Shown here: piece by piece, positions 1 to 53,079 of the stretch
Position numbering within the stretch: the first letter of the stretch is position 1
How the letters are laid out: each line of letters begins with the position of its first letter
Assembly (NCBI GenBank): GCA_964606455.1
Contig: CAZSGZ010000001.1
Coordinates: 1-53,079, forward strand
Direction of reading: 5' to 3'
From: an uncultured Spirochaetales bacterium
GTDB lineage: Bacteria > Spirochaetota > Spirochaetia > SPDA01 > CAZSGZ01
Length of the DNA stretch: 53,079 bases
Translations under genes and position numbers: made by a program
Notes under the pieces: generated by a model
What the model was told of the DNA's origin: nothing
Databases searched by the model: none
The model's input: the letters and a program-made list of their open reading frames with translations, nothing else

Positions 1-8
1 AGTTGAAG

Positions 9-37
9 AAGCCTTCCAATTAACGGAAGGCTTTTTT
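9..37 (+). terminator. Rho-independent terminator (for a gene upstream of the window; may also serve the convergent minus-strand gene)
   Basis: 9-bp stem AAGCCTTCC(9-17)/GGAAGGCTT(25-33), 7-nt loop, followed by a T-run at 32-37. Confidence 0.7.
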
Positions 38-55
38 ATTGCGGTGAGGGACTTG

Positions 56-1072
56 CTACATCACGGGATAGTTTTCAGTAATAATGTCCGGATTCAACAG
101 CAGTTTTACATACTGGGCGCGTTTGTATACCGCCGGGTCGCTGCTGTTCTTTTTACTCAGCTTTCCCCGGAAGTCGTTGATGCTTCCGTATCCTTTCTTG
201 TCCATCCAGGTTTCGATTCCTTTTACGATTGATTCTATAACCGTTATCTTGTTCTTGTAGAGCGTGCTTACAACCTGCACGCAGGACGCGCCCGCGAGGA
301 GCATTTTTACCGCGTCTTTTCCGTTCATAATGCCGGTGCTGCCGCAGATATCGCCCGTAAGGCCGCCGTGCAGAATGCCGGTGTAGCGGAGAGGAAGCCG
401 GCTGTCCTCCCGATTGCTTAAGTAAAACGGAAAGGTGTTGTTTTCTTTCTCGATGTCGATATCGGGCTGAAAAAACCTGTTGAACAGAACGAATCCGTCA
501 ATGCCCTGCCGGTCCAATGCAGATATAAAATGAAGGGGGTTTGTATAAAACGGGCTGAGCTTTACGCTGACGGGTATCGATACGGTACCGATCAAAGCCT
601 GCATCTGTTTTAATTGTTCCGCTTCAATATCGGCCGCGGCATTCTCTTCCGAAGCGGGGAAGCGGTACAGGTTTATCTCTAAAGCATCGACGCCGGTCTG
701 CTCCATCTTTTTCGCGTAGTCCGTGAGCGTTTCAACATTGTCCGCGTTGAGACTTCCGATAACGGGAATGGAGACACTTTCCTTTGCCTTCCTGACCCAC
801 ATCAGATGTTCATCCGGGCCCGCGTGCTCGAGCTGCGGGAAGATGTTGATCATTTCGGGATGCTTTTCATTGAACTTTTCCAGGTCCTCTTCGAATTTAA
901 ACCGTTCTAAGTTTATTTCCTCCTCGAACAAGGATGCGGTCACAATTGCCGCGGCTCCGGAATCCTCGAGTTTTTTTATAACGTCGATATTTTTCGTCAT
1001 CGTACTTGCTCCGGCAAGTACCGGATTTTTCAGTTTCAGTCCGAGATATGTTGTTTGTACATCAGCCATCAT
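56..1072 (-). CDS. Dihydroorotate-dehydrogenase-like FMN TIM-barrel protein (non-canonical, paralog A)
   Basis: ORF 56..1309 trimmed to the ATGATG at 1072, which is preceded by SD GGAGGAGAAG (rc of 1073-1082). PyrD/PreA-like blocks are present (NPVLAGAST, SVKLSP, LFNRF, LLAGASCVQVVS). The class-1 ELN-SCPN catalytic loop reads EINLYRFP instead. Confidence 0.75.
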   Translation of the reverse strand: MMADVQTTYLGLKLKNPVLAGASTMTKNIDVIKKLEDSGAAAIVTASLFEEEINLERFKFEEDLEKFNEKHPEMINIFPQLEHAGPDEHLMWVRKAKESVSIPVIGSLNADNVETLTDYAKKMEQTGVDALEINLYRFPASEENAAADIEAEQLKQMQALIGTVSIPVSVKLSPFYTNPLHFISALDRQGIDGFVLFNRFFQPDIDIEKENNTFPFYLSNREDSRLPLRYTGILHGGLTGDICGSTGIMNGKDAVKMLLAGASCVQVVSTLYKNKITVIESIVKGIETWMDKKGYGSINDFRGKLSKKNSSDPAVYKRAQYVKLLLNPDIITENYPVM

Positions 1073-1151
1073 CTTCTCCTCCTTATCGTATTTGTTTCTC
1101 TTTCCTTTTCTTTTTACGATAAAATAATTACTATATATATAAGGTACTATT

Positions 1152-3239
1152 ATGAAAAGTAAACAGCAAGAAAAATATACAAACAGACTTTCGGAGGAAA
1201 GCAGTCCGTACCTGCTGCAGCATGCGCATAACCCGGTGGACTGGTATCCCTGGGGAAAAGACGCATTTGAAGCGGCTAAAAAAGAGGACAAGCTGATATT
1301 TCTCTCCATCGGCTATTCCACCTGCCACTGGTGCCACGTGATGGAGCGGGAATCATTCGAAGACGAAGAAGCGGCCGAACTGATGAACCGGGCCTTTATT
1401 TCCATCAAAGTAGACCGGGAGGAACGCCCCGACATCGATGCAATGTACATGGAAGCGGCCATGCTGCTTACCGGGAGCGGAGGCTGGCCGCTGAACCTTA
1501 TCCTGACTCCCGATTTGAAACCTGTTTTCGCGGCAACCTATATTCCAAAGGAGGGAAATACCTTCCGGACGGGGATGCTTACCCTTGTCCCGAAGATAGA
1601 AACGGCATGGAAAGAACGGAGGGAGGAAGTTCTCGAAAGCGGTGAAAGGATCGTGCAGGCGCTGAAGGAGCACAATGCCGAGGCGGCGGCATCCTTTACC
1701 GTGGAATCACTCGATGCGGTCTCCCCGCGTCTGCGTACGATCTATGGCAAGGCATTTTCACTGCTGGCAAAACAGTACGACACGGAGTACGGCGGGTTCG
1801 GCGGGAAGCCGAAATTCCCCCAGCCGCACAACCTGCTTTTTCTCCTTCGGTATTACGGTGAAACCGGTGAGCGGCGGGCATTGGAAATGACCGAATCCAC
1901 GCTGCAGCGGATGCGGGCCGGCGGTATACACGACCATATCGGTTTCGGTTTCCACCGCTATTCCACCGACCGGGAATGGAAAGTCCCCCACTTTGAAAAG
2001 ATGCTCTACGACCAGGCCATGCTTTTGCTGGCCTATACCGAAACCTATCTCGGTACCGGCGACATGCAGTATCGAAAAACAGCGGAAGAAATTATTGAAT
2101 ATCTGCTTCGGGACATGCGGTCTCCCGAAGGGGCCTTTTATTCAGCCGAGGACGCGGACAGCGAAGGCGTTGAAGGCAAGTACTACCTCTGGGATTACGG
2201 CGAGTTTTACCGACTCCTTGGACCGGAGTGGAAGGAGTACGCGGACTATTTTCAGCTTCAGGAGGAGGGTAACTTTTTCGACGAAGCACGGCAGGTAAAA
2301 ACCGGCGAAAATATTCTGTTTACCGGCCCGGGAGAGAAACCGCCCGGAGGGGAAGAAAAACTGGAAAAAATACGGCAGCGGCTCTATGCATACCGGGAGG
2401 AGCGGGTACGGCCCCACAAGGACGACAAAATTCTCACCGACTGGAACGGCCTCCTTATCTACGCATTGGCAAAGGCGGCGCGGGTGTTCGACAATGCCGA
2501 TTATTATTCCGCCGCGGCCGACGCGGCCGGTTTTTTCCTTTCGGAAATGAAAACCGAAGACGGCGGTCTCCTGCACTCATACAGGATGGGGACCAAAGGT
2601 ACAATCGGGATGATTGACGATTACGCTTTCCTAATACGGGGCCTGCTCGAGCTGTACCGGGCGGGGTTTCAACCCTTCTATCTGGCGGAAGCGGTATCGT
2701 TTATGGACTGCGCCGCCCGCTATTTTTTAGATGAACAGAACGGCGGCTTTTACGTAAGCGCTTCCGGACAGGATAACCTGCTGATACGGAAAAAGGAACT
2801 CATCGACAACGCGGTGCCGTCGGGAAACTCGGTAATGGCGGAAAACGGGGCGCTCCTGTTCCGGCTTACCGGGAAGGAGAAATACGGCGGCATAAGCGAA
2901 GGAATTATCGAAACGGCCATGGATAAACTAACCGGGCATCCCCATGCCTTTGCCATGCTCCTTGCATCCCTGCATGCAATAACGGAAGGACCGAAGGAGC
3001 TTGTTATTGCCGGAGAAGATGCCGCGGCCCGGGAAATGGCGGTTGCGGCGGGTAAAAAACTCGGGCCGGGGAGTGTCGTTCTTCTTAAAACGCCGGACAC
3101 CGCGGCGGAACTCGGGAAAATAGCTCCATACACGGAAGCATATCCCTTTCCGGATGCCGGTGCGGCGGCGTATGTGTGTGAGAATTTTACCTGCAAAAAG
3201 CCTGTCTTTACGGCCGACGATCTGCTTCGTATCTTATAA
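1152..3239 (+). CDS. Thioredoxin-domain protein, DUF255/YyaL (SPATA20-like; N-terminal Trx fold plus six-hairpin glycosidase-like domain)
   Basis: 695-aa ORF. The N-terminus reads [25 protein letters not shown]...[13 protein letters not shown], typical of the DUF255 family. Confidence 0.85.
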
Positions 3240-3301
3240 TATTGATTGTTGCGGGAATTTAGACTACTCTGCCTGTAGCAGTTTTGAGGAGAGAATGAAA
3301 A

Positions 3302-4954
3302 ATGGTAGAACCACTGGTTACATCAACGGCATTTCAAAAGAGAAAAGGACCCGTTGTCCTGGTCATTATGGACGGCGTGGGATACGGTAAATATGCGGAA
3401 GGAGACGGTGTGCTGGAAGCGAGAACGGAATACTTGGACGCGCTTCACGCGGTATGTCCCCATACAAAGCTGAAAGCACACGGTACCGCGGTGGGACTTC
3501 CAAGCGACGACGACATGGGAAACAGCGAAGTTGGACACAACGCGATCGGCTGCGGCCGTGTTTTCGCGCAGGGAGCGAAACGGGTCAATGCGGCAATTAA
3601 AAACGGTGAAATATTTGAAGGTGATGTGTGGAAAAAACTGGTTGCAAACGTCAAGAACAGCGGGGGGAAACTCCATTTTATCGGCTTGTTTTCCGACGGC
3701 AACGTACACAGCCACTTGGACCATGTAAAAGCTATGCTGGAAAAGGCGCTGGAAGAGGGTGTTCAGACGGCACGGATCCACACCCTTCTCGACGGGAGGG
3801 ACGTCGGAGAAACATCGGCCCTCGAGTATATCGAACCGTTTGAAGAATACCTGAAGAAGCTGAATGAAACGGGTGCCGATTTCCGCATTGCTTCGGGAGG
3901 AGGGCGGATGGTCATTACCATGGACCGTTACGGCGCGAACTGGGACATGGTAAAAAAAGGCTGGGCGGTGCATATACACGGAGAAGGGCGCTATTTCCCG
4001 TCGGCGAAAGAAGCAATCGAAACGCTCCGTAAAGAAACGGAAGCAATTGACCAGGACCTGCCGCCCTTTGTTATCGCTGAAAACGGAACGCCCGTCGGGC
4101 CGGTTACCGACGGCGACAGCGTTATTTTCTTCAATTTCCGCGGGGACCGGGCCCTTGAAATAACTTCGGCCTTTGAAGAAGACGATTTCGATAAATTCGA
4201 CCGGGGCAGACGGCCCGATGTCGAGTACGCGGGGATGATGGAATACGACGGCGATTTGAAAATACCGAAACAGTATCTGGTTTCACCTCCGTCGATCGAC
4301 AGGACCATGAGCGAATTCCTGGTACAGGAAAAGGTAAAAATGCTTGCCATCAGTGAAACCCAGAAATTCGGACACGTAACCTATTTTTTTAACGGCAACA
4401 AGCTGGGGAAGTTTGATGAAGCCCTGGAGGACTACGTAGAAATTACTTCGGACATCGTTCCCTTTGAGCAGCGGCCGTGGATGAAAAGCGCCGAGCTGAC
4501 GGACGCGGTAATTGAAGCTGTTGAAAGCGGAACGTACGATTTTATCCGCCTGAATTATCCGAACGGGGACATGGTCGGCCACACGGGAATTTACGAGGCG
4601 GTCCTCTGCGCGATGGAGGCCCTGGATTTGGGACTCGGAAGATTGATGAAGGCGGTAAAAAAGGCCGGCGGGGTAATGATTGTCAGCGCGGACCACGGCA
4701 ACTCGGACGACATGTTTGAACACGACAAAAAAACGGGCGCTGTAAAACTGAAGGAAAACGGAAAACCGCAGGCAAAGACATCACATTCTCTCAATCCGGT
4801 ACCCTGTATTATCTACGATCCCGACTATAACGGAGAATACAAACTGGAATTACGGGAAGGTCTCGGGATAAGCTCTTTAGCCGCGACAGTAATGGAATTG
4901 CTGGGCTTCATTCCGCCGAAGGACTACGATCCCGGTGTTTTGAACTGGAAGTAG
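3302..4954 (+). CDS. gpmI: 2,3-bisphosphoglycerate-independent phosphoglycerate mutase (long ~550-aa form)
   Basis: Motifs VIMDGVGYG, GNSEVGHNAIGCGR and ADHGN are present. SD GAGGAG at 3286-3291 sits upstream of the ATG at 3302. Confidence 0.92.
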   Translation: MVEPLVTSTAFQKRKGPVVLVIMDGVGYGKYAEGDGVLEARTEYLDALHAVCPHTKLKAHGTAVGLPSDDDMGNSEVGHNAIGCGRVFAQGAKRVNAAIKNGEIFEGDVWKKLVANVKNSGGKLHFIGLFSDGNVHSHLDHVKAMLEKALEEGVQTARIHTLLDGRDVGETSALEYIEPFEEYLKKLNETGADFRIASGGGRMVITMDRYGANWDMVKKGWAVHIHGEGRYFPSAKEAIETLRKETEAIDQDLPPFVIAENGTPVGPVTDGDSVIFFNFRGDRALEITSAFEEDDFDKFDRGRRPDVEYAGMMEYDGDLKIPKQYLVSPPSIDRTMSEFLVQEKVKMLAISETQKFGHVTYFFNGNKLGKFDEALEDYVEITSDIVPFEQRPWMKSAELTDAVIEAVESGTYDFIRLNYPNGDMVGHTGIYEAVLCAMEALDLGLGRLMKAVKKAGGVMIVSADHGNSDDMFEHDKKTGAVKLKENGKPQAKTSHSLNPVPCIIYDPDYNGEYKLELREGLGISSLAATVMELLGFIPPKDYDPGVLNWK

Positions 4955-4971
4955 GATAATCCTTACAAATT

Positions 4972-5511
4972 ATGAACGATATGTACGAAATCGAATGCAA
5001 AGCCTGGATTGATAACCCGGAGGAGATGCGGAAAAAGCTGCGGGAGAAGTATACCTTTACCGACGAGTACACCAAAAACGATACCTACTATCAATTCCCC
5101 GGCAGGAAAGAAACGTTCCGCGTTAGGAAACAGCCTTCTAAAACGATCGTTACGATGAAAAAAAAGTCCCGGGAAAAGGGAATTGAAAAAAACTTGGAAA
5201 TTGAATTTTCCGTTTCCGATGCCGAGAATTTTCTCCGCTTTATGCGGGAATTCAACTGCCCGGTTTATATGAAGAAAGTAAAAAAAAGCGAGGTTTTTAC
5301 AGCCGGAGAAATAACCGTGGAGTTGAGCCGCGTGGAAAGCCTCGGCTGGTTTGTCGAGATAGAAAAACTGGTAAGCTCCGCGGAAAAAGACGTGCAGGCG
5401 GCGGCACAAGAGGAAGTCCTTGCCGTTCTTCGGGACCTTGGTGTTTCGGAAGAAAAATTGGAAGAACGGTATTACACTGAACTTCTGACAGGGATACCTG
5501 AAAAAATATAG
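4972..5511 (+). CDS. CYTH-domain protein (CyaB-type class IV adenylate cyclase / triphosphatase family)
   Basis: 179 aa. The N-terminal ExExK signature is present (YEIECK), and length and pattern are CyaB-like. Confidence 0.75.
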   Translation: MNDMYEIECKAWIDNPEEMRKKLREKYTFTDEYTKNDTYYQFPGRKETFRVRKQPSKTIVTMKKKSREKGIEKNLEIEFSVSDAENFLRFMREFNCPVYMKKVKKSEVFTAGEITVELSRVESLGWFVEIEKLVSSAEKDVQAAAQEEVLAVLRDLGVSEEKLEERYYTELLTGIPEKI

Positions 5512-5531
5512 TGCAAACAGAGGAGAAGCCC

Positions 5532-6272
5532 ATGGGAATGCTTCGTGTGGAAAATTTATCATTGTCCTTCGACGATAAAAAAATATTACAAAATGTCGAT
5601 ATAGATTTTTGGGACGGCCATATTCATGCCATCGTCGGGCCGAACGGCGCGGGGAAATCGACGCTGGCGCAGACAATTATGGGACTGCCGGAATATCTCG
5701 ACCATGATGGAAGGGTCATGTTCGGGAACGAGAATATATCCGATCTGCCGATTTATGAACGGGCAAAGCGGGGCATAACGCTGGCATGGCAGGAGCCGGC
5801 GAGGTTTACAGGTATTACCGTGGATGCGTTTTTGCAGGGCGCCGCGAAAAACGATCAGGCAGCGGTCATTGCAAACGCCCTCGAGAAGGTAGGCCTAGAA
5901 CCAAAACGCTATCTGTCCAGAGCGGTGGATAAAACCTTAAGCGGCGGAGAGCGGAAGCGGATTGAAGTGGCGTCGATTTTCGTGATGGAACCGAAGATCG
6001 TTTTAATGGATGAACCCGATTCCGGTATCGATACCGACGCCATTGAATATATTTTTCACATCATCCACGAATTCAAACAGCGGGGTACGACGGTCATACT
6101 CATTACCCACAGTGCCAGGGTCCTTCAGGAGGCTGATCATGCGTTCCTCCTCTGCCACGGGCGGGTAGTCGATCAGGGAACGGCGGAACGGATGAGCGCT
6201 TATTTCAAAGGGAAGTGTATTCCCTGTACCCATAAAAACAATCCGGACACACTAGAGGCGGAAAATGGGTAA
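5532..6272 (+). CDS. sufC: Fe-S cluster assembly ATPase SufC (SmsC-like)
   Basis: Walker A GPNGAGKST, ABC signature LSGGERKR and Walker B LMDEPDSGID are present. I prefer the ATG at 5532 (SD GGAG at 5522-5525) over the GTG at 5511, which overlaps the upstream stop codon. Confidence 0.88.
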   Translation: MGMLRVENLSLSFDDKKILQNVDIDFWDGHIHAIVGPNGAGKSTLAQTIMGLPEYLDHDGRVMFGNENISDLPIYERAKRGITLAWQEPARFTGITVDAFLQGAAKNDQAAVIANALEKVGLEPKRYLSRAVDKTLSGGERKRIEVASIFVMEPKIVLMDEPDSGIDTDAIEYIFHIIHEFKQRGTTVILITHSARVLQEADHAFLLCHGRVVDQGTAERMSAYFKGKCIPCTHKNNPDTLEAENG

Positions 6273-7194
6273 CGAACAGATAATCGAAGAAATGCTCGCG
6301 TCCATCCGGATGCATAAACACTTCGGACCGAACACGGCGCACGTGGAAATACACGGAAACAAGGTCCTTCAGTCGACCCTCGTCGAGGGGCTGACAATTG
6401 ACGCCGAGGAGCAGGACGAGGGAGTTTCCGCGCGGCTGCGGGTGGCCCCGGGAGTGAAACTCGAAAACCCCGTTCATCTCTGTTTCGGGATGATTCCGGA
6501 AAGTGGAATACAGCGGATTGAAATGGACATCGAAATAGGCGAGGAGGCAGAAGCGTCATTTCTTGCCCACTGTACATTCCCGAATGCTAAGGATGTAGAG
6601 CATTTGATGAATGCCGCTATCCGGGTAAAGAAAAACGGAAGATACTCCTATTTCGAGCGGCACGTACACGGCGACTACGGCGGCATTAAGGTAATTCCGA
6701 AGGCGGAAATAGTTCTCGAAGAAGGTGCGTACTTTTCCACCGAGTTCGAACTGCTGAAAGGACGGGTCGGGCTGATGGATATCGATTATGCAACGGTTTG
6801 TGAAGCATACAGTACCTTGGAGATGAAGGCCCGAATTAACGCTACCGGTAACGATATTGTAAAAATCCGGGAGGCGGGGAAATTAGTAGGTGAACACGCT
6901 AAGGGGGTGCTTATTTCCCACATTGCCCTGCGGGACAACTCCTATGCAGAGATTTACAACGACCTTTCCGCGGACGCTCCCTACGCGGTTGGCCATGTGG
7001 ACTGCAAGGAGATCGTGCAGGACAGCGCGGTGGCACGGGCGATACCGATTGTGCAGGTGAACAATCCGAAAGCGCATGTAACCCATGAAGCGGCGATCGG
7101 CAGTGTCGATTCAAAACAGCTGCAAACCCTCATGTCCCGGGGGCTGTCGGAGGATGACGCGGTGGAACTCATTATTCAGGGCCTCCTTTCGTAA
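6265..7194 (+). CDS. Short SufB/SufD-family Fe-S scaffold protein (SmsB-like, 309 aa)
   Basis: The C-terminal SufBD beta-helix block is present (GHVDCKEIV...NNPKAHVTHEAAIGSVDSKQLQTLMSRGLSEDDAVELII). The start overlaps the sufC stop by 8 nt (ATGGGTAA). Confidence 0.8.
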   Translation: MGNEQIIEEMLASIRMHKHFGPNTAHVEIHGNKVLQSTLVEGLTIDAEEQDEGVSARLRVAPGVKLENPVHLCFGMIPESGIQRIEMDIEIGEEAEASFLAHCTFPNAKDVEHLMNAAIRVKKNGRYSYFERHVHGDYGGIKVIPKAEIVLEEGAYFSTEFELLKGRVGLMDIDYATVCEAYSTLEMKARINATGNDIVKIREAGKLVGEHAKGVLISHIALRDNSYAEIYNDLSADAPYAVGHVDCKEIVQDSAVARAIPIVQVNNPKAHVTHEAAIGSVDSKQLQTLMSRGLSEDDAVELIIQGLLS

Positions 7195-7206
7195 GGGACC
7201 GGGGGC

Positions 7207-8292
7207 ATGTATATGGAACAATTTATCGGCAATTTCGCGGAATTTATTTCGACACAGCCCGCAGCGGCGGGGTTTGATGAGATACACATTATCGCAAACC
7301 CCGTAGCAGGCGGTTTTGCCAGGCATTCGGTATTTGCCGATGCGGTAGACAAACTCGAAGCGCACAGACGGCAGGCGGATACGGGCAGGGTGATGCTTTC
7401 GAAAGAACACATTCATATACACCGGACCCATTCCGCGGGGGACTGTGAAACCATTGTCCGGGGCGTTATTTCCTCGGAGGCTGCCGAGAAAAAGATACTG
7501 TTCATAACCGCCGGAGGCGACGGCACGGCGACGGAAGCCGCATCGGAGGTCCATCGCTACATACGGGAAAGCGGAAACGGGAACAATATCGTCCTGTTTC
7601 GGATGCCCATGGGCACCGGAAATGACGGGCTCGATGCCGATACAATGGACACCGCTTTTACCGTGTGTTCATCCGAATGTACCGCGGCAAAAATCCCCCT
7701 CATGCAGATCGATTCAGCATCGGGAATACGAAAGTACGCGACAAATATCGCGAGTTTCGGTTTAGACGCCTACGTTACCGATAAAACGAACAAGCTGAAA
7801 CGGATTATTCCGGGGTCGTTCTATTCGGTGATGGTTGACGTGGCCGCCCTGTTTTATGAATTTTCAGTTGATATGGTCCCGCTGGAACTCCGCTATACCG
7901 ATTACAACGGAGAAACCCATACGGACAATCCCGTCGTACTCCTTCTCGCGATGGGAGTAAGCGGAAACCGGACCTACGGCGGCGGCAAACTGGTACTGCC
8001 GGGACGAGAAAATGTCTGTACCATCGGCAGAATGAAACTAGGCCGGAAGTTTACCGTTAAAGAAATCCTCTACAAAGGGGAGCACACTGCCTTAGATGAG
8101 GTGACGATGTATGAAGCACGGGAAATGTCCGTCAATTTTTCAGGTGCCATGCTTTTTCAGCACGACGGTGAAGTCATACCGCTGAAAAAGGAGGATTTTC
8201 CCGTCACGCTCCGCGTCCTTCCGCCTTCGGTCCCGGTCCTGCGCCCGAAGGACCTTACCATTCTGAAGGGTCTTCGGGGGCTATCGGAGTAA
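7207..8292 (+). CDS. Diacylglycerol/lipid kinase family protein (YegS/DAGK_cat)
   Basis: The GGDGT motif (ITAGGDGTATEA) and a downstream GTGND are present. 361 aa. Confidence 0.8.
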   Translation: MYMEQFIGNFAEFISTQPAAAGFDEIHIIANPVAGGFARHSVFADAVDKLEAHRRQADTGRVMLSKEHIHIHRTHSAGDCETIVRGVISSEAAEKKILFITAGGDGTATEAASEVHRYIRESGNGNNIVLFRMPMGTGNDGLDADTMDTAFTVCSSECTAAKIPLMQIDSASGIRKYATNIASFGLDAYVTDKTNKLKRIIPGSFYSVMVDVAALFYEFSVDMVPLELRYTDYNGETHTDNPVVLLLAMGVSGNRTYGGGKLVLPGRENVCTIGRMKLGRKFTVKEILYKGEHTALDEVTMYEAREMSVNFSGAMLFQHDGEVIPLKKEDFPVTLRVLPPSVPVLRPKDLTILKGLRGLSE

Positions 8293-8569
8293 AAGCCTTC
8301 CCTTCCCGGGGGGCGGCCATCATCGGTTCAACCGTTTCTTTCCATTTTTTATAATGAGCCGTGGTTTTATGGGCCGCCGCCGCGGCCTCGTCTCGATACA
8401 CTTCGTAGAGGTAAAAAACGGTTTCGTCTTCATCGGACTGCAGTACGTCAAATCGAAAGATCCCGGGTTCCAGGACCGATCCCGCCCTGTTGTTGAGTGT
8501 GGCCTCCCGAAAGGCGACGACCGATTCAGGTTTTACATATACGGTAATTCCGCGAACTATCATTTTCAT
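8255..8569 (-). CDS. ABM-domain (antibiotic biosynthesis monooxygenase-like) protein
   Basis: ORF trimmed to MKMIVRGITVYVKPE..., with SD GGAGGA (rc of 8572-8577). The ferredoxin-like ABM pattern is present (FRFDVLQSDEDETVFYLYEVYRDEAA...H). Its 3' end overlaps the convergent kinase gene by 38 nt. Confidence 0.7.
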   Translation of the reverse strand: MKMIVRGITVYVKPESVVAFREATLNNRAGSVLEPGIFRFDVLQSDEDETVFYLYEVYRDEAAAAAHKTTAHYKKWKETVEPMMAAPREGKAFTPIAPEDPSEW

Positions 8570-8580
8570 TCCTCCTCTTC

Positions 8581-8610
8581 TTGCAATTGTATAAAAAAAT
8601 CGTGTAGTGT
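8581..8610 (+). promoter_or_regulatory. Candidate sigma70-type promoter for ilvD
   Basis: TTGCAA (8581-8586), 18-nt spacer, TAGTGT (8605-8610). Confidence 0.3.
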
Positions 8611-8636
8611 GGAAGCAGAACAGGAGACGGAGGAAC

Positions 8637-10472
8637 ATGAAAAAACAATTACGCAGCGAAGTAAGTACAGAGGGACGAAGAATGGCCGGTGCGCGGAGCC
8701 TGTGGCGGGCAAACGGCATGAAACCGGAACATTTCGGGAAGCCGATATTCGGAATTGTCAATTCCTTTACCCAGTTTGTTCCGGGGCACGTGCATCTTCA
8801 TGAAATCGGTCAGGACTTGAAAAAAATTATCGAAGATGAAGGATATTTTGCCGCCGAATTCAATACCATAGCCATCGACGACGGGATTGCCATGGGGCAC
8901 GACGGAATGCTGTATTCACTTCCTTCCCGGGAGCTTATCGCCGACAGCGTGGAATATATGTGCAATGCCCACGGGATCGACGCACTGCTTTGTATCAGTA
9001 ACTGCGATAAAATTACACCGGGGATGATGATGGCGGCCATGCGCCTGAATATACCGGCAATTTTTGTCTCCGGCGGTCCAATGGAAGCCGGAGAAATTAA
9101 AGGAAAAAAGTACGATTTAATTGACGCAATGGTAATGAGCGCCGACGAAACCGTTTCCGATGATGAAGTGCAAGAGCTCGAAGAATCGGCGTGCCCTACC
9201 TGCGGCAGCTGTTCCGGTATGTTTACCGCGAATTCCATGAACTGCTTAAACGAGGCATTAGGCTTGGCCCTTCCGGGAAACGGCACCGTTGTGGCGACCC
9301 ACGTAAAACGGAAACTGCTCTTTGAAACGGCCGCCCGCCGTATCGTCCAAATGGCCAAACTGTACTATGACGAGGGGGATGAATCGGTCCTTCCCCGCTC
9401 GATAGCCTCGAAAAACGCGTTTATCAACGCCATGGCATTGGATATCGCCATGGGAGGTTCTACGAACACGGTCCTCCATCTGTTAGCCGTCGCGCGGGAG
9501 GCGGACGTCGATTTCAGCATGTCCGATATCGACGCGCTTTCCCGGAAAGTACCGAATATCTGTAAGGTTGCTCCGAGTTCGGCATATCATATCGAAGATG
9601 TAAACCGGGCAGGTGGGATCCATTCGATTTTAGGGGAACTCGACCGTGCCGGTTTGCTGAATACCGACGTCTGCCGGGTCGACGGCCTGCCCATGCCGGA
9701 AGCCCTGGACCGGTACGATCTCTCGAGGGTAAGTGTAAGCGAAGAAGCGGTGGAGCTCTACGAATGCGCGCCCGGAAGACGGGGAAGAAACCTGGCCCTG
9801 GGGTCTCAGAACGCGCGGTATGAGGAACTGGACAGAGACAGAAGCGGCGGTTGCATTCGGGATATCGACCACTGCTACAGCACCGAAGGCGGATTGGCGG
9901 TACTGTTCGGAAATATCGCGGAAAACGGCTGCATCGTGAAAACCGCCGGCGTGGATGAAGGAATGTTTACCTTTTCCGGACCGGCGCGGGTATATGAGTC
10001 CCAGGACGCGGCATGCGACGGCATCCTGACCGGCGAGGTGATGGAAGGCGACGTTGTGGTTATTATCTTCGAAGGGCCGAAGGGCGGTCCGGGTATGCAG
10101 GAGATGCTGTACCCCACATCGTATTTAAAATCGAGGCATTTGGGTTCAGCGTGCGCTCTCATGACGGACGGAAGGTTTTCAGGTGGAACATCCGGACTTT
10201 CCATCGGACATATTTCTCCCGAGGCCGCCGCCGGAGGTGCCGTGGGGCTGCTCCGTACCGGTGACAGGATCGAAATCGATATTTCGAAGCGGAGCATCAA
10301 TGTAAAAATTGACCCGGAGGAACTGGAAACCAGGCGGAACGAAGAGCTGCGGCGGGGAAAAAAGGCTTTTACGCCCCGCGGCCGGAACAGGATTGTCTCG
10401 AATTCGCTGAAAATATACGCTGAACATGCTTCTTCCGCGGATACAGGGGCTGTACGGATAATAGATGAGTAA
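8637..10472 (+). CDS. ilvD: Dihydroxy-acid dehydratase
   Basis: Typical IlvD sequence ([51 protein letters not shown]). The ATG at 8637 follows SD GGAGACGGAGGA. Confidence 0.95.
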
Positions 10473-10493
10473 AAAACTTATTGAAAATCACTA

Positions 10494-10522
10494 TTGACAA
10501 GGAATATGCTCTATTATATCAT
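10494..10522 (+). promoter_or_regulatory. Sigma70-type promoter of the YeeE/TusA/TrxR operon
   Basis: TTGACA (10494-10499), 17-nt spacer, TATCAT (10517-10522). It lies about 55 nt upstream of the ATG at 10579. Confidence 0.55.
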
Positions 10523-10578
10523 CGAACCGACCTATTATTAGATATTTTAGAGTTAAAGAAGTTTATAAGGAGTCTTGT

Positions 10579-11319
10579 ATGAGCGACACAGCAGATAATG
10601 CCGCTACCGCCGCTGAAAATACAGGCGGAGGGGCCGGGTCAGGGACATCTTCAATTAGAAGAAGTTCTTCAAGTTCGAGGAGCAAGAAGAAGAAGAAAAA
10701 TCAGCTTCCCTTCGGCTTTTTGTCTTTCATCGTTCTTATTGCCGTCGGAATCCTGCTGCTGACCTTTTCCCAGCAGCTTGGTCTTTTTTGGTTTCTCGGT
10801 CTTGCCTTCGGGTTCATCCTGCAGAAGGCCCGTTTCTGTTTCACGGCCTCACTGCGTGATCCGTATTTAACCGGAGGTACAAACCTTACAAAGGCGGTAC
10901 TCATTGCCTTCGCGATTACGTCAATTGGTTTTACGGCCATAAAGTACGGTGCGGCATCGAGGGGACTGCCGATTCCCGGCATGAGCTATGTCGTTCCCGT
11001 AAGCGGAGCTACGGCTGTCGGCGCCTTTATGTTCGGAATCGGAATGGTTATTTCCGGAGGATGCGCGTCGGGAACGCTCATGCGTGTGGGGGAGGGCTTT
11101 ACCATGCAGATGCTTTCCATTGTCTTTTTTATTGCGGGTTCCCTGTGGGGGGCGCATGACTTTGGTTTTTGGAAATATAACGTCATCTTGCGGGGCAAAG
11201 CGGTCTTCCTTCCGGATGTTTTCGGCTGGATGGGGGCGATTGCAATTCAGCTTGTATTTATTGCCTTCCTTTTTGTTATGGCCGACAGGTGGGCAAACAG
11301 AAAACAACAGGAAAGTTAA
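10579..11319 (+). CDS. YeeE/YedE-family sulfur (thiosulfate) transporter, N-terminal half, with Ser/Lys-rich N-terminal extension
   Basis: Polytopic membrane protein. Conserved Cys motifs are ARFCFTA and SGGCASGTLMR. SD AAGGAG lies 7 nt upstream of the start. Confidence 0.85.
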   Translation: MSDTADNAATAAENTGGGAGSGTSSIRRSSSSSRSKKKKKNQLPFGFLSFIVLIAVGILLLTFSQQLGLFWFLGLAFGFILQKARFCFTASLRDPYLTGGTNLTKAVLIAFAITSIGFTAIKYGAASRGLPIPGMSYVVPVSGATAVGAFMFGIGMVISGGCASGTLMRVGEGFTMQMLSIVFFIAGSLWGAHDFGFWKYNVILRGKAVFLPDVFGWMGAIAIQLVFIAFLFVMADRWANRKQQES

Positions 11320-11361
11320 TAAAGTATTATTAATAAAAATTTTTAGTAGAAGGAGAAAAAA

Positions 11362-11589
11362 ATGGCAGAATTTGAACTTGATTGCTACGGCGAAGCTTGT
11401 CCGGTACCGTTGGTAAAGGCGCAGAACAAACTAAAGGAAATGGCTGTTAATGATGTTCTTATTGTACAGATCGATCACAGCTGTGCCATGAAAAATGTAC
11501 CTGAATGGGCGCGAAAAGAGGGACACAACGTCGAAGTTGAAGAAATTGATGACGGCGAATGGGAAGTTATCATCGAAAAACTGAAATAA
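11362..11589 (+). CDS. TusA/YeeD-like sulfurtransferase (SirA family)
   Basis: 75 aa. The active-site CPxP motif (GEACPVPLVKA) is near the N-terminus. Strong SD GAAGGAGA. Confidence 0.88.
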   Translation: MAEFELDCYGEACPVPLVKAQNKLKEMAVNDVLIVQIDHSCAMKNVPEWARKEGHNVEVEEIDDGEWEVIIEKLK

Positions 11590-11607
11590 CAATCGGGAGG
11601 TCCGATT

Positions 11608-12141
11608 TTGAAAATTCGGGAAACGAAATTCTATAATGAATGGTTTAAGCAGGCGTGGCCCTATGTAACCGGGGCGGTTTTGCTCTCTTTGTTTCAAATT
11701 GTGACCCTGGCAAGTACCGGAAATCCATGGGGGGTTTCCGGTGTTTTCGCCAATTGGGGGGCATGGATCTACCGTGCATTCGGCGGCTCAGTCGATAAAT
11801 GGTATTATTTTGCAAGCGACGGGGCCCAGGCAACACTCAATGCCGGTTTTCTTCGTGACCCAGGCACAATGCGAAATTTAGGGATAATTTTCGGCGCCCT
11901 CATGGCTACGCTTTTAGCATCTCAGTTTAAGATTAAAAAATTGAAATCCTGGAAACAGGTAATTGCGGCCGTATTAGGCGGACTGCTGATGGGCTACGGG
12001 GCAAGGATCGGGTTCGGTTGTAATATCGGTGCTCTTTACAGCGGTATTTCATCACTTTCTCTTTCCGGATGGGCTTACGCCCTCTTCCTGTTTCTTGGAG
12101 CGATAATCGGCAGCAAACTGCTGGTTAAATATTTTATGTAA
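11608..12141 (+). CDS. YeeE/YedE-family sulfur transporter, C-terminal half
   Basis: 177-aa membrane protein with the GFGCNIGALYSG motif. TTG start at 11608 follows SD GGGAGG (11595-11600). Confidence 0.82.
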   Translation: MKIRETKFYNEWFKQAWPYVTGAVLLSLFQIVTLASTGNPWGVSGVFANWGAWIYRAFGGSVDKWYYFASDGAQATLNAGFLRDPGTMRNLGIIFGALMATLLASQFKIKKLKSWKQVIAAVLGGLLMGYGARIGFGCNIGALYSGISSLSLSGWAYALFLFLGAIIGSKLLVKYFM

Positions 12142-12158
12142 CGAAAGCGGAGTTAAAA

Positions 12159-13394
12159 ATGGCACGAGAAAAAAAAGTTGAACAGTACGATGTTGTGATA
12201 ATCGGCGGCGGCGCCGGCGGACTTACCGCCGGAATTTACTGCGGCCGGGCACAGCTGAAAACAATTATTATTGAAAAAGCGCTGGTAGGAGGTCTTGCCA
12301 CCTACACGAACGAGATTGAAAACTATCCGGGTTTTCCGGAAGGGTCCACCGGTCTCGGCCTTATGGAGCTTTTTCAGAAGCAGGCAAAAAAATTCGGCGT
12401 CGATTTCAAATTGACGGACGTTAAAACCGTCGATCTTAAAGGTGAAGTAAAGGTTGTCGAAACTTTCCGGAACCGGTACGAGGCAAAGGTAGTAATTATA
12501 GCTACCGGCGGACGGCCCCGGGTTACCAATGCCCAGGATGAGGAGAAATATCTCTTTGACAAGGGTATTTCTTTCTGCGCCACGTGCGACGCCGCGGCGA
12601 ATACGGGAAAAGAGGTTATGGTCATCGGTTCAGGTGACGCCGCGATTGAAGAAGGAATGTTCCTGACGAAGTTCGCGAAAAAGGTGTACGTTTCCGTTAT
12701 GCACGACACCGGTAAAATGGACTGTAACGAAATTGCGCGGGACGAGGCGTTAAAAAACGAGAAGATGGAATTTCTCTGGAATACCGTGGTACAACGGTTT
12801 GAAGGGGAAGACCACCTGGAACGGGTAGTACTGAAAAACCTTAAAACCGGCAACGAGGAACCCGTTACCGTCGACACATGTTTTGAGTTTATCGGATATC
12901 TTCCCAACTCGGAACTGCTCGAAGGACAGGTAAACATTACCGAAAAAGGATATGTCGAGGTCAACGAGCGGATGGAAACCAACGTCGAAGGTGTTTTCTC
13001 CGTAGGCGATATTAACGATAAATTTTTAAAACAGGTCGCGACGGCTGTCGGTGACGGAGCGATCGCGGGATACGGAGCCGAAAAATACATCGCGGAAACC
13101 GAGGTTTTTCACAGTCAGGTTATGCGGCATGACATGCCCGTGGCGGCATTTGTTTTCGATGCATCATGTTCTAACTGCAGGGAAAAGCTGCCCGTAATGG
13201 AATATGTGGAGAAAGAAAGCAACGGACGCTACAAGGTCGTGAAAATCGATGTGTACAAGTCGAGAGGCTTAGCAGACCGACTAAAAATTAAAAAGTTCCC
13301 CACCGTAGCGATTATTAAAGACGGTCAAATAGAAACAATCATCGAAGACAAGAACATCACGGAATCATCCGTGCTTTCCAAACTATTAGCGTAA
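12159..13394 (+). CDS. Thioredoxin-reductase-like flavoprotein fused to a C-terminal thioredoxin-fold domain
   Basis: FAD motif IIGGGAGGLTAG, redox CATC (FCATCDA), second dinucleotide motif GSGDAAIEEG, GD motif FSVGD. The C-terminal ~100 aa has Trx-like CSNC and FPTVAIIKDG. Confidence 0.85.
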   Translation: MAREKKVEQYDVVIIGGGAGGLTAGIYCGRAQLKTIIIEKALVGGLATYTNEIENYPGFPEGSTGLGLMELFQKQAKKFGVDFKLTDVKTVDLKGEVKVVETFRNRYEAKVVIIATGGRPRVTNAQDEEKYLFDKGISFCATCDAAANTGKEVMVIGSGDAAIEEGMFLTKFAKKVYVSVMHDTGKMDCNEIARDEALKNEKMEFLWNTVVQRFEGEDHLERVVLKNLKTGNEEPVTVDTCFEFIGYLPNSELLEGQVNITEKGYVEVNERMETNVEGVFSVGDINDKFLKQVATAVGDGAIAGYGAEKYIAETEVFHSQVMRHDMPVAAFVFDASCSNCREKLPVMEYVEKESNGRYKVVKIDVYKSRGLADRLKIKKFPTVAIIKDGQIETIIEDKNITESSVLSKLLA

Positions 13395-13404
13395 AAAAGA
13401 GAAT

Positions 13405-13444
13405 AAAAAAAAAAGACCCCGAGAAATCGGGGTCTTTTTTTTTA
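13405..13444. terminator. Bidirectional rho-independent terminator between convergent operons
   Basis: 9-bp stem AGACCCCGA(13414-13422)/TCGGGGTCT(13427-13435) with a GAAA tetraloop, flanked by an A10 run upstream and a T9 run downstream. Confidence 0.9.
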
Positions 13445-13456
13445 TCTTCCAGGTTA

Positions 13457-14440
13457 CTATTGGACCACTTCGTAGCCTGCGTTTTTCCAGCCTAAGGGAT
13501 CGTTTGACGGCATCCCAATACCGCCCCGCAAACTGACGGCGTCGTAGCCTAAGAGCCGCAGGCCCGCAACGGTCTGTCCCGCAGTCTGTCCGGTGTAGCA
13601 GTAGGTGATAATTTTTTTGTCCTTCGGCAGGGAGCTGAAAGACTGTTCCATGCCCGCGCCCCATGGAATATTCGAGGCACCGGGAATGTGGCCTTCACCG
13701 TAATGTTGAGCGCTCCGGATTGAAAGGATGTACACATCCTCGTCTTCATCGATCAGTTTTTTCAAGTTGTCTTCACTAATCATGTAATTTTTATAAATCG
13801 TGTCAGCGACTGCTGAAAAACCGGTGTAGTATTCTTTAATTGCCGAAAGAATGTCGGGGTGAATATTCGATCCTTCCGCGGGAAAATCATTCGGTGTTGT
13901 TTCAGTAATGGCTTCATACCCGTCGGCCCTTGAAATACCGTACACCCAGCCGAGATTCACGGAGTAAGCTTCGAAACCGGCAAGGTTCAAGAGCATGACG
14001 GTCTGTCCAGCGGTTTGCCCCGAATAGCAGTATACGTATACGGGCTTGCCGGAGGGGATCTTCGCGAATGCATCGCCTAAGGAAGGACCCCAGGACGCTA
14101 AGACAGCGCCTTTTGCGTGCCCTTTGTCGTACACATCCTGCTGCCGTATGTCGAGAATGAACATATCGTCGCCGTTTTTGACCTTTTCAATAAAATCTTT
14201 CTCGGGGATCTTGTAGTTGTGTCCCGGTTTGTTGGCGAAATATTCCATGACCCCTTCTTCGACGGGGTCTAACTGCGGTGCAGGTTCCTGCTCCGGCGCT
14301 TTTTCAGCCGTGCTTGCCGACTCCTCTTTTGTTTCCGTACCGGCCGCCGCTTTTTCTTCTTTATCACATGCAACGAAGAAAAGTGCGAAGGCGATCATGA
14401 GTACGGTAAGAAGAACTAATAATTTGTTCTTTTTAAACAT
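13457..14440 (-). CDS. Exported tandem-rhodanese lipoprotein (two catalytic rhodanese domains)
   Basis: Signal peptide plus lipobox (LFFVAC). Two active-site loops, VYCYSGQTAGQ and TYCYTGQTAGQ. Start set at MFKKNK (ATG 14440), with GGAGG 11 nt upstream. Confidence 0.8.
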   Translation of the reverse strand: MFKKNKLLVLLTVLMIAFALFFVACDKEEKAAAGTETKEESASTAEKAPEQEPAPQLDPVEEGVMEYFANKPGHNYKIPEKDFIEKVKNGDDMFILDIRQQDVYDKGHAKGAVLASWGPSLGDAFAKIPSGKPVYVYCYSGQTAGQTVMLLNLAGFEAYSVNLGWVYGISRADGYEAITETTPNDFPAEGSNIHPDILSAIKEYYTGFSAVADTIYKNYMISEDNLKKLIDEDEDVYILSIRSAQHYGEGHIPGASNIPWGAGMEQSFSSLPKDKKIITYCYTGQTAGQTVAGLRLLGYDAVSLRGGIGMPSNDPLGWKNAGYEVVQ

Positions 14441-14481
14441 AAAATCTAAAACCTCCATTTATTGATTTCTTATTTGTAGTA

Positions 14482-14510
14482 AATATATCAACTATTACCG
14501 AAAAAGGCAA
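14482..14510 (-). promoter_or_regulatory. Candidate sigma70-type promoter for the 13457-14440 rhodanese gene
   Basis: On the minus strand: TTGCCT (rc of 14505-14510), 17-nt spacer, TATATT (rc of 14482-14487). Confidence 0.45.
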
Positions 14511-14557
14511 GTGTAATGATATTAATTATCATCTGTTTCGGAACGGTCCCGTATCCC

Positions 14558-15466
14558 CTATGAACCGTCCTGGACCGTTGCCTGGACCTCTTCTCCCGAT
14601 GCACGGTATACCGGCAGCGAGCTGTCATCGGACCAGCCGAGCCATGCCGCGTCGTAAATTTTCAGGTTAGGATATCCCGCGTTGTACATGGCGAGAAACG
14701 TTTGTGCCGCACGGATCGAGGATTTGCAGTACATAATTGCCGTGTCCTCCGGTTTAATTCCGGCTTCCCGGTACAGGATACGTATCTGCCGTACGGGCCG
14801 GTATGTTCCGTCCTTGAAATTATTTGACGTGTAATTAATGTGAATCGATCCGGGAATCGTACCGTCGGTATATTCTTCCAAAGTACGGGTATCGATAATA
14901 CAGACATCCGGGTCGGGATCGTCGACTTGATTTTTCACGTCCCCCGTGGAGGCGATATATTCCTTATTTTTTACCGATATGGTGAAAGTCGCCGGCGTGG
15001 TGGCGACGCGGTCCGCGTTTGCTGAAAATCCAGCGGCTTCCAGCGCCTCGAGGCCGCCGCTTACAACTTTCGCCTTTGTGTGACCATAGACGAGAAGGGT
15101 CCACCACAGACGGGCGGCGTCCATATTGTTATTGTTGTCGTAAATAATTACCAGGGTTTCGTTGGAAATACCGCGGAGGCCAAGAATTTCCGCAATTTGC
15201 TGCGAAGACGCGAGCATATTCGGATACGGAGTGTTAACAACGATATGGGATCGGCTGATATTGACGGCCCCGTCGATATGTTTTTCCTTATAGTCCGTTG
15301 ACTGTTGTGTATCTACTAAAACGGTGTTAGCCTGTGATAGAAGTGTGGAAACATCTTCGGCGTCGACGATGTATTCTCCTTTCTGTTTTTCAGGATGACA
15401 GCCGATAAGTGCGGCAAATGAAATACTAATCAGTATCAATAAACAAGCACGGGCAATACGCTTCAC
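14558..15466 (-). CDS. Exported two-domain rhodanese (thiosulfate/3-mercaptopyruvate sulfurtransferase-like) lipoprotein
   Basis: GTG start at 15466 follows SD AAGGAGGA. Lipobox ALIGC. SseA-like two-domain layout with the catalytic loop MYCKSSIRAAQ in the C-terminal domain. Confidence 0.8.
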   Translation of the reverse strand: MKRIARACLLILISISFAALIGCHPEKQKGEYIVDAEDVSTLLSQANTVLVDTQQSTDYKEKHIDGAVNISRSHIVVNTPYPNMLASSQQIAEILGLRGISNETLVIIYDNNNNMDAARLWWTLLVYGHTKAKVVSGGLEALEAAGFSANADRVATTPATFTISVKNKEYIASTGDVKNQVDDPDPDVCIIDTRTLEEYTDGTIPGSIHINYTSNNFKDGTYRPVRQIRILYREAGIKPEDTAIMYCKSSIRAAQTFLAMYNAGYPNLKIYDAAWLGWSDDSSLPVYRASGEEVQATVQDGS

Positions 15467-15526
15467 GATAAATCCTCCTTAGTCTTTTATTTTTATCTTC
15501 TTGTATTTATAATCTGTCTAAACGGC

Positions 15527-17104
15527 ATGGTCAAGTGGCGAAAAGGGCATATAATAATAATCGTTTTCATCATTCTCTACTTTTTTGCTAATCTCCTGTT
15601 TATCGACCGCTTTCCTTTCGTCCATTCCGATGAAACCTGGCTCGCCGGGCTGTCCCGGTATATCCTGCACACGGGGAAACCGGGGCAGACGGAACCGTTT
15701 TTCGATTTGTATGAACGGCATCCCCACGGGCTTCGCGTCCTGTTTCAGGGACTGCAGATCGTAAGTATTAAGCTGTTCGGGTACTCCCTCCGTACCGTCA
15801 GGGGCCTTTCCCTGCTCTTTGCCGCGGCCGCTTTGTATGTGTACTACCGCCTTATTCTCGAAATGAACGGGCGGCGGGGGACAGCGTTTTTTTCCGTGCT
15901 GCTTCTCGCGTTCGGGATACAGTTTCTCTATGCCGGCCGGTTCGGGAGGCAGGAGAGCGTTCTTCTGTTCATTCACCTTCTGTCGCTCTATTTCTTTTTC
16001 AAATCCGTCCGTACCGGGTCAGCGGGGGGTGATGTTCTTGCCGGGACCTGTATTGGTGCCGCAGCGGGGGTACATCCGAACGCGTTCATTTTGCTGCTCC
16101 CTCTGCTGTTCCTGTATGCTTACAGAATCGCGCACTGCAGAGACAAAAAAATCCGAAATTTAATTTATTTTCTTCTTCCCGCCGCCGCCGGTGCCGCCGT
16201 ATTTGTCGGCTTGAGCCTCTATTTTGATCCCCGCTTTGTCCGGCATTACTTTTCCTACGGCAGCACCTTAGGGGTTGATACTTCCCTCTTTACGAAGATA
16301 CGGGCCGTTTCCGATTACTTCTACAAGCTGTTTTTTCAAATAAGCGGTACCTATTACACGCCTTGTATCCGGGTGGAACTGCTTCTCTTCTGCTGCGCCG
16401 GTACCGCGGGCCTCGGGTTTTTTATAGCCGCCCTTGCCGAAGGAAGAAGCACCGGGGACAGATACGCCGTTCCCGCGCAAATATTTCTGGTCCTTTTCGC
16501 GGTACTCGCGGGGATTGTCCTTATCGGCAGATACGGCCAGCCGAGCGTCATTTTCCTGTTTCCCTCGGCCCTGCTGCTCCTCGTGCGCATTCTGTCGATG
16601 CTTCTGAAACGGAAAGCGGTTTTCACGGGACTCCTTATCCTCATGCTGCTGCTGACCGTTGTATCATCAAGCCTGCAGATGCTGCCGTGGCTTGAGAAAA
16701 ACCATTACCGGCAGTACCTCTTAGCAGTAAGCCGGCATGTTCCGGGGGACGCCGTCGTCCTAGCCAATATCAACGCGGAGCCGGCATTTTTGCCGGGGAA
16801 TTTGTACGATTACCGGAACCTAACGTATCTGCGGGAACATGATATCTCCTTTCGGCAGTATATCGAGGAACGGAACATCGAATACATTGTTCTGCCGGAT
16901 GAGATGGAGGTTATTTACAACAGCCGGCCGGTGTGGAACATCATATACGGAAATATATGGCCCTATTATTCAGATATGCTCCGGTTTATTGCCGAAGATG
17001 CCGTGCCGGTCGGTGAGTTTTCCGCACCGGTGTATGCAATGCGGATAGTGCGGTATCAAAATACGGCACCCTGGAAAGTTCGGGTTTACAGGGTTTCTAA
17101 GTAG
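15527..17104 (+). CDS. GT-C fold membrane glycosyltransferase (family 39 / ArnT-PMT-like)
   Basis: 525 aa with about 11-13 hydrophobic helices. An acidic motif sits in the first loop (FVHSDETW) and there is a soluble C-terminal domain. No obvious SD. Confidence 0.6.
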   Translation: MVKWRKGHIIIIVFIILYFFANLLFIDRFPFVHSDETWLAGLSRYILHTGKPGQTEPFFDLYERHPHGLRVLFQGLQIVSIKLFGYSLRTVRGLSLLFAAAALYVYYRLILEMNGRRGTAFFSVLLLAFGIQFLYAGRFGRQESVLLFIHLLSLYFFFKSVRTGSAGGDVLAGTCIGAAAGVHPNAFILLLPLLFLYAYRIAHCRDKKIRNLIYFLLPAAAGAAVFVGLSLYFDPRFVRHYFSYGSTLGVDTSLFTKIRAVSDYFYKLFFQISGTYYTPCIRVELLLFCCAGTAGLGFFIAALAEGRSTGDRYAVPAQIFLVLFAVLAGIVLIGRYGQPSVIFLFPSALLLLVRILSMLLKRKAVFTGLLILMLLLTVVSSSLQMLPWLEKNHYRQYLLAVSRHVPGDAVVLANINAEPAFLPGNLYDYRNLTYLREHDISFRQYIEERNIEYIVLPDEMEVIYNSRPVWNIIYGNIWPYYSDMLRFIAEDAVPVGEFSAPVYAMRIVRYQNTAPWKVRVYRVSK

Positions 17105-19164
17105 GGAATAATGAGATTTTCTCCGGATTCTCCGATAATTTGTAAAACGGTAAAAACCGCGTCGATTTCCCGCCGGAGCGCCTTTCGCGACGAGGCATGG
17201 ACGATGAAAAACCCCGCGCGGGCGGTCGCGTTTTCGGTTTCTCCGATGCTGTCTCCTTCCCTCACGTGAAAGGCGGCGGCAACGACCGCCGGTAATCGGG
17301 TAACCGTCTTAAGCCCCCGCAGCTCCCGTACCGTGCCCGGTTTCGCGAAAAACAGCTGCGCCGACAGAAACATTCCTGGCTCCCTCCAGGTATAGCCGGG
17401 ATATGTTTCAACCCGGAAGGGCCTGCCGAGGACGGCGGAATAATTTGCTTTCAGAATATCGAAGCCGGTGCATACGGGCAGGAAAATTTCCTCATACGCC
17501 CCTCCTATTCGGCAGGCGATTTCGTTTACCCGTAATCCCCCGTCTCCCGTCAGGTACTGGAAGTAAATCGGCCCTTCCCGAATGCGGAATGCCGCGACGA
17601 TGTTGTTTGTAAGTGTTTCAATTTCATCCGCGAGCGCGGGAAGGTATTTGGAGGGGTACATGTGGGCCCTGCAGATACCGATATGGGGCCCCCGTTCAAA
17701 AGTTTCGCGGTCCGTTACCGAGAGGATCCGCGCGTGGCCGTTTGTTACCCAGCCGCTTACGGTAAGTTCATCGCTTGGATAATATTCCTCCACAATGATG
17801 TTCCGCTGCCGCGAGTAGCTGAGTACCTCCTCCATATGGTCCGGCACTTCTTCCGCCGACGAAAGTTTCAGCACCCCCCGCTGTCCCTGGCTGTCCGGTG
17901 GCTTTACGACAAGGGGGGGGCAAAGCTGCCGCAGCATGTCGAGGCAATCTGCGGACCCGGTTTCCACGGGAGAAGGAAGCAGCATCCAGGGGAGTGCCGG
18001 AATATCATTGGCGGCAAAAATGCGCTTCATTCTTCCCTTGTCGGTAACGTTTCGGGCAGTTTCGCTGTCAATGTATGACGGCAAACCGAGTTTTTCGGCA
18101 ACTGCCGCCATGGTAAGGACCGTCTGATCGGTGCCGGTTGTAATTACTCCATCCGGCTTAAGCCAGCTTGCGGCCTCGAGGGTTGCTTCGGGATAAAAGG
18201 CGTCGGCAGTAAGCGACGCGTCGGCGGCGGCCTTTCCCGGGGAAGTTACAAAGTAGTCCGAGGCAATGATAAAGTAGCCGAGCTCCTTTCCCCGCCGGAT
18301 AGGATTGATCTGATTGTTCCCGGAGCCGAGGAAGAGGATTTTTTTTCCCTCCACCGCGGTGTCCGGGGGCCGAGGCGGCAGGACTGTCCGGACGGTAAAC
18401 GGTTTCCCCTTCCGGCGGAAAAGCCGGAATCCGGGAATGCCGCTGTAGTATACGCAGAGGAGAAGAAACAAACGGACAAGCTTTCCAAAGGAGTATCTGC
18501 TCCGCTGCCGTTTCAACGCCGCCGCCGGAAAAGGAGCAGCCAGCGGGACCGACGTAATGTTTTGCGAAAAACGCAGAAGGGCGGCGGTAATGTAAATGAA
18601 GGGCTGTTCCGCCGGGTGTTCCGTAACGATGCGGTGGACGGTACTCCTGCCGGTAAGCCGGAAGCTTCCCGCTTTCACTCCCGGCGGCTTTCCGCAGCAC
18701 CGGGTAAAAAACAGGTCCGCCATGCCGCTCCCGGCTTTTCTAAACCCCTCCCTGAATCCGCGGCGCCGGGAGCCCCGCTGCTCCGGGGGGCTGCCGTATA
18801 TTCCGTACACGGCATCGGCGCCGGTTCGGACCAATTCCCGGTAGAGCCTTCCGATGTCGGCGGGATTGTGCCTAAGGTCGTCGTCGATGGTAGCGGCGTA
18901 TTCCTTGGTAACATACCCGAGACCGCAGAGCAGGGCATTCTGCTGTCCCCGGTTCTCCCCCAGCTTGATGACGGTACAGCAGGGAAGGCGCTCATGCAGC
19001 CGGGACAGAACGGAAAATGAGGCGTCGGTGCTTCCGTCATCTACAAAAATATATTCGTAGTTTTCCGTCAAACAGGGGACGGCTGCCGACAGCGCGGCAA
19101 GGACCGCTTCAATACTGTCGGCGCTGTTGTATACCGGAATAACGACAGAAAGGGAAGGAATCAT
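17086..19164 (-). CDS. Fusion protein: GT2 polyprenol-phosphate glycosyltransferase (GtrB/ArnC/DPM1-like), TM segment(s), ATP-grasp ligase domain
   Basis: The N-terminus has VVIPVYNS...VDDGSTD...IDDDLRHNP. A hydrophobic segment follows (LVRLFLLLCVYYSGIPGF). The C-terminal ~400 aa is ATP-grasp-like (KKILFLGSG...LVVKPPDSQGQRGV...IVEEY...NEIACRIGGA). Confidence 0.75.
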   Translation of the reverse strand: MIPSLSVVIPVYNSADSIEAVLAALSAAVPCLTENYEYIFVDDGSTDASFSVLSRLHERLPCCTVIKLGENRGQQNALLCGLGYVTKEYAATIDDDLRHNPADIGRLYRELVRTGADAVYGIYGSPPEQRGSRRRGFREGFRKAGSGMADLFFTRCCGKPPGVKAGSFRLTGRSTVHRIVTEHPAEQPFIYITAALLRFSQNITSVPLAAPFPAAALKRQRSRYSFGKLVRLFLLLCVYYSGIPGFRLFRRKGKPFTVRTVLPPRPPDTAVEGKKILFLGSGNNQINPIRRGKELGYFIIASDYFVTSPGKAAADASLTADAFYPEATLEAASWLKPDGVITTGTDQTVLTMAAVAEKLGLPSYIDSETARNVTDKGRMKRIFAANDIPALPWMLLPSPVETGSADCLDMLRQLCPPLVVKPPDSQGQRGVLKLSSAEEVPDHMEEVLSYSRQRNIIVEEYYPSDELTVSGWVTNGHARILSVTDRETFERGPHIGICRAHMYPSKYLPALADEIETLTNNIVAAFRIREGPIYFQYLTGDGGLRVNEIACRIGGAYEEIFLPVCTGFDILKANYSAVLGRPFRVETYPGYTWREPGMFLSAQLFFAKPGTVRELRGLKTVTRLPAVVAAAFHVREGDSIGETENATARAGFFIVHASSRKALRREIDAVFTVLQIIGESGENLIIPYLETL

Positions 19165-20354
19165 ATTTTTTTTCGAATAATAAAATTTTCACGTAAAGGT
19201 TTATCCGTTTCGATGTAAAAGTCCCGGCCGTGATGCGCTGCAGCGGTTTCTTCTCCCTCGGCGTCGAAGAGACGGAAGCCGCTGTCGGGAAGCGAGACCA
19301 TATCGGGGCCGATGTACTCGATAGTGTCTCCGGTATATATGCTGTTTTTTACCGAAAGAAGATACCGGCGGTCCCCGCATTGTTTCCGGACGGTCCCCAA
19401 CAGGAGGTGTGTTCTAATATAGGACCTCCTCGCCGGGCGTTCAATTTCATCGGTACCGAAGTAAAACCCCGTCGAATATTCACGGTGGCTGATGTGAAAC
19501 AGTTCTTCCCGGTACGCTTCCAGATCGGGAACGTTCCGGTCGAAAACGACGGAATCGATCATCTTCCGGTATGCCCGGGTAACAACTGCGGTATAGTAGA
19601 CGGATTTCATTCTCCCTTCGATTTTCACCGAATCGAGGCCGCTGTCCCGCAGTTCGGATATGTAATCGATCATGCAGAGGTCTTTCGAGCTTAAAATCGT
19701 GGTATATCCGTCCTCTTCGATTACCGGATAATATTCCCCGGGCCGTTCCGATTCCTCCATCAGCCGGTACTCCCAGCGGCAGGAATGGGCGCAGTCTCCC
19801 GCGTTTCCGGAACGTCCCGCCATATAGGCACTTAAAAAACAGCGTCCCGAGTAGGCAAGGCACATGGCGCCGTGGACAAATCCTTCCAGTTCAACATCCG
19901 GGACGGCGTTTTTTATTGCCTCAATTTCTTTCAGGGAAACTTCCCTTCCGACAATAATTCTCGAAAAACCGAGGTCCCGGTACAGCTTCGCGGCTTCTCC
20001 GTTTACACAGTTTGCCTGGGTGCTTACATGGAGCCGGATGCCGGGAAAATGGTTTTTTAGAAGGGGGACAATGCCGATATCGGAAATAATGAATGCGTCG
20101 AAGGGGTAGGCGGCGATCTCATCCAGGGAAGCCTCGAGTTTCCGCAGGTCATCCTGATGGAAATAAATATTCAAGGCGCAGTAGAGTTTTTTATTTCCCT
20201 TCAAGGCCCTTATCGCGGCGGCGTCGCCCCGTGTAAAATTGTCCGCCTTCGATCGGAGCGAGAAATTGGAAAGACCGATATACGCCGCGTCGGCGCCGTA
20301 GGCGTAGGCGTAATACAGCTTTTCCACATTACCGGCGGGGGACAGCAGTTCCAT
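19161..20354 (-). CDS. Peptidase U32-family protein (RlhA/TrhP/PrtC-like)
   Basis: U32 signature EGFVHGAMCLAYSGRCFLS plus CAHSCRW. Start trimmed to MELLSPAG (ATG 20354). The stop overlaps the start of the downstream GT2 fusion (ATGA). Confidence 0.85.
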   Translation of the reverse strand: MELLSPAGNVEKLYYAYAYGADAAYIGLSNFSLRSKADNFTRGDAAAIRALKGNKKLYCALNIYFHQDDLRKLEASLDEIAAYPFDAFIISDIGIVPLLKNHFPGIRLHVSTQANCVNGEAAKLYRDLGFSRIIVGREVSLKEIEAIKNAVPDVELEGFVHGAMCLAYSGRCFLSAYMAGRSGNAGDCAHSCRWEYRLMEESERPGEYYPVIEEDGYTTILSSKDLCMIDYISELRDSGLDSVKIEGRMKSVYYTAVVTRAYRKMIDSVVFDRNVPDLEAYREELFHISHREYSTGFYFGTDEIERPARRSYIRTHLLLGTVRKQCGDRRYLLSVKNSIYTGDTIEYIGPDMVSLPDSGFRLFDAEGEETAAAHHGRDFYIETDKPLRENFIIRKKI

Positions 20355-20358
20355 TGAA

Positions 20359-21198
20359 TCAGCCGCCCTGCAAAAGCCGTGACGCTTCAAGGGTTTCCCG
20401 GTTCTCGGCAAGGAACTTCAGCATGTGCTGCTGTATTCCCTCGAAGTAGGTCCTTTCGAAGGCCGCGGCTTCCCGGCCGATCCAGCGGTAATGCCATATC
20501 TCATGGATGTATCCCGTCAGCTCTTCCGAATCTTCGGGATAGGAGAGGGAAAAACCGTATTTCCAGGCGTTCTCCCGGAGCCATTTCCCCTCCGGTGTGG
20601 TGCCGAAGGCGGGGGTAATGCTTCCGAAATCCACGGCGGTACCGAGCTGGTGCTGGGACTTCCCCGGTTCCGCCGATTCCCGCCGTGCCTGCTCTTCCCC
20701 GATCGAGGCGACATGATACTGAAATACCTGTTCCTGATAGGCGTAGGAGCGGTAGGCCGAGGAAATAACCAGCCGCAGTCCCTCCTCCGAAGCGTCCCGG
20801 TGCATCTTCAACAGATCGGGAATGCAGATTTTCCGGAGCTGAAGCCCCTCTTTGTTCAAATAGAACCCGTACTCCGCGAGGTCCGTCAGGTCCTCCGGCG
20901 CGTAATCGCCTAAGAGGGGATGCTGCTTATCCACGAGAACGACCTGTTCCCGGGGCAGGGAAAGAATATCTTCCGCGTCTTCAAGAAACTGCCGCGAATT
21001 TTCTACAATCGTCCTCCGGATTTCTTCCGGCAGGTTTTCCGCCAATTCCGCAAGGTCGTCGAGAGACAGTGAAAAACGGGGGTGCACCGGGCCTGCCGGC
21101 TCTGCTTCCGCGGTTCCGCGTTCCTCGCCGGTAACTTCATTTTCCGTGCAAGCGGTAAAAAGCAGAGCAAGTGCAAGAAGTATCAGTATCTGTTTCAA
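20359..21198 (-). CDS. D-alanyl-D-alanine carboxypeptidase, VanY/M15B family lipoprotein
   Basis: Lipobox LLFTAC. M15B motifs SAYRSY, KSQHQLGTAVDF and EIWHYR. TTG start overlaps the lon stop. Confidence 0.8.
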   Translation of the reverse strand: MKQILILLALALLFTACTENEVTGEERGTAEAEPAGPVHPRFSLSLDDLAELAENLPEEIRRTIVENSRQFLEDAEDILSLPREQVVLVDKQHPLLGDYAPEDLTDLAEYGFYLNKEGLQLRKICIPDLLKMHRDASEEGLRLVISSAYRSYAYQEQVFQYHVASIGEEQARRESAEPGKSQHQLGTAVDFGSITPAFGTTPEGKWLRENAWKYGFSLSYPEDSEELTGYIHEIWHYRWIGREAAAFERTYFEGIQQHMLKFLAENRETLEASRLLQGG

Positions 21199-23534
21199 AA
21201 AATAAGCTCCGTTACCTCTTCCATTGTCTCGACGGGATGGAAGGATAACCCCTTTGTAATATATTCCGGGATTTCTTCCAAGTCCCTCATGTTCTGCTTC
21301 GGAATAACAATATCTTTCATTTTGTTTCTTCTCGCTGCAATGGTTTTTTCTTTTAATCCGCCTATTGGCAGTACCTTTCCGGTAAGGGAGAGTTCTCCCG
21401 TCATTGCCAGGCGATATTTGAGCCGTTTGCCCGCCGCAAGGGAGAGAAGGGCGGAGGCCATGGTTATTCCCGCTGAAGGACCGTCCTTCGGCGTTGCACC
21501 CGCGGGAATGTGGAGATGAATGCTGTTTTTTTCGAAGAAGGACTTGTCTACTCCAAAATTGCCCGCAATGTGGCGGACGTAGGTGTAGGCGATATTCGCG
21601 CTTTCCTGCATAACTTCACCCATTTGTCCGGTCAGTTTGAATCCTTCCTTTCCGGGGTTTTCCACTGCTTCGATCAGGAGGGTGTCCCCTCCCAAATTCG
21701 TCCAGGCGAGCCCGACGGCCATCCCCGGTCGGATTGTCCTAATCGTTTCCTCTTCCCTGAACAGGGGCTGTCCGAGATACTCCTGCAGATTGTCGTTTTC
21801 AACGGAAATCGGCGTCTGCTTCCGTCCTAAGACAATATCCTTCGCCAGTTTCCGGTGTATTTTGTCCAGTGCCTTCTCGAAATTCCGCACCCCCGCCTCC
21901 CGGGCGTAATTTCCGGCAATACCGGAGAGGGCGGATTTTTTGTACTTCACGTCCGATCTCCTAAAACCCGCCCGGTCCAGCGACTTCGGTATGAGATATT
22001 TCCGGGCAATTGCTATCTTCTCCTGTTCGATATATCCCGAAAGGCGGATAACCTCCATTCGGTCCAGCAGCGGCCGGGGAATGGAGTCCAAGGTATTCGC
22101 GGTAGCGATAAAAATGATAGTTGAAATATCGAAGGGAAGGTCGAGATAATGGTCCCGGAAACTTACGTTTTGTTCCGGATCCAAGACCTCGAGAAGGGCG
22201 GAGGACGGATCTCCCTGAAAGGAAACACCGAGCTTGTCGATTTCATCGATCATGAACACGGGGTTTCTCGTTTTAACGATTTTCAGTCCCTGGATGATTT
22301 TTCCGGGCATCGCCCCGACATAGGTGCGGCGGTGTCCCTTAATCTCGGCTTCGTCCCGCATCCCGCCGACGGAAAAACGGAAAAATTTCCGGTCCAAAGC
22401 CCGGGCTATCGACTTCCCGACCGAGGTTTTCCCGACACCCGGAGGGCCCACGAGGCAGATAATCGAGCCTTTTGTATCGTCTTTCAGTTTCCGAACGGCA
22501 AGATATTCAACAATCCGGTTCTTTACGTCCTCCAGACCGTAATGATCTTTATCCAGTATTTTTTGCGCCTTTTCCAAATCAATCGCGGTATGTTCCGGCT
22601 CTCCCCAGGGAAGGGTGATAATGGTGTCGAGGTAGTTTCTGGTAACGATAAACTCGGAGGAGTTGGGGTCCATGAGGGAAAATTTATCCAGTTCCCGCTT
22701 TACCTGTTCCTCGGTTTCCTCCTCCAGTTCGAGCTTCTCGATTGCCTCGCTGAACCTTTGGTATTCCGAGCTTTTCGAATCCACCGGCATGCCGAGTTCC
22801 TGTTTAATGGCCTTCAGCTCTTCTTTTAAAAAGTATTCCCGCTGGCTCTTTTCAATCCGTTCATTGATCTGCTTCTGGATCCGCTGCTGAATACGGAGGA
22901 GTTCCTGTTCCTTTTTGATAAAAATGAGCACCTGCTCCATCCGCTGCCGCACATCCATCGTTTCGAGAATTTTCTGCTGTTCATTCCTGTCAATATTGAG
23001 AATTGAAACGATAAAGTCGGCAATTTTACCGGGCTGATCGATATTGACCATATTCAGGCGCATCTCTTCGGAAAAAAGGGGGTTGTTCTCGGAAACCTGT
23101 TTCATTTCGCTGATAAGAGAGCGGGTAAGCGCCTTTACTTCGTCGCCGGTATTGTTCGTTTCCTCGAGGTAGTCCACGATCGCGCTGACGGGGTGTTCCC
23201 TGGAAGCAAACTTCCTAATTTTAAACCGTTTGACCGTCGAGATGAACAGATTATACCCTCCGTCGGGAAGGTTGATCTTCTTGACAATTTTTGCAAGCGT
23301 TCCCACCCGGTAAAGGTCGGTCCCCTCATGTTCGGCGGATTCGGTGTTTTTCAGCAGCACTAAGCCGATCATGCTGCCGCCGGCCATGGCCCGGTCTATT
23401 ACGTGGATATCTTCTTCATCGCTGATCATCAGAGGAGTGAAGAGCCCGGGGAAAATCGGCTTCCCCTGTAACGGGACGATAAATATCTTGTTCGGCAGAA
23501 TCATATCAGCCGGAATAATTTCATTTTTTGCCAT
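21195..23534 (-). CDS. lon: ATP-dependent Lon protease
   Basis: 779 aa. Contains the LON N-domain, Walker A GPPGVGKTS, and the protease Ser motif PKDGPSAGITM. Confidence 0.96.
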   Translation of the reverse strand: MAKNEIIPADMILPNKIFIVPLQGKPIFPGLFTPLMISDEEDIHVIDRAMAGGSMIGLVLLKNTESAEHEGTDLYRVGTLAKIVKKINLPDGGYNLFISTVKRFKIRKFASREHPVSAIVDYLEETNNTGDEVKALTRSLISEMKQVSENNPLFSEEMRLNMVNIDQPGKIADFIVSILNIDRNEQQKILETMDVRQRMEQVLIFIKKEQELLRIQQRIQKQINERIEKSQREYFLKEELKAIKQELGMPVDSKSSEYQRFSEAIEKLELEEETEEQVKRELDKFSLMDPNSSEFIVTRNYLDTIITLPWGEPEHTAIDLEKAQKILDKDHYGLEDVKNRIVEYLAVRKLKDDTKGSIICLVGPPGVGKTSVGKSIARALDRKFFRFSVGGMRDEAEIKGHRRTYVGAMPGKIIQGLKIVKTRNPVFMIDEIDKLGVSFQGDPSSALLEVLDPEQNVSFRDHYLDLPFDISTIIFIATANTLDSIPRPLLDRMEVIRLSGYIEQEKIAIARKYLIPKSLDRAGFRRSDVKYKKSALSGIAGNYAREAGVRNFEKALDKIHRKLAKDIVLGRKQTPISVENDNLQEYLGQPLFREEETIRTIRPGMAVGLAWTNLGGDTLLIEAVENPGKEGFKLTGQMGEVMQESANIAYTYVRHIAGNFGVDKSFFEKNSIHLHIPAGATPKDGPSAGITMASALLSLAAGKRLKYRLAMTGELSLTGKVLPIGGLKEKTIAARRNKMKDIVIPKQNMRDLEEIPEYITKGLSFHPVETMEEVTELIF

Positions 23535-23650
23535 ATATATGACCTCTCATTTTTTTTTCGGTTATGCAAAATATATGGGTAAATAATACTCCGGTCAAAT
23601 AATTGCTGTTCCGCCTTGCGGGAACCGCGGAAAAACGCAATGATAGCGGT

Positions 23651-24403
23651 ATGAGCAGAAGGCTGCTGAAGGCGGATGCCGTTGTGTTAAAATCGGTCAA
23701 ATTCGGAGAAATACACAGAAGGCTGACGCTTTTAACCGACACCGAAGGAATTCTCTACGTCAATGCCTACGGCGCGGCGAAGGGAAAGAGCAAATTGGCC
23801 GGCATTGTCCTTCCTTTTTCCTATTTACAGGTGAATTTATATTTCGACCCCGTAAAGCAGGGATATAAATTAACGGACGCGTATCCTGTACGGATGCATG
23901 GAGGGATTCACGGAAGTCTCCGGAAGTATTACGCCGCCTCGGCGGCGGCGGAGGTGCTGCTGAAATCCTTCGGTGGAGGGGAGCGTGTCCCCTTTTTTTC
24001 AGCGGCGGCGGAAGTGCTTGAGGAAATCGAAAAATCGGAAGAAGCAAAAGTCGTGTATCCCCTTCTGCAGTTTTTTTGGCGCTTTATCCTGATGTCCGGC
24101 CTTGCTCCGGACTTGCAGGAGTGTTCGCGCTGCGGCGGTCCGGCGGCGGGGGAGGGTGACGTGTATATCGATGTTGTTCACCATGAAGCCTACTGCAGTT
24201 CCTGCACCGGGGGGGGAAGGGTACAACTGAACAGAGGGGCGGTGCAGTATCTGGAACACACGAAAACGCTCCCCTTCGGGCAGGGGTGCAGGGTCCTGCT
24301 GGACAAGGCGACGGAGCGGCAGGTCTTCGGTTTCCTCAAGGCTTATTTGGAAGCGGTTATCGAAGGACCGATTGTATCATTGGTACTATGGGAGGAGCAG
24401 TAA
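23651..24403 (+). CDS. recO: DNA repair protein RecO
   Basis: OB-fold N-terminus (ADAVVLKSVKFGE) and a Cys4 zinc finger (CSRCG...CSSC). ORF trimmed to the ATG at 23651. Confidence 0.8.
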   Translation: MSRRLLKADAVVLKSVKFGEIHRRLTLLTDTEGILYVNAYGAAKGKSKLAGIVLPFSYLQVNLYFDPVKQGYKLTDAYPVRMHGGIHGSLRKYYAASAAAEVLLKSFGGGERVPFFSAAAEVLEEIEKSEEAKVVYPLLQFFWRFILMSGLAPDLQECSRCGGPAAGEGDVYIDVVHHEAYCSSCTGGGRVQLNRGAVQYLEHTKTLPFGQGCRVLLDKATERQVFGFLKAYLEAVIEGPIVSLVLWEEQ

Positions 24404-24954
24404 TGAGGGCATTCTTGGCGTTTCCGCTGCCGGAGGGAGTAAAAGAGGCAATTCGGCCGTTCCTCGAGGAGGGAAGGCAGAAGTTTTCATCGATTAGATG
24501 GGTACGGCCTGAGAACCTGCACATTACCCTCATGTTTTTCGGCAACATCGACGGAAGTACGGAGGAGCTGGTGCGGGAGACCTGTAGCCGGGCAGCGGAA
24601 CATCATCCGGTTATTTCCGCGGAGTTCAGCGGCATCGGACAATTTCCGCCGAAGGGAAAACCCCGTGTCGTTTTCAGCCCCGTTACGGAGGGGAAGGCCG
24701 AGTGTACCCGGATGTATCGGGAACTCTTTTCGCTGTTTCGGGACCGGTTTTCGCTTAGGGACACGCCATATGCGCCCCATATCACCTTAGGGAGGGTGCG
24801 GAAGGGAAGTAAAGCCCGCCCCCTAAGTGAAAACGATTTTAGTTACCCCCTCCGCGGAAAAATGACAATTCCCCGGATAATTCTCTATCAATCTGTTTTA
24901 CAATCCGGCGGTCCCGTGTATAATGAAATAACTTCCTTTGGATTACAGAGCTGA
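24403..24954 (+). CDS. thpR: RNA 2',3'-cyclic phosphodiesterase / 2'-5' RNA ligase family (ThpR/LigT)
   Basis: Two HxT motifs (HITLMF, HITLGR). The ATG overlaps the recO TAA (TAATG), and SD GGAGGAG is at 24391-24397. Confidence 0.85.
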   Translation: MRAFLAFPLPEGVKEAIRPFLEEGRQKFSSIRWVRPENLHITLMFFGNIDGSTEELVRETCSRAAEHHPVISAEFSGIGQFPPKGKPRVVFSPVTEGKAECTRMYRELFSLFRDRFSLRDTPYAPHITLGRVRKGSKARPLSENDFSYPLRGKMTIPRIILYQSVLQSGGPVYNEITSFGLQS

Positions 24955-24957
24955 GCT

Positions 24958-27066
24958 ATGAAATGGAAAAAAGAAGATATTAATACCGATTTAGTGAGGG
25001 AGTTTTCCTCCCGTTTTGACATCGACCTGCTGACGGCGGCCATTCTCGTCCGGCGCGGAGTATGCAGCTATGAAGACGCGGCGTATTATCTGGAAAATGA
25101 TGTCCGTTTTCTCCACAATCCCTTTCTGTTTAGTGAAATGGAGGACGCCGTCGACAGAATTCGGGAGGCCGCCGCGGAGGGGGAGAAGGTTTCCATCTTC
25201 GGGGACAGGGACGCCGACGGAATTACCTCGACGGTCCTGCTGTATCAGGAACTTGTCAACATGGGCATCGACGCGGCCTGGACCCTTCCTCTCGGGGATG
25301 ATCCGTACGGGCTGACGAAGGCTGCGGTGGACAGGTGCAAGGAAAATGATGTTACCCTCATTATTACCGTCGACTGCGGTATTTCGAATACGGAGGAGAT
25401 AGCCTACGCCGCTGAACTCGGTATCGATACCATCGTTATTGACCATCACAACCCCCACAGCACCGTTCCGAAGGCGGCGGCGATTATCAATCCCAAAATG
25501 GAAGACTCGGGGTACCCCTTCGAAGGGCTGGCGGGATGCGCGGTTGTCGCAAAGGTTATCTGGGCCCTCAGGTTTTCATATACTCCCCTGTACAACCATC
25601 CGGTGTGTCTTATGAATTTACGCCCGGGGAACGAGACGTTCATTATCGAGGCGGTCAAACTGGAAAACCTGGTGGAAGTCGACAGAATTGTAGAAAATAT
25701 CGTTCCGGGACTGTATGTGGAACAGACACGGCTGGTGCAGTTTCTCGCGAATCAGGAGATCTACATATATGATGAAACACTGCAGAAAAAAATGATTACC
25801 CGGGTATTCGGGGAGGCGGTTGAGGTCCATGCAATCGACGCCGCTCCCGAAATTTGGAAGGCCTTTCCAAAACTGCGGGAGAAAAGCCTCTTTCGAATGC
25901 GCGAATTGAGCCGTTTTGCCAGGTATCAGCGGAAAGACCGGTACGAGATCGATATCTTTATCAGCCTGTTTACCTCTTTTTATTTCGAGCAAGAGCCTTC
26001 TCTCGGCAAGGAGTACCTGGAAATACTCGACCTCGTTGCCCTCGGGACCATAGCGGACCTTATGCCGCTGGTTAATGAAAACAGGATTTTAGTACGATTG
26101 GGGATGGAGCTGCTGAACCGGGGCAGCCGGCCGGGTATTCACGAGCTGATGTTCAAGCAGAATATTCTCGCGAAAACCATCGGTACAAAGGACATTGCCT
26201 GGAATATAGCGCCTTTGATAAACGCTACCGGAAGAATGGGCGTGCCCGACAAGGCGGTGGAACTGTTCCTTTCCCCTGACCACGGAGAGCGGCAGCAGCT
26301 TGCCGATGAAATAATAGCACTCAACCGGGAACGGAAGGCCTTAGGCGATAAAGTGTGGAATACGATTCTGAAGGATGCCGAAGAGAGCTATCAAGATTTT
26401 CAGCAAAAAATGGTGCTTGTAACGGGGAAAAACATCCACCGGGGCATTACGGGAATTATCGCGGCCCGCCTGGTGAATACCTTTAACGTAACGGCGGTGG
26501 TTATTTCAATCCACGATGAAACGGCAATAGGATCGGTGCGGAGCAGCGGCGGGGTGAATGTAAAAAACATGCTCGCCGCGTTTTCGGAGCTCTTTATCGA
26601 TTTCGGCGGACATGACTTTGCCGCCGGGTTCAGCATTCCCCTGGAAAACCTGGACCGGCTGCGGGAATGTTTACGTACCGCTTCCGCGGACATGAAAACC
26701 GCGGCAGCGGAGGAGGAACCGATACCGGTTGACGCGGAACTGCCGGTAAAGCATATGACACCGGAGCTTATTAAGATAGTTGAAAAATTCGAACCCTACG
26801 GCGAAGGCAACCAGCCGCTTATCTTCCTGCTCAAAAACGCGGTTATCAGCGGGATGTCCATTATCGGCAAGACGGACAAACAGCATATAAAAATGACCGT
26901 GGACACCGGCGGTAATTCCTGGCCTGCCATTTTCTGGCGCGCCGCTGACCGGGTGAACCGCGATTTCAGCACCGGGGACTCCGTCAGCCTCCTGTTCCGG
27001 CTGGGGAGAAATTACTTTCAAAATACCGAACATCTGCAGCTGACCGTTCTGGACGTTGAAAAATGA
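24958..27066 (+). CDS. recJ: Single-stranded-DNA-specific exonuclease RecJ
   Basis: DHH motifs (IFGDRDADGITS, VDCG, DHHNP) and the DHHA1 region (GGHDFAAG). Confidence 0.93.
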   Translation: MKWKKEDINTDLVREFSSRFDIDLLTAAILVRRGVCSYEDAAYYLENDVRFLHNPFLFSEMEDAVDRIREAAAEGEKVSIFGDRDADGITSTVLLYQELVNMGIDAAWTLPLGDDPYGLTKAAVDRCKENDVTLIITVDCGISNTEEIAYAAELGIDTIVIDHHNPHSTVPKAAAIINPKMEDSGYPFEGLAGCAVVAKVIWALRFSYTPLYNHPVCLMNLRPGNETFIIEAVKLENLVEVDRIVENIVPGLYVEQTRLVQFLANQEIYIYDETLQKKMITRVFGEAVEVHAIDAAPEIWKAFPKLREKSLFRMRELSRFARYQRKDRYEIDIFISLFTSFYFEQEPSLGKEYLEILDLVALGTIADLMPLVNENRILVRLGMELLNRGSRPGIHELMFKQNILAKTIGTKDIAWNIAPLINATGRMGVPDKAVELFLSPDHGERQQLADEIIALNRERKALGDKVWNTILKDAEESYQDFQQKMVLVTGKNIHRGITGIIAARLVNTFNVTAVVISIHDETAIGSVRSSGGVNVKNMLAAFSELFIDFGGHDFAAGFSIPLENLDRLRECLRTASADMKTAAAEEEPIPVDAELPVKHMTPELIKIVEKFEPYGEGNQPLIFLLKNAVISGMSIIGKTDKQHIKMTVDTGGNSWPAIFWRAADRVNRDFSTGDSVSLLFRLGRNYFQNTEHLQLTVLDVEK

Positions 27067-28010
27067 AAAAACTCCTTCTCCTGCTCACGATCGCTTTTTT
27101 CTCCCTTGTACCGCTGTATTGTGAAAGCACGGCATCCCCGGAGGCGGTTTATACGGAGACCTCCTTTCCGGGGGGCGTGCTGGTCCTGTCCTTGGAGGCG
27201 ACATCGATGTTCTGGGACGGAACCGCCGTTGTCGAGGACACGCAGCGGAACGTTCTTTCGACCGGGAAAATGTTTACCCGCCCGGAGGAGTCGTCGGGAA
27301 AATATTTTTTCTCGTTCATTGTCGGGGTCCCGTCCACGGCCGCGCCGGGGGAGTATACCCTTCGATACCGCCTCGAAGGGCTGGCAGATGTCGAGGAAAC
27401 GCTCGACGTTGCCATCCTGCCGAGGGAATTCTTGTCCGAAGATATTCCCCTGAACCGGGAGCTGACGGCAATTCGAGCGGAACCGGACCCTCGGAAAGAC
27501 GCGGAGGCGGCGGAGTTTTTCGCGATCCTCCGCGGCTTCTCGAAAAGCGCCGTCTTTTCGCGGGAAAAGCACCGGCTGCCGGTAGACGACTTTATTACAT
27601 CGAGTTATTTCGGCGACCGGAGACGCTATTTGTACAGTGACGGCGGCATCGGCTATTCCATTCACACCGGAGTCGATATGGCGGCGCCGAAAGGAACGTC
27701 GGTATACGCAAGCGGAAACGGCCGGGTGGTGTTCGCCGCGGACCGGATTGTGACTGGAAAAACGGTCATCATCGAACACCTCCCGGGGATTTACGGAATT
27801 TATTACCACCTCGATTCTATCGCCGCCGTGCGGGGAAATTACGTGAAAAAAGGACAGTTTATCGGCACCGTGGGAAGCACCGGACTTTCAACCGGGGACC
27901 ACCTGCACTGGGAAATACGCGTCGGAGAGGTTGCCGTCGATCCGTACATTTTTGTCGAGGGCCGTGTTCTTGACAAACCCGCTGTTTTGGGTAACCATAC
28001 AGTTAAGTAA
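27063..28010 (+). CDS. Secreted M23 (LytM-type) peptidase
   Basis: Signal peptide. [12 protein letters not shown] and GDHLHWEIR motifs. ATGA overlap with the recJ stop. Confidence 0.88.
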
Positions 28011-28024
28011 CTGAAAAGGGGGTG

Positions 28025-28240
28025 ATGAATATCGCGTACGTACGGATTGAAGAAACTGAGCCGCTTGAAAAGGCCTTGAAACGCTTTAAGCGGATGGTTG
28101 AAAAAGAGGGGATTATCAGGGAGTGGAAAAAACGGGAATACTTCGAAAAACCGTCAACTATCCGGAATAAGAAGCGGAAAGCATTTGAACGGAAGTTGAT
28201 GAAAAAAGCCCGTAAAATGCAGGCAATGCGGAATTACTGA
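28025..28240 (+). CDS. rpsU: 30S ribosomal protein S21
   Basis: [31 protein letters not shown] plus a basic tail. The ATG at 28025 follows AGGGGG. Confidence 0.93.
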
Positions 28241-28259
28241 TATTTTTGCACAAACCACG

Positions 28260-28299
28260 AAAAGCTGTCCGGAGATATGTTCCAGGGCAGCTTTTTTTT
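28260..28299 (+). terminator. Rho-independent terminator after rpsU
   Basis: 10-bp stem AAAGCTGTCC(28261-70)/GGGCAGCTTT(28285-94) with one G-U pair, then a T8 run. Confidence 0.7.
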
Positions 28300-28330
28300 C
28301 GCCTTTTTTTGCACCTTATTGAATCGGAAT

Positions 28331-29122
28331 CTACCGCTGCAGTTCTGCAAACTCCCGGCGAAGCACCGAATGCAGGCGCCCGTTCGCAGCGATAATCGAG
28401 CTCGTTGCAAGTGCCGGGTCGCTGCCGGAAAAATCGGTAAGCGTTCCGCCGGCTTCGGAAAGAATCAGTTTCCCGGCGGCGTAATCCCAGGGGGAGAGGC
28501 GGTGCTCCCAGAATCCGTCGCCCCATCCGGCGGCTGTGTAGCAGAGGTCCAAGGCGGCGCAGCCGGTCCGGCGGATGCCGATAATTCCTTTTTTAAAAAA
28601 ATGTTCAATAGCACCGAGTGTTTTCCGCATCTCGTCTCCCCGGTCATAGTAAAAACCGGTAAAGAGCATAGCGTTTTTCAACGAGTCCTGCCGGCTTACA
28701 CGGATGGGGCTGCCGTCGTAAAACGCTCCTTTCCCCTTTTCGGCGGAAAACACCCCTTCTCCGGCAGTGTTCCTGACAATACCGGCAATGATCTCTCCTT
28801 CCAGGGCAACGCCGATTGATACCGCGTAATGAGGGAACCCCTTGAAAAAATTGTTCGTGCCGTCTAAAGGATCGATAATCCAGGTGTAGGGAGAGGCTGT
28901 CTCCGGATAGGAACCTTCTTCGGCAAGAATATTGTGGTCGGGAAAGGATGTTCGTAGTATCTCGACAATTGCCCGCTCCGAGTCGATATCGGCGGAAGTA
29001 ACCATATCGTGATGCTGCTTCTTTGCCGAGGAAGTGAAACCTGATTTTGAGTACGATTTATGTACCCCCGCGGCGGCTTCCGCGGCTTTGCGTGCTGTTT
29101 CAAGAATGCGTGTAGTGTCCAT
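28331..29122 (-). CDS. Inositol monophosphatase family protein (SuhB-like)
   Basis: Motifs AEEG, WIIDPLDGTNNF and the C-terminal WDYAAG. Confidence 0.9.
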   Translation of the reverse strand: MDTTRILETARKAAEAAAGVHKSYSKSGFTSSAKKQHHDMVTSADIDSERAIVEILRTSFPDHNILAEEGSYPETASPYTWIIDPLDGTNNFFKGFPHYAVSIGVALEGEIIAGIVRNTAGEGVFSAEKGKGAFYDGSPIRVSRQDSLKNAMLFTGFYYDRGDEMRKTLGAIEHFFKKGIIGIRRTGCAALDLCYTAAGWGDGFWEHRLSPWDYAAGKLILSEAGGTLTDFSGSDPALATSSIIAANGRLHSVLRREFAELQR

Positions 29123-29155
29123 TTATCCAGCATATCATATTGTCGAAAAAAAGTA

Positions 29156-29184
29156 TTGACAAACCTGTAAAGCCGTATTACATT
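29156..29184 (+). promoter_or_regulatory. Sigma70-type promoter of the ABC/GntR operon
   Basis: TTGACA (29156-29161), 17-nt spacer, TACATT (29179-29184). Confidence 0.55.
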
Positions 29185-29240
29185 ACTACTGTATTAGAGA
29201 GATAGTACACTAAGATAGAAAATATTAATTGGAGGAAACC

Positions 29241-30089
29241 ATGATTACCATGAGTGCAGTAAACTTCGGATACAAGCCGGGGCGGAAGCTGTTCGAAGAT
29301 TTGAACCTAACGGCGGAAGGAGGAAATATTTACGGGCTTCTCGGCCGGAACGGCGCGGGAAAAACCACGATTCTACGGTTAATCGGCGGGCTGCTGTTTC
29401 CGCACACGGGCTCGGTAACCGTTTCGGGTAGAGAGGCAATGGAACGGCAGCCGGAAATGCTCGCGGACCTTATTTTTGTTCCCGAGGAACCGTTTTTGCC
29501 GAAAATTCCGGGAACCGCGTACCTTTCCCGGTATGCACCGTTTTATCCCCGTTTCGATGCAAAACAGTTTGAGGAAAGCACCGAGGCCTTCGGTTTCGAT
29601 GTGGGTGAAAACCTGGGAGAACTCTCATACGGGCAGAAAAAAAAGTTTCTTCTTTCCTTTGCCCTCGCGTCAAACTGCCGGGTTACCCTGCTGGATGAAC
29701 CGACAAACGGACTGGATATTCCCGCGAAAAGCGGTTTCAGAAAAGTATTGAGCGGCAGCGTGGATGAATCGAAAACGATCATTATCGCTACACATCAGGT
29801 GCGGGACATCGAGCTTTTAATCGACCCGATTATTATTATCGAACAGTCGAAGGTTGTTTTTCAACGGAGCTCCGAGGAAATTTCGAAAAACATGCGGGTG
29901 CGCCTGCAGGAAAAGCAGCCGGAAGAGGGTGTCTATTACGAAAAAGTTTTCGGCGGCTACGCGGTGCTGGAGAAAAACAGCGGAGACCGGGAGGAAAACA
30001 TCGACCTTGAACTGCTGTTTAACGCGGTAACGACAAATCCGCGGCAAATCGAAAGTATGTTTGCGGGGGAGGAAAAGAACAATGCATAA
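29241..30089 (+). CDS. ABC transporter ATP-binding protein
   Basis: Walker A GRNGAGKTT, signature LSYGQKKK, Walker B LLDEPTNGLD. The ATG at 29241 lies 5 nt after GGAGG. Confidence 0.9.
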   Translation: MITMSAVNFGYKPGRKLFEDLNLTAEGGNIYGLLGRNGAGKTTILRLIGGLLFPHTGSVTVSGREAMERQPEMLADLIFVPEEPFLPKIPGTAYLSRYAPFYPRFDAKQFEESTEAFGFDVGENLGELSYGQKKKFLLSFALASNCRVTLLDEPTNGLDIPAKSGFRKVLSGSVDESKTIIIATHQVRDIELLIDPIIIIEQSKVVFQRSSEEISKNMRVRLQEKQPEEGVYYEKVFGGYAVLEKNSGDREENIDLELLFNAVTTNPRQIESMFAGEEKNNA

Positions 30090-30867
30090 AACATCTATTA
30101 TTTCATGGAAACGGTTTTTCGGGGTTTGTAAAATCAATTTGGCGGAACATCGAAAAGGGCTGATAATAGCATTGAGTATTATCCTCGGGATCCATTTTAT
30201 CATCTATCTAACATCCGCATTTACCGGACCTGCTGAAGAAATTCACGGTATCTTTTTTATCAACGCGCTGTTTGTCGCGGGGCTTATCGCGACAAGTCTG
30301 GTGTTTCGGGACTTTTACGCGAAGGACCGGGGATATTTTTCGCTTCTCCTGCCGGCAAGCAGTTTCGAGAAGTATTTGAGTAAATTTCTCATTACAACGG
30401 CAGGATATGTGGTAGGCGGAATCGTTGTATATTTCGTGTATTCCTGCATGGCAATGGGTATCGCCTATGCCCTTTTCGGCGGCAGTTACGGCATTTTCAA
30501 TCCCTTTACCGCTTCTCTGTGGAAACTAATCGGAGGCTATATCGTCGCGCATTCAATTTTCTTTTTCGGGGCGGTGTTTTTCAGAAACGCGGCATATGTA
30601 AAGACTCTCCTGTCCTTAATTGTGCTGGCTATTGTCTTTACGATTTTTGCGTCCCTCGTTACCGCACTTACCGCCGTTACCTGGATGGACGATATACTGC
30701 CGTTTGCAATGAAAGGGTTTACCAATTTTACGCTCCCGAATACGGGTCCGGTTGTCAATTTTCTTTCGGTCATGTCCGTCATTTCGAGGTCCTTTGTTTA
30801 TTTTATCCTGCCGCCGGCACTGTGGGTAATCGGATTTATTCGTTTTAAAGAAATCGAGGTGCGGTAA
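30082..30867 (+). CDS. Polytopic membrane protein of unknown function (putative permease partner of the ABC ATPase)
   Basis: About 6 hydrophobic helices. The start overlaps the ATPase stop (ATGCATAA). I recognise no family motif. Confidence 0.6.
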   Translation: MHKTSIISWKRFFGVCKINLAEHRKGLIIALSIILGIHFIIYLTSAFTGPAEEIHGIFFINALFVAGLIATSLVFRDFYAKDRGYFSLLLPASSFEKYLSKFLITTAGYVVGGIVVYFVYSCMAMGIAYALFGGSYGIFNPFTASLWKLIGGYIVAHSIFFFGAVFFRNAAYVKTLLSLIVLAIVFTIFASLVTALTAVTWMDDILPFAMKGFTNFTLPNTGPVVNFLSVMSVISRSFVYFILPPALWVIGFIRFKEIEVR

Positions 30868-31232
30868 TGGAATTCGATTCGAAACAGCCGATTTATCTGC
30901 AGATAGCGGAAAAGATAATTGAAAATATTTTAGAGGAAAAATGGACGGGAGAGGATAAAATCCCTTCCGTCCGGGATTTGGCAATGGAGGTGGAAGTGAA
31001 TCCGAACACAATTATGAGGACATATTCGTTTCTGCAGGACGCGGATATTATCTATAACAAGCGGGGAATAGGGTATTTCGTTTCCCCGGAAGCGTTTTCC
31101 ATTGTAAAAGAAATAAGAAAACAAGAGTTTCTCAACGAAGAGCTGCCCCATGTTTTTCGGACTATGGAACTGCTGGATATGGGGATAGGTGATATTGAAC
31201 GGCAGTACGCACAATACCAAACGGGAATGTAA
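30867..31232 (+). CDS. GntR-family transcriptional regulator, YtrA subfamily (short)
   Basis: 121 aa. Winged-HTH block PSVRDLAMEVEVNPNTIMRTYSFLQDADIIYNKRGIGYFV. TAATG overlap with the upstream gene. Confidence 0.88.
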   Translation: MEFDSKQPIYLQIAEKIIENILEEKWTGEDKIPSVRDLAMEVEVNPNTIMRTYSFLQDADIIYNKRGIGYFVSPEAFSIVKEIRKQEFLNEELPHVFRTMELLDMGIGDIERQYAQYQTGM

Positions 31233-31244
31233 CAGGAGAAAAGA

Positions 31245-31979
31245 ATGAAACGAAGTAATACGGGACTATTTATCGTTATCGGATTTGCCGCGGTCTTAAT
31301 TATCGTGACAATTGTCGGGGCGCGGATTGTTATCGGAAATATATTTGGAAAACCGGGAACCTACGATACCGAAGTTGTGGAAGAAGCATCGGCGGAAATG
31401 GACATGTCGGTCATGACGTTCAATTACGCGGATTTTAACGAAATCGAAGTTGCGGGGGCGTGGACAATCAATGTCCGGCAGGGTGAAGATTTCGCGGTAA
31501 CCGTTCACTGTCCCGAGGGGCTGAAAGACCTGGTAATGCTGCGTAAGCGTGGAGAAAGGCTCTGTTTTGAAGACGTTTTCCGCTTCAGAAGGCTTAAGAC
31601 CGGGTCCCTGAAGGCAGACATCACCATGCCCTCCTTAGAGAAGTATGAAGTGGACGGCGCCGCGTCGGTGTATATCAGCGGATTTGAGCAGGAGCGTTTG
31701 GAGCTGGAAATTAACGGTGCCGCGTCAATTACGGGCGAAAACAATGCAGTTGAGACCCTCCGCGTCGATTTACACGGTGCCGGTCTCGTGGATTTCGGAG
31801 GCAGTGAAACGAAAAACGCCGATGTAGATATCGACGGAGTGGGAAAGGTCGTTCTGTCGATAAGCGGCGGTGTTTTAGACGGAAGCATAGACGGACTGGG
31901 GTCGATTAAGTATTACGGCGATATATCTGAAAACAGATTAGATATTGACGGGCTGGGAAGCGTAAAAAAAGTTGAGTAA
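31245..31979 (+). CDS. DUF2807 / GIN-domain (putative adhesin-head beta-helix) membrane-anchored protein
   Basis: N-terminal TM helix followed by repeated G-x-G/S beta-helix rungs (INGAASITG, LHGAGLVDFGG, IDGVGKVVL, IDGLGSIKYYG). Confidence 0.7.
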   Translation: MKRSNTGLFIVIGFAAVLIIVTIVGARIVIGNIFGKPGTYDTEVVEEASAEMDMSVMTFNYADFNEIEVAGAWTINVRQGEDFAVTVHCPEGLKDLVMLRKRGERLCFEDVFRFRRLKTGSLKADITMPSLEKYEVDGAASVYISGFEQERLELEINGAASITGENNAVETLRVDLHGAGLVDFGGSETKNADVDIDGVGKVVLSISGGVLDGSIDGLGSIKYYGDISENRLDIDGLGSVKKVE

Positions 31980-32000
31980 TCCCAATAAAATTGCCCTGCC

Positions 32001-32029
32001 TTGACAAATAGGGGCATGTAATCTACCTT
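32001..32029 (+). promoter_or_regulatory. Candidate promoter for the DHOD-like/gcvH operon
   Basis: TTGACA (32001-32006), 17-nt spacer, TACCTT (32024-32029). The -10 element is weak. Confidence 0.3.
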
Positions 32030-32062
32030 TTATGTGATATAGTTTCGCGTGAGGAGATCTAC

Positions 32063-33046
32063 ATGCCCGATTTTTCCGTGTCATACTTAGGCATCCCGTT
32101 ACAAAACCCGCTCGTAGCGGCAAGCTCGAAATTGACCGCCACGCTCGACGGGGTAAAACAATGTGAAGACGCCGGCGCGGGTGCCGTGGTGCTGAAATCT
32201 CTCTTCGAAGAACAAATTATATCCGATGCCGGTTCCATGCTGGGCAACCTGGACAGTTCCGTCCACGCGGAAGCATACGATTACACATCCGTTATGAGCG
32301 AGGAATATGTTCTCGACAGTTATCTGAAACTGGTCGAGGACGCGAAAGCCCAGCTTGACATTCCGGTCATCGCAAGTTTGAACTGCGTCAGCGCTGGGAA
32401 GTGGTTGGACTATGCGGCGAATTTCCAAACCGTCGGCGCGGACGCCCTGGAGCTGAATGTGTTTGTCATTCCCGCGGATGCGAAACGGACCGGCGCCGAC
32501 CATGAAAAAATATACATCGATATTGCCCGGGAAATAACCAAACGGGTTGACCTGCCGGTTTCGATGAAAATCGGACCCCACTTTTCCGGTTTGGCACACA
32601 TAATGCACACACTGCAGGATGAGGGAATGAAAGGGCTCGTTCTGTTCAACAGGTTCTACAGGCCGGACATCGATATCGAGGCGATGAAGCTTGTCCCCGC
32701 GAAAATCTTCAGCGTGCCGCAGGAAATGTCACTGATATTGCAATGGATAGCGCTCATGTCCGGAGAACTGGACTGCGACTTATCGGCAACAACCGGGGTA
32801 ACGGACTCAAATGCGGTGGTGAAACAGCTTCTTGCCGGAGCGAAGACCGTACAGCTGTGTTCGACCCTGTTCCAAAACGGAGTAGGGTATATCAAGACAA
32901 TACGAAAAGGGCTTGGGAGCTGGATGGAAAGGCACGGCTACGCTCATGTCGAGGAGTTTCGGGGCATGCTGTGCCAGGAAAAAAGCGATAACCCGGAGGC
33001 CTACGAGCGGTCCCAATATATAAAGGCCCTCGTCGGCATTATGTAA
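32063..33046 (+). CDS. Dihydroorotate-dehydrogenase-like FMN TIM-barrel protein (non-canonical, paralog B)
   Basis: Collinear with the 56-1072 protein (NPLVAASS, VVLKSLFEEQ, SMKIGP, LFNRF, LLAGAKTVQLCS). The catalytic loop reads ELNVFVIP instead of ELN-SCPN. Confidence 0.75.
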   Translation: MPDFSVSYLGIPLQNPLVAASSKLTATLDGVKQCEDAGAGAVVLKSLFEEQIISDAGSMLGNLDSSVHAEAYDYTSVMSEEYVLDSYLKLVEDAKAQLDIPVIASLNCVSAGKWLDYAANFQTVGADALELNVFVIPADAKRTGADHEKIYIDIAREITKRVDLPVSMKIGPHFSGLAHIMHTLQDEGMKGLVLFNRFYRPDIDIEAMKLVPAKIFSVPQEMSLILQWIALMSGELDCDLSATTGVTDSNAVVKQLLAGAKTVQLCSTLFQNGVGYIKTIRKGLGSWMERHGYAHVEEFRGMLCQEKSDNPEAYERSQYIKALVGIM

Positions 33047-33075
33047 CAGACAGTAGCTATAGTAAGGAGGAGAAC

Positions 33076-33462
33076 GTGAACATACCTGATGACAGAAAAT
33101 ATCAAGAGACCCACGAATGGGTGCAGGTTGACGGAAAAACCGCCGTAGTCGGCATTACCGACTATGCTCAGGATTCTCTCGGAGACATCGTATTCATCGA
33201 GCTTCCCGAAACGGGAGCTGAATTGTCGAAGGGAGATGAAATTACCACAATTGAATCGGTAAAGGCAGCGTCGCCGATTTACAGTCCCGTTACCGGCACC
33301 ATATCGGAGGTCAATTCCGATCTGGAGGATGAACCTGAAAAAATTAATGCAGACGCGTATAACACCTTTATCGTTAAAATTGAGATGTCCGGAGAACTCG
33401 ATGAAGAAGGGCTTCTCGATGCCGCGGGGTACCGGAAAGTTGTGGAAGAAGAAAGCAGCTGA
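33076..33462 (+). CDS. gcvH: Glycine cleavage system H protein / lipoyl carrier protein
   Basis: 128 aa. Y..THEW, AQDSLGDIVFIELPE and the lipoyl-lysine motif ESVKAAS are present. The GTG start follows AAGGAGGAG. Confidence 0.92.
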   Translation: MNIPDDRKYQETHEWVQVDGKTAVVGITDYAQDSLGDIVFIELPETGAELSKGDEITTIESVKAASPIYSPVTGTISEVNSDLEDEPEKINADAYNTFIVKIEMSGELDEEGLLDAAGYRKVVEEESS

Positions 33463-33484
33463 TAAACCTGTAAACTGAGTACAG

Positions 33485-34639
33485 ATGGATATACCGCCTT
33501 TTACCGACGCGGACTTCGAAGATATACGTCCATATCGGGATTATGAAATCCGCGGCGTTTTAAACCGAATACGAAGATACCCCTGGATTCTTGCAACCTT
33601 TCGAAGGTACCTGTGGCCGGATACGCCGGTTTTTTTAGAAAAACCGGTTGAAAAAATTCTGCTGTGGTATCTCGGTATGCGGTTGCTTCGGATTCACAAC
33701 GTCGATAATTTCCATAGAAGATTCTTCCGGAAAACGGTCCTGAACGCGATAAAGGACCGGACGATGTCCGAACTCAGCTATTCGAATTTGGACTGCATTG
33801 AGCGAAGGGAAGGCGGTTTGTTTATTTCGAACCACCGGGACATTGTTATCGATTCCGCTTTTTTGGCCTACGGTTTAATGAAAATCAACATGAAAACGCC
33901 TGAAATTGCCTTTGGCGATAATCTCCTGATCAATCCGTTCGTGTCGGACCTTATCAGAATCAACAAAGGTTTTCTTGTACGGAGAAACTTAGCGGTAAAG
34001 GAACAGATTGCCGAGTCCCTCAAACTTTCGAAATATATCTGGTTCACTCTGGCAAACAAACGTTCCATATGGCTGGCCCAGAAGGGAGGCCGTGCGAAGG
34101 ACGGCGATGATAAAACAAATCCTACAATTATCAAAATGATTTATCTTTCGCAGGTAAAGGGAGGGAAGGACTTTTCGAGTTACATCAACGACTGCAGAAT
34201 TTATCCGGTTGCAATATCCTACGAATATGACCCCTGCGATATTATGAAAGCCCGGGAGACATACGCACGGCGCGAAACCGGGACGTATAAGAAAAGCTCC
34301 CGTGAAGACCTTATCAGCATTCTAAAGGGAATTAACGATCCGAAGGGGAGGGTCCGGTACACCTTCTGCCCCTGCCTTGCGGGTACCTGGGAAAGCCCTC
34401 AGCAGGTGGCGGAGGAAATTGACCGGCATATTATCTCCGCCTACCATCTATGGCCGAGCAACTACATTGCGTACGATTTATTCAATCAGCGGGAAACCTA
34501 TGCCGGCCGCTACACTCCCGAAGAGCGGGACGCGTTTCTCCGCCGTTTCCAGCGATTGCCTTCCGGAGAGAGACAAACGGCCTATGAACTGTACGCCCGG
34601 CCGGTTATGAATAAAGAAGCCTGCGGGTTCGATATATGA
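33485..34639 (+). CDS. PlsC/LPLAT-superfamily acyltransferase
   Basis: Block I-like FISNHRDIVIDSAF, FGDNLL and AQKGGRAKDG. 384 aa. Substrate is unknown. Confidence 0.6.
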   Translation: MDIPPFTDADFEDIRPYRDYEIRGVLNRIRRYPWILATFRRYLWPDTPVFLEKPVEKILLWYLGMRLLRIHNVDNFHRRFFRKTVLNAIKDRTMSELSYSNLDCIERREGGLFISNHRDIVIDSAFLAYGLMKINMKTPEIAFGDNLLINPFVSDLIRINKGFLVRRNLAVKEQIAESLKLSKYIWFTLANKRSIWLAQKGGRAKDGDDKTNPTIIKMIYLSQVKGGKDFSSYINDCRIYPVAISYEYDPCDIMKARETYARRETGTYKKSSREDLISILKGINDPKGRVRYTFCPCLAGTWESPQQVAEEIDRHIISAYHLWPSNYIAYDLFNQRETYAGRYTPEERDAFLRRFQRLPSGERQTAYELYARPVMNKEACGFDI

Positions 34640-35313
34640 AAAAATCGGGGAAATCAACTTTTCTCTTTCCGGGCATAGTCCTTTTATTCGCGGTTACTTC
34701 GTGCGATTCCGCTCCGCCGGAACTGCAGCAGGTATACTGGCAGCTGAATGTAAAGGACGATGTCGATATGGACCGGGTGTATGAAGTATTGAGTTTGTGG
34801 GTGCATGCCCGGGATGAAGACGGACAGGATGATCTCGAATATATCTACCTAATTCATGATGAGGCCGAGCTGATGTGGGAATTATCCTCCGAACAGTGGG
34901 CCGCGGCCGGGCAGCAGGGGGAAGAGTGGATTGGGAGCAACAGTATTGTCCGGCCCGATTTAACCGATTTTCCCCGGGGAGAATACCGCATTGTCGTTAT
35001 CGATACCGCGGGGGAGCGGGACGAAGGGAATATCTATATTTCTTTAAAGCAAAACATTACGGAAAAAGCAATACTTCCCTTAGCGTCCGCTGAAAACGGG
35101 GAACTGACAATTTCTGACGCTCCAAACGGTTACACCGTCTGGGGATACAACGAAGCAGGGGAGTTTATCGGTTCGATACAAGACCTGTCCGGCCCGCTTC
35201 CGCTGGAGGAATTGGAAGAGCGGATCCCCGATTTGCGGGAGATGTACATCTATTCCTACGATATTGAGGAAGGCCACGGGCTGCTCAGCGGTCCGTACGA
35301 ATATATTCCCTAG
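34636..35313 (+). CDS. Lipoprotein of unknown function
   Basis: Signal peptide plus lipobox (FAVTSC). ATGA overlap with the acyltransferase stop. No recognisable domain. Confidence 0.6.
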   Translation: MKKSGKSTFLFPGIVLLFAVTSCDSAPPELQQVYWQLNVKDDVDMDRVYEVLSLWVHARDEDGQDDLEYIYLIHDEAELMWELSSEQWAAAGQQGEEWIGSNSIVRPDLTDFPRGEYRIVVIDTAGERDEGNIYISLKQNITEKAILPLASAENGELTISDAPNGYTVWGYNEAGEFIGSIQDLSGPLPLEELEERIPDLREMYIYSYDIEEGHGLLSGPYEYIP

Positions 35314-35359
35314 CCCGCGTTAAAATCGTCGTTTGCCCGGGCGCTCAAAAACGAGTCGC

Positions 35360-36034
35360 TCACTTCGGGACCTCGAAATCGACAACGGTATGTTTGAAGG
35401 CATTGACCACGAGGGTTTCCCGGAAGCGGGTCGTTCTTTTCGCGTTATTGTCGTAGAGATGGATATGGCCGTGGATAAGATACCGGGGGCTGTAGCGCTT
35501 GATAAACGTCATGAACGGACGGAATCCGCGGTGGCACTGGTCAAACTGATCGTGAATGCCTTCCGGCGGGGCGTGGGTAAGAAGGATGTCGAGGTATCTG
35601 CCGTGAACGATACGGTTCCATACAAGCCCGGGAAGCAGCCGGAGCATATACAGCCGCATGCCGAAATTGGTGTACTGGTTTATTCCGTTGTTGTAGCGCA
35701 TGCTCCCGCCGAGCCCCGCGATAAGCATTCCCCGCAGGCGAATGATTTTGCCTCCCGCGTACACGGCGCCGATGCTTTCCTCCCGGAAATCGGAGTGAAA
35801 ATCAGAGCGGTGATACATGTCATGGTATCGATGTTTATAGAGATGGATTTTCGACAGCTTATGGTTGCCGAAGACAAACAGCAGCGGTTTGTTCAGTGAG
35901 GAGACAATAAAACCGTAGTATGAAAGGGGCAGGTCCCCGGCGGCAAGTACAATGTCGATGTCGGAAAAACGTTCTTTTATTCCATTACTGTATACCAGCG
36001 GGTCTATTTCATCGGAAACACAGAGCAGTTTCAT
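35360..36034 (-). CDS. Calcineurin-like metallophosphoesterase
   Basis: Motifs LCVSDE, AGDL, FGNH, LLTHAPP and IHGHIH. Confidence 0.82.
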   Translation of the reverse strand: MKLLCVSDEIDPLVYSNGIKERFSDIDIVLAAGDLPLSYYGFIVSSLNKPLLFVFGNHKLSKIHLYKHRYHDMYHRSDFHSDFREESIGAVYAGGKIIRLRGMLIAGLGGSMRYNNGINQYTNFGMRLYMLRLLPGLVWNRIVHGRYLDILLTHAPPEGIHDQFDQCHRGFRPFMTFIKRYSPRYLIHGHIHLYDNNAKRTTRFRETLVVNAFKHTVVDFEVPK

Positions 36035-36039
36035 TTACA

Positions 36040-37398
36040 TTACAGGTCTGCTTTTTTCAGTATCTGCTGCAGCTGTTCTTTTCCATACAGATCGATGGGC
36101 CTGTTGGATGCAAAATCCACGGCTTTTCGGGAAAAATTTGAGCTGGTAATGATAATCCCCCGGGGAACGTTCTGTGTTTTCATTTCATCGTGGAGGGAGC
36201 GGATGGTGGATTCGGGAATTAATTCGGCCACGCGGAGTAAGCGGACGAGTTTGGGAATTTTCCGGACGTTCCGCATTTTACTTTCAGCCTCGACGCCGAG
36301 AATTTCGCAGCCGTTCGGAATGTCCTTGATGTCCTGCACATTCAGCCCGATAACCGCCGCTATGGATTTACACATCTCGTAAAACTGGTCCATCGGCGCG
36401 GTGTGAAAATCTTTCACATAGTCGTCTGTCCGGATGTCCTGATATTGGCTCAGTTTTTCCGCGACATCCCGAAAGGAAGATTTTTTCGCGTAAATTTCTT
36501 CCCACAGTCCGACGGCTTTGTCGACGTTTCGTGTTTTCTCGTATACATTTGCAAGAAAGTATTTCGCGAAGAGTGTTTCCGCGGAACCCGGGTCGGTTGT
36601 GAGTTTTATGGCCCGTTCCAGTTCGGCCACCGCATTCTCATAGCTCTGGGTGTTCAAATAACAGGCTCCCCGCTCGACCAACGCCTTTATTTTGAATTCG
36701 GGATCGCGCTGGGCTTTTTCAAATGCGTGGAGAGCACCGATATAATCATGTCCGTCCTTCAATAGTTTTCCAATGTAGTAGTAGGCTTTGTAATTCCCGG
36801 GATCGGTATTGATGGCGGCTTCCAGTTCCGCCTTTGCCTCCACCGGCTTTTTGTTTCGGTACAGCAGAAACCCCAGCTTGAAATGGGCCTCCGCGTGACG
36901 GGGTTCGAGCTGGAGGGCCTTCCGGTAGTAATTGAGGGCTTTTTCAGATTTGTCCCGTGCTTCGAACATCTTCCCCGACTTGAAGTAGTATTCGCCATTG
37001 TGCGGTTCCAGTTTAATAAGGAGAAGGTATTCCTTTAAAGCCTCCTCCGGCTGATTGTATTTTTCAAAAAGTGCGGCGATTTTTTCCCTAAACTGCTTTT
37101 CGGGAACCGCCCCGCCGAAATCGCCGATTTGGTTTACCGTTTTGAATTCCATAAGCGCCAATTCAGGCTTGTTGTCCATAAGATATGCCTGGCCGAGCAG
37201 ATAATGTGCCTGCATGCTCCGCGGCTCCTTTGCAAGCATCTGTTTCGCGCCCCGGGTAACCGAAGAGGTTTTTCCCTGTTTCAACATCTGTTCCAGGTTG
37301 GAAAACTTTTTCGGGAGAACAAAGGATTTAATAACGAAAAAACTTATCGCGCCTAGACCTGCGCCGAGAATAATAATGATCAGTATGATCAATGGCAT
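36040..37398 (-). CDS. Membrane-anchored TPR-repeat protein with C-terminal degenerate Mrr_cat (restriction-endonuclease-fold) domain
   Basis: N-terminal TM helix (PLIILIIIILGAGLGAISFFVI) and about 7 TPR-like repeats. The C-terminus aligns by eye to the Mrr_cat layout (FYEMCKSIAAVIGL...NGCEIL...LVRLLRV...RGIIITSSNFSRKA...IDLYGKEQL). Confidence 0.65.
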   Translation of the reverse strand: MPLIILIIIILGAGLGAISFFVIKSFVLPKKFSNLEQMLKQGKTSSVTRGAKQMLAKEPRSMQAHYLLGQAYLMDNKPELALMEFKTVNQIGDFGGAVPEKQFREKIAALFEKYNQPEEALKEYLLLIKLEPHNGEYYFKSGKMFEARDKSEKALNYYRKALQLEPRHAEAHFKLGFLLYRNKKPVEAKAELEAAINTDPGNYKAYYYIGKLLKDGHDYIGALHAFEKAQRDPEFKIKALVERGACYLNTQSYENAVAELERAIKLTTDPGSAETLFAKYFLANVYEKTRNVDKAVGLWEEIYAKKSSFRDVAEKLSQYQDIRTDDYVKDFHTAPMDQFYEMCKSIAAVIGLNVQDIKDIPNGCEILGVEAESKMRNVRKIPKLVRLLRVAELIPESTIRSLHDEMKTQNVPRGIIITSSNFSRKAVDFASNRPIDLYGKEQLQQILKKADL

Positions 37399-37510
37399 TG
37401 CTGTCTCCAGTTGTTACATTAATGAGATTTTATTATACTGTCAAACCTAGGAGAGAAAAATTTTTCAAAAAAGGGAAATTAAAATATTAATTATCTCTAT
37501 TATAATTATT

Positions 37511-38266
37511 ATGGCTGGCGGCATCGGCAGCTTCGCCCTTTCCTTTTTCGAGGAGGGGGAACGGCTTTTCTTGGACAACAAACCGGAAGAAGCCGCGGAA
37601 ATGCTCGAAGCGGCGGTAGGGGAGGACCCTTCCCGGGAAAAGGCCTATATCTATTTAAGCATTATCTATGAAAACGCCGGAGAACATGAAAAAGCGGCGG
37701 ACATACTCGAAGAAGGGCTGCCATACGCGGCAGCGTACGAACCGCAGTTTCACTTCAATTTAGGAAACAATTACTTTGCCCTCGGAAACTTTGAGCAGGC
37801 CGACAAAGCGTATACAGCGGCAATTACAAGCAAATCCGGTTATGCCGAAGCATATCTGAACAGAGCGAATGCCCGGGTACAGCAGACATTGTATAAGGAA
37901 GCGGTTGCCGATTACAATTTGTACTTAAAGCTGAAGCCGAGGACGAAACAGAAACAAAACATTGAACAGGTAATAGATATTCTCACGAAGCGTTTAGCGG
38001 AAGCGGAGCGGCTGAAGCGGGAAGAAGAGAAACGGCTTCGTGATGAAGAGGAACGCAGGAAAGCGGAAGAAGAGCGGAAAGCGGAAGAGGAGCGGCTGGC
38101 ACGTGAAGAAGAAGAACGGCGCCGGGAAGAAGAACGGAAGCGCCAGGAAGCGCTCCTGCAGGAAGTGCTGAAATCGCTCAACGAAGCGGAAGAAGACACT
38201 ACCGATCTGCAGGCGGGTTCCGAAGATATAAAAGAATTTGATGTAGAGCTCGAACTCGAACCATAG
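37511..38266 (+). CDS. TPR-repeat protein with C-terminal E/R/K-rich charged helix
   Basis: TPR repeats are followed by about 60 aa of KREEEKRLRDEEERRKAEEERKAEEERLAREEEERRREEERKRQ. No SD. TATAAT lies at 37501-37506, just upstream of the ATG. Confidence 0.7.
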   Translation: MAGGIGSFALSFFEEGERLFLDNKPEEAAEMLEAAVGEDPSREKAYIYLSIIYENAGEHEKAADILEEGLPYAAAYEPQFHFNLGNNYFALGNFEQADKAYTAAITSKSGYAEAYLNRANARVQQTLYKEAVADYNLYLKLKPRTKQKQNIEQVIDILTKRLAEAERLKREEEKRLRDEEERRKAEEERKAEEERLAREEEERRREEERKRQEALLQEVLKSLNEAEEDTTDLQAGSEDIKEFDVELELEP

Positions 38267-38288
38267 GAACAACCGGGGAGGGGATATC

Positions 38289-40160
38289 ATGGATAAAAAA
38301 TTTCTCATTATTATTATCGCGGTTCTGCTTATTGCCGCCGCAGTTGCGGCGGTCCTGCTGCTGACGGGGAGGGACGGACCCGAAGCGGCCCCTGCCGCTT
38401 CAGCGGAAAAGGATGAAGACGAAGGCAATGACAGGCGGGTACGGGAAAACACGCTGAAACTTGCACGGGATTATATGGAAAGCGGAGAGTATCAGCGCGC
38501 CCTCGACCTTATCGACCAGCTGCTTATTCAGGATTCATCGGACCGGGAAGCGGCGGGGCTTCGGAACGAAATAATTCAGGAAAAAAAGAAAGCGGAAGCG
38601 TCCCGGCGGCAGGAAGAGCTGTCCAAACAGGAAGAGCTGAGTAAAAGTCTGAAGGAACTCGGCAGCAGCCTGGATAACAAAAATGTTGTCCGGGACACCC
38701 AAACGGAGGATGAAAAGAAGCGGGAGGAGGAACGCCTGGCAGCCTTAGATGAAGCCGCCCGGGAAAATGCACGGAAAGCCCGGGAAAATATCGATAAGGG
38801 AATTGAGGAAATGCGGAAGGAAAATTATTCCGAAGCACGGTCCTTTTTTGAAAAAGCGCTGGAGCTCGATCCCGATTCCGGGGAAGCGTATGCCAGGATC
38901 GGAGAGTCCTACTATCTGGAAGACAAGGATAATCCGGAAAATGAACGGCAAGCACTTGTTAATTCCAACAAGGCAATTGAAAAAGACCCGAACTTATGGC
39001 TTCCCCACTATACGCTAGGCCAGATTTACCGGGACAAAAAGAGTTACGATAACGCGATTAAAGAGCTGAAAGAAGCCTCGAGGCTTAACCCAAACGATTA
39101 TCTGCTTCTCTACGACTTAGGCGTGCTGCAGTATCGAACGGAACGGTACAAGGAGGCCCTCCAGACGTTTGAAAGCTGTGTTCATTTACAGCCCGGCTTT
39201 GCGAAGGGGCAGTATTATCTCGGAAAGAGCGCCCAGAAAACCGGAGACCGGAAGAAGGCGTCCTCCGCGTTTCAAAAAACGGTGGCGGCCGATCCCGAGT
39301 TCACCTTGGGATACTACGAGCTCGGGAATATGTCCCGGGAGGACGGCAATTTTTCAGCCGCGGCGCAGGCATATGAAAAAGCGGTCGACCTCGAGCCGGA
39401 GCAATACGTGTTTCGGCTGCAGCTCGGAAGCGTTTTGTACCGGCTGGGGAATTTTGAAGACGCGGCCTACCACTGGAAAAGAGGAGTTGAGGTACGGCCG
39501 GATATGCCGGAGCTTCACTACAACCTGGCATTAGCGGAAATGAACCTTGAAAATTATTCCTCCGCCTTTGATCATGCCGCGAAATCGGTAGAACTGAAAC
39601 CGGAGGCAGCCTATCTTTTTACATTAGGAGAGGCAAGTCAGAAACTCGGCAATATCGCAGGCGCGGTCGCGGCGTATCAAAAGGCAATTCAAATAGACCC
39701 GTCCTATATGAAACCGAGGATAAATTTGGGTCTTATCTACAGCGGGCAGGGGAAGTACGATGAGGCCCTTTCCCAACTCCTGGAAGCGTACAATATCGAT
39801 AAAAATTCATTAGAGGTCAATAACAACTTAGGAAATGTCTACCTGGAGAAGGGACTGTACAAAGACAGCATCCGCCATTACGAGAAGGCCGTTGACGCGG
39901 CCGAGAACGACCCCGATATCCGCTACAATCTCGCGGCGGCGTATATTAAAGACGAACAGTTTGCAAAGGCCCGGGAGGAATTGGCACGGCTGGTACGAAG
40001 TTCACCGACCTATTGGGACGCGTACTATCAGCAGGCGCTGCTGCAGATACAAGAGGGCAACAAGGAGGCCGCGCGAACGATCCTGCAGATGCTCTTGGAA
40101 AAAAATCCGGACTACAAGCGGAAAAGTGAAGTGGAGAAACTCTTGCAGGATGCCGGGTAG
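38289..40160 (+). CDS. Membrane-anchored multi-TPR protein with charged coiled-coil linker
   Basis: N-terminal TM helix (FLIIIIAVLLIAAAVAAVLLL), an E/K/R-rich segment, then more than 10 TPR repeats. Confidence 0.75.
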   Translation: MDKKFLIIIIAVLLIAAAVAAVLLLTGRDGPEAAPAASAEKDEDEGNDRRVRENTLKLARDYMESGEYQRALDLIDQLLIQDSSDREAAGLRNEIIQEKKKAEASRRQEELSKQEELSKSLKELGSSLDNKNVVRDTQTEDEKKREEERLAALDEAARENARKARENIDKGIEEMRKENYSEARSFFEKALELDPDSGEAYARIGESYYLEDKDNPENERQALVNSNKAIEKDPNLWLPHYTLGQIYRDKKSYDNAIKELKEASRLNPNDYLLLYDLGVLQYRTERYKEALQTFESCVHLQPGFAKGQYYLGKSAQKTGDRKKASSAFQKTVAADPEFTLGYYELGNMSREDGNFSAAAQAYEKAVDLEPEQYVFRLQLGSVLYRLGNFEDAAYHWKRGVEVRPDMPELHYNLALAEMNLENYSSAFDHAAKSVELKPEAAYLFTLGEASQKLGNIAGAVAAYQKAIQIDPSYMKPRINLGLIYSGQGKYDEALSQLLEAYNIDKNSLEVNNNLGNVYLEKGLYKDSIRHYEKAVDAAENDPDIRYNLAAAYIKDEQFAKAREELARLVRSSPTYWDAYYQQALLQIQEGNKEAARTILQMLLEKNPDYKRKSEVEKLLQDAG

Positions 40161-40181
40161 ATCCGCGTCCCGTACATCTCT

Positions 40182-41939
40182 CTACACATGTCTGCCGAGG
40201 AGTGAAAAGAGCCTGTCCCTGGTTATGGTGTGCCACACGGGTCTGCCGTGGGGACATCGGGGGACCGGAAGGGCTATAGCTTTTTGTATGAGATCCACGG
40301 CGGCGGCAGTGTCTAACAGGTCTCCGTCCTGGACGGCGGCATGACATGCAAGTTTCGCGTAGAGTTCTTTCCGCAGCAGCTGTTCGTCACCTTTTTCGGA
40401 CACGACAAAGTCGATAATATCGCCGCCGGTTACGCCGGCAAGGGCCGGGACGGCCGTCAGCAGCCAGCGGTTTTCCTCCTCTTCCCGTAATCCGATGCCG
40501 AGGTCCAGGTACACTTCGGCGGCTAAGCGGATACATTCCGAAGTCTCCGGTTCCGTTTCGAACCGTAAGGGGACGAGCAGCTGCTGGGAACGCGGCGGCG
40601 CGGCGCTGATTCGGTCGAAGAGGTACCGCTCGTGTGCCGCGTGCTGATCGATAATGTACAAGGTTTCTCCGACGGAAGCGAGAAGAAACAGAGAAAATAC
40701 CTGTCCGATAAAGCGTACCTCGCCGGGAGACGCGAATGGTGTATCGAAGGCCTGAGGACCCGGGACTTCGGCGGCCGAGTACACCTGCCGCCGTTCCGGT
40801 TTTGGAAAGGTAAACCCGGTCTGCCGGTCTGCAATTGCAGCGGTCGGACCTGCTGCCGCAGCCGAATCGGCTGCAGGGCCGATGCCGGGGGTGCCGGCGC
40901 GACTACCGGTCATCCCGCCGAGGAATTCGAGCAGGGAGGAGCGGATAAAGGTCTGCAGGGTGCGGTGAATACTCCGCGGGTTTTTCAGGCGGACTTCACG
41001 TTTCGCGGGGTGGATATTGAAATCGACCTCCCCCGGGGGGAGAGTAATCAATACGAAGGCGCAGGGAAACCTTCCCTTCGGCAGGTAATCTCCATAGCCG
41101 TATTCAACCGCCTGCAGGAAGGCGTATTCGTCAACCCTGCGGTTGTTGATGTATATGTAGATATACCTTCTGTCCCGGCGGAACAATTCCGGGTGCCCGA
41201 GCAAACAGCGGATGGCAAGGCCGCCGCTTTCAAAATAGCTTTTTTCAATAAGCCCCTTCGGGTCAATTATCCTGGAAAAAAGGCCGCGCCCCCGTTCGAG
41301 AAGCGACGACGGCGGCAGGGAAAGCTGTTCGGTACCGTCGGCAAAAAAGCGAAAGTAAATATCGGTAAAGGGAAGGGCCTTCTCGATAAAAACCTGACGG
41401 CACATTTTCTGTTCCGTCGACGGCTGTTTTAAAAACTGTTTTCTCCCGGGAAGGGAATAAAACAGGTCACGGACGGTTACCGTTGTACCGGGGCGTCCTC
41501 TCGATACACCGTTTTTCCGGACAATTCCGGATTCAACGAGAATACGGCGGGCTTCTTCCCCGAAACCTTCGGCCCTGCTGACGATTTCAAGTCTGCCGGA
41601 AGCCGCAATGCTTGCAAGTGCTTCACCCCGGAAGCCGAGGGAGGTAATTGTCTGCAGGTCCTCGGCGCTGGTCACTTTTGAAGTGGCGTGGGGCAGCACG
41701 GAGAGCTGCAGGTCCTCCGGTGTCATGCCGGAACCGTTATCGACAACCCGGATCTCTTCCGTCCCCCCTTTTCCGATATATACGTCCACCGTGCTGCTTC
41801 CCGCGTCGACTGCATTGTCGATCAATTCCCGCACGACCGACGCCGGCCGGTCGATAACTTCACCTGCCGCGATGCGCTGGTACACCTGTTCCGGCAGGAC
41901 GGTTATGCGCCGGATTCCGTTCCCGTGACTGCTGTCCAT
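40182..41939 (-). CDS. mutL: DNA mismatch repair protein MutL (endonuclease-type)
   Basis: GHKL ATPase N-terminus (IAAGEVIDRPASVVRELIDNAVDAG, VDNGSGM, GFRGEAL). The C-terminal DQHAAHERYLFD resembles the DQHA(X)2E(X)4E nuclease motif. Confidence 0.92.
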   Translation of the reverse strand: MDSSHGNGIRRITVLPEQVYQRIAAGEVIDRPASVVRELIDNAVDAGSSTVDVYIGKGGTEEIRVVDNGSGMTPEDLQLSVLPHATSKVTSAEDLQTITSLGFRGEALASIAASGRLEIVSRAEGFGEEARRILVESGIVRKNGVSRGRPGTTVTVRDLFYSLPGRKQFLKQPSTEQKMCRQVFIEKALPFTDIYFRFFADGTEQLSLPPSSLLERGRGLFSRIIDPKGLIEKSYFESGGLAIRCLLGHPELFRRDRRYIYIYINNRRVDEYAFLQAVEYGYGDYLPKGRFPCAFVLITLPPGEVDFNIHPAKREVRLKNPRSIHRTLQTFIRSSLLEFLGGMTGSRAGTPGIGPAADSAAAAGPTAAIADRQTGFTFPKPERRQVYSAAEVPGPQAFDTPFASPGEVRFIGQVFSLFLLASVGETLYIIDQHAAHERYLFDRISAAPPRSQQLLVPLRFETEPETSECIRLAAEVYLDLGIGLREEEENRWLLTAVPALAGVTGGDIIDFVVSEKGDEQLLRKELYAKLACHAAVQDGDLLDTAAAVDLIQKAIALPVPRCPHGRPVWHTITRDRLFSLLGRHV

Positions 41940-41944
41940 TCCCG

Positions 41945-44233
41945 TTAGAAGTTTATCCGTGTCTCGATACTGATAGAGGATGTAACCTCCGGCAGTTCTG
42001 GATTGAGACTGCTCGGCAGCACCGATCCGTCGGCTGCATGGGCGGTAGTGGTTGTATAGATTAGAGCAACATGCACGACGGGGACAATCGGCACGACAAT
42101 CTCGCCCCGTACGGTTGTGTAGGCGTCGAAGAGTGTCAGCTGCGGGTTGGTAAAGGTCTCCGCGAAATGCGTTCTGTCGTACCGCAGGGAGCCGTAGATA
42201 CCGATAACGGGAATGACCCCTTCGTTAAGCGTAAATCCGAGGTGGAAGTGGTCCTCGCCGGAAGGCCGGACCGCGCCGCCGTACATTTCCCAAGGCCAAA
42301 AATAGCCGCCTTCGATGGTAAAGAGTTTTCCAACCTCCGCTCCTAGTTCACCGTAAATTCCCATGGTGTATTCTTGAAATTCTTCTCCTCCGGGGTCCGC
42401 GAAGAAAGCGGCAAAGTCTTTCACAAAGGCGCCCCGCCTGCGGTGGTAGGTGGATGAAAGGAAGGGCGGGGTAAAAACTCCCTTCGACAGGCGAAATTCC
42501 GCCCGGTAATCGATAAAGAGCGCGCTTCCGAAAACACCGCCGCTGAAACCGTAGTTGTTCAGGGACTCCCACGTGAAACTGCCCGGAGTCGTTATAACCG
42601 CATGGGGGGCAATCCCGGGTGTAATGTCATCTCCGTAGGCCTCCCGGTAGTAGGGCATTACGAAACCGGCATCACTGAACAGCACCAGCGAAAAGGGATC
42701 GGTTTCAAAGAGAGGATAATCGAGGTCCATGGCGGCTGTAATAAAAACCGGATTGCCGTACAGCACGCCGGCGTCTCCGCCGGAAGCTGAAGTGTCTATA
42801 AGCTGACGAGCCGGCTGCAGGTCGACAATGGATGAAGCGGCAATACCTAAGGGGAATACCTTGTAAAACGGCCGAAAATAAAGCCGCCCCCCCATAATTT
42901 CCGGTACACCGGCGTCGGCTATAAGAGCTTCGAAGCCTGCCGGCTTGAAACCGAGTCCGGCATGGATTCCTAAGTGACGCTCGACCGGAAAGCCGATGTC
43001 GAAGGGAAAATTCCGCATTAAAAATCCGTGTCCCAACGTAACCGATTCGGAATTGCCGATTTGAAAGAAGAAGGGGTCCCTGTTGTCCCCGTATTCGATG
43101 TACTTAATTTTCAGGGAAAGGTCCCGCAGGATGTCGGTCAGAATCGGCCATGTCCCCGTTTTGTCCCTCCCGAAGGACCATTCATCGTTGCCTTCGGGCA
43201 TGTAATAATCGGAAGGATCGAACATGTCGGTGTTGTAGATAATCGGAAGATAGAGGGCCATCCGGAACTTCCCAAACTCCAGTTTCGGCAGAAAAACGAC
43301 TTTTTTATAGGTGGTGCCGTCGATAGAAATCGTCCCCAATTCCATGCCGAAAAAACTGCCGAGAAAATCATACATCGGGTCCAGAATCGCCGCGTCCGCC
43401 CCCGGCAGTTCCCGTTCGTCGCTTGCTTCCGTTTCTTCCAAAGACGCCGGCTCCTCCTCCGGAATTTCAGCTTCGGCAAAACCTTCTTCGGCCTCCGTTT
43501 CGAGTTCTTCTTCCGTTTCTTCTTCCATCTCTTCTTCCGTCCCGCCTTCTCCGGAAGCGGCCTGTTCGCTGCCGTATCCCGGCACAGCTTCGGGGTCCGC
43601 GCCGCGGAAGGACATCGGTTCGAAGAGGCCCGCGAGTGTTTCCGGGTCGAGCTGAAAAGGCGCGAAAACGTCGGCGAAAACGTCCGCCGCTTGGCCGGCG
43701 GCGACATCGATGCTTTCCCCGGTCAGAACATTTACAAAATTAACCGATCCCCGCAGAACGGCAACGGCGTCGGATTGGCCGGTAATGACCTGCAGTCCGA
43801 AATCGGTACCGCGAACGCCGCATACGGCGCTCGGTGTCTGGATCGAGTAGTTTTCTCCGATACCAGACCGGGCCGCGACGGTACGAATTTTCCCGCTTAC
43901 CATGGTAAAGGTATTGGCGGTCCTGTCGTTTGTCTGCAGTGTTTCGATAATAAAATCCGTATGCGGGGCGAGCTTGATAATGGTCCCGTTTGGAACAAGC
44001 TCGAGTTCCGCCGAAGAACGTAGGGTCGAAATCGACGTTCCTTCCGGAAGCGCCATGTCCCAGTCCACGTAATCGTACATATTGCCGCCGGCATCATAGA
44101 TTTCGATTTCGTCGGCATCATCGAAATATACGAGATACGCCGCCGCCGGAGAATCTTCCGACGCGGAAAAAAGCGATGCCGGTACGAGGATGAGAAAAAA
44201 TATTGTACAAATGTATAACGTTCTGCATCTCAT
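41945..44233 (-). CDS. Secreted FecR-domain protein fused via an acidic linker to a predicted outer-membrane beta-barrel-like domain
   Basis: Signal peptide, FecR block (GKIRTV...VCGVRGTDFGL...VLRGSV) and an E-rich linker. The C-terminal ~450 aa is paralogous to the next gene and ends in ...TRINF. Confidence 0.65.
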   Translation of the reverse strand: MRCRTLYICTIFFLILVPASLFSASEDSPAAAYLVYFDDADEIEIYDAGGNMYDYVDWDMALPEGTSISTLRSSAELELVPNGTIIKLAPHTDFIIETLQTNDRTANTFTMVSGKIRTVAARSGIGENYSIQTPSAVCGVRGTDFGLQVITGQSDAVAVLRGSVNFVNVLTGESIDVAAGQAADVFADVFAPFQLDPETLAGLFEPMSFRGADPEAVPGYGSEQAASGEGGTEEEMEEETEEELETEAEEGFAEAEIPEEEPASLEETEASDERELPGADAAILDPMYDFLGSFFGMELGTISIDGTTYKKVVFLPKLEFGKFRMALYLPIIYNTDMFDPSDYYMPEGNDEWSFGRDKTGTWPILTDILRDLSLKIKYIEYGDNRDPFFFQIGNSESVTLGHGFLMRNFPFDIGFPVERHLGIHAGLGFKPAGFEALIADAGVPEIMGGRLYFRPFYKVFPLGIAASSIVDLQPARQLIDTSASGGDAGVLYGNPVFITAAMDLDYPLFETDPFSLVLFSDAGFVMPYYREAYGDDITPGIAPHAVITTPGSFTWESLNNYGFSGGVFGSALFIDYRAEFRLSKGVFTPPFLSSTYHRRRGAFVKDFAAFFADPGGEEFQEYTMGIYGELGAEVGKLFTIEGGYFWPWEMYGGAVRPSGEDHFHLGFTLNEGVIPVIGIYGSLRYDRTHFAETFTNPQLTLFDAYTTVRGEIVVPIVPVVHVALIYTTTTAHAADGSVLPSSLNPELPEVTSSISIETRINF

Positions 44234-44242
44234 GGAAGCCTC

Positions 44243-45619
44243 CTAAAAAAAGCTTATCAGGCTGTCAATTCCCGAAACGGTTTCCCAGTCATCCCCGCCG
44301 GAAGGTGAAAAACGGTGCCTGAGTTTGTAATTAACCGACAGCACCGCAGGGCCGAGTTTGAAACCCAGCCGCGCGCCGATAACGGCGTTTTCCGGCGAAA
44401 CAAGGTCGCTGCCGGTACGGATTAGCCGCTTGTCGTAGCTGGCTTCGATAAAAATCGGAAACAGTTTTTCACTGGTTGCCAGGCTGACCCGCAGGTGGGG
44501 GTAATTCTGGAAATTTTCCTCCGGCGGTATGCCGTTGATTGTACTTGTAACCGGATGTCCGAAGGGCCCGTCGGCTGAAACGAGAAAGGTTATTCTGTTT
44601 TCAAACAATTTGACACCGGTGCTGAGAAACCAGCCGATATACCCCGGAGTTTTTTCCGTACCGGTATAAATAAGATATTTATCGGCACGGAACAGGTCGT
44701 AGGTTTCGTCGAAATACACGGGAATAAAGCCCGTTCCGATAAATCGAATGTCGGCACGGTAGGGGACCATACCGAAGATTTCTCCGCCGACGCCGAGCAT
44801 CCCCCCTTTCGCGGAGTTTTCAAAAACGAGGTCTCCAAAAGTTGAAAGTGTGAAGTTCTCCCCGGAGAGGATCGGTAAGCGGAAATCGGTACCGATAATG
44901 AGGACCGGAACAGCGGTATCCGCAGCACCGTCTCCGTCGATATCGCCGCCGGGGAGGTAATACAAGGGCAGCCGGTCCCCGGCGACGGTAACGCCGAGCT
45001 GCAGCTCACGGACAAAGGAGTCCTTCAGAAACGAAAGGGGCCGGATGTAAAAGCGCCCTCCCATTACATCGAAAATGCCCAGGTTTCCGACAAACGTCTC
45101 GATGCCGGTGAAGGGGAACTTGTACAACTTCCCGTCCATGTCGAAACTGAGCCCGAAAATCGGCAGTTCCGGCAGAAACTGGGTGTTGCTGTAGCCGGAC
45201 ATAATAAAGCCGTTGCCGAGGGTGCCGTTTTCAATTTGTCCGAAATACACATAGAGGGGGTCCCCTTTTTCAGCCCAGCGGATAAATTTGATCTTCGGAA
45301 GATAGACGGGCAGGAACTCGCCTGGAGAATCGATGACCCAGTCCTCCCTCCGGACAACAAAGCGGTCGTTTGTATCGCCTCCGGTAAAGGTAAAATTGAT
45401 ATTGAGAGAAAGGCCGAAACCGAACCTGCCGATGGTAAAAGCAGGCGCAAGCATGAGGTTCTGATACGTTACCTGTTCCTCGCCTTCGTTAAACGTCCGC
45501 GCCCCGATACCGACATCCAGGTCAAAATCGAATTCCGGTTTTTCCCGCGAAAAAGCCGGGAAGGAAGAGAAAGCTGTAACGATAATCAACAAAACAAGCC
45601 TTGCGGCGGTATTGTTCAT
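44243..45619 (-). CDS. Predicted outer-membrane beta-barrel-like protein (paralog of the C-terminal domain of the 41945-44233 product)
   Basis: Signal peptide (AFSSFPAFS), alternating beta-strand-like pattern, C-terminal ...SLISFF. Shared blocks are KIKFIRW..GDPLYVYFGQ..GTLGNGFIM and VMGGRFYIRP. Confidence 0.6.
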   Translation of the reverse strand: MNNTAARLVLLIIVTAFSSFPAFSREKPEFDFDLDVGIGARTFNEGEEQVTYQNLMLAPAFTIGRFGFGLSLNINFTFTGGDTNDRFVVRREDWVIDSPGEFLPVYLPKIKFIRWAEKGDPLYVYFGQIENGTLGNGFIMSGYSNTQFLPELPIFGLSFDMDGKLYKFPFTGIETFVGNLGIFDVMGGRFYIRPLSFLKDSFVRELQLGVTVAGDRLPLYYLPGGDIDGDGAADTAVPVLIIGTDFRLPILSGENFTLSTFGDLVFENSAKGGMLGVGGEIFGMVPYRADIRFIGTGFIPVYFDETYDLFRADKYLIYTGTEKTPGYIGWFLSTGVKLFENRITFLVSADGPFGHPVTSTINGIPPEENFQNYPHLRVSLATSEKLFPIFIEASYDKRLIRTGSDLVSPENAVIGARLGFKLGPAVLSVNYKLRHRFSPSGGDDWETVSGIDSLISFF

Positions 45620-45638
45620 ATGCGGCTCCTTCTATACT

Positions 45639-46130
45639 ATGAATATAATGCGTACGGAGAGAAAACACAACGGTGTTCAAATATACACCGACGGCGGATG
45701 CCACGGTAATCCCGGCCCCGGGGGATGGGCATTTATCTATACGGAAGGGGGACATAACGCTGAACGGAGCGGTTTCGAAGCTGAAACAACGAACAACCGG
45801 ATGGAGCTTACCGCGGTCATCCGTGCACTGGAATACGCGGAGGAACGGGGCTGCGGTGCCGCACCCGCGGCGGGGAAAGAGATTACGATATACACCGATT
45901 CTCAATACGTGCAGAAGGGAATCTCGGAATGGATCCACTCCTGGCTTGCAAACAATTGGAAAACCGCCGCGAAAAAACCGGTAAAAAACAAGGACCTCTG
46001 GATGCGTTTAAAAGAGCTTTCCGACAGGTGTATGCCCCGCTGGGAATGGGTCCGGGGGCACGCAGGGACCGAAAATAACGAAAAATGTGATATTTTAGTG
46101 CAAAAAGTGATAAAAAATCATCAAATTTAA
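45639..46130 (+). CDS. rnhA: Ribonuclease HI
   Basis: IYTDGGCHGNPGPGGWAF, TNNRMEL, IYTDSQYV and GHAGTENNEKCD. The start is ambiguous (ATG 45639 or 45648; the TTG at 45612 would overlap the divergent gene). Confidence 0.9.
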   Translation: MNIMRTERKHNGVQIYTDGGCHGNPGPGGWAFIYTEGGHNAERSGFEAETTNNRMELTAVIRALEYAEERGCGAAPAAGKEITIYTDSQYVQKGISEWIHSWLANNWKTAAKKPVKNKDLWMRLKELSDRCMPRWEWVRGHAGTENNEKCDILVQKVIKNHQI

Positions 46131-46174
46131 AATCAAGAATCGAGAACTACCCGTTGTACTAGACGGAGGTTCTT

Positions 46175-47755
46175 ATGAAAATATTTGGTTTTGTTCCCGT
46201 TGGTTTTGAAGGTGAACTGGTTGCCGTCGAGGCGGACCTGCGCAAAACGATCCCCGGCTTCGACCTTGTAGGGCTTCCCGACGGTGCGGTAAAGGAGGCC
46301 CGGGAGCGGGTGCGGGCCGCCCTGAGGAACACCGGCTTTTCCTTTCCCCGGGAACGGGTGCTTATCAATCTGTCTCCGGCGGGGGTGCGCAAGGAGGGAG
46401 CGTCCTTCGATCTGCCGATTGCGCTTGCCGTGCTGATACAGTCGGGACAGGTCCCCGCCGAACTGCCGGGCAGCCGTGAAATGATGGTAATCGGAGAACT
46501 CAATCTGTCCGGGGCGGTGCGGCCGGTGCCGGGGATTATTGCCGCGGTGTTAAAGGCGGCGGAAAAGGGGATACGCTATGTCATGGTGCCGGAGGAAAAC
46601 AGGCGCGAAGCGGAAACGCCGGGCTGCTGCACCATTCTCGGGGTCGCGGACCTGCATCAGGCGGCGTCACACGCGGCGCATATCGCTTCAGGGCGGGTAC
46701 TGCAGGAACAAGCGCAAAGCAGTTACCGCCCCGTCGGCCCGGTAAGTAACGGCGGCGGGCGCGCCGGGGGTCCGGTCCCGGGGGAAGATATCGCGGACAT
46801 CAAAGGCCACGCCGTTCTGAAACGGGCGCTGGAGGTGGCCGCCGCGGGTCGGCACAACATTTTCCTGTTCGGACCGCCGGGCAGCGGGAAAACCATGGCC
46901 GCCCGGAGATTTCCCTCCATCCTTCCCTCCCTGACGGACGCGCAGGCAATCGAAGTAACGAAAATCTACAGCATTGCGGGAAAACTACCGCCGGATACGG
47001 GACTCGTAACCAGGCCCCCCTTCCGTATGCCGCATCATTCGGCAAGCCAGGAGGGGATTATCGGCGGCGGAAAGGAACTGAGGCCCGGGGAAATTTCCTT
47101 TGCCCATCTGGGGGTGCTCTTTCTGGACGAAGCGCCGGAGTTTAAAAAGAGTATACTCCAGAGTCTGCGGGAACCTCTGGAGGCGGGAAAAGTTTCCATC
47201 GCCAGGGCTTCGAGCAATTACTGGTTCCCGGCGGAGTTTCAGCTTATCCTTGCCGCAAATCCCTGTCCCTGCGGCAATTTGGGACGGGACGACAAGGTGT
47301 GTATGTGCAGTGTTCAGGAAATCGAGGGGTACTGGAAAAAAATAGGCGGACCCCTGATGGACCGGATCGACCTCCGGGTGCCCATCGAACCGGTAAGCGC
47401 TGAAACGATGTTTGACCCTTCCGGAGAAACAAGTGAGACGGTCCGAGGCAGGGTACGGGCAGCCGGAAACATTCAGCTAAAGCGGTACCGCGGGCTTCCC
47501 TTCGATTCAAACTCCAGGATACCCGCGGGGAGCGTCAATACATTCTGCGCCCTGACGGATGCGGCACGGGAAGGGTTCGGGAAGGCGGTTGCAAAGCTCG
47601 GTTTATCATCCCGGGCGTGTCATTCCGTTTTAAAAATTGCCCGGACAATCGCGGATTTGGCGGGGGAGGGACGGATACGCAGGGAACACCTTTTCGAAGC
47701 GGTACAGTACAGGCGGTACGGCGACGGGGACTATTTCTGGAGCGAGCGGTTTTAG
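46175..47755 (+). CDS. YifB/ComM-family Mg-chelatase-like AAA+ ATPase
   Basis: Lon-like N-domain (VEADL...GLPDGAVKEARERV), Walker A GPPGSGKTM, FLDEAPEF, and the C-terminal Mg-chelatase C domain. Confidence 0.9.
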   Translation: MKIFGFVPVGFEGELVAVEADLRKTIPGFDLVGLPDGAVKEARERVRAALRNTGFSFPRERVLINLSPAGVRKEGASFDLPIALAVLIQSGQVPAELPGSREMMVIGELNLSGAVRPVPGIIAAVLKAAEKGIRYVMVPEENRREAETPGCCTILGVADLHQAASHAAHIASGRVLQEQAQSSYRPVGPVSNGGGRAGGPVPGEDIADIKGHAVLKRALEVAAAGRHNIFLFGPPGSGKTMAARRFPSILPSLTDAQAIEVTKIYSIAGKLPPDTGLVTRPPFRMPHHSASQEGIIGGGKELRPGEISFAHLGVLFLDEAPEFKKSILQSLREPLEAGKVSIARASSNYWFPAEFQLILAANPCPCGNLGRDDKVCMCSVQEIEGYWKKIGGPLMDRIDLRVPIEPVSAETMFDPSGETSETVRGRVRAAGNIQLKRYRGLPFDSNSRIPAGSVNTFCALTDAAREGFGKAVAKLGLSSRACHSVLKIARTIADLAGEGRIRREHLFEAVQYRRYGDGDYFWSERF

Positions 47756-47812
47756 CGAAAGTATCGACAATCGGCGGCTGTTTCGGTATATTGGTCTTAT
47801 GGAGAAGCACCC

Positions 47813-49027
47813 GTGAAATTTTATACGAAAGGACAGATTGTGCTGGTTGCCGCCGCGGTTTTGGTAGTCGCTTTGTTAGGGGCCTTCGGCTTCGGATTGT
47901 TCAGCTTTTCGGACAAGGAAGACCCCGCCGCGCAGGAAGAGGCCGTTCTCCGCGAGTTCGATTCTTTCGGCGGTACGGAAACCGAAATTCTTCCGGTGCA
48001 GTCCGGTTCGGCCCTCTACGGCGAAGAGGAACTCGAGAATATCCGGATTTACGAACGCCTGAACAAGGCGGTTGTAAACATTACGACGAAGGTGATGGCA
48101 ATGAACCTCCTCTTCGAACCGGTCCCCCGGGAGGGGGGCAGCGGCTCAGGGTCGATTATCGATGATGACGGATATGTCCTTACGAACTACCATGTGGTTG
48201 AAAACGCCTACGAGGTGCTTGTCAATCTGTACAATGGAAAACAGTACAAAGGCGAGGTTATCGGCACCGATTCGGAAAACGATCTCGCGGTGATAAAATT
48301 CGACCCCGGCGATCTGGATGTAACGGTTATTCCCATGGGGTCTTCGCACGATTTGAAGGTGGGACAGAAGGCCCTTGCAATCGGGAACCCCTTCGGCTAC
48401 GACCGGACGCTGACAACCGGCATTGTTTCCGGCATCGGCCGCCCGGTACGGAGCGACAAAAAAATTGTTATCCGGGACATGATTCAAACCGACGCCTCCA
48501 TCAACCCCGGAAATTCAGGCGGGCCCCTTATCAATTCCAGAGGGGAGATGATCGGCATCAACACGATGATTTACAGCCCCTCCGGCGGCTCCGTCGGTAT
48601 CGGCTTTGCCGTCTCGGTGGACACCGCGAAACGGGTTGTCCCCGATTTAATCCGCTACGGCGGTGTACAGCGGGGCTGGATCGATGTGGTTATTGTACAG
48701 CTGTTTCCCGAGCTCGTCCGGTATGCGGAACTGCCGGTAGACAGCGGACTGCTTGTGTCCCGTGTCATCGAAGGGGGGAACGCCGACAAGGCGGGAATCC
48801 GGGGGGGGAAGGAACCTGTCCGATACGGGCGGTCCACGATTTATTTGGGCGGCGACATCATTGTTTCCGTCGACGGCATGGAAACAACGAACTGGACCGA
48901 TCTGTACAATGCCTTGGAAGACAACAAGCCCGGGGAAATGGTGGAAGTGACGGTTCTCAGGGGAAAGGCCAGGAAGACGTTTACCGTCGAACTTTCAAAG
49001 CGTTCCGAGCGGTACGAAATCGAGTAG
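47813..49027 (+). CDS. HtrA/DegP-family serine protease with one PDZ domain
   Basis: Catalytic triad contexts TNYHVV, DLAVIK and GNSGGPL. N-terminal TM/signal anchor. The GTG start lies 8 nt after GGAG. Confidence 0.9.
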
Positions 49028-49038
49028 GTGCGGGGTAC

Positions 49039-51030
49039 ATGAAGGATTTTCGAGTTGTATCCCCGTACGGACCCGCCGGCGACCAGGGACAGGCCATCGA
49101 AAAGCTGTCCGCGGGTGTAGCCGGGGGGGACCGCTTCCAGACCCTGAAGGGGGTTACCGGCTCCGGCAAGACCTATACCATGGCAAAGATTATCGAACAG
49201 GTCCAGCTGCCGACCCTCGTCATCTCCCACAACAAGACCCTTTCCGCGCAGCTGTACAGGGAGTTTACCGATTTTTTTCCGGAAAACGCGGTAGAATACT
49301 TTGTTTCCTACTACGATTATTATCAGCCCGAGGCCTATGTCGTTTCAAAGGACCTGTATATCGAAAAAGACGCCTCCATTAACGATGAAATTGACCGAAT
49401 GCGGCTCTCGGCGACTTCCGCGCTGATGGACAGGAAAGACGTGATTGTGGTTGCCACCGTATCATGTATTTACGGCCTCGGCAGCCCTTCCTCATTTCAT
49501 GATATGAAAATCGAACTCGGCCGGGGTCTGGAAATCGACATTCAGGCCTTATCGCGGAAACTGATTACCCTGCAGTACGAACGGAACGATCCGGTCCTGA
49601 CACGGGGATGTTTCAGGATAAAAGGCGACGTTATGGAAATATTTCCCGCCTATCTGAAAGAGGCGTACCGGATCGAGTTTTCCTGGGACACCATCGAGCG
49701 GATCCGCCGTATCGATACGGTAAGCGGAAACACCCTGGAGGAGCGGGACGAGGTTTCCATTTATCCCGCGAAGCACTTTGTTATGCCCGAGGACCACATC
49801 TACCGGGCAAGTTCGCGTATCCGGGACGAACTGGAGGAGCGGCACGAGCAGCTGCTGGGGGAAAATAAACTGGTGGAGGCACAGCGCCTGCGGAGCAGGA
49901 CCGAGTACGATTTGGAGATGCTCCGGGAGATGGGATACTGTCCGGGGATCGAAAACTACTCCCGTCACTTAAGCGGCCGGGAGGAAGGAGAACGGCCGGC
50001 GGTGCTGATCGATTATTTTCCGAAGGAATTTTTGACTTTTATCGACGAATCCCACGTTACCATCCCTCAGGTCCGGGGAATGTACGAAGGGGACCGTTCC
50101 CGGAAACAGTCCTTGGTGGACCACGGGTTCCGCCTTCCCTCCGCGCTGGATAACCGTCCCCTCGTATTCAGTGAATTTGAAAACCTTCTGGACAAGGTCA
50201 TCTGCGTAAGCGCCACCCCGAAGGAGGAGGAGCTTGCAAAATCGGTTAGGGTTGTGGAGCAGATCATTCGGCCTACCGGTCTTTTAGATCCGCAAATTGA
50301 AGTCCGAGGTACCGAGGGACAGATTGAAGACCTCTACGCCGAAATACAGAAGCGGATTGAAGCTAACGAACGTACGTTAGTAACGACGCTTACAAAAAAA
50401 ATGGCCGAAGACCTGACCGATTATCTTTCCAACCTCGGCTGCAAGGTCCGCTATCTGCATTCGGACATTGAAACAATCGAGCGGGTGGAAATCCTGAAAG
50501 AACTGAGGGAAGGGGCCTTCGATGTGCTTATAGGCATTAACCTGCTGCGGGAGGGACTCGATCTTCCGGAAGTGTCGCTTATTGCAATTTTAGATGCAGA
50601 TAAAATCGGATTTTTAAGAAGCGCTACATCACTTATTCAGACAATCGGCAGGGCGGCGAGAAACGTGAACGGAAGGGTCCTTATGTACGCCGACAGGGAA
50701 TCGGACGCAATGCGGGAAGCAATACGGGAGACGGAGCGGCGGCGGCAGATCCAGACAGCCTATAACGAGAAACACGGTATTACGCCCACCACAATTTCCA
50801 AGGCCATCCACGATATCCTGGTGCGGAAAAAAGACCTGCGGAAGAAAACCGAAATGATGTCGGTCGAAATGCTTACCAACAGCTACAATCTCATGATCCC
50901 GAAGGAAAAACGGGAACTTGTACGGAAACTCGAAGCTAAAATGCTCGAACACGCGAAAAACCTCGAGTTCGAAGAGGCCGCGGTTGTTCGGGATGAACTC
51001 GAGAAAATAAAATCGGGAGGGGCCGGATGA
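49039..51030 (+). CDS. uvrB: Excinuclease ABC subunit B
   Basis: [12 protein letters not shown], helicase motifs and the C-terminal UVR domain ([12 protein letters not shown]). Confidence 0.96.
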
Positions 51031-52283
51031 ACGATGTTCTGTTTGCTTTGTTTTCGGGCGCCGGACTAACGGACCGCTTCGCGGGTATTTTCGCGAAGGC
51101 CGTTATTGTTCTCGGTGTTCTTGTGGTTGCGTTCCTCGCGAACCTTGTCGCGAAAAAAGTGATTATCCGGTTAATCCACGGTGTTGTCCGGAAAACGAAA
51201 ACGACCTGGGACGATATTATCGCGGAGCGGGGAGTTCTTACAAAGCTGTCTCATTTAGCGCCCGCGCTGGTTGTCTACTTTCTCATACGCCTCCCCTTTC
51301 CGGAGCGGGACGCCGTCGTCGAAATAATCCAGCGTTTTACCATTGCCTACATCATCGGGGTCGTTATGCTTGTGCTCAATGCAATTCTGAACGCGGCAAA
51401 CGATATCTACTGCACCTACGAGGTGTCCAAATCGAGACCGATTAAAGGCTACGTGCAGGTGGTAAAAATCGCCGTTATCCTTATCGGCATCATTCTCATC
51501 GTTACCACTTTGCTGAATAAGTCGCCGCTCGGCCTGCTGAGCGGGATCGGGGCCTTGAGCGCGGTATTGATGCTGGTATTTAAAGATTCCATATTGGGAC
51601 TGGTAGCGAGTATCCAGCTGTCGGCAAACAATATGGTAAAACTCGGAGACTGGATCGAGATGCCGGCATACGGTGCGGACGGGGATGTTATCGAAATCAA
51701 CCTGCAGTCGATTAAAGTACAGAACTGGGACAAGACGATTTCCTCGATTCCGATTTACGCCTTCGTATCGAGCTCCTTCAAGAACTGGCGGGGTATGCAG
51801 GAATCGGGTGGGCGGAGAATAAAGCGGTCGGTGAACATCGACATGCGGAGCATTACGTTCTGCACCAGGGACATGATCGAAAAATATAAAAACATCAGGT
51901 ATATTCGGGACTATATCGAGGCGAAAACGGCGGAAATCGAGGCATACAACAGCGAACTTGAGGTCCGCCCGGGAGATGTGATAAACGGCCGGCACCTGAC
52001 AAATGTCGGTACCTTCCGGATGTATTTGGTGGAGTATCTGAAACACCACCCGAAAATCCACAAGGATATGACCTTCCTCGTCCGTCAGCTTCCCCCGGGG
52101 AAAAACGGCCTTCCTATTGAAATGTACGTTTTTTCCAGCGACCAGGCATGGGCGAACTACGAGACTATTCAGGCGGATATTTTCGACCACATTCTCGCGG
52201 TCCTGCCGGAATTCGGTTTAAAAATATACCAGGAGCCTTCAGGCTGGGACCTGCAGCAGCTCGCCGAGTCCCGGCGGGACTGA
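51027..52283 (+). CDS. MscS-family mechanosensitive ion channel
   Basis: N-terminal TM helices and the MscS beta-domain block (GDWIEMP...[20 protein letters not shown]). ATGA overlap with the uvrB stop. Confidence 0.85.
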
Positions 52284-52287
52284 CGCG

Positions 52288-52536
52288 CTATTCCCGGCTG
52301 TTTTCTTTCCGGTTCGTCTGCACAAACTGCAGCGCCTTGTGAAACTCTTCGGAAAAGCGGTCGATATCTTCCTGGAAAACAATTATCGAATGCCGCTCGA
52401 AATTCGTATCACCCTGTTTTTTGCTTTCCACGATGTTGAGAAACAAATCACCGTGCCTGTTTTCTTTCACGTTAAAAAAATAGGTACGTTTGCCTGACGG
52501 TACCTTGGAAGAGAACACTTCACCCCTAATACCCAT
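52288..52536 (-). CDS. PUR-alpha-like ssDNA/RNA-binding protein (DUF3276, Bpur-like)
   Basis: 82 aa. RTYFFNVKENRHGDLFLNIVESKK...ERHSIIVFQEDIDRF is typical of the bacterial PUR family. Confidence 0.8.
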   Translation of the reverse strand: MGIRGEVFSSKVPSGKRTYFFNVKENRHGDLFLNIVESKKQGDTNFERHSIIVFQEDIDRFSEEFHKALQFVQTNRKENSRE

Positions 52537-52569
52537 TACACGATCCTTTCCATTTGATATAGCCGCTTC

Positions 52570-52598
52570 AATTTACAGGATAACAGTGATATGTGCAA
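52570..52598 (-). promoter_or_regulatory. Candidate promoter for the PUR-like gene
   Basis: On the minus strand: TTGCAC (rc of 52593-52598), 17-nt spacer, TAAATT (rc of 52570-52575). Confidence 0.4.
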
Positions 52599-52622
52599 GC
52601 GGCGCGGGAAAGTCTGAAATGG

Positions 52623-52651
52623 TTGACCATCACGCCGATTTTTGGTATATA
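52623..52651 (+). promoter_or_regulatory. Sigma70-type promoter for tRNA-Gly
   Basis: TTGACC (52623-52628), 17-nt spacer, TATATA (52646-52651). The tRNA starts 19 nt downstream. Confidence 0.6.
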
Positions 52652-52669
52652 TAAACCGTTATAAACACT

Positions 52670-52740
52670 GCGCCTGTGGTATAATGGCATTACCTCAGCC
52701 TTCCAAGCTGAAGATGCGGGTTCGATTCCCGTCGGGCGCT
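52670..52740 (+). tRNA. tRNA-Gly (anticodon UCC), no encoded CCA
   Basis: Hand-folded cloverleaf. 7-bp acceptor stem GCGCCTG/CGGGCGC with one G-U pair. Anticodon stem TCAGC/GCTGA with loop CT-TCC-AA. T-arm GCGGG-TTCGATT-CCCGT. Discriminator T. Confidence 0.9.
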
Positions 52741-52748
52741 GAAAAAAG

Positions 52749-52777
52749 GGAACTGACCAAAGGTTGGTTCCTTTTTT
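52749..52777 (+). terminator. Rho-independent terminator after tRNA-Gly
   Basis: 10-bp stem GGAACTGACC/GGTTGGTTCC with two G-U pairs, AAA loop, then a T6 run. Confidence 0.7.
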
Positions 52778-52903
52778 CTTGCATTAAGAGGGAATCGAAA
52801 CGGAGTGAGCGCCGAGCAGGGGCGAGGAAGAGCCGGCAGGAAGCCGGCGGCAGCGAACGGAGGCGGCCTGGAATGAGGAAACAGGATGTTTCCGATTAGA
52901 AGG

Positions 52904-52920
52904 GATTCCCGTCGGGCGCT
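52904..52920 (+). repeat. Exact 17-bp direct repeat of the tRNA-Gly 3' end (candidate att site)
   Basis: GATTCCCGTCGGGCGCT at 52904-52920 is identical to 52724-52740, the T-arm 3' half plus acceptor 3' strand of the tRNA. Confidence 0.85.
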
Positions 52921-52926
52921 TATTTA

Positions 52927-53079
52927 TCAAGCTGCATAATTGATCATTTCAAATGCTGCACCCTGATTTACAGCTACATCCAAAATTTTCATAAGACGAT
53001 TTGTAACATTTTCAGATAAAATATAATCACCGCAATTAGAACAAACCTGCGCGGGAACTGATTTGATAACAACTACTGT
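52927..53079 (-). CDS. YgiT/MqsA-type zinc-finger antitoxin-like protein (C-terminal 50 aa; 5' end lies outside the window)
   Basis: Not in the ORF track because it is truncated by the window edge. The minus-strand translation is TVVVIKSVPAQVCSNCGDYILSENVTNRLMKILDVAVNQGAAFEMINYAA*. It shows the family pattern V-P-A-x-V-C-x-x-C-G-[DE]-x-[YW] followed by a ..Y tail. Confidence 0.6.
   Translation of the reverse strand, partial: TVVVIKSVPAQVCSNCGDYILSENVTNRLMKILDVAVNQGAAFEMINYAA

What the first reader, a model, noticed from the sequence alone, without database searches (positions are those of the whole stretch)
10494..15466. Compact sulfur-trafficking island: split YeeE with TusA between the halves, a dedicated TrxR-Trx fusion, and two exported tandem-rhodanese lipoproteins
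Seen: one consensus promoter (TTGACA-N17-TATCAT) drives four tightly spaced genes. These are a YeeE N-half (Cys in RFCFT and GGCASG), TusA/YeeD (CPVP), a YeeE C-half (GFGCNIG, TTG start) and a TrxR-Trx fusion. A perfect bidirectional terminator separates them from two convergent genes. Each convergent gene encodes a lipobox-bearing protein with two rhodanese domains (active loops CYSGQTAG, CYTGQTAG, CKSSIRA). Established: YeeE plus YeeD (TusA-like) mediate thiosulfate uptake and were characterised structurally in a Spirochaeta species, where three conserved Cys residues are essential. The three Cys motifs here are distributed 2+1 over the two halves. Inference: the layout reads as a complete relay. 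Periplasmic rhodanese lipoproteins handle thiosulfate or sulfane sulfur, the split channel imports it, TusA accepts it, and a private disulfide reductase regenerates TusA or releases sulfide. To my knowledge that six-gene combination has not been described as a unit. It sits 3 kb from a SufC/SufBD pair with no cysteine desulfurase in the window and directly after the Fe-S enzyme IlvD, so it may feed Fe-S assembly. That link is speculative.
Basis: partly seen in the sequence, partly recalled or inferred. Interest (0 to 1): 0.7.

Follow-up and report, generated by a model that had tools for sequence, protein, structure and literature searches.

The report
Split YeeE–TusA–reductase sulfur-import operon
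A thiosulfate-type sulfur channel encoded as two half-genes with its helper protein between them, followed by a dedicated flavin reductase, is a real gene unit conserved in hundreds of anaerobic bacteria, and it offers a candidate for the unknown electron supply of this uptake pathway.

Summary
All six ORFs, the Cys motifs, the promoter-like site and the bidirectional terminator are at the stated coordinates. The two halves map onto the N- and C-halves of Spirochaeta thermophila YeeE and model as one YeeE fold.

The operon is not peculiar to this genome. N-half, TusA, C-half and the TrxR-like gene keep the same order in about 87-100% of well-flanked loci, and 443 GTDB species encode an N-half relative. 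These span Spirochaetia, Clostridia, Halanaerobiales and Calditrichales.

Three corrections are needed.
- The "Trx" domain has a CxxC only in this lineage; most homologues have none. The reductase also lacks the NADPH arginine motif.
- The exported rhodanese pair is present in only about 40% of loci.
- The conserved island is larger. About 89% of loci also carry an ArnT-like GT-C membrane protein, an ArnC-like GT2 or an ATP-grasp ligase. Many also have a WecE-like aminotransferase, an SsuA-type ABC importer and a LysR regulator.

The Suf/IlvD link has no support. The best reading is import of thiosulfate or sulfane sulfur, with TusA-bound sulfur resolved by the reductase. Selenium uptake is a weaker rival. 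I rate it a new variant of a known kind.

The parts
10494..10522 (+). Sigma-70-like promoter TTGACA-N17-TATCAT, 57 nt upstream of the A start codon
   Evidence: 11 of 12 matches; sequence. This is a consensus match only; function was not shown.
10579..11319 (+). A: N-half of a split YeeE/TsuA-type channel. It carries an extra N-terminal TM helix and a conserved basic cytoplasmic tail (SIRRS..RKKKKNQLP). Cys87 and Cys162 correspond to StYeeE C22 and C91.
   Evidence: Sulf_transp positions 1-158, 97.5 bits; aligns to 6LEO residues 7-119; about 2000 half-size homologues; both Cys present in 74/74.
11362..11589 (+). B: TusA/YeeD-like sulfur carrier. The catalytic Cys13 (CPVP) is accompanied by two further conserved Cys (C8, C41) that StYeeD lacks.
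   Evidence: TusA, 84.5 bits; aligns to StYeeD in 8K1R/8J4C. C13 and C41 in 93/93, C8 in 89/93; lies between the halves in 71/78 loci, duplicated in 17.
11608..12141 (+). C: C-half of the split channel, with a TTG start. Cys138 (GFGCNIG) corresponds to StYeeE C293.
   Evidence: Sulf_transp positions 164-310, 122.8 bits; aligns to 6LEO residues 223-320. Cys in 63/63. Shine-Dalgarno sequence GGGAGG.
12159..13394 (+). D: low-Mr TrxR-like flavoprotein with an invariant CATC and extra invariant Cys189 and Cys241. The NADPH motif HRRxxxR is replaced by HDTxxxD. A C-terminal Trx-fold domain has CSNC here but usually no Cys.
   Evidence: TIGR01292, 318 bits, cutoff 343; alignment to 2Q7V. Cys conservation; homologues always follow A-TusA-C.
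13406..13443 (.). Bidirectional intrinsic terminator between the convergent D and E genes
   Evidence: The sequence is AAAAAAAAAGACCCCGA-TTTC-TCGGGGTCTTTTTTTTT. Rfam matches at this site are all below gathering score.
13457..14458 (-). E: exported protein with two active rhodanese domains (Cys144, Cys287). It has a signal peptide and an FVAC lipobox.
   Evidence: both active Cys in 26/26; a signal peptide in all 29 homologues. The lipobox-position Cys is present in 10 of 26 aligned homologues, and a stricter lipobox pattern matches 11 of 29.
14558..15466 (-). F: lipoprotein of TST/3-MST-like architecture, with an inactive N-domain and an active C-domain (Cys247, CKSSIRA). The lipobox is LIGC.
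   Evidence: NF008557, 97.6 bits, below cutoff; lipobox Cys in 30/30 and active Cys in 30/30.
15527..17104 (+). PMT_2/ArnT-like GT-C membrane protein, divergent from F. It is a recurrent member of the wider island.
   Evidence: PMT_2, 36 bits; homologue within 8 kb in 42-47 of 80 loci; no NCBIfam or PDB sequence hit.
17086..19164 (-). Fusion of an ArnC-like GT2 and an ATP-grasp (L-amino-acid-ligase-like) protein. The two are separate adjacent genes in most other loci.
   Evidence: domains. ATP-grasp and GT2 each present in about 70% of well-flanked loci. The same fusion occurs in L001 and L020.

Best explanation
A and C assemble into a heterodimeric YeeE/TsuA-type channel. It brings thiosulfate, or a related sulfane-sulfur species, across the cytoplasmic membrane.

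B docks on the cytoplasmic face as YeeD/TsuB does and takes the sulfur on Cys13. One of its two extra conserved Cys then resolves the adduct. This releases sulfide (and sulfite if the substrate is thiosulfate) and leaves an oxidised TusA.

D is a specialised TrxR-like flavoenzyme, probably NADH-linked. It re-reduces TusA, either directly or, in this lineage, through its CSNC Trx-fold domain.

E and F act outside the membrane in the lineages that have them. They capture or convert thiosulfate or polysulfide sulfur for the channel.

Shown: gene content, motifs, fold, export signals and conservation of the linkage. Inferred: substrate, direction of sulfur flow, the TusA-D redox couple, and whether the sulfide serves assimilation or disposal of reducing equivalents.
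For: Channel:
- Half-to-half alignment with StYeeE includes all three functional Cys.
- The AF2 model of A+C has pLDDT 84.8 and pTM 0.85. It hits only the StYeeE structures: E about 1e-10, TM 0.60-0.72.
- Natural single-chain homologues exist with the same half order.

TusA:
- B aligns to StYeeD over its whole length with the catalytic Cys.

Linkage of the reductase:
- A-B-C-D order is kept in 57 of 64 loci with enough downstream sequence. D is never found without B: B+D+ 57, B-D- 6, B+D- 1, B-D+ 0.
- Three D homologues chosen independently all follow A-TusA-C.
- In six Clostridium loci that lack B and D, a fused YeeE paralogue sits next to a CoADR-rhodanese fusion. That is again a channel plus a flavin disulfide reductase.

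Other points:
- Ikei et al. 2024 (PMC11073785) state that the electron route for YeeD-dependent thiosulfate decomposition is unknown and that acceptor proteins remain to be found.
- Tandem TusA copies in 17 of 78 loci suggest high flux.
- Export signals and active-site Cys of E and F are conserved.
Against: - No experiment supports any step.
- A and C score below every curated TsuA cutoff, and slightly higher against the selenium YedE/FdhT model.
- The Trx-fold domain lacks redox Cys in most homologues, so a classical TrxR-to-Trx relay cannot be the general mechanism.
- C. tetani and one Fusibacter locus have A-TusA-C without D.
- The rhodaneses are absent from about 60% of loci.
- The constant glycosylation-type and ABC neighbours are not explained by this model.
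- From textbook redox potentials (my own knowledge), NADH-driven thiosulfate cleavage is uphill unless the sulfite is removed.
Confidence: 0.6

Rival explanations
1. Selenium uptake. The split channel is a YedE/FdhT-type selenium importer, B is a YedF/FdhU-like carrier, and D reduces selenite or a selenotrisulfide to selenide for SelD.
For: - The best NCBIfam hit for A (101.9 bits) and C (96.5 bits) is selen_YedE_FdhT. B scores nearly the same on YedF (44.6) as on TsuB (48.6).
- The LysR regulator of the clostridial islands scores best on the selenium-metabolism-associated LysR model (196 bits).
- YedE, YedF and LysR_Se were linked to selenium use by comparative genomics (PMC5322559).
- Thioredoxin systems are known to reduce selenite (my own knowledge).
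Against: - All these scores are below the curated cutoffs of 350, 110 and 250.
- B is a single TusA domain without the DsrE-like domain described for YedF (PMC5322559).
- No recurrent neighbour resembles the Sec or selenophosphate machinery.
- No homologue has TGA in place of any conserved Cys in the 80 loci.
- Tandem TusA copies and a near-consensus promoter suggest bulk flux rather than trace flux.
- The three Cys of thiosulfate-transporting YeeE are conserved.
- The Sao-type ABC hits only reflect membership of the nitrate/sulfonate/taurine transporter group (preprint 10.1101/2022.07.06.499078).
Confidence: 0.13
2. Sulfur supply for an envelope glycoconjugate. The channel, TusA and reductase serve the co-located pathway of WecE-like aminotransferase, ATP-grasp ligase, ArnC-like GT2 and ArnT-like GT-C. 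They would either provide sulfur for a thiol- or sulfur-bearing lipid-linked amino sugar, or work with such a surface thiol and the rhodaneses to mobilise external sulfur.
For: - 41 of 46 well-flanked loci have at least one of PMT-like, ATP-grasp or GT2 within 8 kb. Gene order and orientation differ between lineages, which argues for selection on proximity.
- GT2 and ATP-grasp are fused in the window, L001 and L020.
- The WecE-like protein passes the curated cutoff (495 bits against 375).
- The rhodanese genes usually lie next to the PMT-like gene.
- E gives a weak hit to an NCBIfam rhodanese family named for its position near glycosyltransferases.
Against: - No enzyme in the island is an obvious sugar-thiolating enzyme.
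- Four Sediminispirochaeta loci, L058 and C. tetani have the channel core without the glycosylation genes.
- The chemistry is conjecture. The PMT-like protein has only a weak Pfam hit and no hit in the PDB sequence search.
Confidence: 0.15
3. Loose neighbourhood. The four-gene operon is a unit, but the two rhodaneses are merely adjacent periplasmic enzymes, for example for detoxification, with no role in the import pathway.
For: - They are on the opposite strand behind a strong terminator.
- They are present in only about 40% of loci.
- E is missing from the 97%-identical sister contig L001.
Against: - Where present they are always directly next to D, A or the PMT-like gene. This holds in both spirochaetes and clostridia and in several arrangements.
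- In most spirochaete loci they are co-directional, immediately after D.
Confidence: 0.2
4. Fe-S assembly feeder. The island supplies sulfide to the nearby SufC/SufBD-like pair, replacing a cysteine desulfurase.
For: - A SufC-like gene and a SufB/D/SmsB-like gene lie about 3.4 kb upstream, and no desulfurase is in the window.
Against: - Suf adjacency is seen only in the near-identical contig L001.
- IlvD adjacency is seen in 5 of the 80 fetched loci, all spirochaetes, with other genes in between.
- Both Suf-like proteins are below the curated cutoffs.
Confidence: 0.03

Closest known systems
YeeE(TsuA)-YeeD(TsuB) thiosulfate uptake system of E. coli and Spirochaeta thermophila (PDB 6LEO, 8J4C, 8K1R; PMC7449682, PMC11073785)
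   Same: - Same fold (TM 0.60-0.72).
- The same three Cys positions.
- An adjacent single-domain TusA-family partner with the same catalytic Cys.
   Different: - The channel is encoded as two genes with the TusA gene between them.
- The N-half has an extra TM helix and a conserved basic tail.
- TusA has two additional conserved Cys.
- A dedicated TrxR-like reductase is co-encoded.
- Scores are far below the TsuA and TsuB equivalog cutoffs.
PmpA/PmpB half-size YeeE/YedE proteins (Serratia; discussed in PMC11582611)
   Same: - Two separate polypeptides correspond to the N- and C-halves of YeeE.
- They are proposed to form a heterodimer.
   Different: - PmpAB are about 130 aa, with four TM helices and one Cys each, and do not cover the central helix.
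- Here the halves are 246 and 177 aa, and the N-half keeps both the C22 and C91 equivalents.
- TusA and a reductase are part of the operon here.
YedE/FdhT-YedF/FdhU selenium-linked proteins (PMC5322559)
   Same: - Same superfamily.
- The highest NCBIfam scores for A and C.
- A TusA-type partner and a related LysR regulator.
   Different: - Below cutoff.
- The halves match the model in swapped order (C to positions 2-159, A to 177-385).
- The partner lacks the DsrE-like domain.
- No selenium genes are nearby.
Low-Mr thioredoxin reductases and natural TrxR-Trx fusions (NTRC; the Mycobacterium leprae fusion is from my own knowledge)
   Same: - FAD/NAD(P)H two-domain TrxR core with a CATC redox centre.
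- 270 bits to Deinococcus TrxR 2Q7V.
- A C-terminal Trx-fold domain.
   Different: - The HRRxxxR NADPH motif is lost.
- There are two extra invariant Cys.
- The Trx-fold domain has no WCGPC and usually no Cys at all.
- Just under the TIGR01292 cutoff (318 against 343).
CoADR-rhodanese / NAD(P)H persulfide-polysulfide reductases next to a fused YeeE paralogue (seen here in L019 and relatives)
   Same: - A YeeE-family channel is paired with a pyridine-nucleotide disulfide reductase and an SsuA-type ABC set.
   Different: - A different reductase family, with the rhodanese fused to it.
- The channel is a single chain lacking the first Cys.
- No TusA.

Membership tests
YeeE/TsuA thiosulfate transporter | Pfam PF04143 (Sulf_transp) domain above gathering score | tested here: met
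   A scores 97.5 bits and C scores 122.8 bits against a cutoff of 27. Together they cover profile positions 1-158 and 164-310.
YeeE/TsuA thiosulfate transporter | Passes the NCBIfam TsuA equivalog models (NF052577, NF041049) | tested here: not met
   73.1 + 54.5 bits against a cutoff of 400, and 57.1 + 24.2 bits against 645.
YeeE/TsuA thiosulfate transporter | Three conserved Cys equivalent to StYeeE C22, C91 and C293 | tested here: met
   Alignments to 6LEO. These Cys are invariant in 74/74 and 63/63 homologues.
YeeE/TsuA thiosulfate transporter | YeeE fold (pseudo-symmetric hourglass of re-entrant loops) | tested here: met
   The concatenated A+C model has pLDDT 84.8. Foldseek gives probability 1.0 and TM 0.60-0.72 to 6LEO, 6LEP, 8J4C and 8K1R, and nothing else below E 1e-3. 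Caveat: the two chains were modelled as one chain.
YeeE/TsuA thiosulfate transporter | Single polypeptide of about 330-350 aa with nine TM helices | tested here: not met
   There are two genes of 246 and 177 aa separated by the TusA gene. This split is conserved in 71/78 loci.
YeeE/TsuA thiosulfate transporter | Transports thiosulfate | not testable with these tools
   This needs complementation or a liposome assay.
YeeD/TsuB (TusA family) | TusA domain with the catalytic Cys in CPxP, encoded next to the channel | tested here: met
   Pfam TusA 84.5 bits. B aligns to StYeeD with Cys13 matching C17. The NF041048 cutoff is not reached (48.6 against 147.5).
YedE/FdhT selenium membrane protein | Passes NF033796 or TIGR04112 | tested here: not met
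   101.9 and 96.5 bits against a cutoff of 350, with the halves in swapped order. TIGR04112 gives 26 bits against 200.
YedE/FdhT selenium membrane protein | Genomic association with selenium-utilisation genes | tested here: not met
   None of the annotated recurrent neighbour clusters in the 80 loci is a selenium gene. No Sec codon replaces a conserved Cys. Whole-genome selD co-occurrence could not be tested.
PmpAB half-size YeeE proteins | About 130 aa, four TM helices, one conserved Cys per half | tested here: not met
   The halves are 246 and 177 aa. The N-half has two conserved Cys and extra helices (PMC11582611).
Low-Mr thioredoxin reductase | TIGR01292 equivalog score; CxxC redox centre; HRRxxxR NADPH motif | tested here: inconclusive
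   318.2 bits against a cutoff of 343.45. CATC is invariant in 60/60. HRRxxxR is replaced by HDTxxxD.
TrxR-Trx fusion (NTRC type) | C-terminal thioredoxin with a conserved redox CxxC | tested here: not met
   The window has CSNC, but across 60 homologues the two positions are mostly Asp (47) and Ser (38).
Tandem-domain rhodanese (TST/3-MST type), protein F | Inactive N-domain plus active C-domain with a catalytic Cys | tested here: met
   Two Pfam rhodanese domains, and Cys247 is invariant in 30/30. The 3-MST equivalog cutoff is not met (97.6 against 250).
Bacterial lipoprotein, proteins E and F | Signal peptide ending in a lipobox Cys | tested here: met
   F: LIGC, with the Cys conserved in 30/30. 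E: FVAC here, but only about 10 of 26 homologues keep the Cys; the rest look like SPase I substrates. This is rule-based; SignalP and LipoP were not available.

The most novel reading that the evidence does not exclude
The four-gene operon may be the cytoplasmic-membrane core of a larger, undescribed island of about 12-15 genes in fermentative anaerobes. In this reading, a lipid-linked N-aminoacyl amino sugar is made by the WecE-like aminotransferase, the ATP-grasp ligase and the ArnC-like GT2. The ArnT-like GT-C places it outside the membrane. There it works with exported rhodaneses to mobilise external thiosulfate, polysulfide or elemental sulfur. The split YeeE then imports the sulfur, and a TusA/NADH-reductase couple releases it as sulfide. 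This would be a new route of sulfur uptake or of disposing of reducing equivalents.
Probability: 0.15. Interest if true: 0.85.

Novelty: new variant of a known kind. Interest (0 to 1): 0.6.

Why it matters
The YeeE-YeeD pathway is the only structurally understood thiosulfate channel. Its authors state that the source of electrons, and the acceptors of the sulfur bound to YeeD, are unknown (PMC11073785).

A reductase gene that follows the channel and TusA genes in hundreds of species, and that is lost together with TusA, is a concrete candidate for that missing step. It can be tested with purified proteins.

The split arrangement, together with single-chain relatives in which the halves occur in both orders, also bears on how this transporter family was assembled from half-units.

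The unexplained but very constant pairing with a lipid-linked amino-sugar pathway and an SsuA-type importer points to a larger function that current annotation misses. Current records call these genes "YeeE/YedE family protein" and "FAD-dependent oxidoreductase". The host organisms are common in sulfidic sediments, mats and oil-field waters.

Tried and rejected
- The single-sequence AF2 model of concatenated A+C was unusable (pLDDT 48.9).
I replaced it with natural fused homologues from a protein search.
- Rfam search of 10300-15700 gave only sub-threshold matches on the terminator hairpin and no leader or riboswitch.
- The PMT-like protein had no hit in the PDB sequence search or in NCBIfam.
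- Literature searches combining YeeE/YeeD with thioredoxin reductase, glycosyltransferase or the host genera found no description of this gene set.
- The Sao-type ABC hits looked like a selenium clue. They turned out to denote a "selenocysteine-assisted organometallic" system of the same general transporter group, so I dropped them as evidence.
- A search for Sec (TGA) variants of the conserved Cys found none.
- The Fe-S (Suf) link was rejected for lack of conservation.
- A frameshift or pseudogene origin of the split was rejected because the split, with TusA inside it, is conserved across phyla.

Full report
**1. What is in the window**

The six ORFs exist exactly as described.
- A: 10579-11319 +, 246 aa.
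- B: 11362-11589 +, 75 aa.
- C: 11608-12141 +, 177 aa, TTG start preceded by GGGAGG.
- D: 12159-13394 +, 411 aa.
- E: 13457-14458 -, 333 aa.
- F: 14558-15466 -, 302 aa.

Gaps within A-D are 42, 18 and 17 nt.

Pfam assigns A to positions 1-158 and C to positions 164-310 of the Sulf_transp profile. B is TusA. D is a pyridine-nucleotide disulfide oxidoreductase plus a Thioredoxin domain. E and F each have two rhodanese domains.

The TTGACA-17-TATCAT site (10494-10522, 11 of 12) and the A-tract/GC-stem/T-tract hairpin (13406-13443) are present. A second 11/12 promoter-like match lies over the start of C, so these matches are suggestive only. Rfam finds no leader element.

**2. The split channel**

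A aligns to S. thermophila YeeE residues 7-119, including C22 (RFCFT) and C91 (GGCASG). C aligns to residues 223-320, including C293 (GFGCNIG).

All three Cys are invariant in the homologues collected: 74/74, 74/74 and 63/63.

A model of A (from residue 38) joined to C used an alignment that includes natural single-chain relatives. It reached pLDDT 84.8 and pTM 0.85, with low confidence only at the artificial junction. Its only significant structural neighbours are the four StYeeE entries: E about 1e-10, probability 1.0, TM 0.60-0.72. The caveat is that the two chains were modelled as one.

Compared with StYeeE, A has an additional N-terminal TM helix and a conserved basic tail, SIRRS...RK(P/K)KKNQ(L/I)P.

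**3. Conservation**

The N-half has about 2000 half-size relatives at E < 1e-10. They are 60-75% identical across Spirochaetia, Clostridia, Halanaerobiales and others. 443 GTDB species encode one.

In 80 fetched loci the order A - TusA - C - D is kept at 60-80% identity. Presence among 46 loci with at least 6 kb on both sides:

| Gene | Present |
|---|---|
| C | 100% |
| B | 91% |
| D | 87% |
| F | 43% |
| E | 39% |

TusA lies between the halves in 71 of 78 loci and is tandemly duplicated in 17.

B and D co-vary: B+D+ 57, B-D- 6, B+D- 1, B-D+ 0. The six B-D- loci are one Clostridium lineage.

Three D homologues picked from a separate protein search all sit directly after A-TusA-C.

C. tetani has A-TusA-C, a LysR gene and a fused paralogue, but no D.

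**4. The reductase**

D is closest to ordinary low-Mr TrxRs, at 270 bits to 2Q7V. It falls just under the TIGR01292 cutoff.

CATC is invariant. So are two unusual Cys, at positions 189 and 241.

In the alignment to 2Q7V the NADPH-binding HRRxxxR is replaced by HDTxxxD (family consensus HDEGKMDC). This removes the arginines that hold the 2'-phosphate. My inference is that D prefers NADH.

The C-terminal Trx-fold domain has CSNC here and CSKC or CSNC in the closest relatives. In 60 homologues the two positions are mostly Asp and Ser. The family is therefore not a classical TrxR-Trx relay.

B has two conserved Cys besides the catalytic one, C8 and C41, which are absent from StYeeD. I propose that B itself is the dithiol substrate of D.

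Ikei et al. report that YeeD decomposes thiosulfate through Cys-bound intermediates. They state that the electron route and the downstream acceptors are unknown (PMC11073785).

**5. The rhodaneses**

F-type proteins keep the lipobox Cys (30/30) and the active-site Cys (30/30). E-type proteins keep both active-site Cys (26/26) and always have a signal peptide. Only about 10 of 26 keep a lipobox Cys. Export is therefore well supported for both. Lipidation is well supported for F, and for E in this genome.

In most spirochaete loci the order is D, F, E on one strand. Here the F-E block is inverted.

The 97%-identical contig L001 retains only the last 13 codons of E.

**6. A larger island**

Clustering all ORFs of the 80 loci shows further recurrent neighbours.
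- A PMT_2/ArnT-like GT-C protein (window 15527-17104).
- An ArnC-like GT2 and an L-amino-acid-ligase-like ATP-grasp protein. These are fused in the window at 17086-19164.
- A WecE-like dTDP-4-amino-4,6-dideoxygalactose transaminase (495 bits, above cutoff).
- Sometimes RmlA and RmlB.
- An SsuA/NMT1-type ABC importer.
- A LysR regulator, with a second TusA-like gene divergent from it.

41 of 46 well-flanked loci have at least one of the three glycosylation-type genes. Order and orientation differ between lineages. The link is therefore maintained rather than simply inherited as one block.

I cannot explain this link.

Six Clostridium loci lack B and D. They instead carry a fused YeeE paralogue next to a CoADR-rhodanese fusion and a second ABC set.

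**7. Sulfur or selenium**

A, C, the LysR regulator and, marginally, B score best or nearly best on selenium-associated NCBIfam models. All are well below cutoff.

Several observations argue against selenium.
- No selenium gene recurs nearby.
- No Sec variants exist.
- B lacks the DsrE-like domain of YedF (PMC5322559).
- TusA is often duplicated.
- The YeeE Cys triad is conserved.
- The Sao hits are uninformative.

Many host genera are known thiosulfate or sulfur reducers (my own knowledge). Booker et al. describe rhodanese-based thiosulfate reduction as an electron sink in Halanaerobium (PMC5497025). I therefore leave open whether the sulfide is assimilated or is a fermentation sink.

**8. 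Suf/IlvD**

The upstream pair is SufC-like (189.6 bits against a cutoff of 212.8) and weakly SufB/D/SmsB-like. Neither it nor IlvD is a recurrent neighbour. The proposed Fe-S link is unsupported.

**9. Verdict**

The feature is real and strongly conserved.
- The channel and TusA belong to a known kind of system.
- Split YeeE-family genes are known as PmpAB, but in a different and smaller form (PMC11582611).
- I found no description of the TusA-in-the-middle split, the dedicated NADPH-motif-less TrxR-like partner, the three-Cys TusA, or the constant glycosylation and ABC neighbourhood.

I rate it a new variant of a known kind, with interest 0.6.

Noticed in passing
window 15527-19164; loci L004, L005, L010, L011, L083, L084: A recurrent gene set surrounds the sulfur operon in about 89% of well-flanked loci, in varying order. 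It comprises an ArnT/PMT_2-like GT-C protein, an ArnC-like GT2, an ATP-grasp amino-acid-ligase-like protein (fused to the GT2 in the window), a WecE-like aminotransferase, RmlA/RmlB, an SsuA-type ABC importer and a LysR regulator. The function of the association is unknown.
   Followed up: partly
window 10579-11319 and 11608-12141; L019:9339-10661: The NCBIfam YedE/FdhT model matches the halves in swapped order: the C-half matches model positions 2-159 and the N-half matches 177-385. The same holds for the natural fused 440-aa paralogue. The selenium-type proteins therefore appear to have the two half-units in the opposite order to YeeE.
   Followed up: partly
window 12159-13394 (residues 176-189 and 241): The TrxR-like protein has HDTxxxDC where TrxRs have HRRxxxR. 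It also has two extra Cys (189, 241) that are invariant in 59-60 of 60 homologues. Their role is unknown.
   Followed up: partly
L001:10810-10950 compared with window 13394-14558: The 97%-identical sister contig lacks gene E except for its last 13 codons, while F is intact. This is either a recent deletion or a MAG assembly artefact.
   Followed up: no
L019, L022, L044, L047, L057, L059 (about 9300-14500): One Clostridium lineage has A and C adjacent without TusA or the reductase. These are followed by a fused 440-aa YeeE paralogue, a 566-572-aa CoA-disulfide-reductase-rhodanese fusion and a second SsuA-type ABC set.
   Followed up: partly
alignment A3 (fused homologues P0121-P0240): Single-chain relatives of 417-446 aa are widespread in Clostridia and some Bacilli (C. 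tetani, C. bifermentans, Thermoactinomyces). They have Gly in place of the first channel Cys (RFGFAGG instead of RFCFTAS).
   Followed up: no
window 19161-20411 (-): A U32-family protein scores best on the TrhP tRNA-uridine hydroxylase model (317 bits, below cutoff). It is a neighbour of the operon in the window and in 5 of the 80 fetched loci (L001, L010, L048, L053, L062), all spirochaetes.
   Followed up: no
window 5511-7194 (+): The SufC-like ATPase (189.6 bits, cutoff 212.8) is followed by a short 309-aa SufB/D-like protein. The best hit of the latter, though weak, is the minimal SUF-like protein SmsB.
   Followed up: partly
window 11608-11637 (+): A second 11/12 sigma-70-like match (TTGAAA-18-TATAAT) overlaps the TTG start of gene C. 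It could be an internal promoter or a chance match in AT-rich sequence.
   Followed up: no
window 13457-14458 (residues 32-65 of E): After the lipobox, E has a low-complexity Ala/Glu/Thr/Pro/Ser-rich linker. Homologues have similar linkers. Given the adjacent PMT-like GT-C gene, it could be a glycosylation target. This is conjecture only.
   Followed up: no
window 1152-3239 (+): A 695-aa protein has an N-terminal DUF255/Thioredox_DsbH domain (252 bits). It is another thiol-redox protein in the window and is not a recurrent neighbour of the operon.
   Followed up: no

Follow-up and report, generated by a model that had tools for sequence, protein, structure and literature searches.

The window analysed here, a stretch of 53,079 nucleotides from an uncultured Spirochaetales bacterium, carries two convergent genes, one for a 525-aa GT-C glycosyltransferase and the other for a 692-aa protein in which a GT2 glycosyltransferase domain is joined through a short linker to an ATP-grasp ligase domain (Table 1). 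Both genes are real and share 19 nt at their 3' ends, in agreement with the preliminary description of this DNA, and comparable 3' overlaps occur in two relatives (19 nt in G001 and 17 nt in G002). On its other side the GT-C gene diverges from the gene of a tandem-rhodanese lipoprotein, from which it is separated by a spacer of 60 nt. Further along lie a second tandem-rhodanese gene and, on the opposite strand, four genes (10579..13394) that are members of the same cluster in other taxa, the homologues of locus L072 having been typed by Pfam.

Table 1. Features of the gene pair and its neighbourhood, in positions of the window.
Feature	Position	Strand	Basis or remark
Split YeeE/YedE, N-terminal half	10579..11319	+	
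TusA-like	11362..11589	+	
YeeE, C-terminal half	11608..12141	+	
TrxR-Trx fusion	12159..13394	+	
Strong terminator-like hairpin, 17 pairs, between importer operon and rhodanese genes	13406..13443	.	
Tandem-rhodanese lipoprotein, Rhod2 type, most faithful cluster companion	13457..14458	-	Rhod2 type in 50/52 loci
Tandem-rhodanese lipoprotein, Rhod1 type, divergent from GT-C	14558..15466	-	Rhod1 type in 35/52 loci
GT-C glycosyltransferase, PMT_2/ArnT-like, 525 aa	15527..17104	+	ORF, Pfam
Convergent 3' end overlap, 19 nt	17086..17104	.	ORF calls
GT2–ATP-grasp fusion ORF, 692 aa	17086..19164	-	ORF, Pfam
ATP-grasp ligase domain of fusion, residues 268-692 and stop codon, with LAL_C2 subdomain	17086..18363	-	
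Linker of fusion, residues 226-267: amphipathic helix, short helix, strand	18364..18489	-	Hydropathy, model
GT2 domain of fusion, residues 1-225, closest to ArnC	18490..19164	-	Pfam, structure match

The N-terminal part of the 692-aa protein matches the Pfam family Glycos_transf_2 (residues 6-138, 96.8 bits) and has a GT-A fold with a DxD motif, here DDD at residues 94-96 (D94-D96), which is invariant across 40 aligned sequences. Its best sequence match of solved structure is ArnC (9hwj), with which residues 3-237 align at E 2.4e-17. When the domain was folded alone, Foldseek ranks 1-25 were all ArnC, GtrB or DPMS (E 1e-17 to 2e-11, TM-score on the query 0.59-0.74), other GT2s appearing only from E ~1e-9. 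ArnC (NF007986) is also the top NCBIfam model, at 142.8 bits for the stand-alone GT2 of Clostridium sediminicola and at 75.4 bits for the window protein, which is far under the curated cutoff of 529 and so outside the ArnC equivalog. The ArnC alignment and the Foldseek ranks bear out the earlier assignment of a GtrB/ArnC/DPM1-type GT2, and the domain is predicted to be a glycosyltransferase of the polyprenyl-phosphate type, ArnC-like, that transfers sugar to undecaprenyl phosphate. The natural donor of ArnC is a 4-acylamido sugar, and GT-C enzymes need a lipid-linked donor.

The fusion is devoid of the C-terminal pair of TM helices found in ArnC and GtrB and has a single amphipathic helix of ~15 residues instead; the hydrophobic hairpin described earlier after the GT2 domain is not there, its place being taken by this helix and a stub. 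The Kyte-Doolittle mean over 19 residues rises to 1.4 in just one segment of the 692-aa protein, and in the predicted model the linker consists of helices at 226-240 (15 residues) and 244-249 (6 residues) followed by a strand at 258-262. The first helix is read as amphipathic because it bears Lys and Tyr in 40 aligned homologues. Strongly hydrophobic segments were present in one of the 15 fused homologues checked, the most distant one (P0032), and several stand-alone GT2 homologues terminate directly past the amphipathic helix. Some polyprenyl-phosphate GT2s, human DPM1 for instance, likewise have no TM helices. The linker is probably a peripheral membrane anchor.

For the C-terminal domain, Pfam matches to ATP-grasp_4 (residues 417-555, 34.6 bits, cutoff 27) and LAL_C2 (residues 605-676, 49.1 bits, cutoff 29.4) and the structure searches confirmed the fold that had been assigned to it. 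With the full-length predicted model (pLDDT 92.4, pTM 0.91), the top Foldseek matches were the uncharacterised structure 4dim and the L-amino-acid ligases 3vot, 4wd3 and 3vmm (E 5e-29 to 3e-23), and the family profile found 4dim in the PDB at 4.4e-40. The family-invariant residues, which include K421, D424, Q426-G430, E459, E466, H501, E548 and R552, are intact in the window protein; K421, E459, E466, E548 and R552, together with the 422-430 loop, show little or no variation across the family and may, by analogy with ATP-grasp enzymes in general, be its nucleotide- and metal-binding positions. This domain is thus predicted to be an ATP-grasp ligase of the L-amino-acid-ligase type. It shares with BL00235 (3vot), RizA (4wd3), BacD/YwfE (3vmm) and 4dim the three-domain fold and the LAL_C2 subdomain, but identity is only 13-19%, and those ligases are free-standing enzymes that join two free amino acids, whereas the domain studied here is fused or adjacent to a membrane-associated GT2, a setting that favours a sugar-linked substrate.

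An origin of the fusion in sequencing or assembly error is contradicted by its recurrence: full fusions are found in this genome (G000), in two relatives (G001 and G020) and in one Halanaerobium MAG, and of the 150 best protein-cluster representatives 21 are fused as well. A 112-row tree required nine changes between fused and unfused states, at least four of them forced by well-supported branches, so the fusion would have arisen or broken at least four times. In the unfused cases the two domains are encoded by adjacent genes; in 67 loci the GT2 gene directly precedes that of the ATP-grasp in the same orientation, at a distance of -56 to +162 nt, and stop-start overlaps are common. Direct adjacency and repeated fusion therefore support a tie of the ATP-grasp to the GT2. 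Phosphosulfolactate synthase ComA occurs fused to one relative, and a fusion of the ATP-grasp to a substrate-binding protein (SBP) also occurs, each of these being a singleton from one assembly.

The convergent 525-aa protein matches the Pfam families PMT_2 (36.1 bits, cutoff 26.1) and PMT (32.9 bits, cutoff 22.7), and ArnT was the only NCBIfam match of a cluster GT-C. As read from the sequence, its N-terminal half is polytopic; the C-terminal soluble domain is conserved. The Asp35-Glu36 motif that follows the first hydrophobic segment is kept in 66 of 69 orthologues and is invariant in a 44-row alignment (A3); D35-E36 may be the acidic catalytic motif of the first extracytoplasmic loop, a placement that takes the membrane side by inference. 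Close GT-C orthologues (E <= 1e-72) were found only in the seven of 41 relatives that also have a close ATP-grasp, on the same contig in all seven of these spirochaete genomes, while an eighth relative (G013) retains only fragments of both genes. Since 49 of the 52 well-flanked loci (Bacillota, Calditrichota) also have the GT-C, the synteny sustains the proposal that it is the partner of the fusion.

The gene pair is a fragment of a larger cluster of about a dozen genes common to many anaerobic bacteria. The cluster contains a LysR regulator, a split YeeE with TusA of the thiosulfate-importer type, a dTDP-4-amino-4,6-dideoxyhexose aminotransferase, the GT2, the ATP-grasp, an SsuA-like ABC importer, the GT-C and exported rhodaneses. 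The 78 loci compared are the query's nearest relatives out of at least 559, and many are from Halanaerobium and non-independent; more distant members of the family have other gene contexts. Over the 52 well-flanked loci, rhodanese was present in 52, LysR in 51, the YeeE halves in 43-44, TusA in 43, the DegT aminotransferase in 44, and RmlB-like and TrxR genes in 24 each. The best model for the cluster LysR is a selenium-associated one (189 bits, under the cutoff of 250), so the chalcogen handled could be selenium. A cluster that links a tailored surface amino sugar with exported sulfur-transfer enzymes is apparently undescribed so far, and the co-location with sulfur genes could also reflect shared regulation rather than shared chemistry.

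The identity of the sugar is suggested by the aminotransferase. All three DegT representatives tested scored above the 375-bit curated cutoff for dTDP-4-amino-4,6-dideoxygalactose transaminase (440, 475 and 495 bits), and the dTDP-glucose 4,6-dehydratase of Halanaerobium was above its own. Since this 4-aminotransferase would supply the amine for the ligase in 44 of the 52 clusters, the most economical reading is, in line with the preliminary description, that the sugar receives an amide before it is flipped; the eight loci where DegT is missing are mainly of the Acetobacterium/Eubacteriaceae type. The best family for the cluster SBP is SsuA (82-86 bits, below the cutoff of 163.5), E. coli SsuA being its only PDB match, with weaker matches to taurine-binding models (39 bits). 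No ComA was found among 41 relatives in a search that detected its controls, consistent with an acid that is imported and not synthesised. A related branch adjoins a sulfotransferase, a DegT and two GT-Cs; this, the SsuA matches and the ComA fusion are hints of a sulfonate. The window locus is without aminotransferase, importer and flippase, the cluster being reduced in this genome (96.5% complete, 426 contigs): the ABC importer trio has moved to other contigs (C212 and C401), the ArnE/F models have no match, and no cluster-linked aminotransferase was found, the two DegT homologues elsewhere showing 28-32% identity to the cluster type and one of them lying within another sugar pathway. In G020, G021 and G032, small genes upstream of the GT2 have ArnE/F as their best models.

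The closest overall logic is that of the Arn pathway (ArnB, ArnA, ArnC, ArnE/F, ArnT), in which a 4-amino sugar is N-acylated, loaded on undecaprenyl phosphate, flipped and transferred outside. Both systems use a DegT-family 4-aminotransferase, and ArnC is the best relative of the GT2 in sequence and fold. However, all cluster scores are far under the equivalog cutoffs, the aminotransferase is of the WecE type, which uses a dTDP-6-deoxyhexose in place of a UDP-arabinose, an ATP-grasp ligase stands where Arn has a formyltransferase, the GT2 is without the two TM helices, and the cluster has an ABC importer and rhodaneses and is also found in monoderms, which have no lipid A. The Arn lipid A modification system itself was rejected, given that Pfam and NCBIfam typing of the conserved cluster members revealed neither an ArnA-type formyltransferase/decarboxylase nor an ArnD deformylase and that monoderm Bacillota carry the cluster.

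We consider it somewhat probable, a little beyond an even chance, that the cluster encodes an Arn-like lipid-linked amino-sugar route in which the sugar is amide-acylated by the ATP-grasp and which is linked in function to extracytoplasmic sulfur transfer. It is quite improbable that the genes serve a general envelope modification (of lipid A, teichoic acid or a lipid) that is mechanistically unrelated to sulfur, the sulfur genes lying nearby because they share its regulation or have hitch-hiked on a mobile block. Known GT2 and GT-C pairs (Arn, Gtr, CsbB/YfhO) do decorate envelope polymers, and homologues from Bacillota (41-48% identity) resemble the window ATP-grasp as closely as those from other spirochaetes do (37-41%), which suggests that the block moved between phyla. 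Nevertheless, monoderm Bacillota, diderm Halanaerobiales, Calditrichota and Spirochaetota, over which the cluster extends, have no single envelope polymer in common, and the constancy of the rhodanese and its divergent pairing with the GT-C gene also speak against this reading.

The preliminary description recognised no characterised system of this architecture, a view that has to be revised in the light of Cj1438, from capsule synthesis of Campylobacter jejuni HS:2. According to the available part of its published account, Cj1438 likewise carries an N-terminal GT2 followed by a C-terminal ATP-grasp in one polypeptide, and forms an amide on a sugar: the ATP-grasp amidates the carboxylate of glucuronate with serinol phosphate or ethanolamine phosphate, and glycosyl transfer requires prior amide formation (PMC11800379). 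The domains belong to other subfamilies, however; as far as that account goes, the GT2 of Cj1438 is soluble and polymerising and is likened to TarS, unlike the polyprenyl-phosphate type found here, the accompanying TupA-like ATP-grasp has a linker domain of 127 residues, and no GT-C is involved (PMC11800379). Cj1438 was compared by description, and no TupA-like family was among the Pfam matches of the 692-aa protein, which is thus not assigned to the Cj1438 type. An amidation in the Cj1438 manner, in which the ATP-grasp would join the carboxylate of a uronic acid to an imported amine such as taurine and the GT2 and GT-C would deliver the uronamide, has this precedent and the taurine-binding matches of the SBP in its favour, but we regard it as very improbable: Pfam and NCBIfam identified no sugar dehydrogenase in the conserved part of the cluster that they were used to type, the 4-aminotransferase being there instead, the ATP-grasp is of the LAL type, and the GT2 is closest to an enzyme that handles a 4-acylamido sugar.

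Equally improbable is that the ATP-grasp produces a small free compound for the rhodanese/YeeE system, such as a dipeptide or an amide with a thiol or sulfonate group, and is only co-regulated with or scaffolded on a GT2 that carries out ordinary glycosylation with the GT-C, since the free L-amino-acid ligases as nearest characterised folds and the sulfur genes as most constant neighbours are set against the recurrent fusion and fission with the GT2, the common stop-start overlaps, the rigid full-length model and the recurrence of the same quartet in L107 without rhodaneses.

The observed and computed domain identities, folds, repeated fusion, synteny and cluster composition thus form the basis of the Arn-like route, whose substrates, order of ligase and GT2 steps and acceptor we infer. 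In this three-compartment scheme, with the gene pair as its core, a nucleotide-activated 4-amino-4,6-dideoxyhexose would be made by the WecE-type aminotransferase, whose gene adjoins the GT2 in most clusters. The ATP-grasp would then form the sugar amide, most likely by converting a carboxylic acid to its acyl phosphate and joining it to the C4 amine, a counterpart of the N-formylation ahead of ArnC; the acid may be sulfonated (cysteate, sulfolactate) and imported by the SsuA-like ABC importer. The GT2, held at the inner membrane face by its amphipathic helix, would load the sugar onto undecaprenyl phosphate, the lipid-linked sugar would be flipped, possibly by the ArnE/F-like products of some spirochaete clusters, and the convergent GT-C would move the sugar onto an acceptor outside the cytoplasmic membrane. 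Because exported rhodaneses accompany the cluster everywhere, this acceptor is probably the rhodanese lipoproteins or an envelope component that handles thiosulfate-type sulfur with them.

Thiosulfate uptake by YeeE(TsuA)/YeeD(TsuB) and thiosulfate-induced rhodaneses of Halanaerobium have been reported (PMC5497025). The whole cluster is carried by H. congolense and H. saccharolyticum, and the split YeeE, TusA and rhodanese are in it together; the available part of the Halanaerobium account makes no mention of adjoining glycosylation genes (PMC5497025). A more specific and unlikely proposal is that the cluster makes a new surface glycoconjugate, a 4-amino-4,6-dideoxyhexose with an amide-linked sulfonated or thiol acid (e.g., cysteate, sulfolactate or cysteine), delivered via undecaprenyl phosphate and the GT-C onto or next to the exported rhodanese lipoproteins, where, in fermentative anaerobes such as Halanaerobium, it would provide thiosulfate or selenium processing with its missing partner outside the cytoplasm, be it as acceptor, as cofactor or as charge shield. 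In mycothiol and bacillithiol, cysteine is amide-linked to an amino sugar, and the cysteine variant of the proposed glycoconjugate would resemble them. If this were true, envelope glycosylation would be directly coupled to chalcogen metabolism.

The GT-C gene (PMT_2/ArnT-like, 525 aa) and the gene of the 692-aa protein are convergent and overlap by 19 nt, and both domains assigned to the latter in the preliminary description were confirmed at the sequence and fold levels. In Pfam, Glycos_transf_2 (residues 6-138, 96.8 bits), ATP-grasp_4 (residues 417-555) and LAL_C2 (residues 605-676) all scored above their cutoffs. The top NCBIfam model for residues 3-236 was ArnC (75 bits, far under the cutoff of 529), and in a sequence search against solved structures the first three matches were all ArnC (E 2.4e-17 to 3e-16), followed by 4dim (residues 271-677), GtrB, DPMS and two L-amino-acid ligases. 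The whole protein was then modelled with AlphaFold2 from an input alignment of 36 rows (mean pLDDT 92.4, pTM 0.91), and for this model Foldseek ranked 4dim first (4.8e-29), above the L-amino-acid ligases BL00235, RizA and BacD and then biotin carboxylases, PurK and PurT. For the isolated GT2 domain (pLDDT 93.0), Foldseek ranks 1-25 were occupied exclusively by ArnC, GtrB and DPMS entries, and other GT2s trailed by over two orders of magnitude in E-value. Therefore, both domain calls stand, and the initial observation is real except for the hydrophobic hairpin that had been proposed between the domains.

The sole hydrophobic stretch past the GT2 core peaks at 1.4 (19-residue Kyte-Doolittle mean), and a transmembrane hairpin was rejected on hydropathy, predicted structure and the alignment of homologues, which all speak against it. 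In the model, the linker is formed by helices at 226-240 (15 residues) and 244-249 (6 residues) and a strand at 258-262, and the ATP-grasp part starts at about residue 275. The linker helix contains Lys and Tyr in 40 aligned family members, and several stand-alone GT2s of the Acetobacterium type terminate just past it in the alignment. We infer that this helix is an in-plane membrane anchor, which would keep the two catalytic domains on the cytoplasmic side, where an ATP-dependent enzyme must work. The 985-aa fusion of Alkalispirochaeta americana (P0133) has an insert of about 300 residues immediately N-terminal of this amphipathic helix; it is a low-complexity tandem repeat rich in Gly, Asn, His and Glu, and was rejected as a domain.

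A frameshift artefact of sequencing or assembly joining two genes is excluded, since the fusion recurs in relatives, among protein representatives and in the tree. Among 41 related genomes, the full-length fusion occurs in the window's own genome (G000), G001 (86% identity) and G020 (39%), and a separate GT2 adjoins an ATP-grasp of 37-41% identity in G002, G018, G021 and G032. A word-indexed protein search returned 15 fused forms of 653-764 aa, an exhaustive search of 1.84 billion representatives gave 21 among the best 150 matches, and one Halanaerobium MAG carries a fusion of 672 aa. On a FastTree phylogeny of 112 ATP-grasp domains (31 fused, 80 split, 1 other; all rows kept), nine fused/split changes are needed, at least four of them forced by branches well supported by local SH-like values, which are not bootstraps. 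The idea that the 842-aa ORF of G020 is a triple fusion including a flippase subunit was rejected: its 119-residue N-terminal extension is non-hydrophobic and without any match, and GT2 begins at ATG codon 120. In the singleton P0154 (734 aa), the ATP-grasp is joined via a single hydrophobic segment to an SsuA-like binding protein 48% identical to that of Clostridium sediminicola, which may be a read-through of adjacent genes. A second ATP-grasp class of about 30% identity (ORFs of about 545 aa; for example, G000:C191:928-2067) was found in nearly all 41 relatives, cluster present or absent.

Coordinates of the features discussed and occurrence of labelled genes in 52 loci outside the window's genus
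Feature	Position	Strand	Loci	Remarks
GT-C ORF, 525 aa	window 15527..17104	+		Pfam PMT_2 and PMT, both above cutoff
Fused GT2-ATP-grasp ORF, 692 aa	window 17086..19164	-		Pfam domains above cutoffs
U32/TrhP-like gene, preceded by VanY and Lon	window 19161-23534	-		
ABC trio of G000, contig C212	L020:1-702	-		with C401 encodes SsuA-like lipoprotein, permease and ATPase
ABC trio of G000, contig C401	L021:1-1705			see C212
Rhodanese			52/52	
GT2			51/52	
LysR regulator			51/52	
ABC permease			50/52	
GT-C			49/52	
Binding protein			49/52	
ABC ATPase			45/52	
DegT aminotransferase			44/52	
YeeE halves			43/52 and 44/52	
TusA			43/52	
TrxR-Trx			24/52	
RmlB-like dehydratase			24/52	
ArnE/F-like			0/52	
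U32			0/52	
VanY			0/52	

This gene pair is part of a conserved cluster linked to sulfur, and that cluster is the larger finding. Scanning the ATP-grasp alignment against one genome per prokaryote species gave at least 559 relatives. The 80 best of them led to 79 loci, one from the window's genus and the others from Bacillota of many families and one Calditrichales (41-48% identity). ORFs of the loci were labelled by BLASTP against reference proteins taken from the window and the loci, and Pfam typing upheld all labels at the C. sediminicola locus. Outside the window's genus, 77 of 78 loci had an ATP-grasp ORF and 52 had at least 6 kb on either side; these 52, the nearest kin of the query and not independent samples, are the ones counted in the table. 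The two types of exported tandem-rhodanese lipoprotein that lie beside GT-C in the window, Rhod2 and Rhod1, were present in 50 and 35 of them, respectively, and a crude lipobox pattern was found in 85 of 114 rhodaneses and 52 of 67 binding proteins. The cluster rhodaneses also match weakly the NCBIfam family rhoda_near_glyco.

Synteny of the GT-C with the ligase was borne out in relatives as well as in these loci. Close orthologues of the GT-C (35-88% identity, E <= 1e-72) were confined to the seven of 41 genomes with a close ATP-grasp, and in all seven the two genes converge within a single contig. The GT-C and ligase genes abut in G000, G001 and G002; in G018, G020, G021 and G032 they are separated by three genes for an NMT1/SsuA-like binding protein, an ABC permease and an ABC ATPase. 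A decayed cluster copy lies next to an intact ABC trio in G013 (L019, G013:C42:44000-54000); what is left of GT-C there is a fragment of 106 residues, and the ATP-grasp fragment is interrupted by a TAG.

The window's own genome retains the trio on two small contigs with overlapping ends, its binding protein being 58% identical to that of G018; a long, open-ended AMP-binding-type ORF (predicted label, 492 aa) is divergent beside it. The only cluster genes kept in the window are those for the rhodaneses, the GT-C and the GT2-ligase fusion, together with the YeeE/TusA/TrxR operon. An ArnE/F-like gene was not found in G000, and its DegT homologues elsewhere in the genome are distant from the cluster type. 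With completeness at 96.5% and the sequence split into 426 contigs, the absent parts may be unassembled. A terminator-like hairpin of 17 pairs, flanked by A and T runs, separates the convergent genes for TrxR-Trx and Rhod2 (13406-13443). The U32/TrhP-like gene, whose 3' end lies 4 nt inside the fusion gene start, VanY and Lon were rejected as system members, as no genomes other than G000 and G001 have them beside the fusion, and none of the 52 loci contains U32 or VanY.

These comparative genomic data largely support the two-step glycosylation logic put forward in the preliminary description, and the neighbouring genes suggest its chemistry. Against a cutoff of 375 bits, the model for dTDP-4-amino-4,6-dideoxygalactose transaminase gave 440-495 bits for the aminotransferases from G018, C. 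sediminicola and H. congolense, and the Halanaerobium dehydratase exceeded the dTDP-glucose 4,6-dehydratase cutoff. Judged from these scores, the most likely sugar of the pathway is a 4-amino-4,6-dideoxyhexose, which would supply the amine for the ATP-grasp to acylate. Because ArnC, the closest GT2 relative, takes a 4-formamido sugar, an attractive order of steps is that the sugar would be acylated first and then loaded on undecaprenyl phosphate.

Regarding the acid, the top family of the binding protein was SsuA (82-86 bits, under the 163.5 cutoff), and its sole PDB match was E. coli SsuA. The singleton P0197 (674 aa) fuses (2R)-phospho-3-sulfolactate synthase ComA (260.6 bits) to an ATP-grasp of the ligase family 33% identical to the window domain. 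On the ComA-fusion branch, the ligase adjoins a GT2 at metagenome locus L106, and in metagenome contig L107 (10-9524) genes for a sulfotransferase, an LPG_synthase_TM protein, DegT and two TPR-tailed PMT_2 GT-Cs come after the ATP-grasp, which is the same quartet in a second context without rhodanese. ComA was not found in the 41 related genomes, where controls were positive, nor in any fetched locus, and endogenous sulfolactate synthesis was therefore rejected. Together, these observations hint at, without proving, an acid that is sulfonated and imported. Selenium instead of sulfur is a possible alternative, because the top NCBIfam model of the cluster LysR genes (L072:6880-7776 and others) is a 'selenium metabolism-associated LysR', albeit below cutoff (189 bits, cutoff 250).

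As for the acceptor, the cluster spans phyla that differ in their envelopes, and among its members rhodanese is the most constant; we therefore favor either an acceptor that accompanies the cluster or a product acting in concert with the exported rhodaneses. A 60-nt spacer separates the divergent Rhod1 and GT-C genes of the window. A complex prediction for GT-C and Rhod2 residues 60-333 (own alignments, without control runs) scored 0.00 and is uninformative in either direction. In Halanaerobium, thiosulfate raises rhodaneses, and the section of the account describing this does not mention glycosylation genes (PMC5497025).

The cluster is like the Arn pathway in its working logic, yet falls outside it when tested for membership. 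It is also similar to Cj1438, a characterised GT2 plus ATP-grasp amidoligase, as outlined in PMC11800379, but involves other subfamilies and a lipid-linked route. In the literature we found no description of the cluster or of an ATP-grasp acting on 4-amino-6-deoxy sugars; a passage of Lin et al. 2015 (PMC5322559) places an unnamed glycosyltransferase among the STRING partners of YedE in one organism. If the proposed route is true, it would add an ATP-grasp tailoring step to lipid-linked (Arn/Gtr-type) glycosylation schemes and represent a new, widespread envelope modification, given the at least 559 ligase relatives in one species-level genome collection. The repeated fusion serves as a 'Rosetta stone' for the function of an ATP-grasp family that is otherwise anonymous and has a wrongly named solved member, 4dim. 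Among the carriers available in culture are H. congolense DSM 11287, C. sediminicola, Acetobacterium bakii and Geosporobacter ferrireducens, and Halanaerobium is known to sour shale gas wells, as noted in part of PMC5497025. The constant presence of exported rhodaneses together with thiosulfate-type and sulfonate-type importers offers a testable lead on extracytoplasmic thiosulfate handling by fermentative anaerobes.
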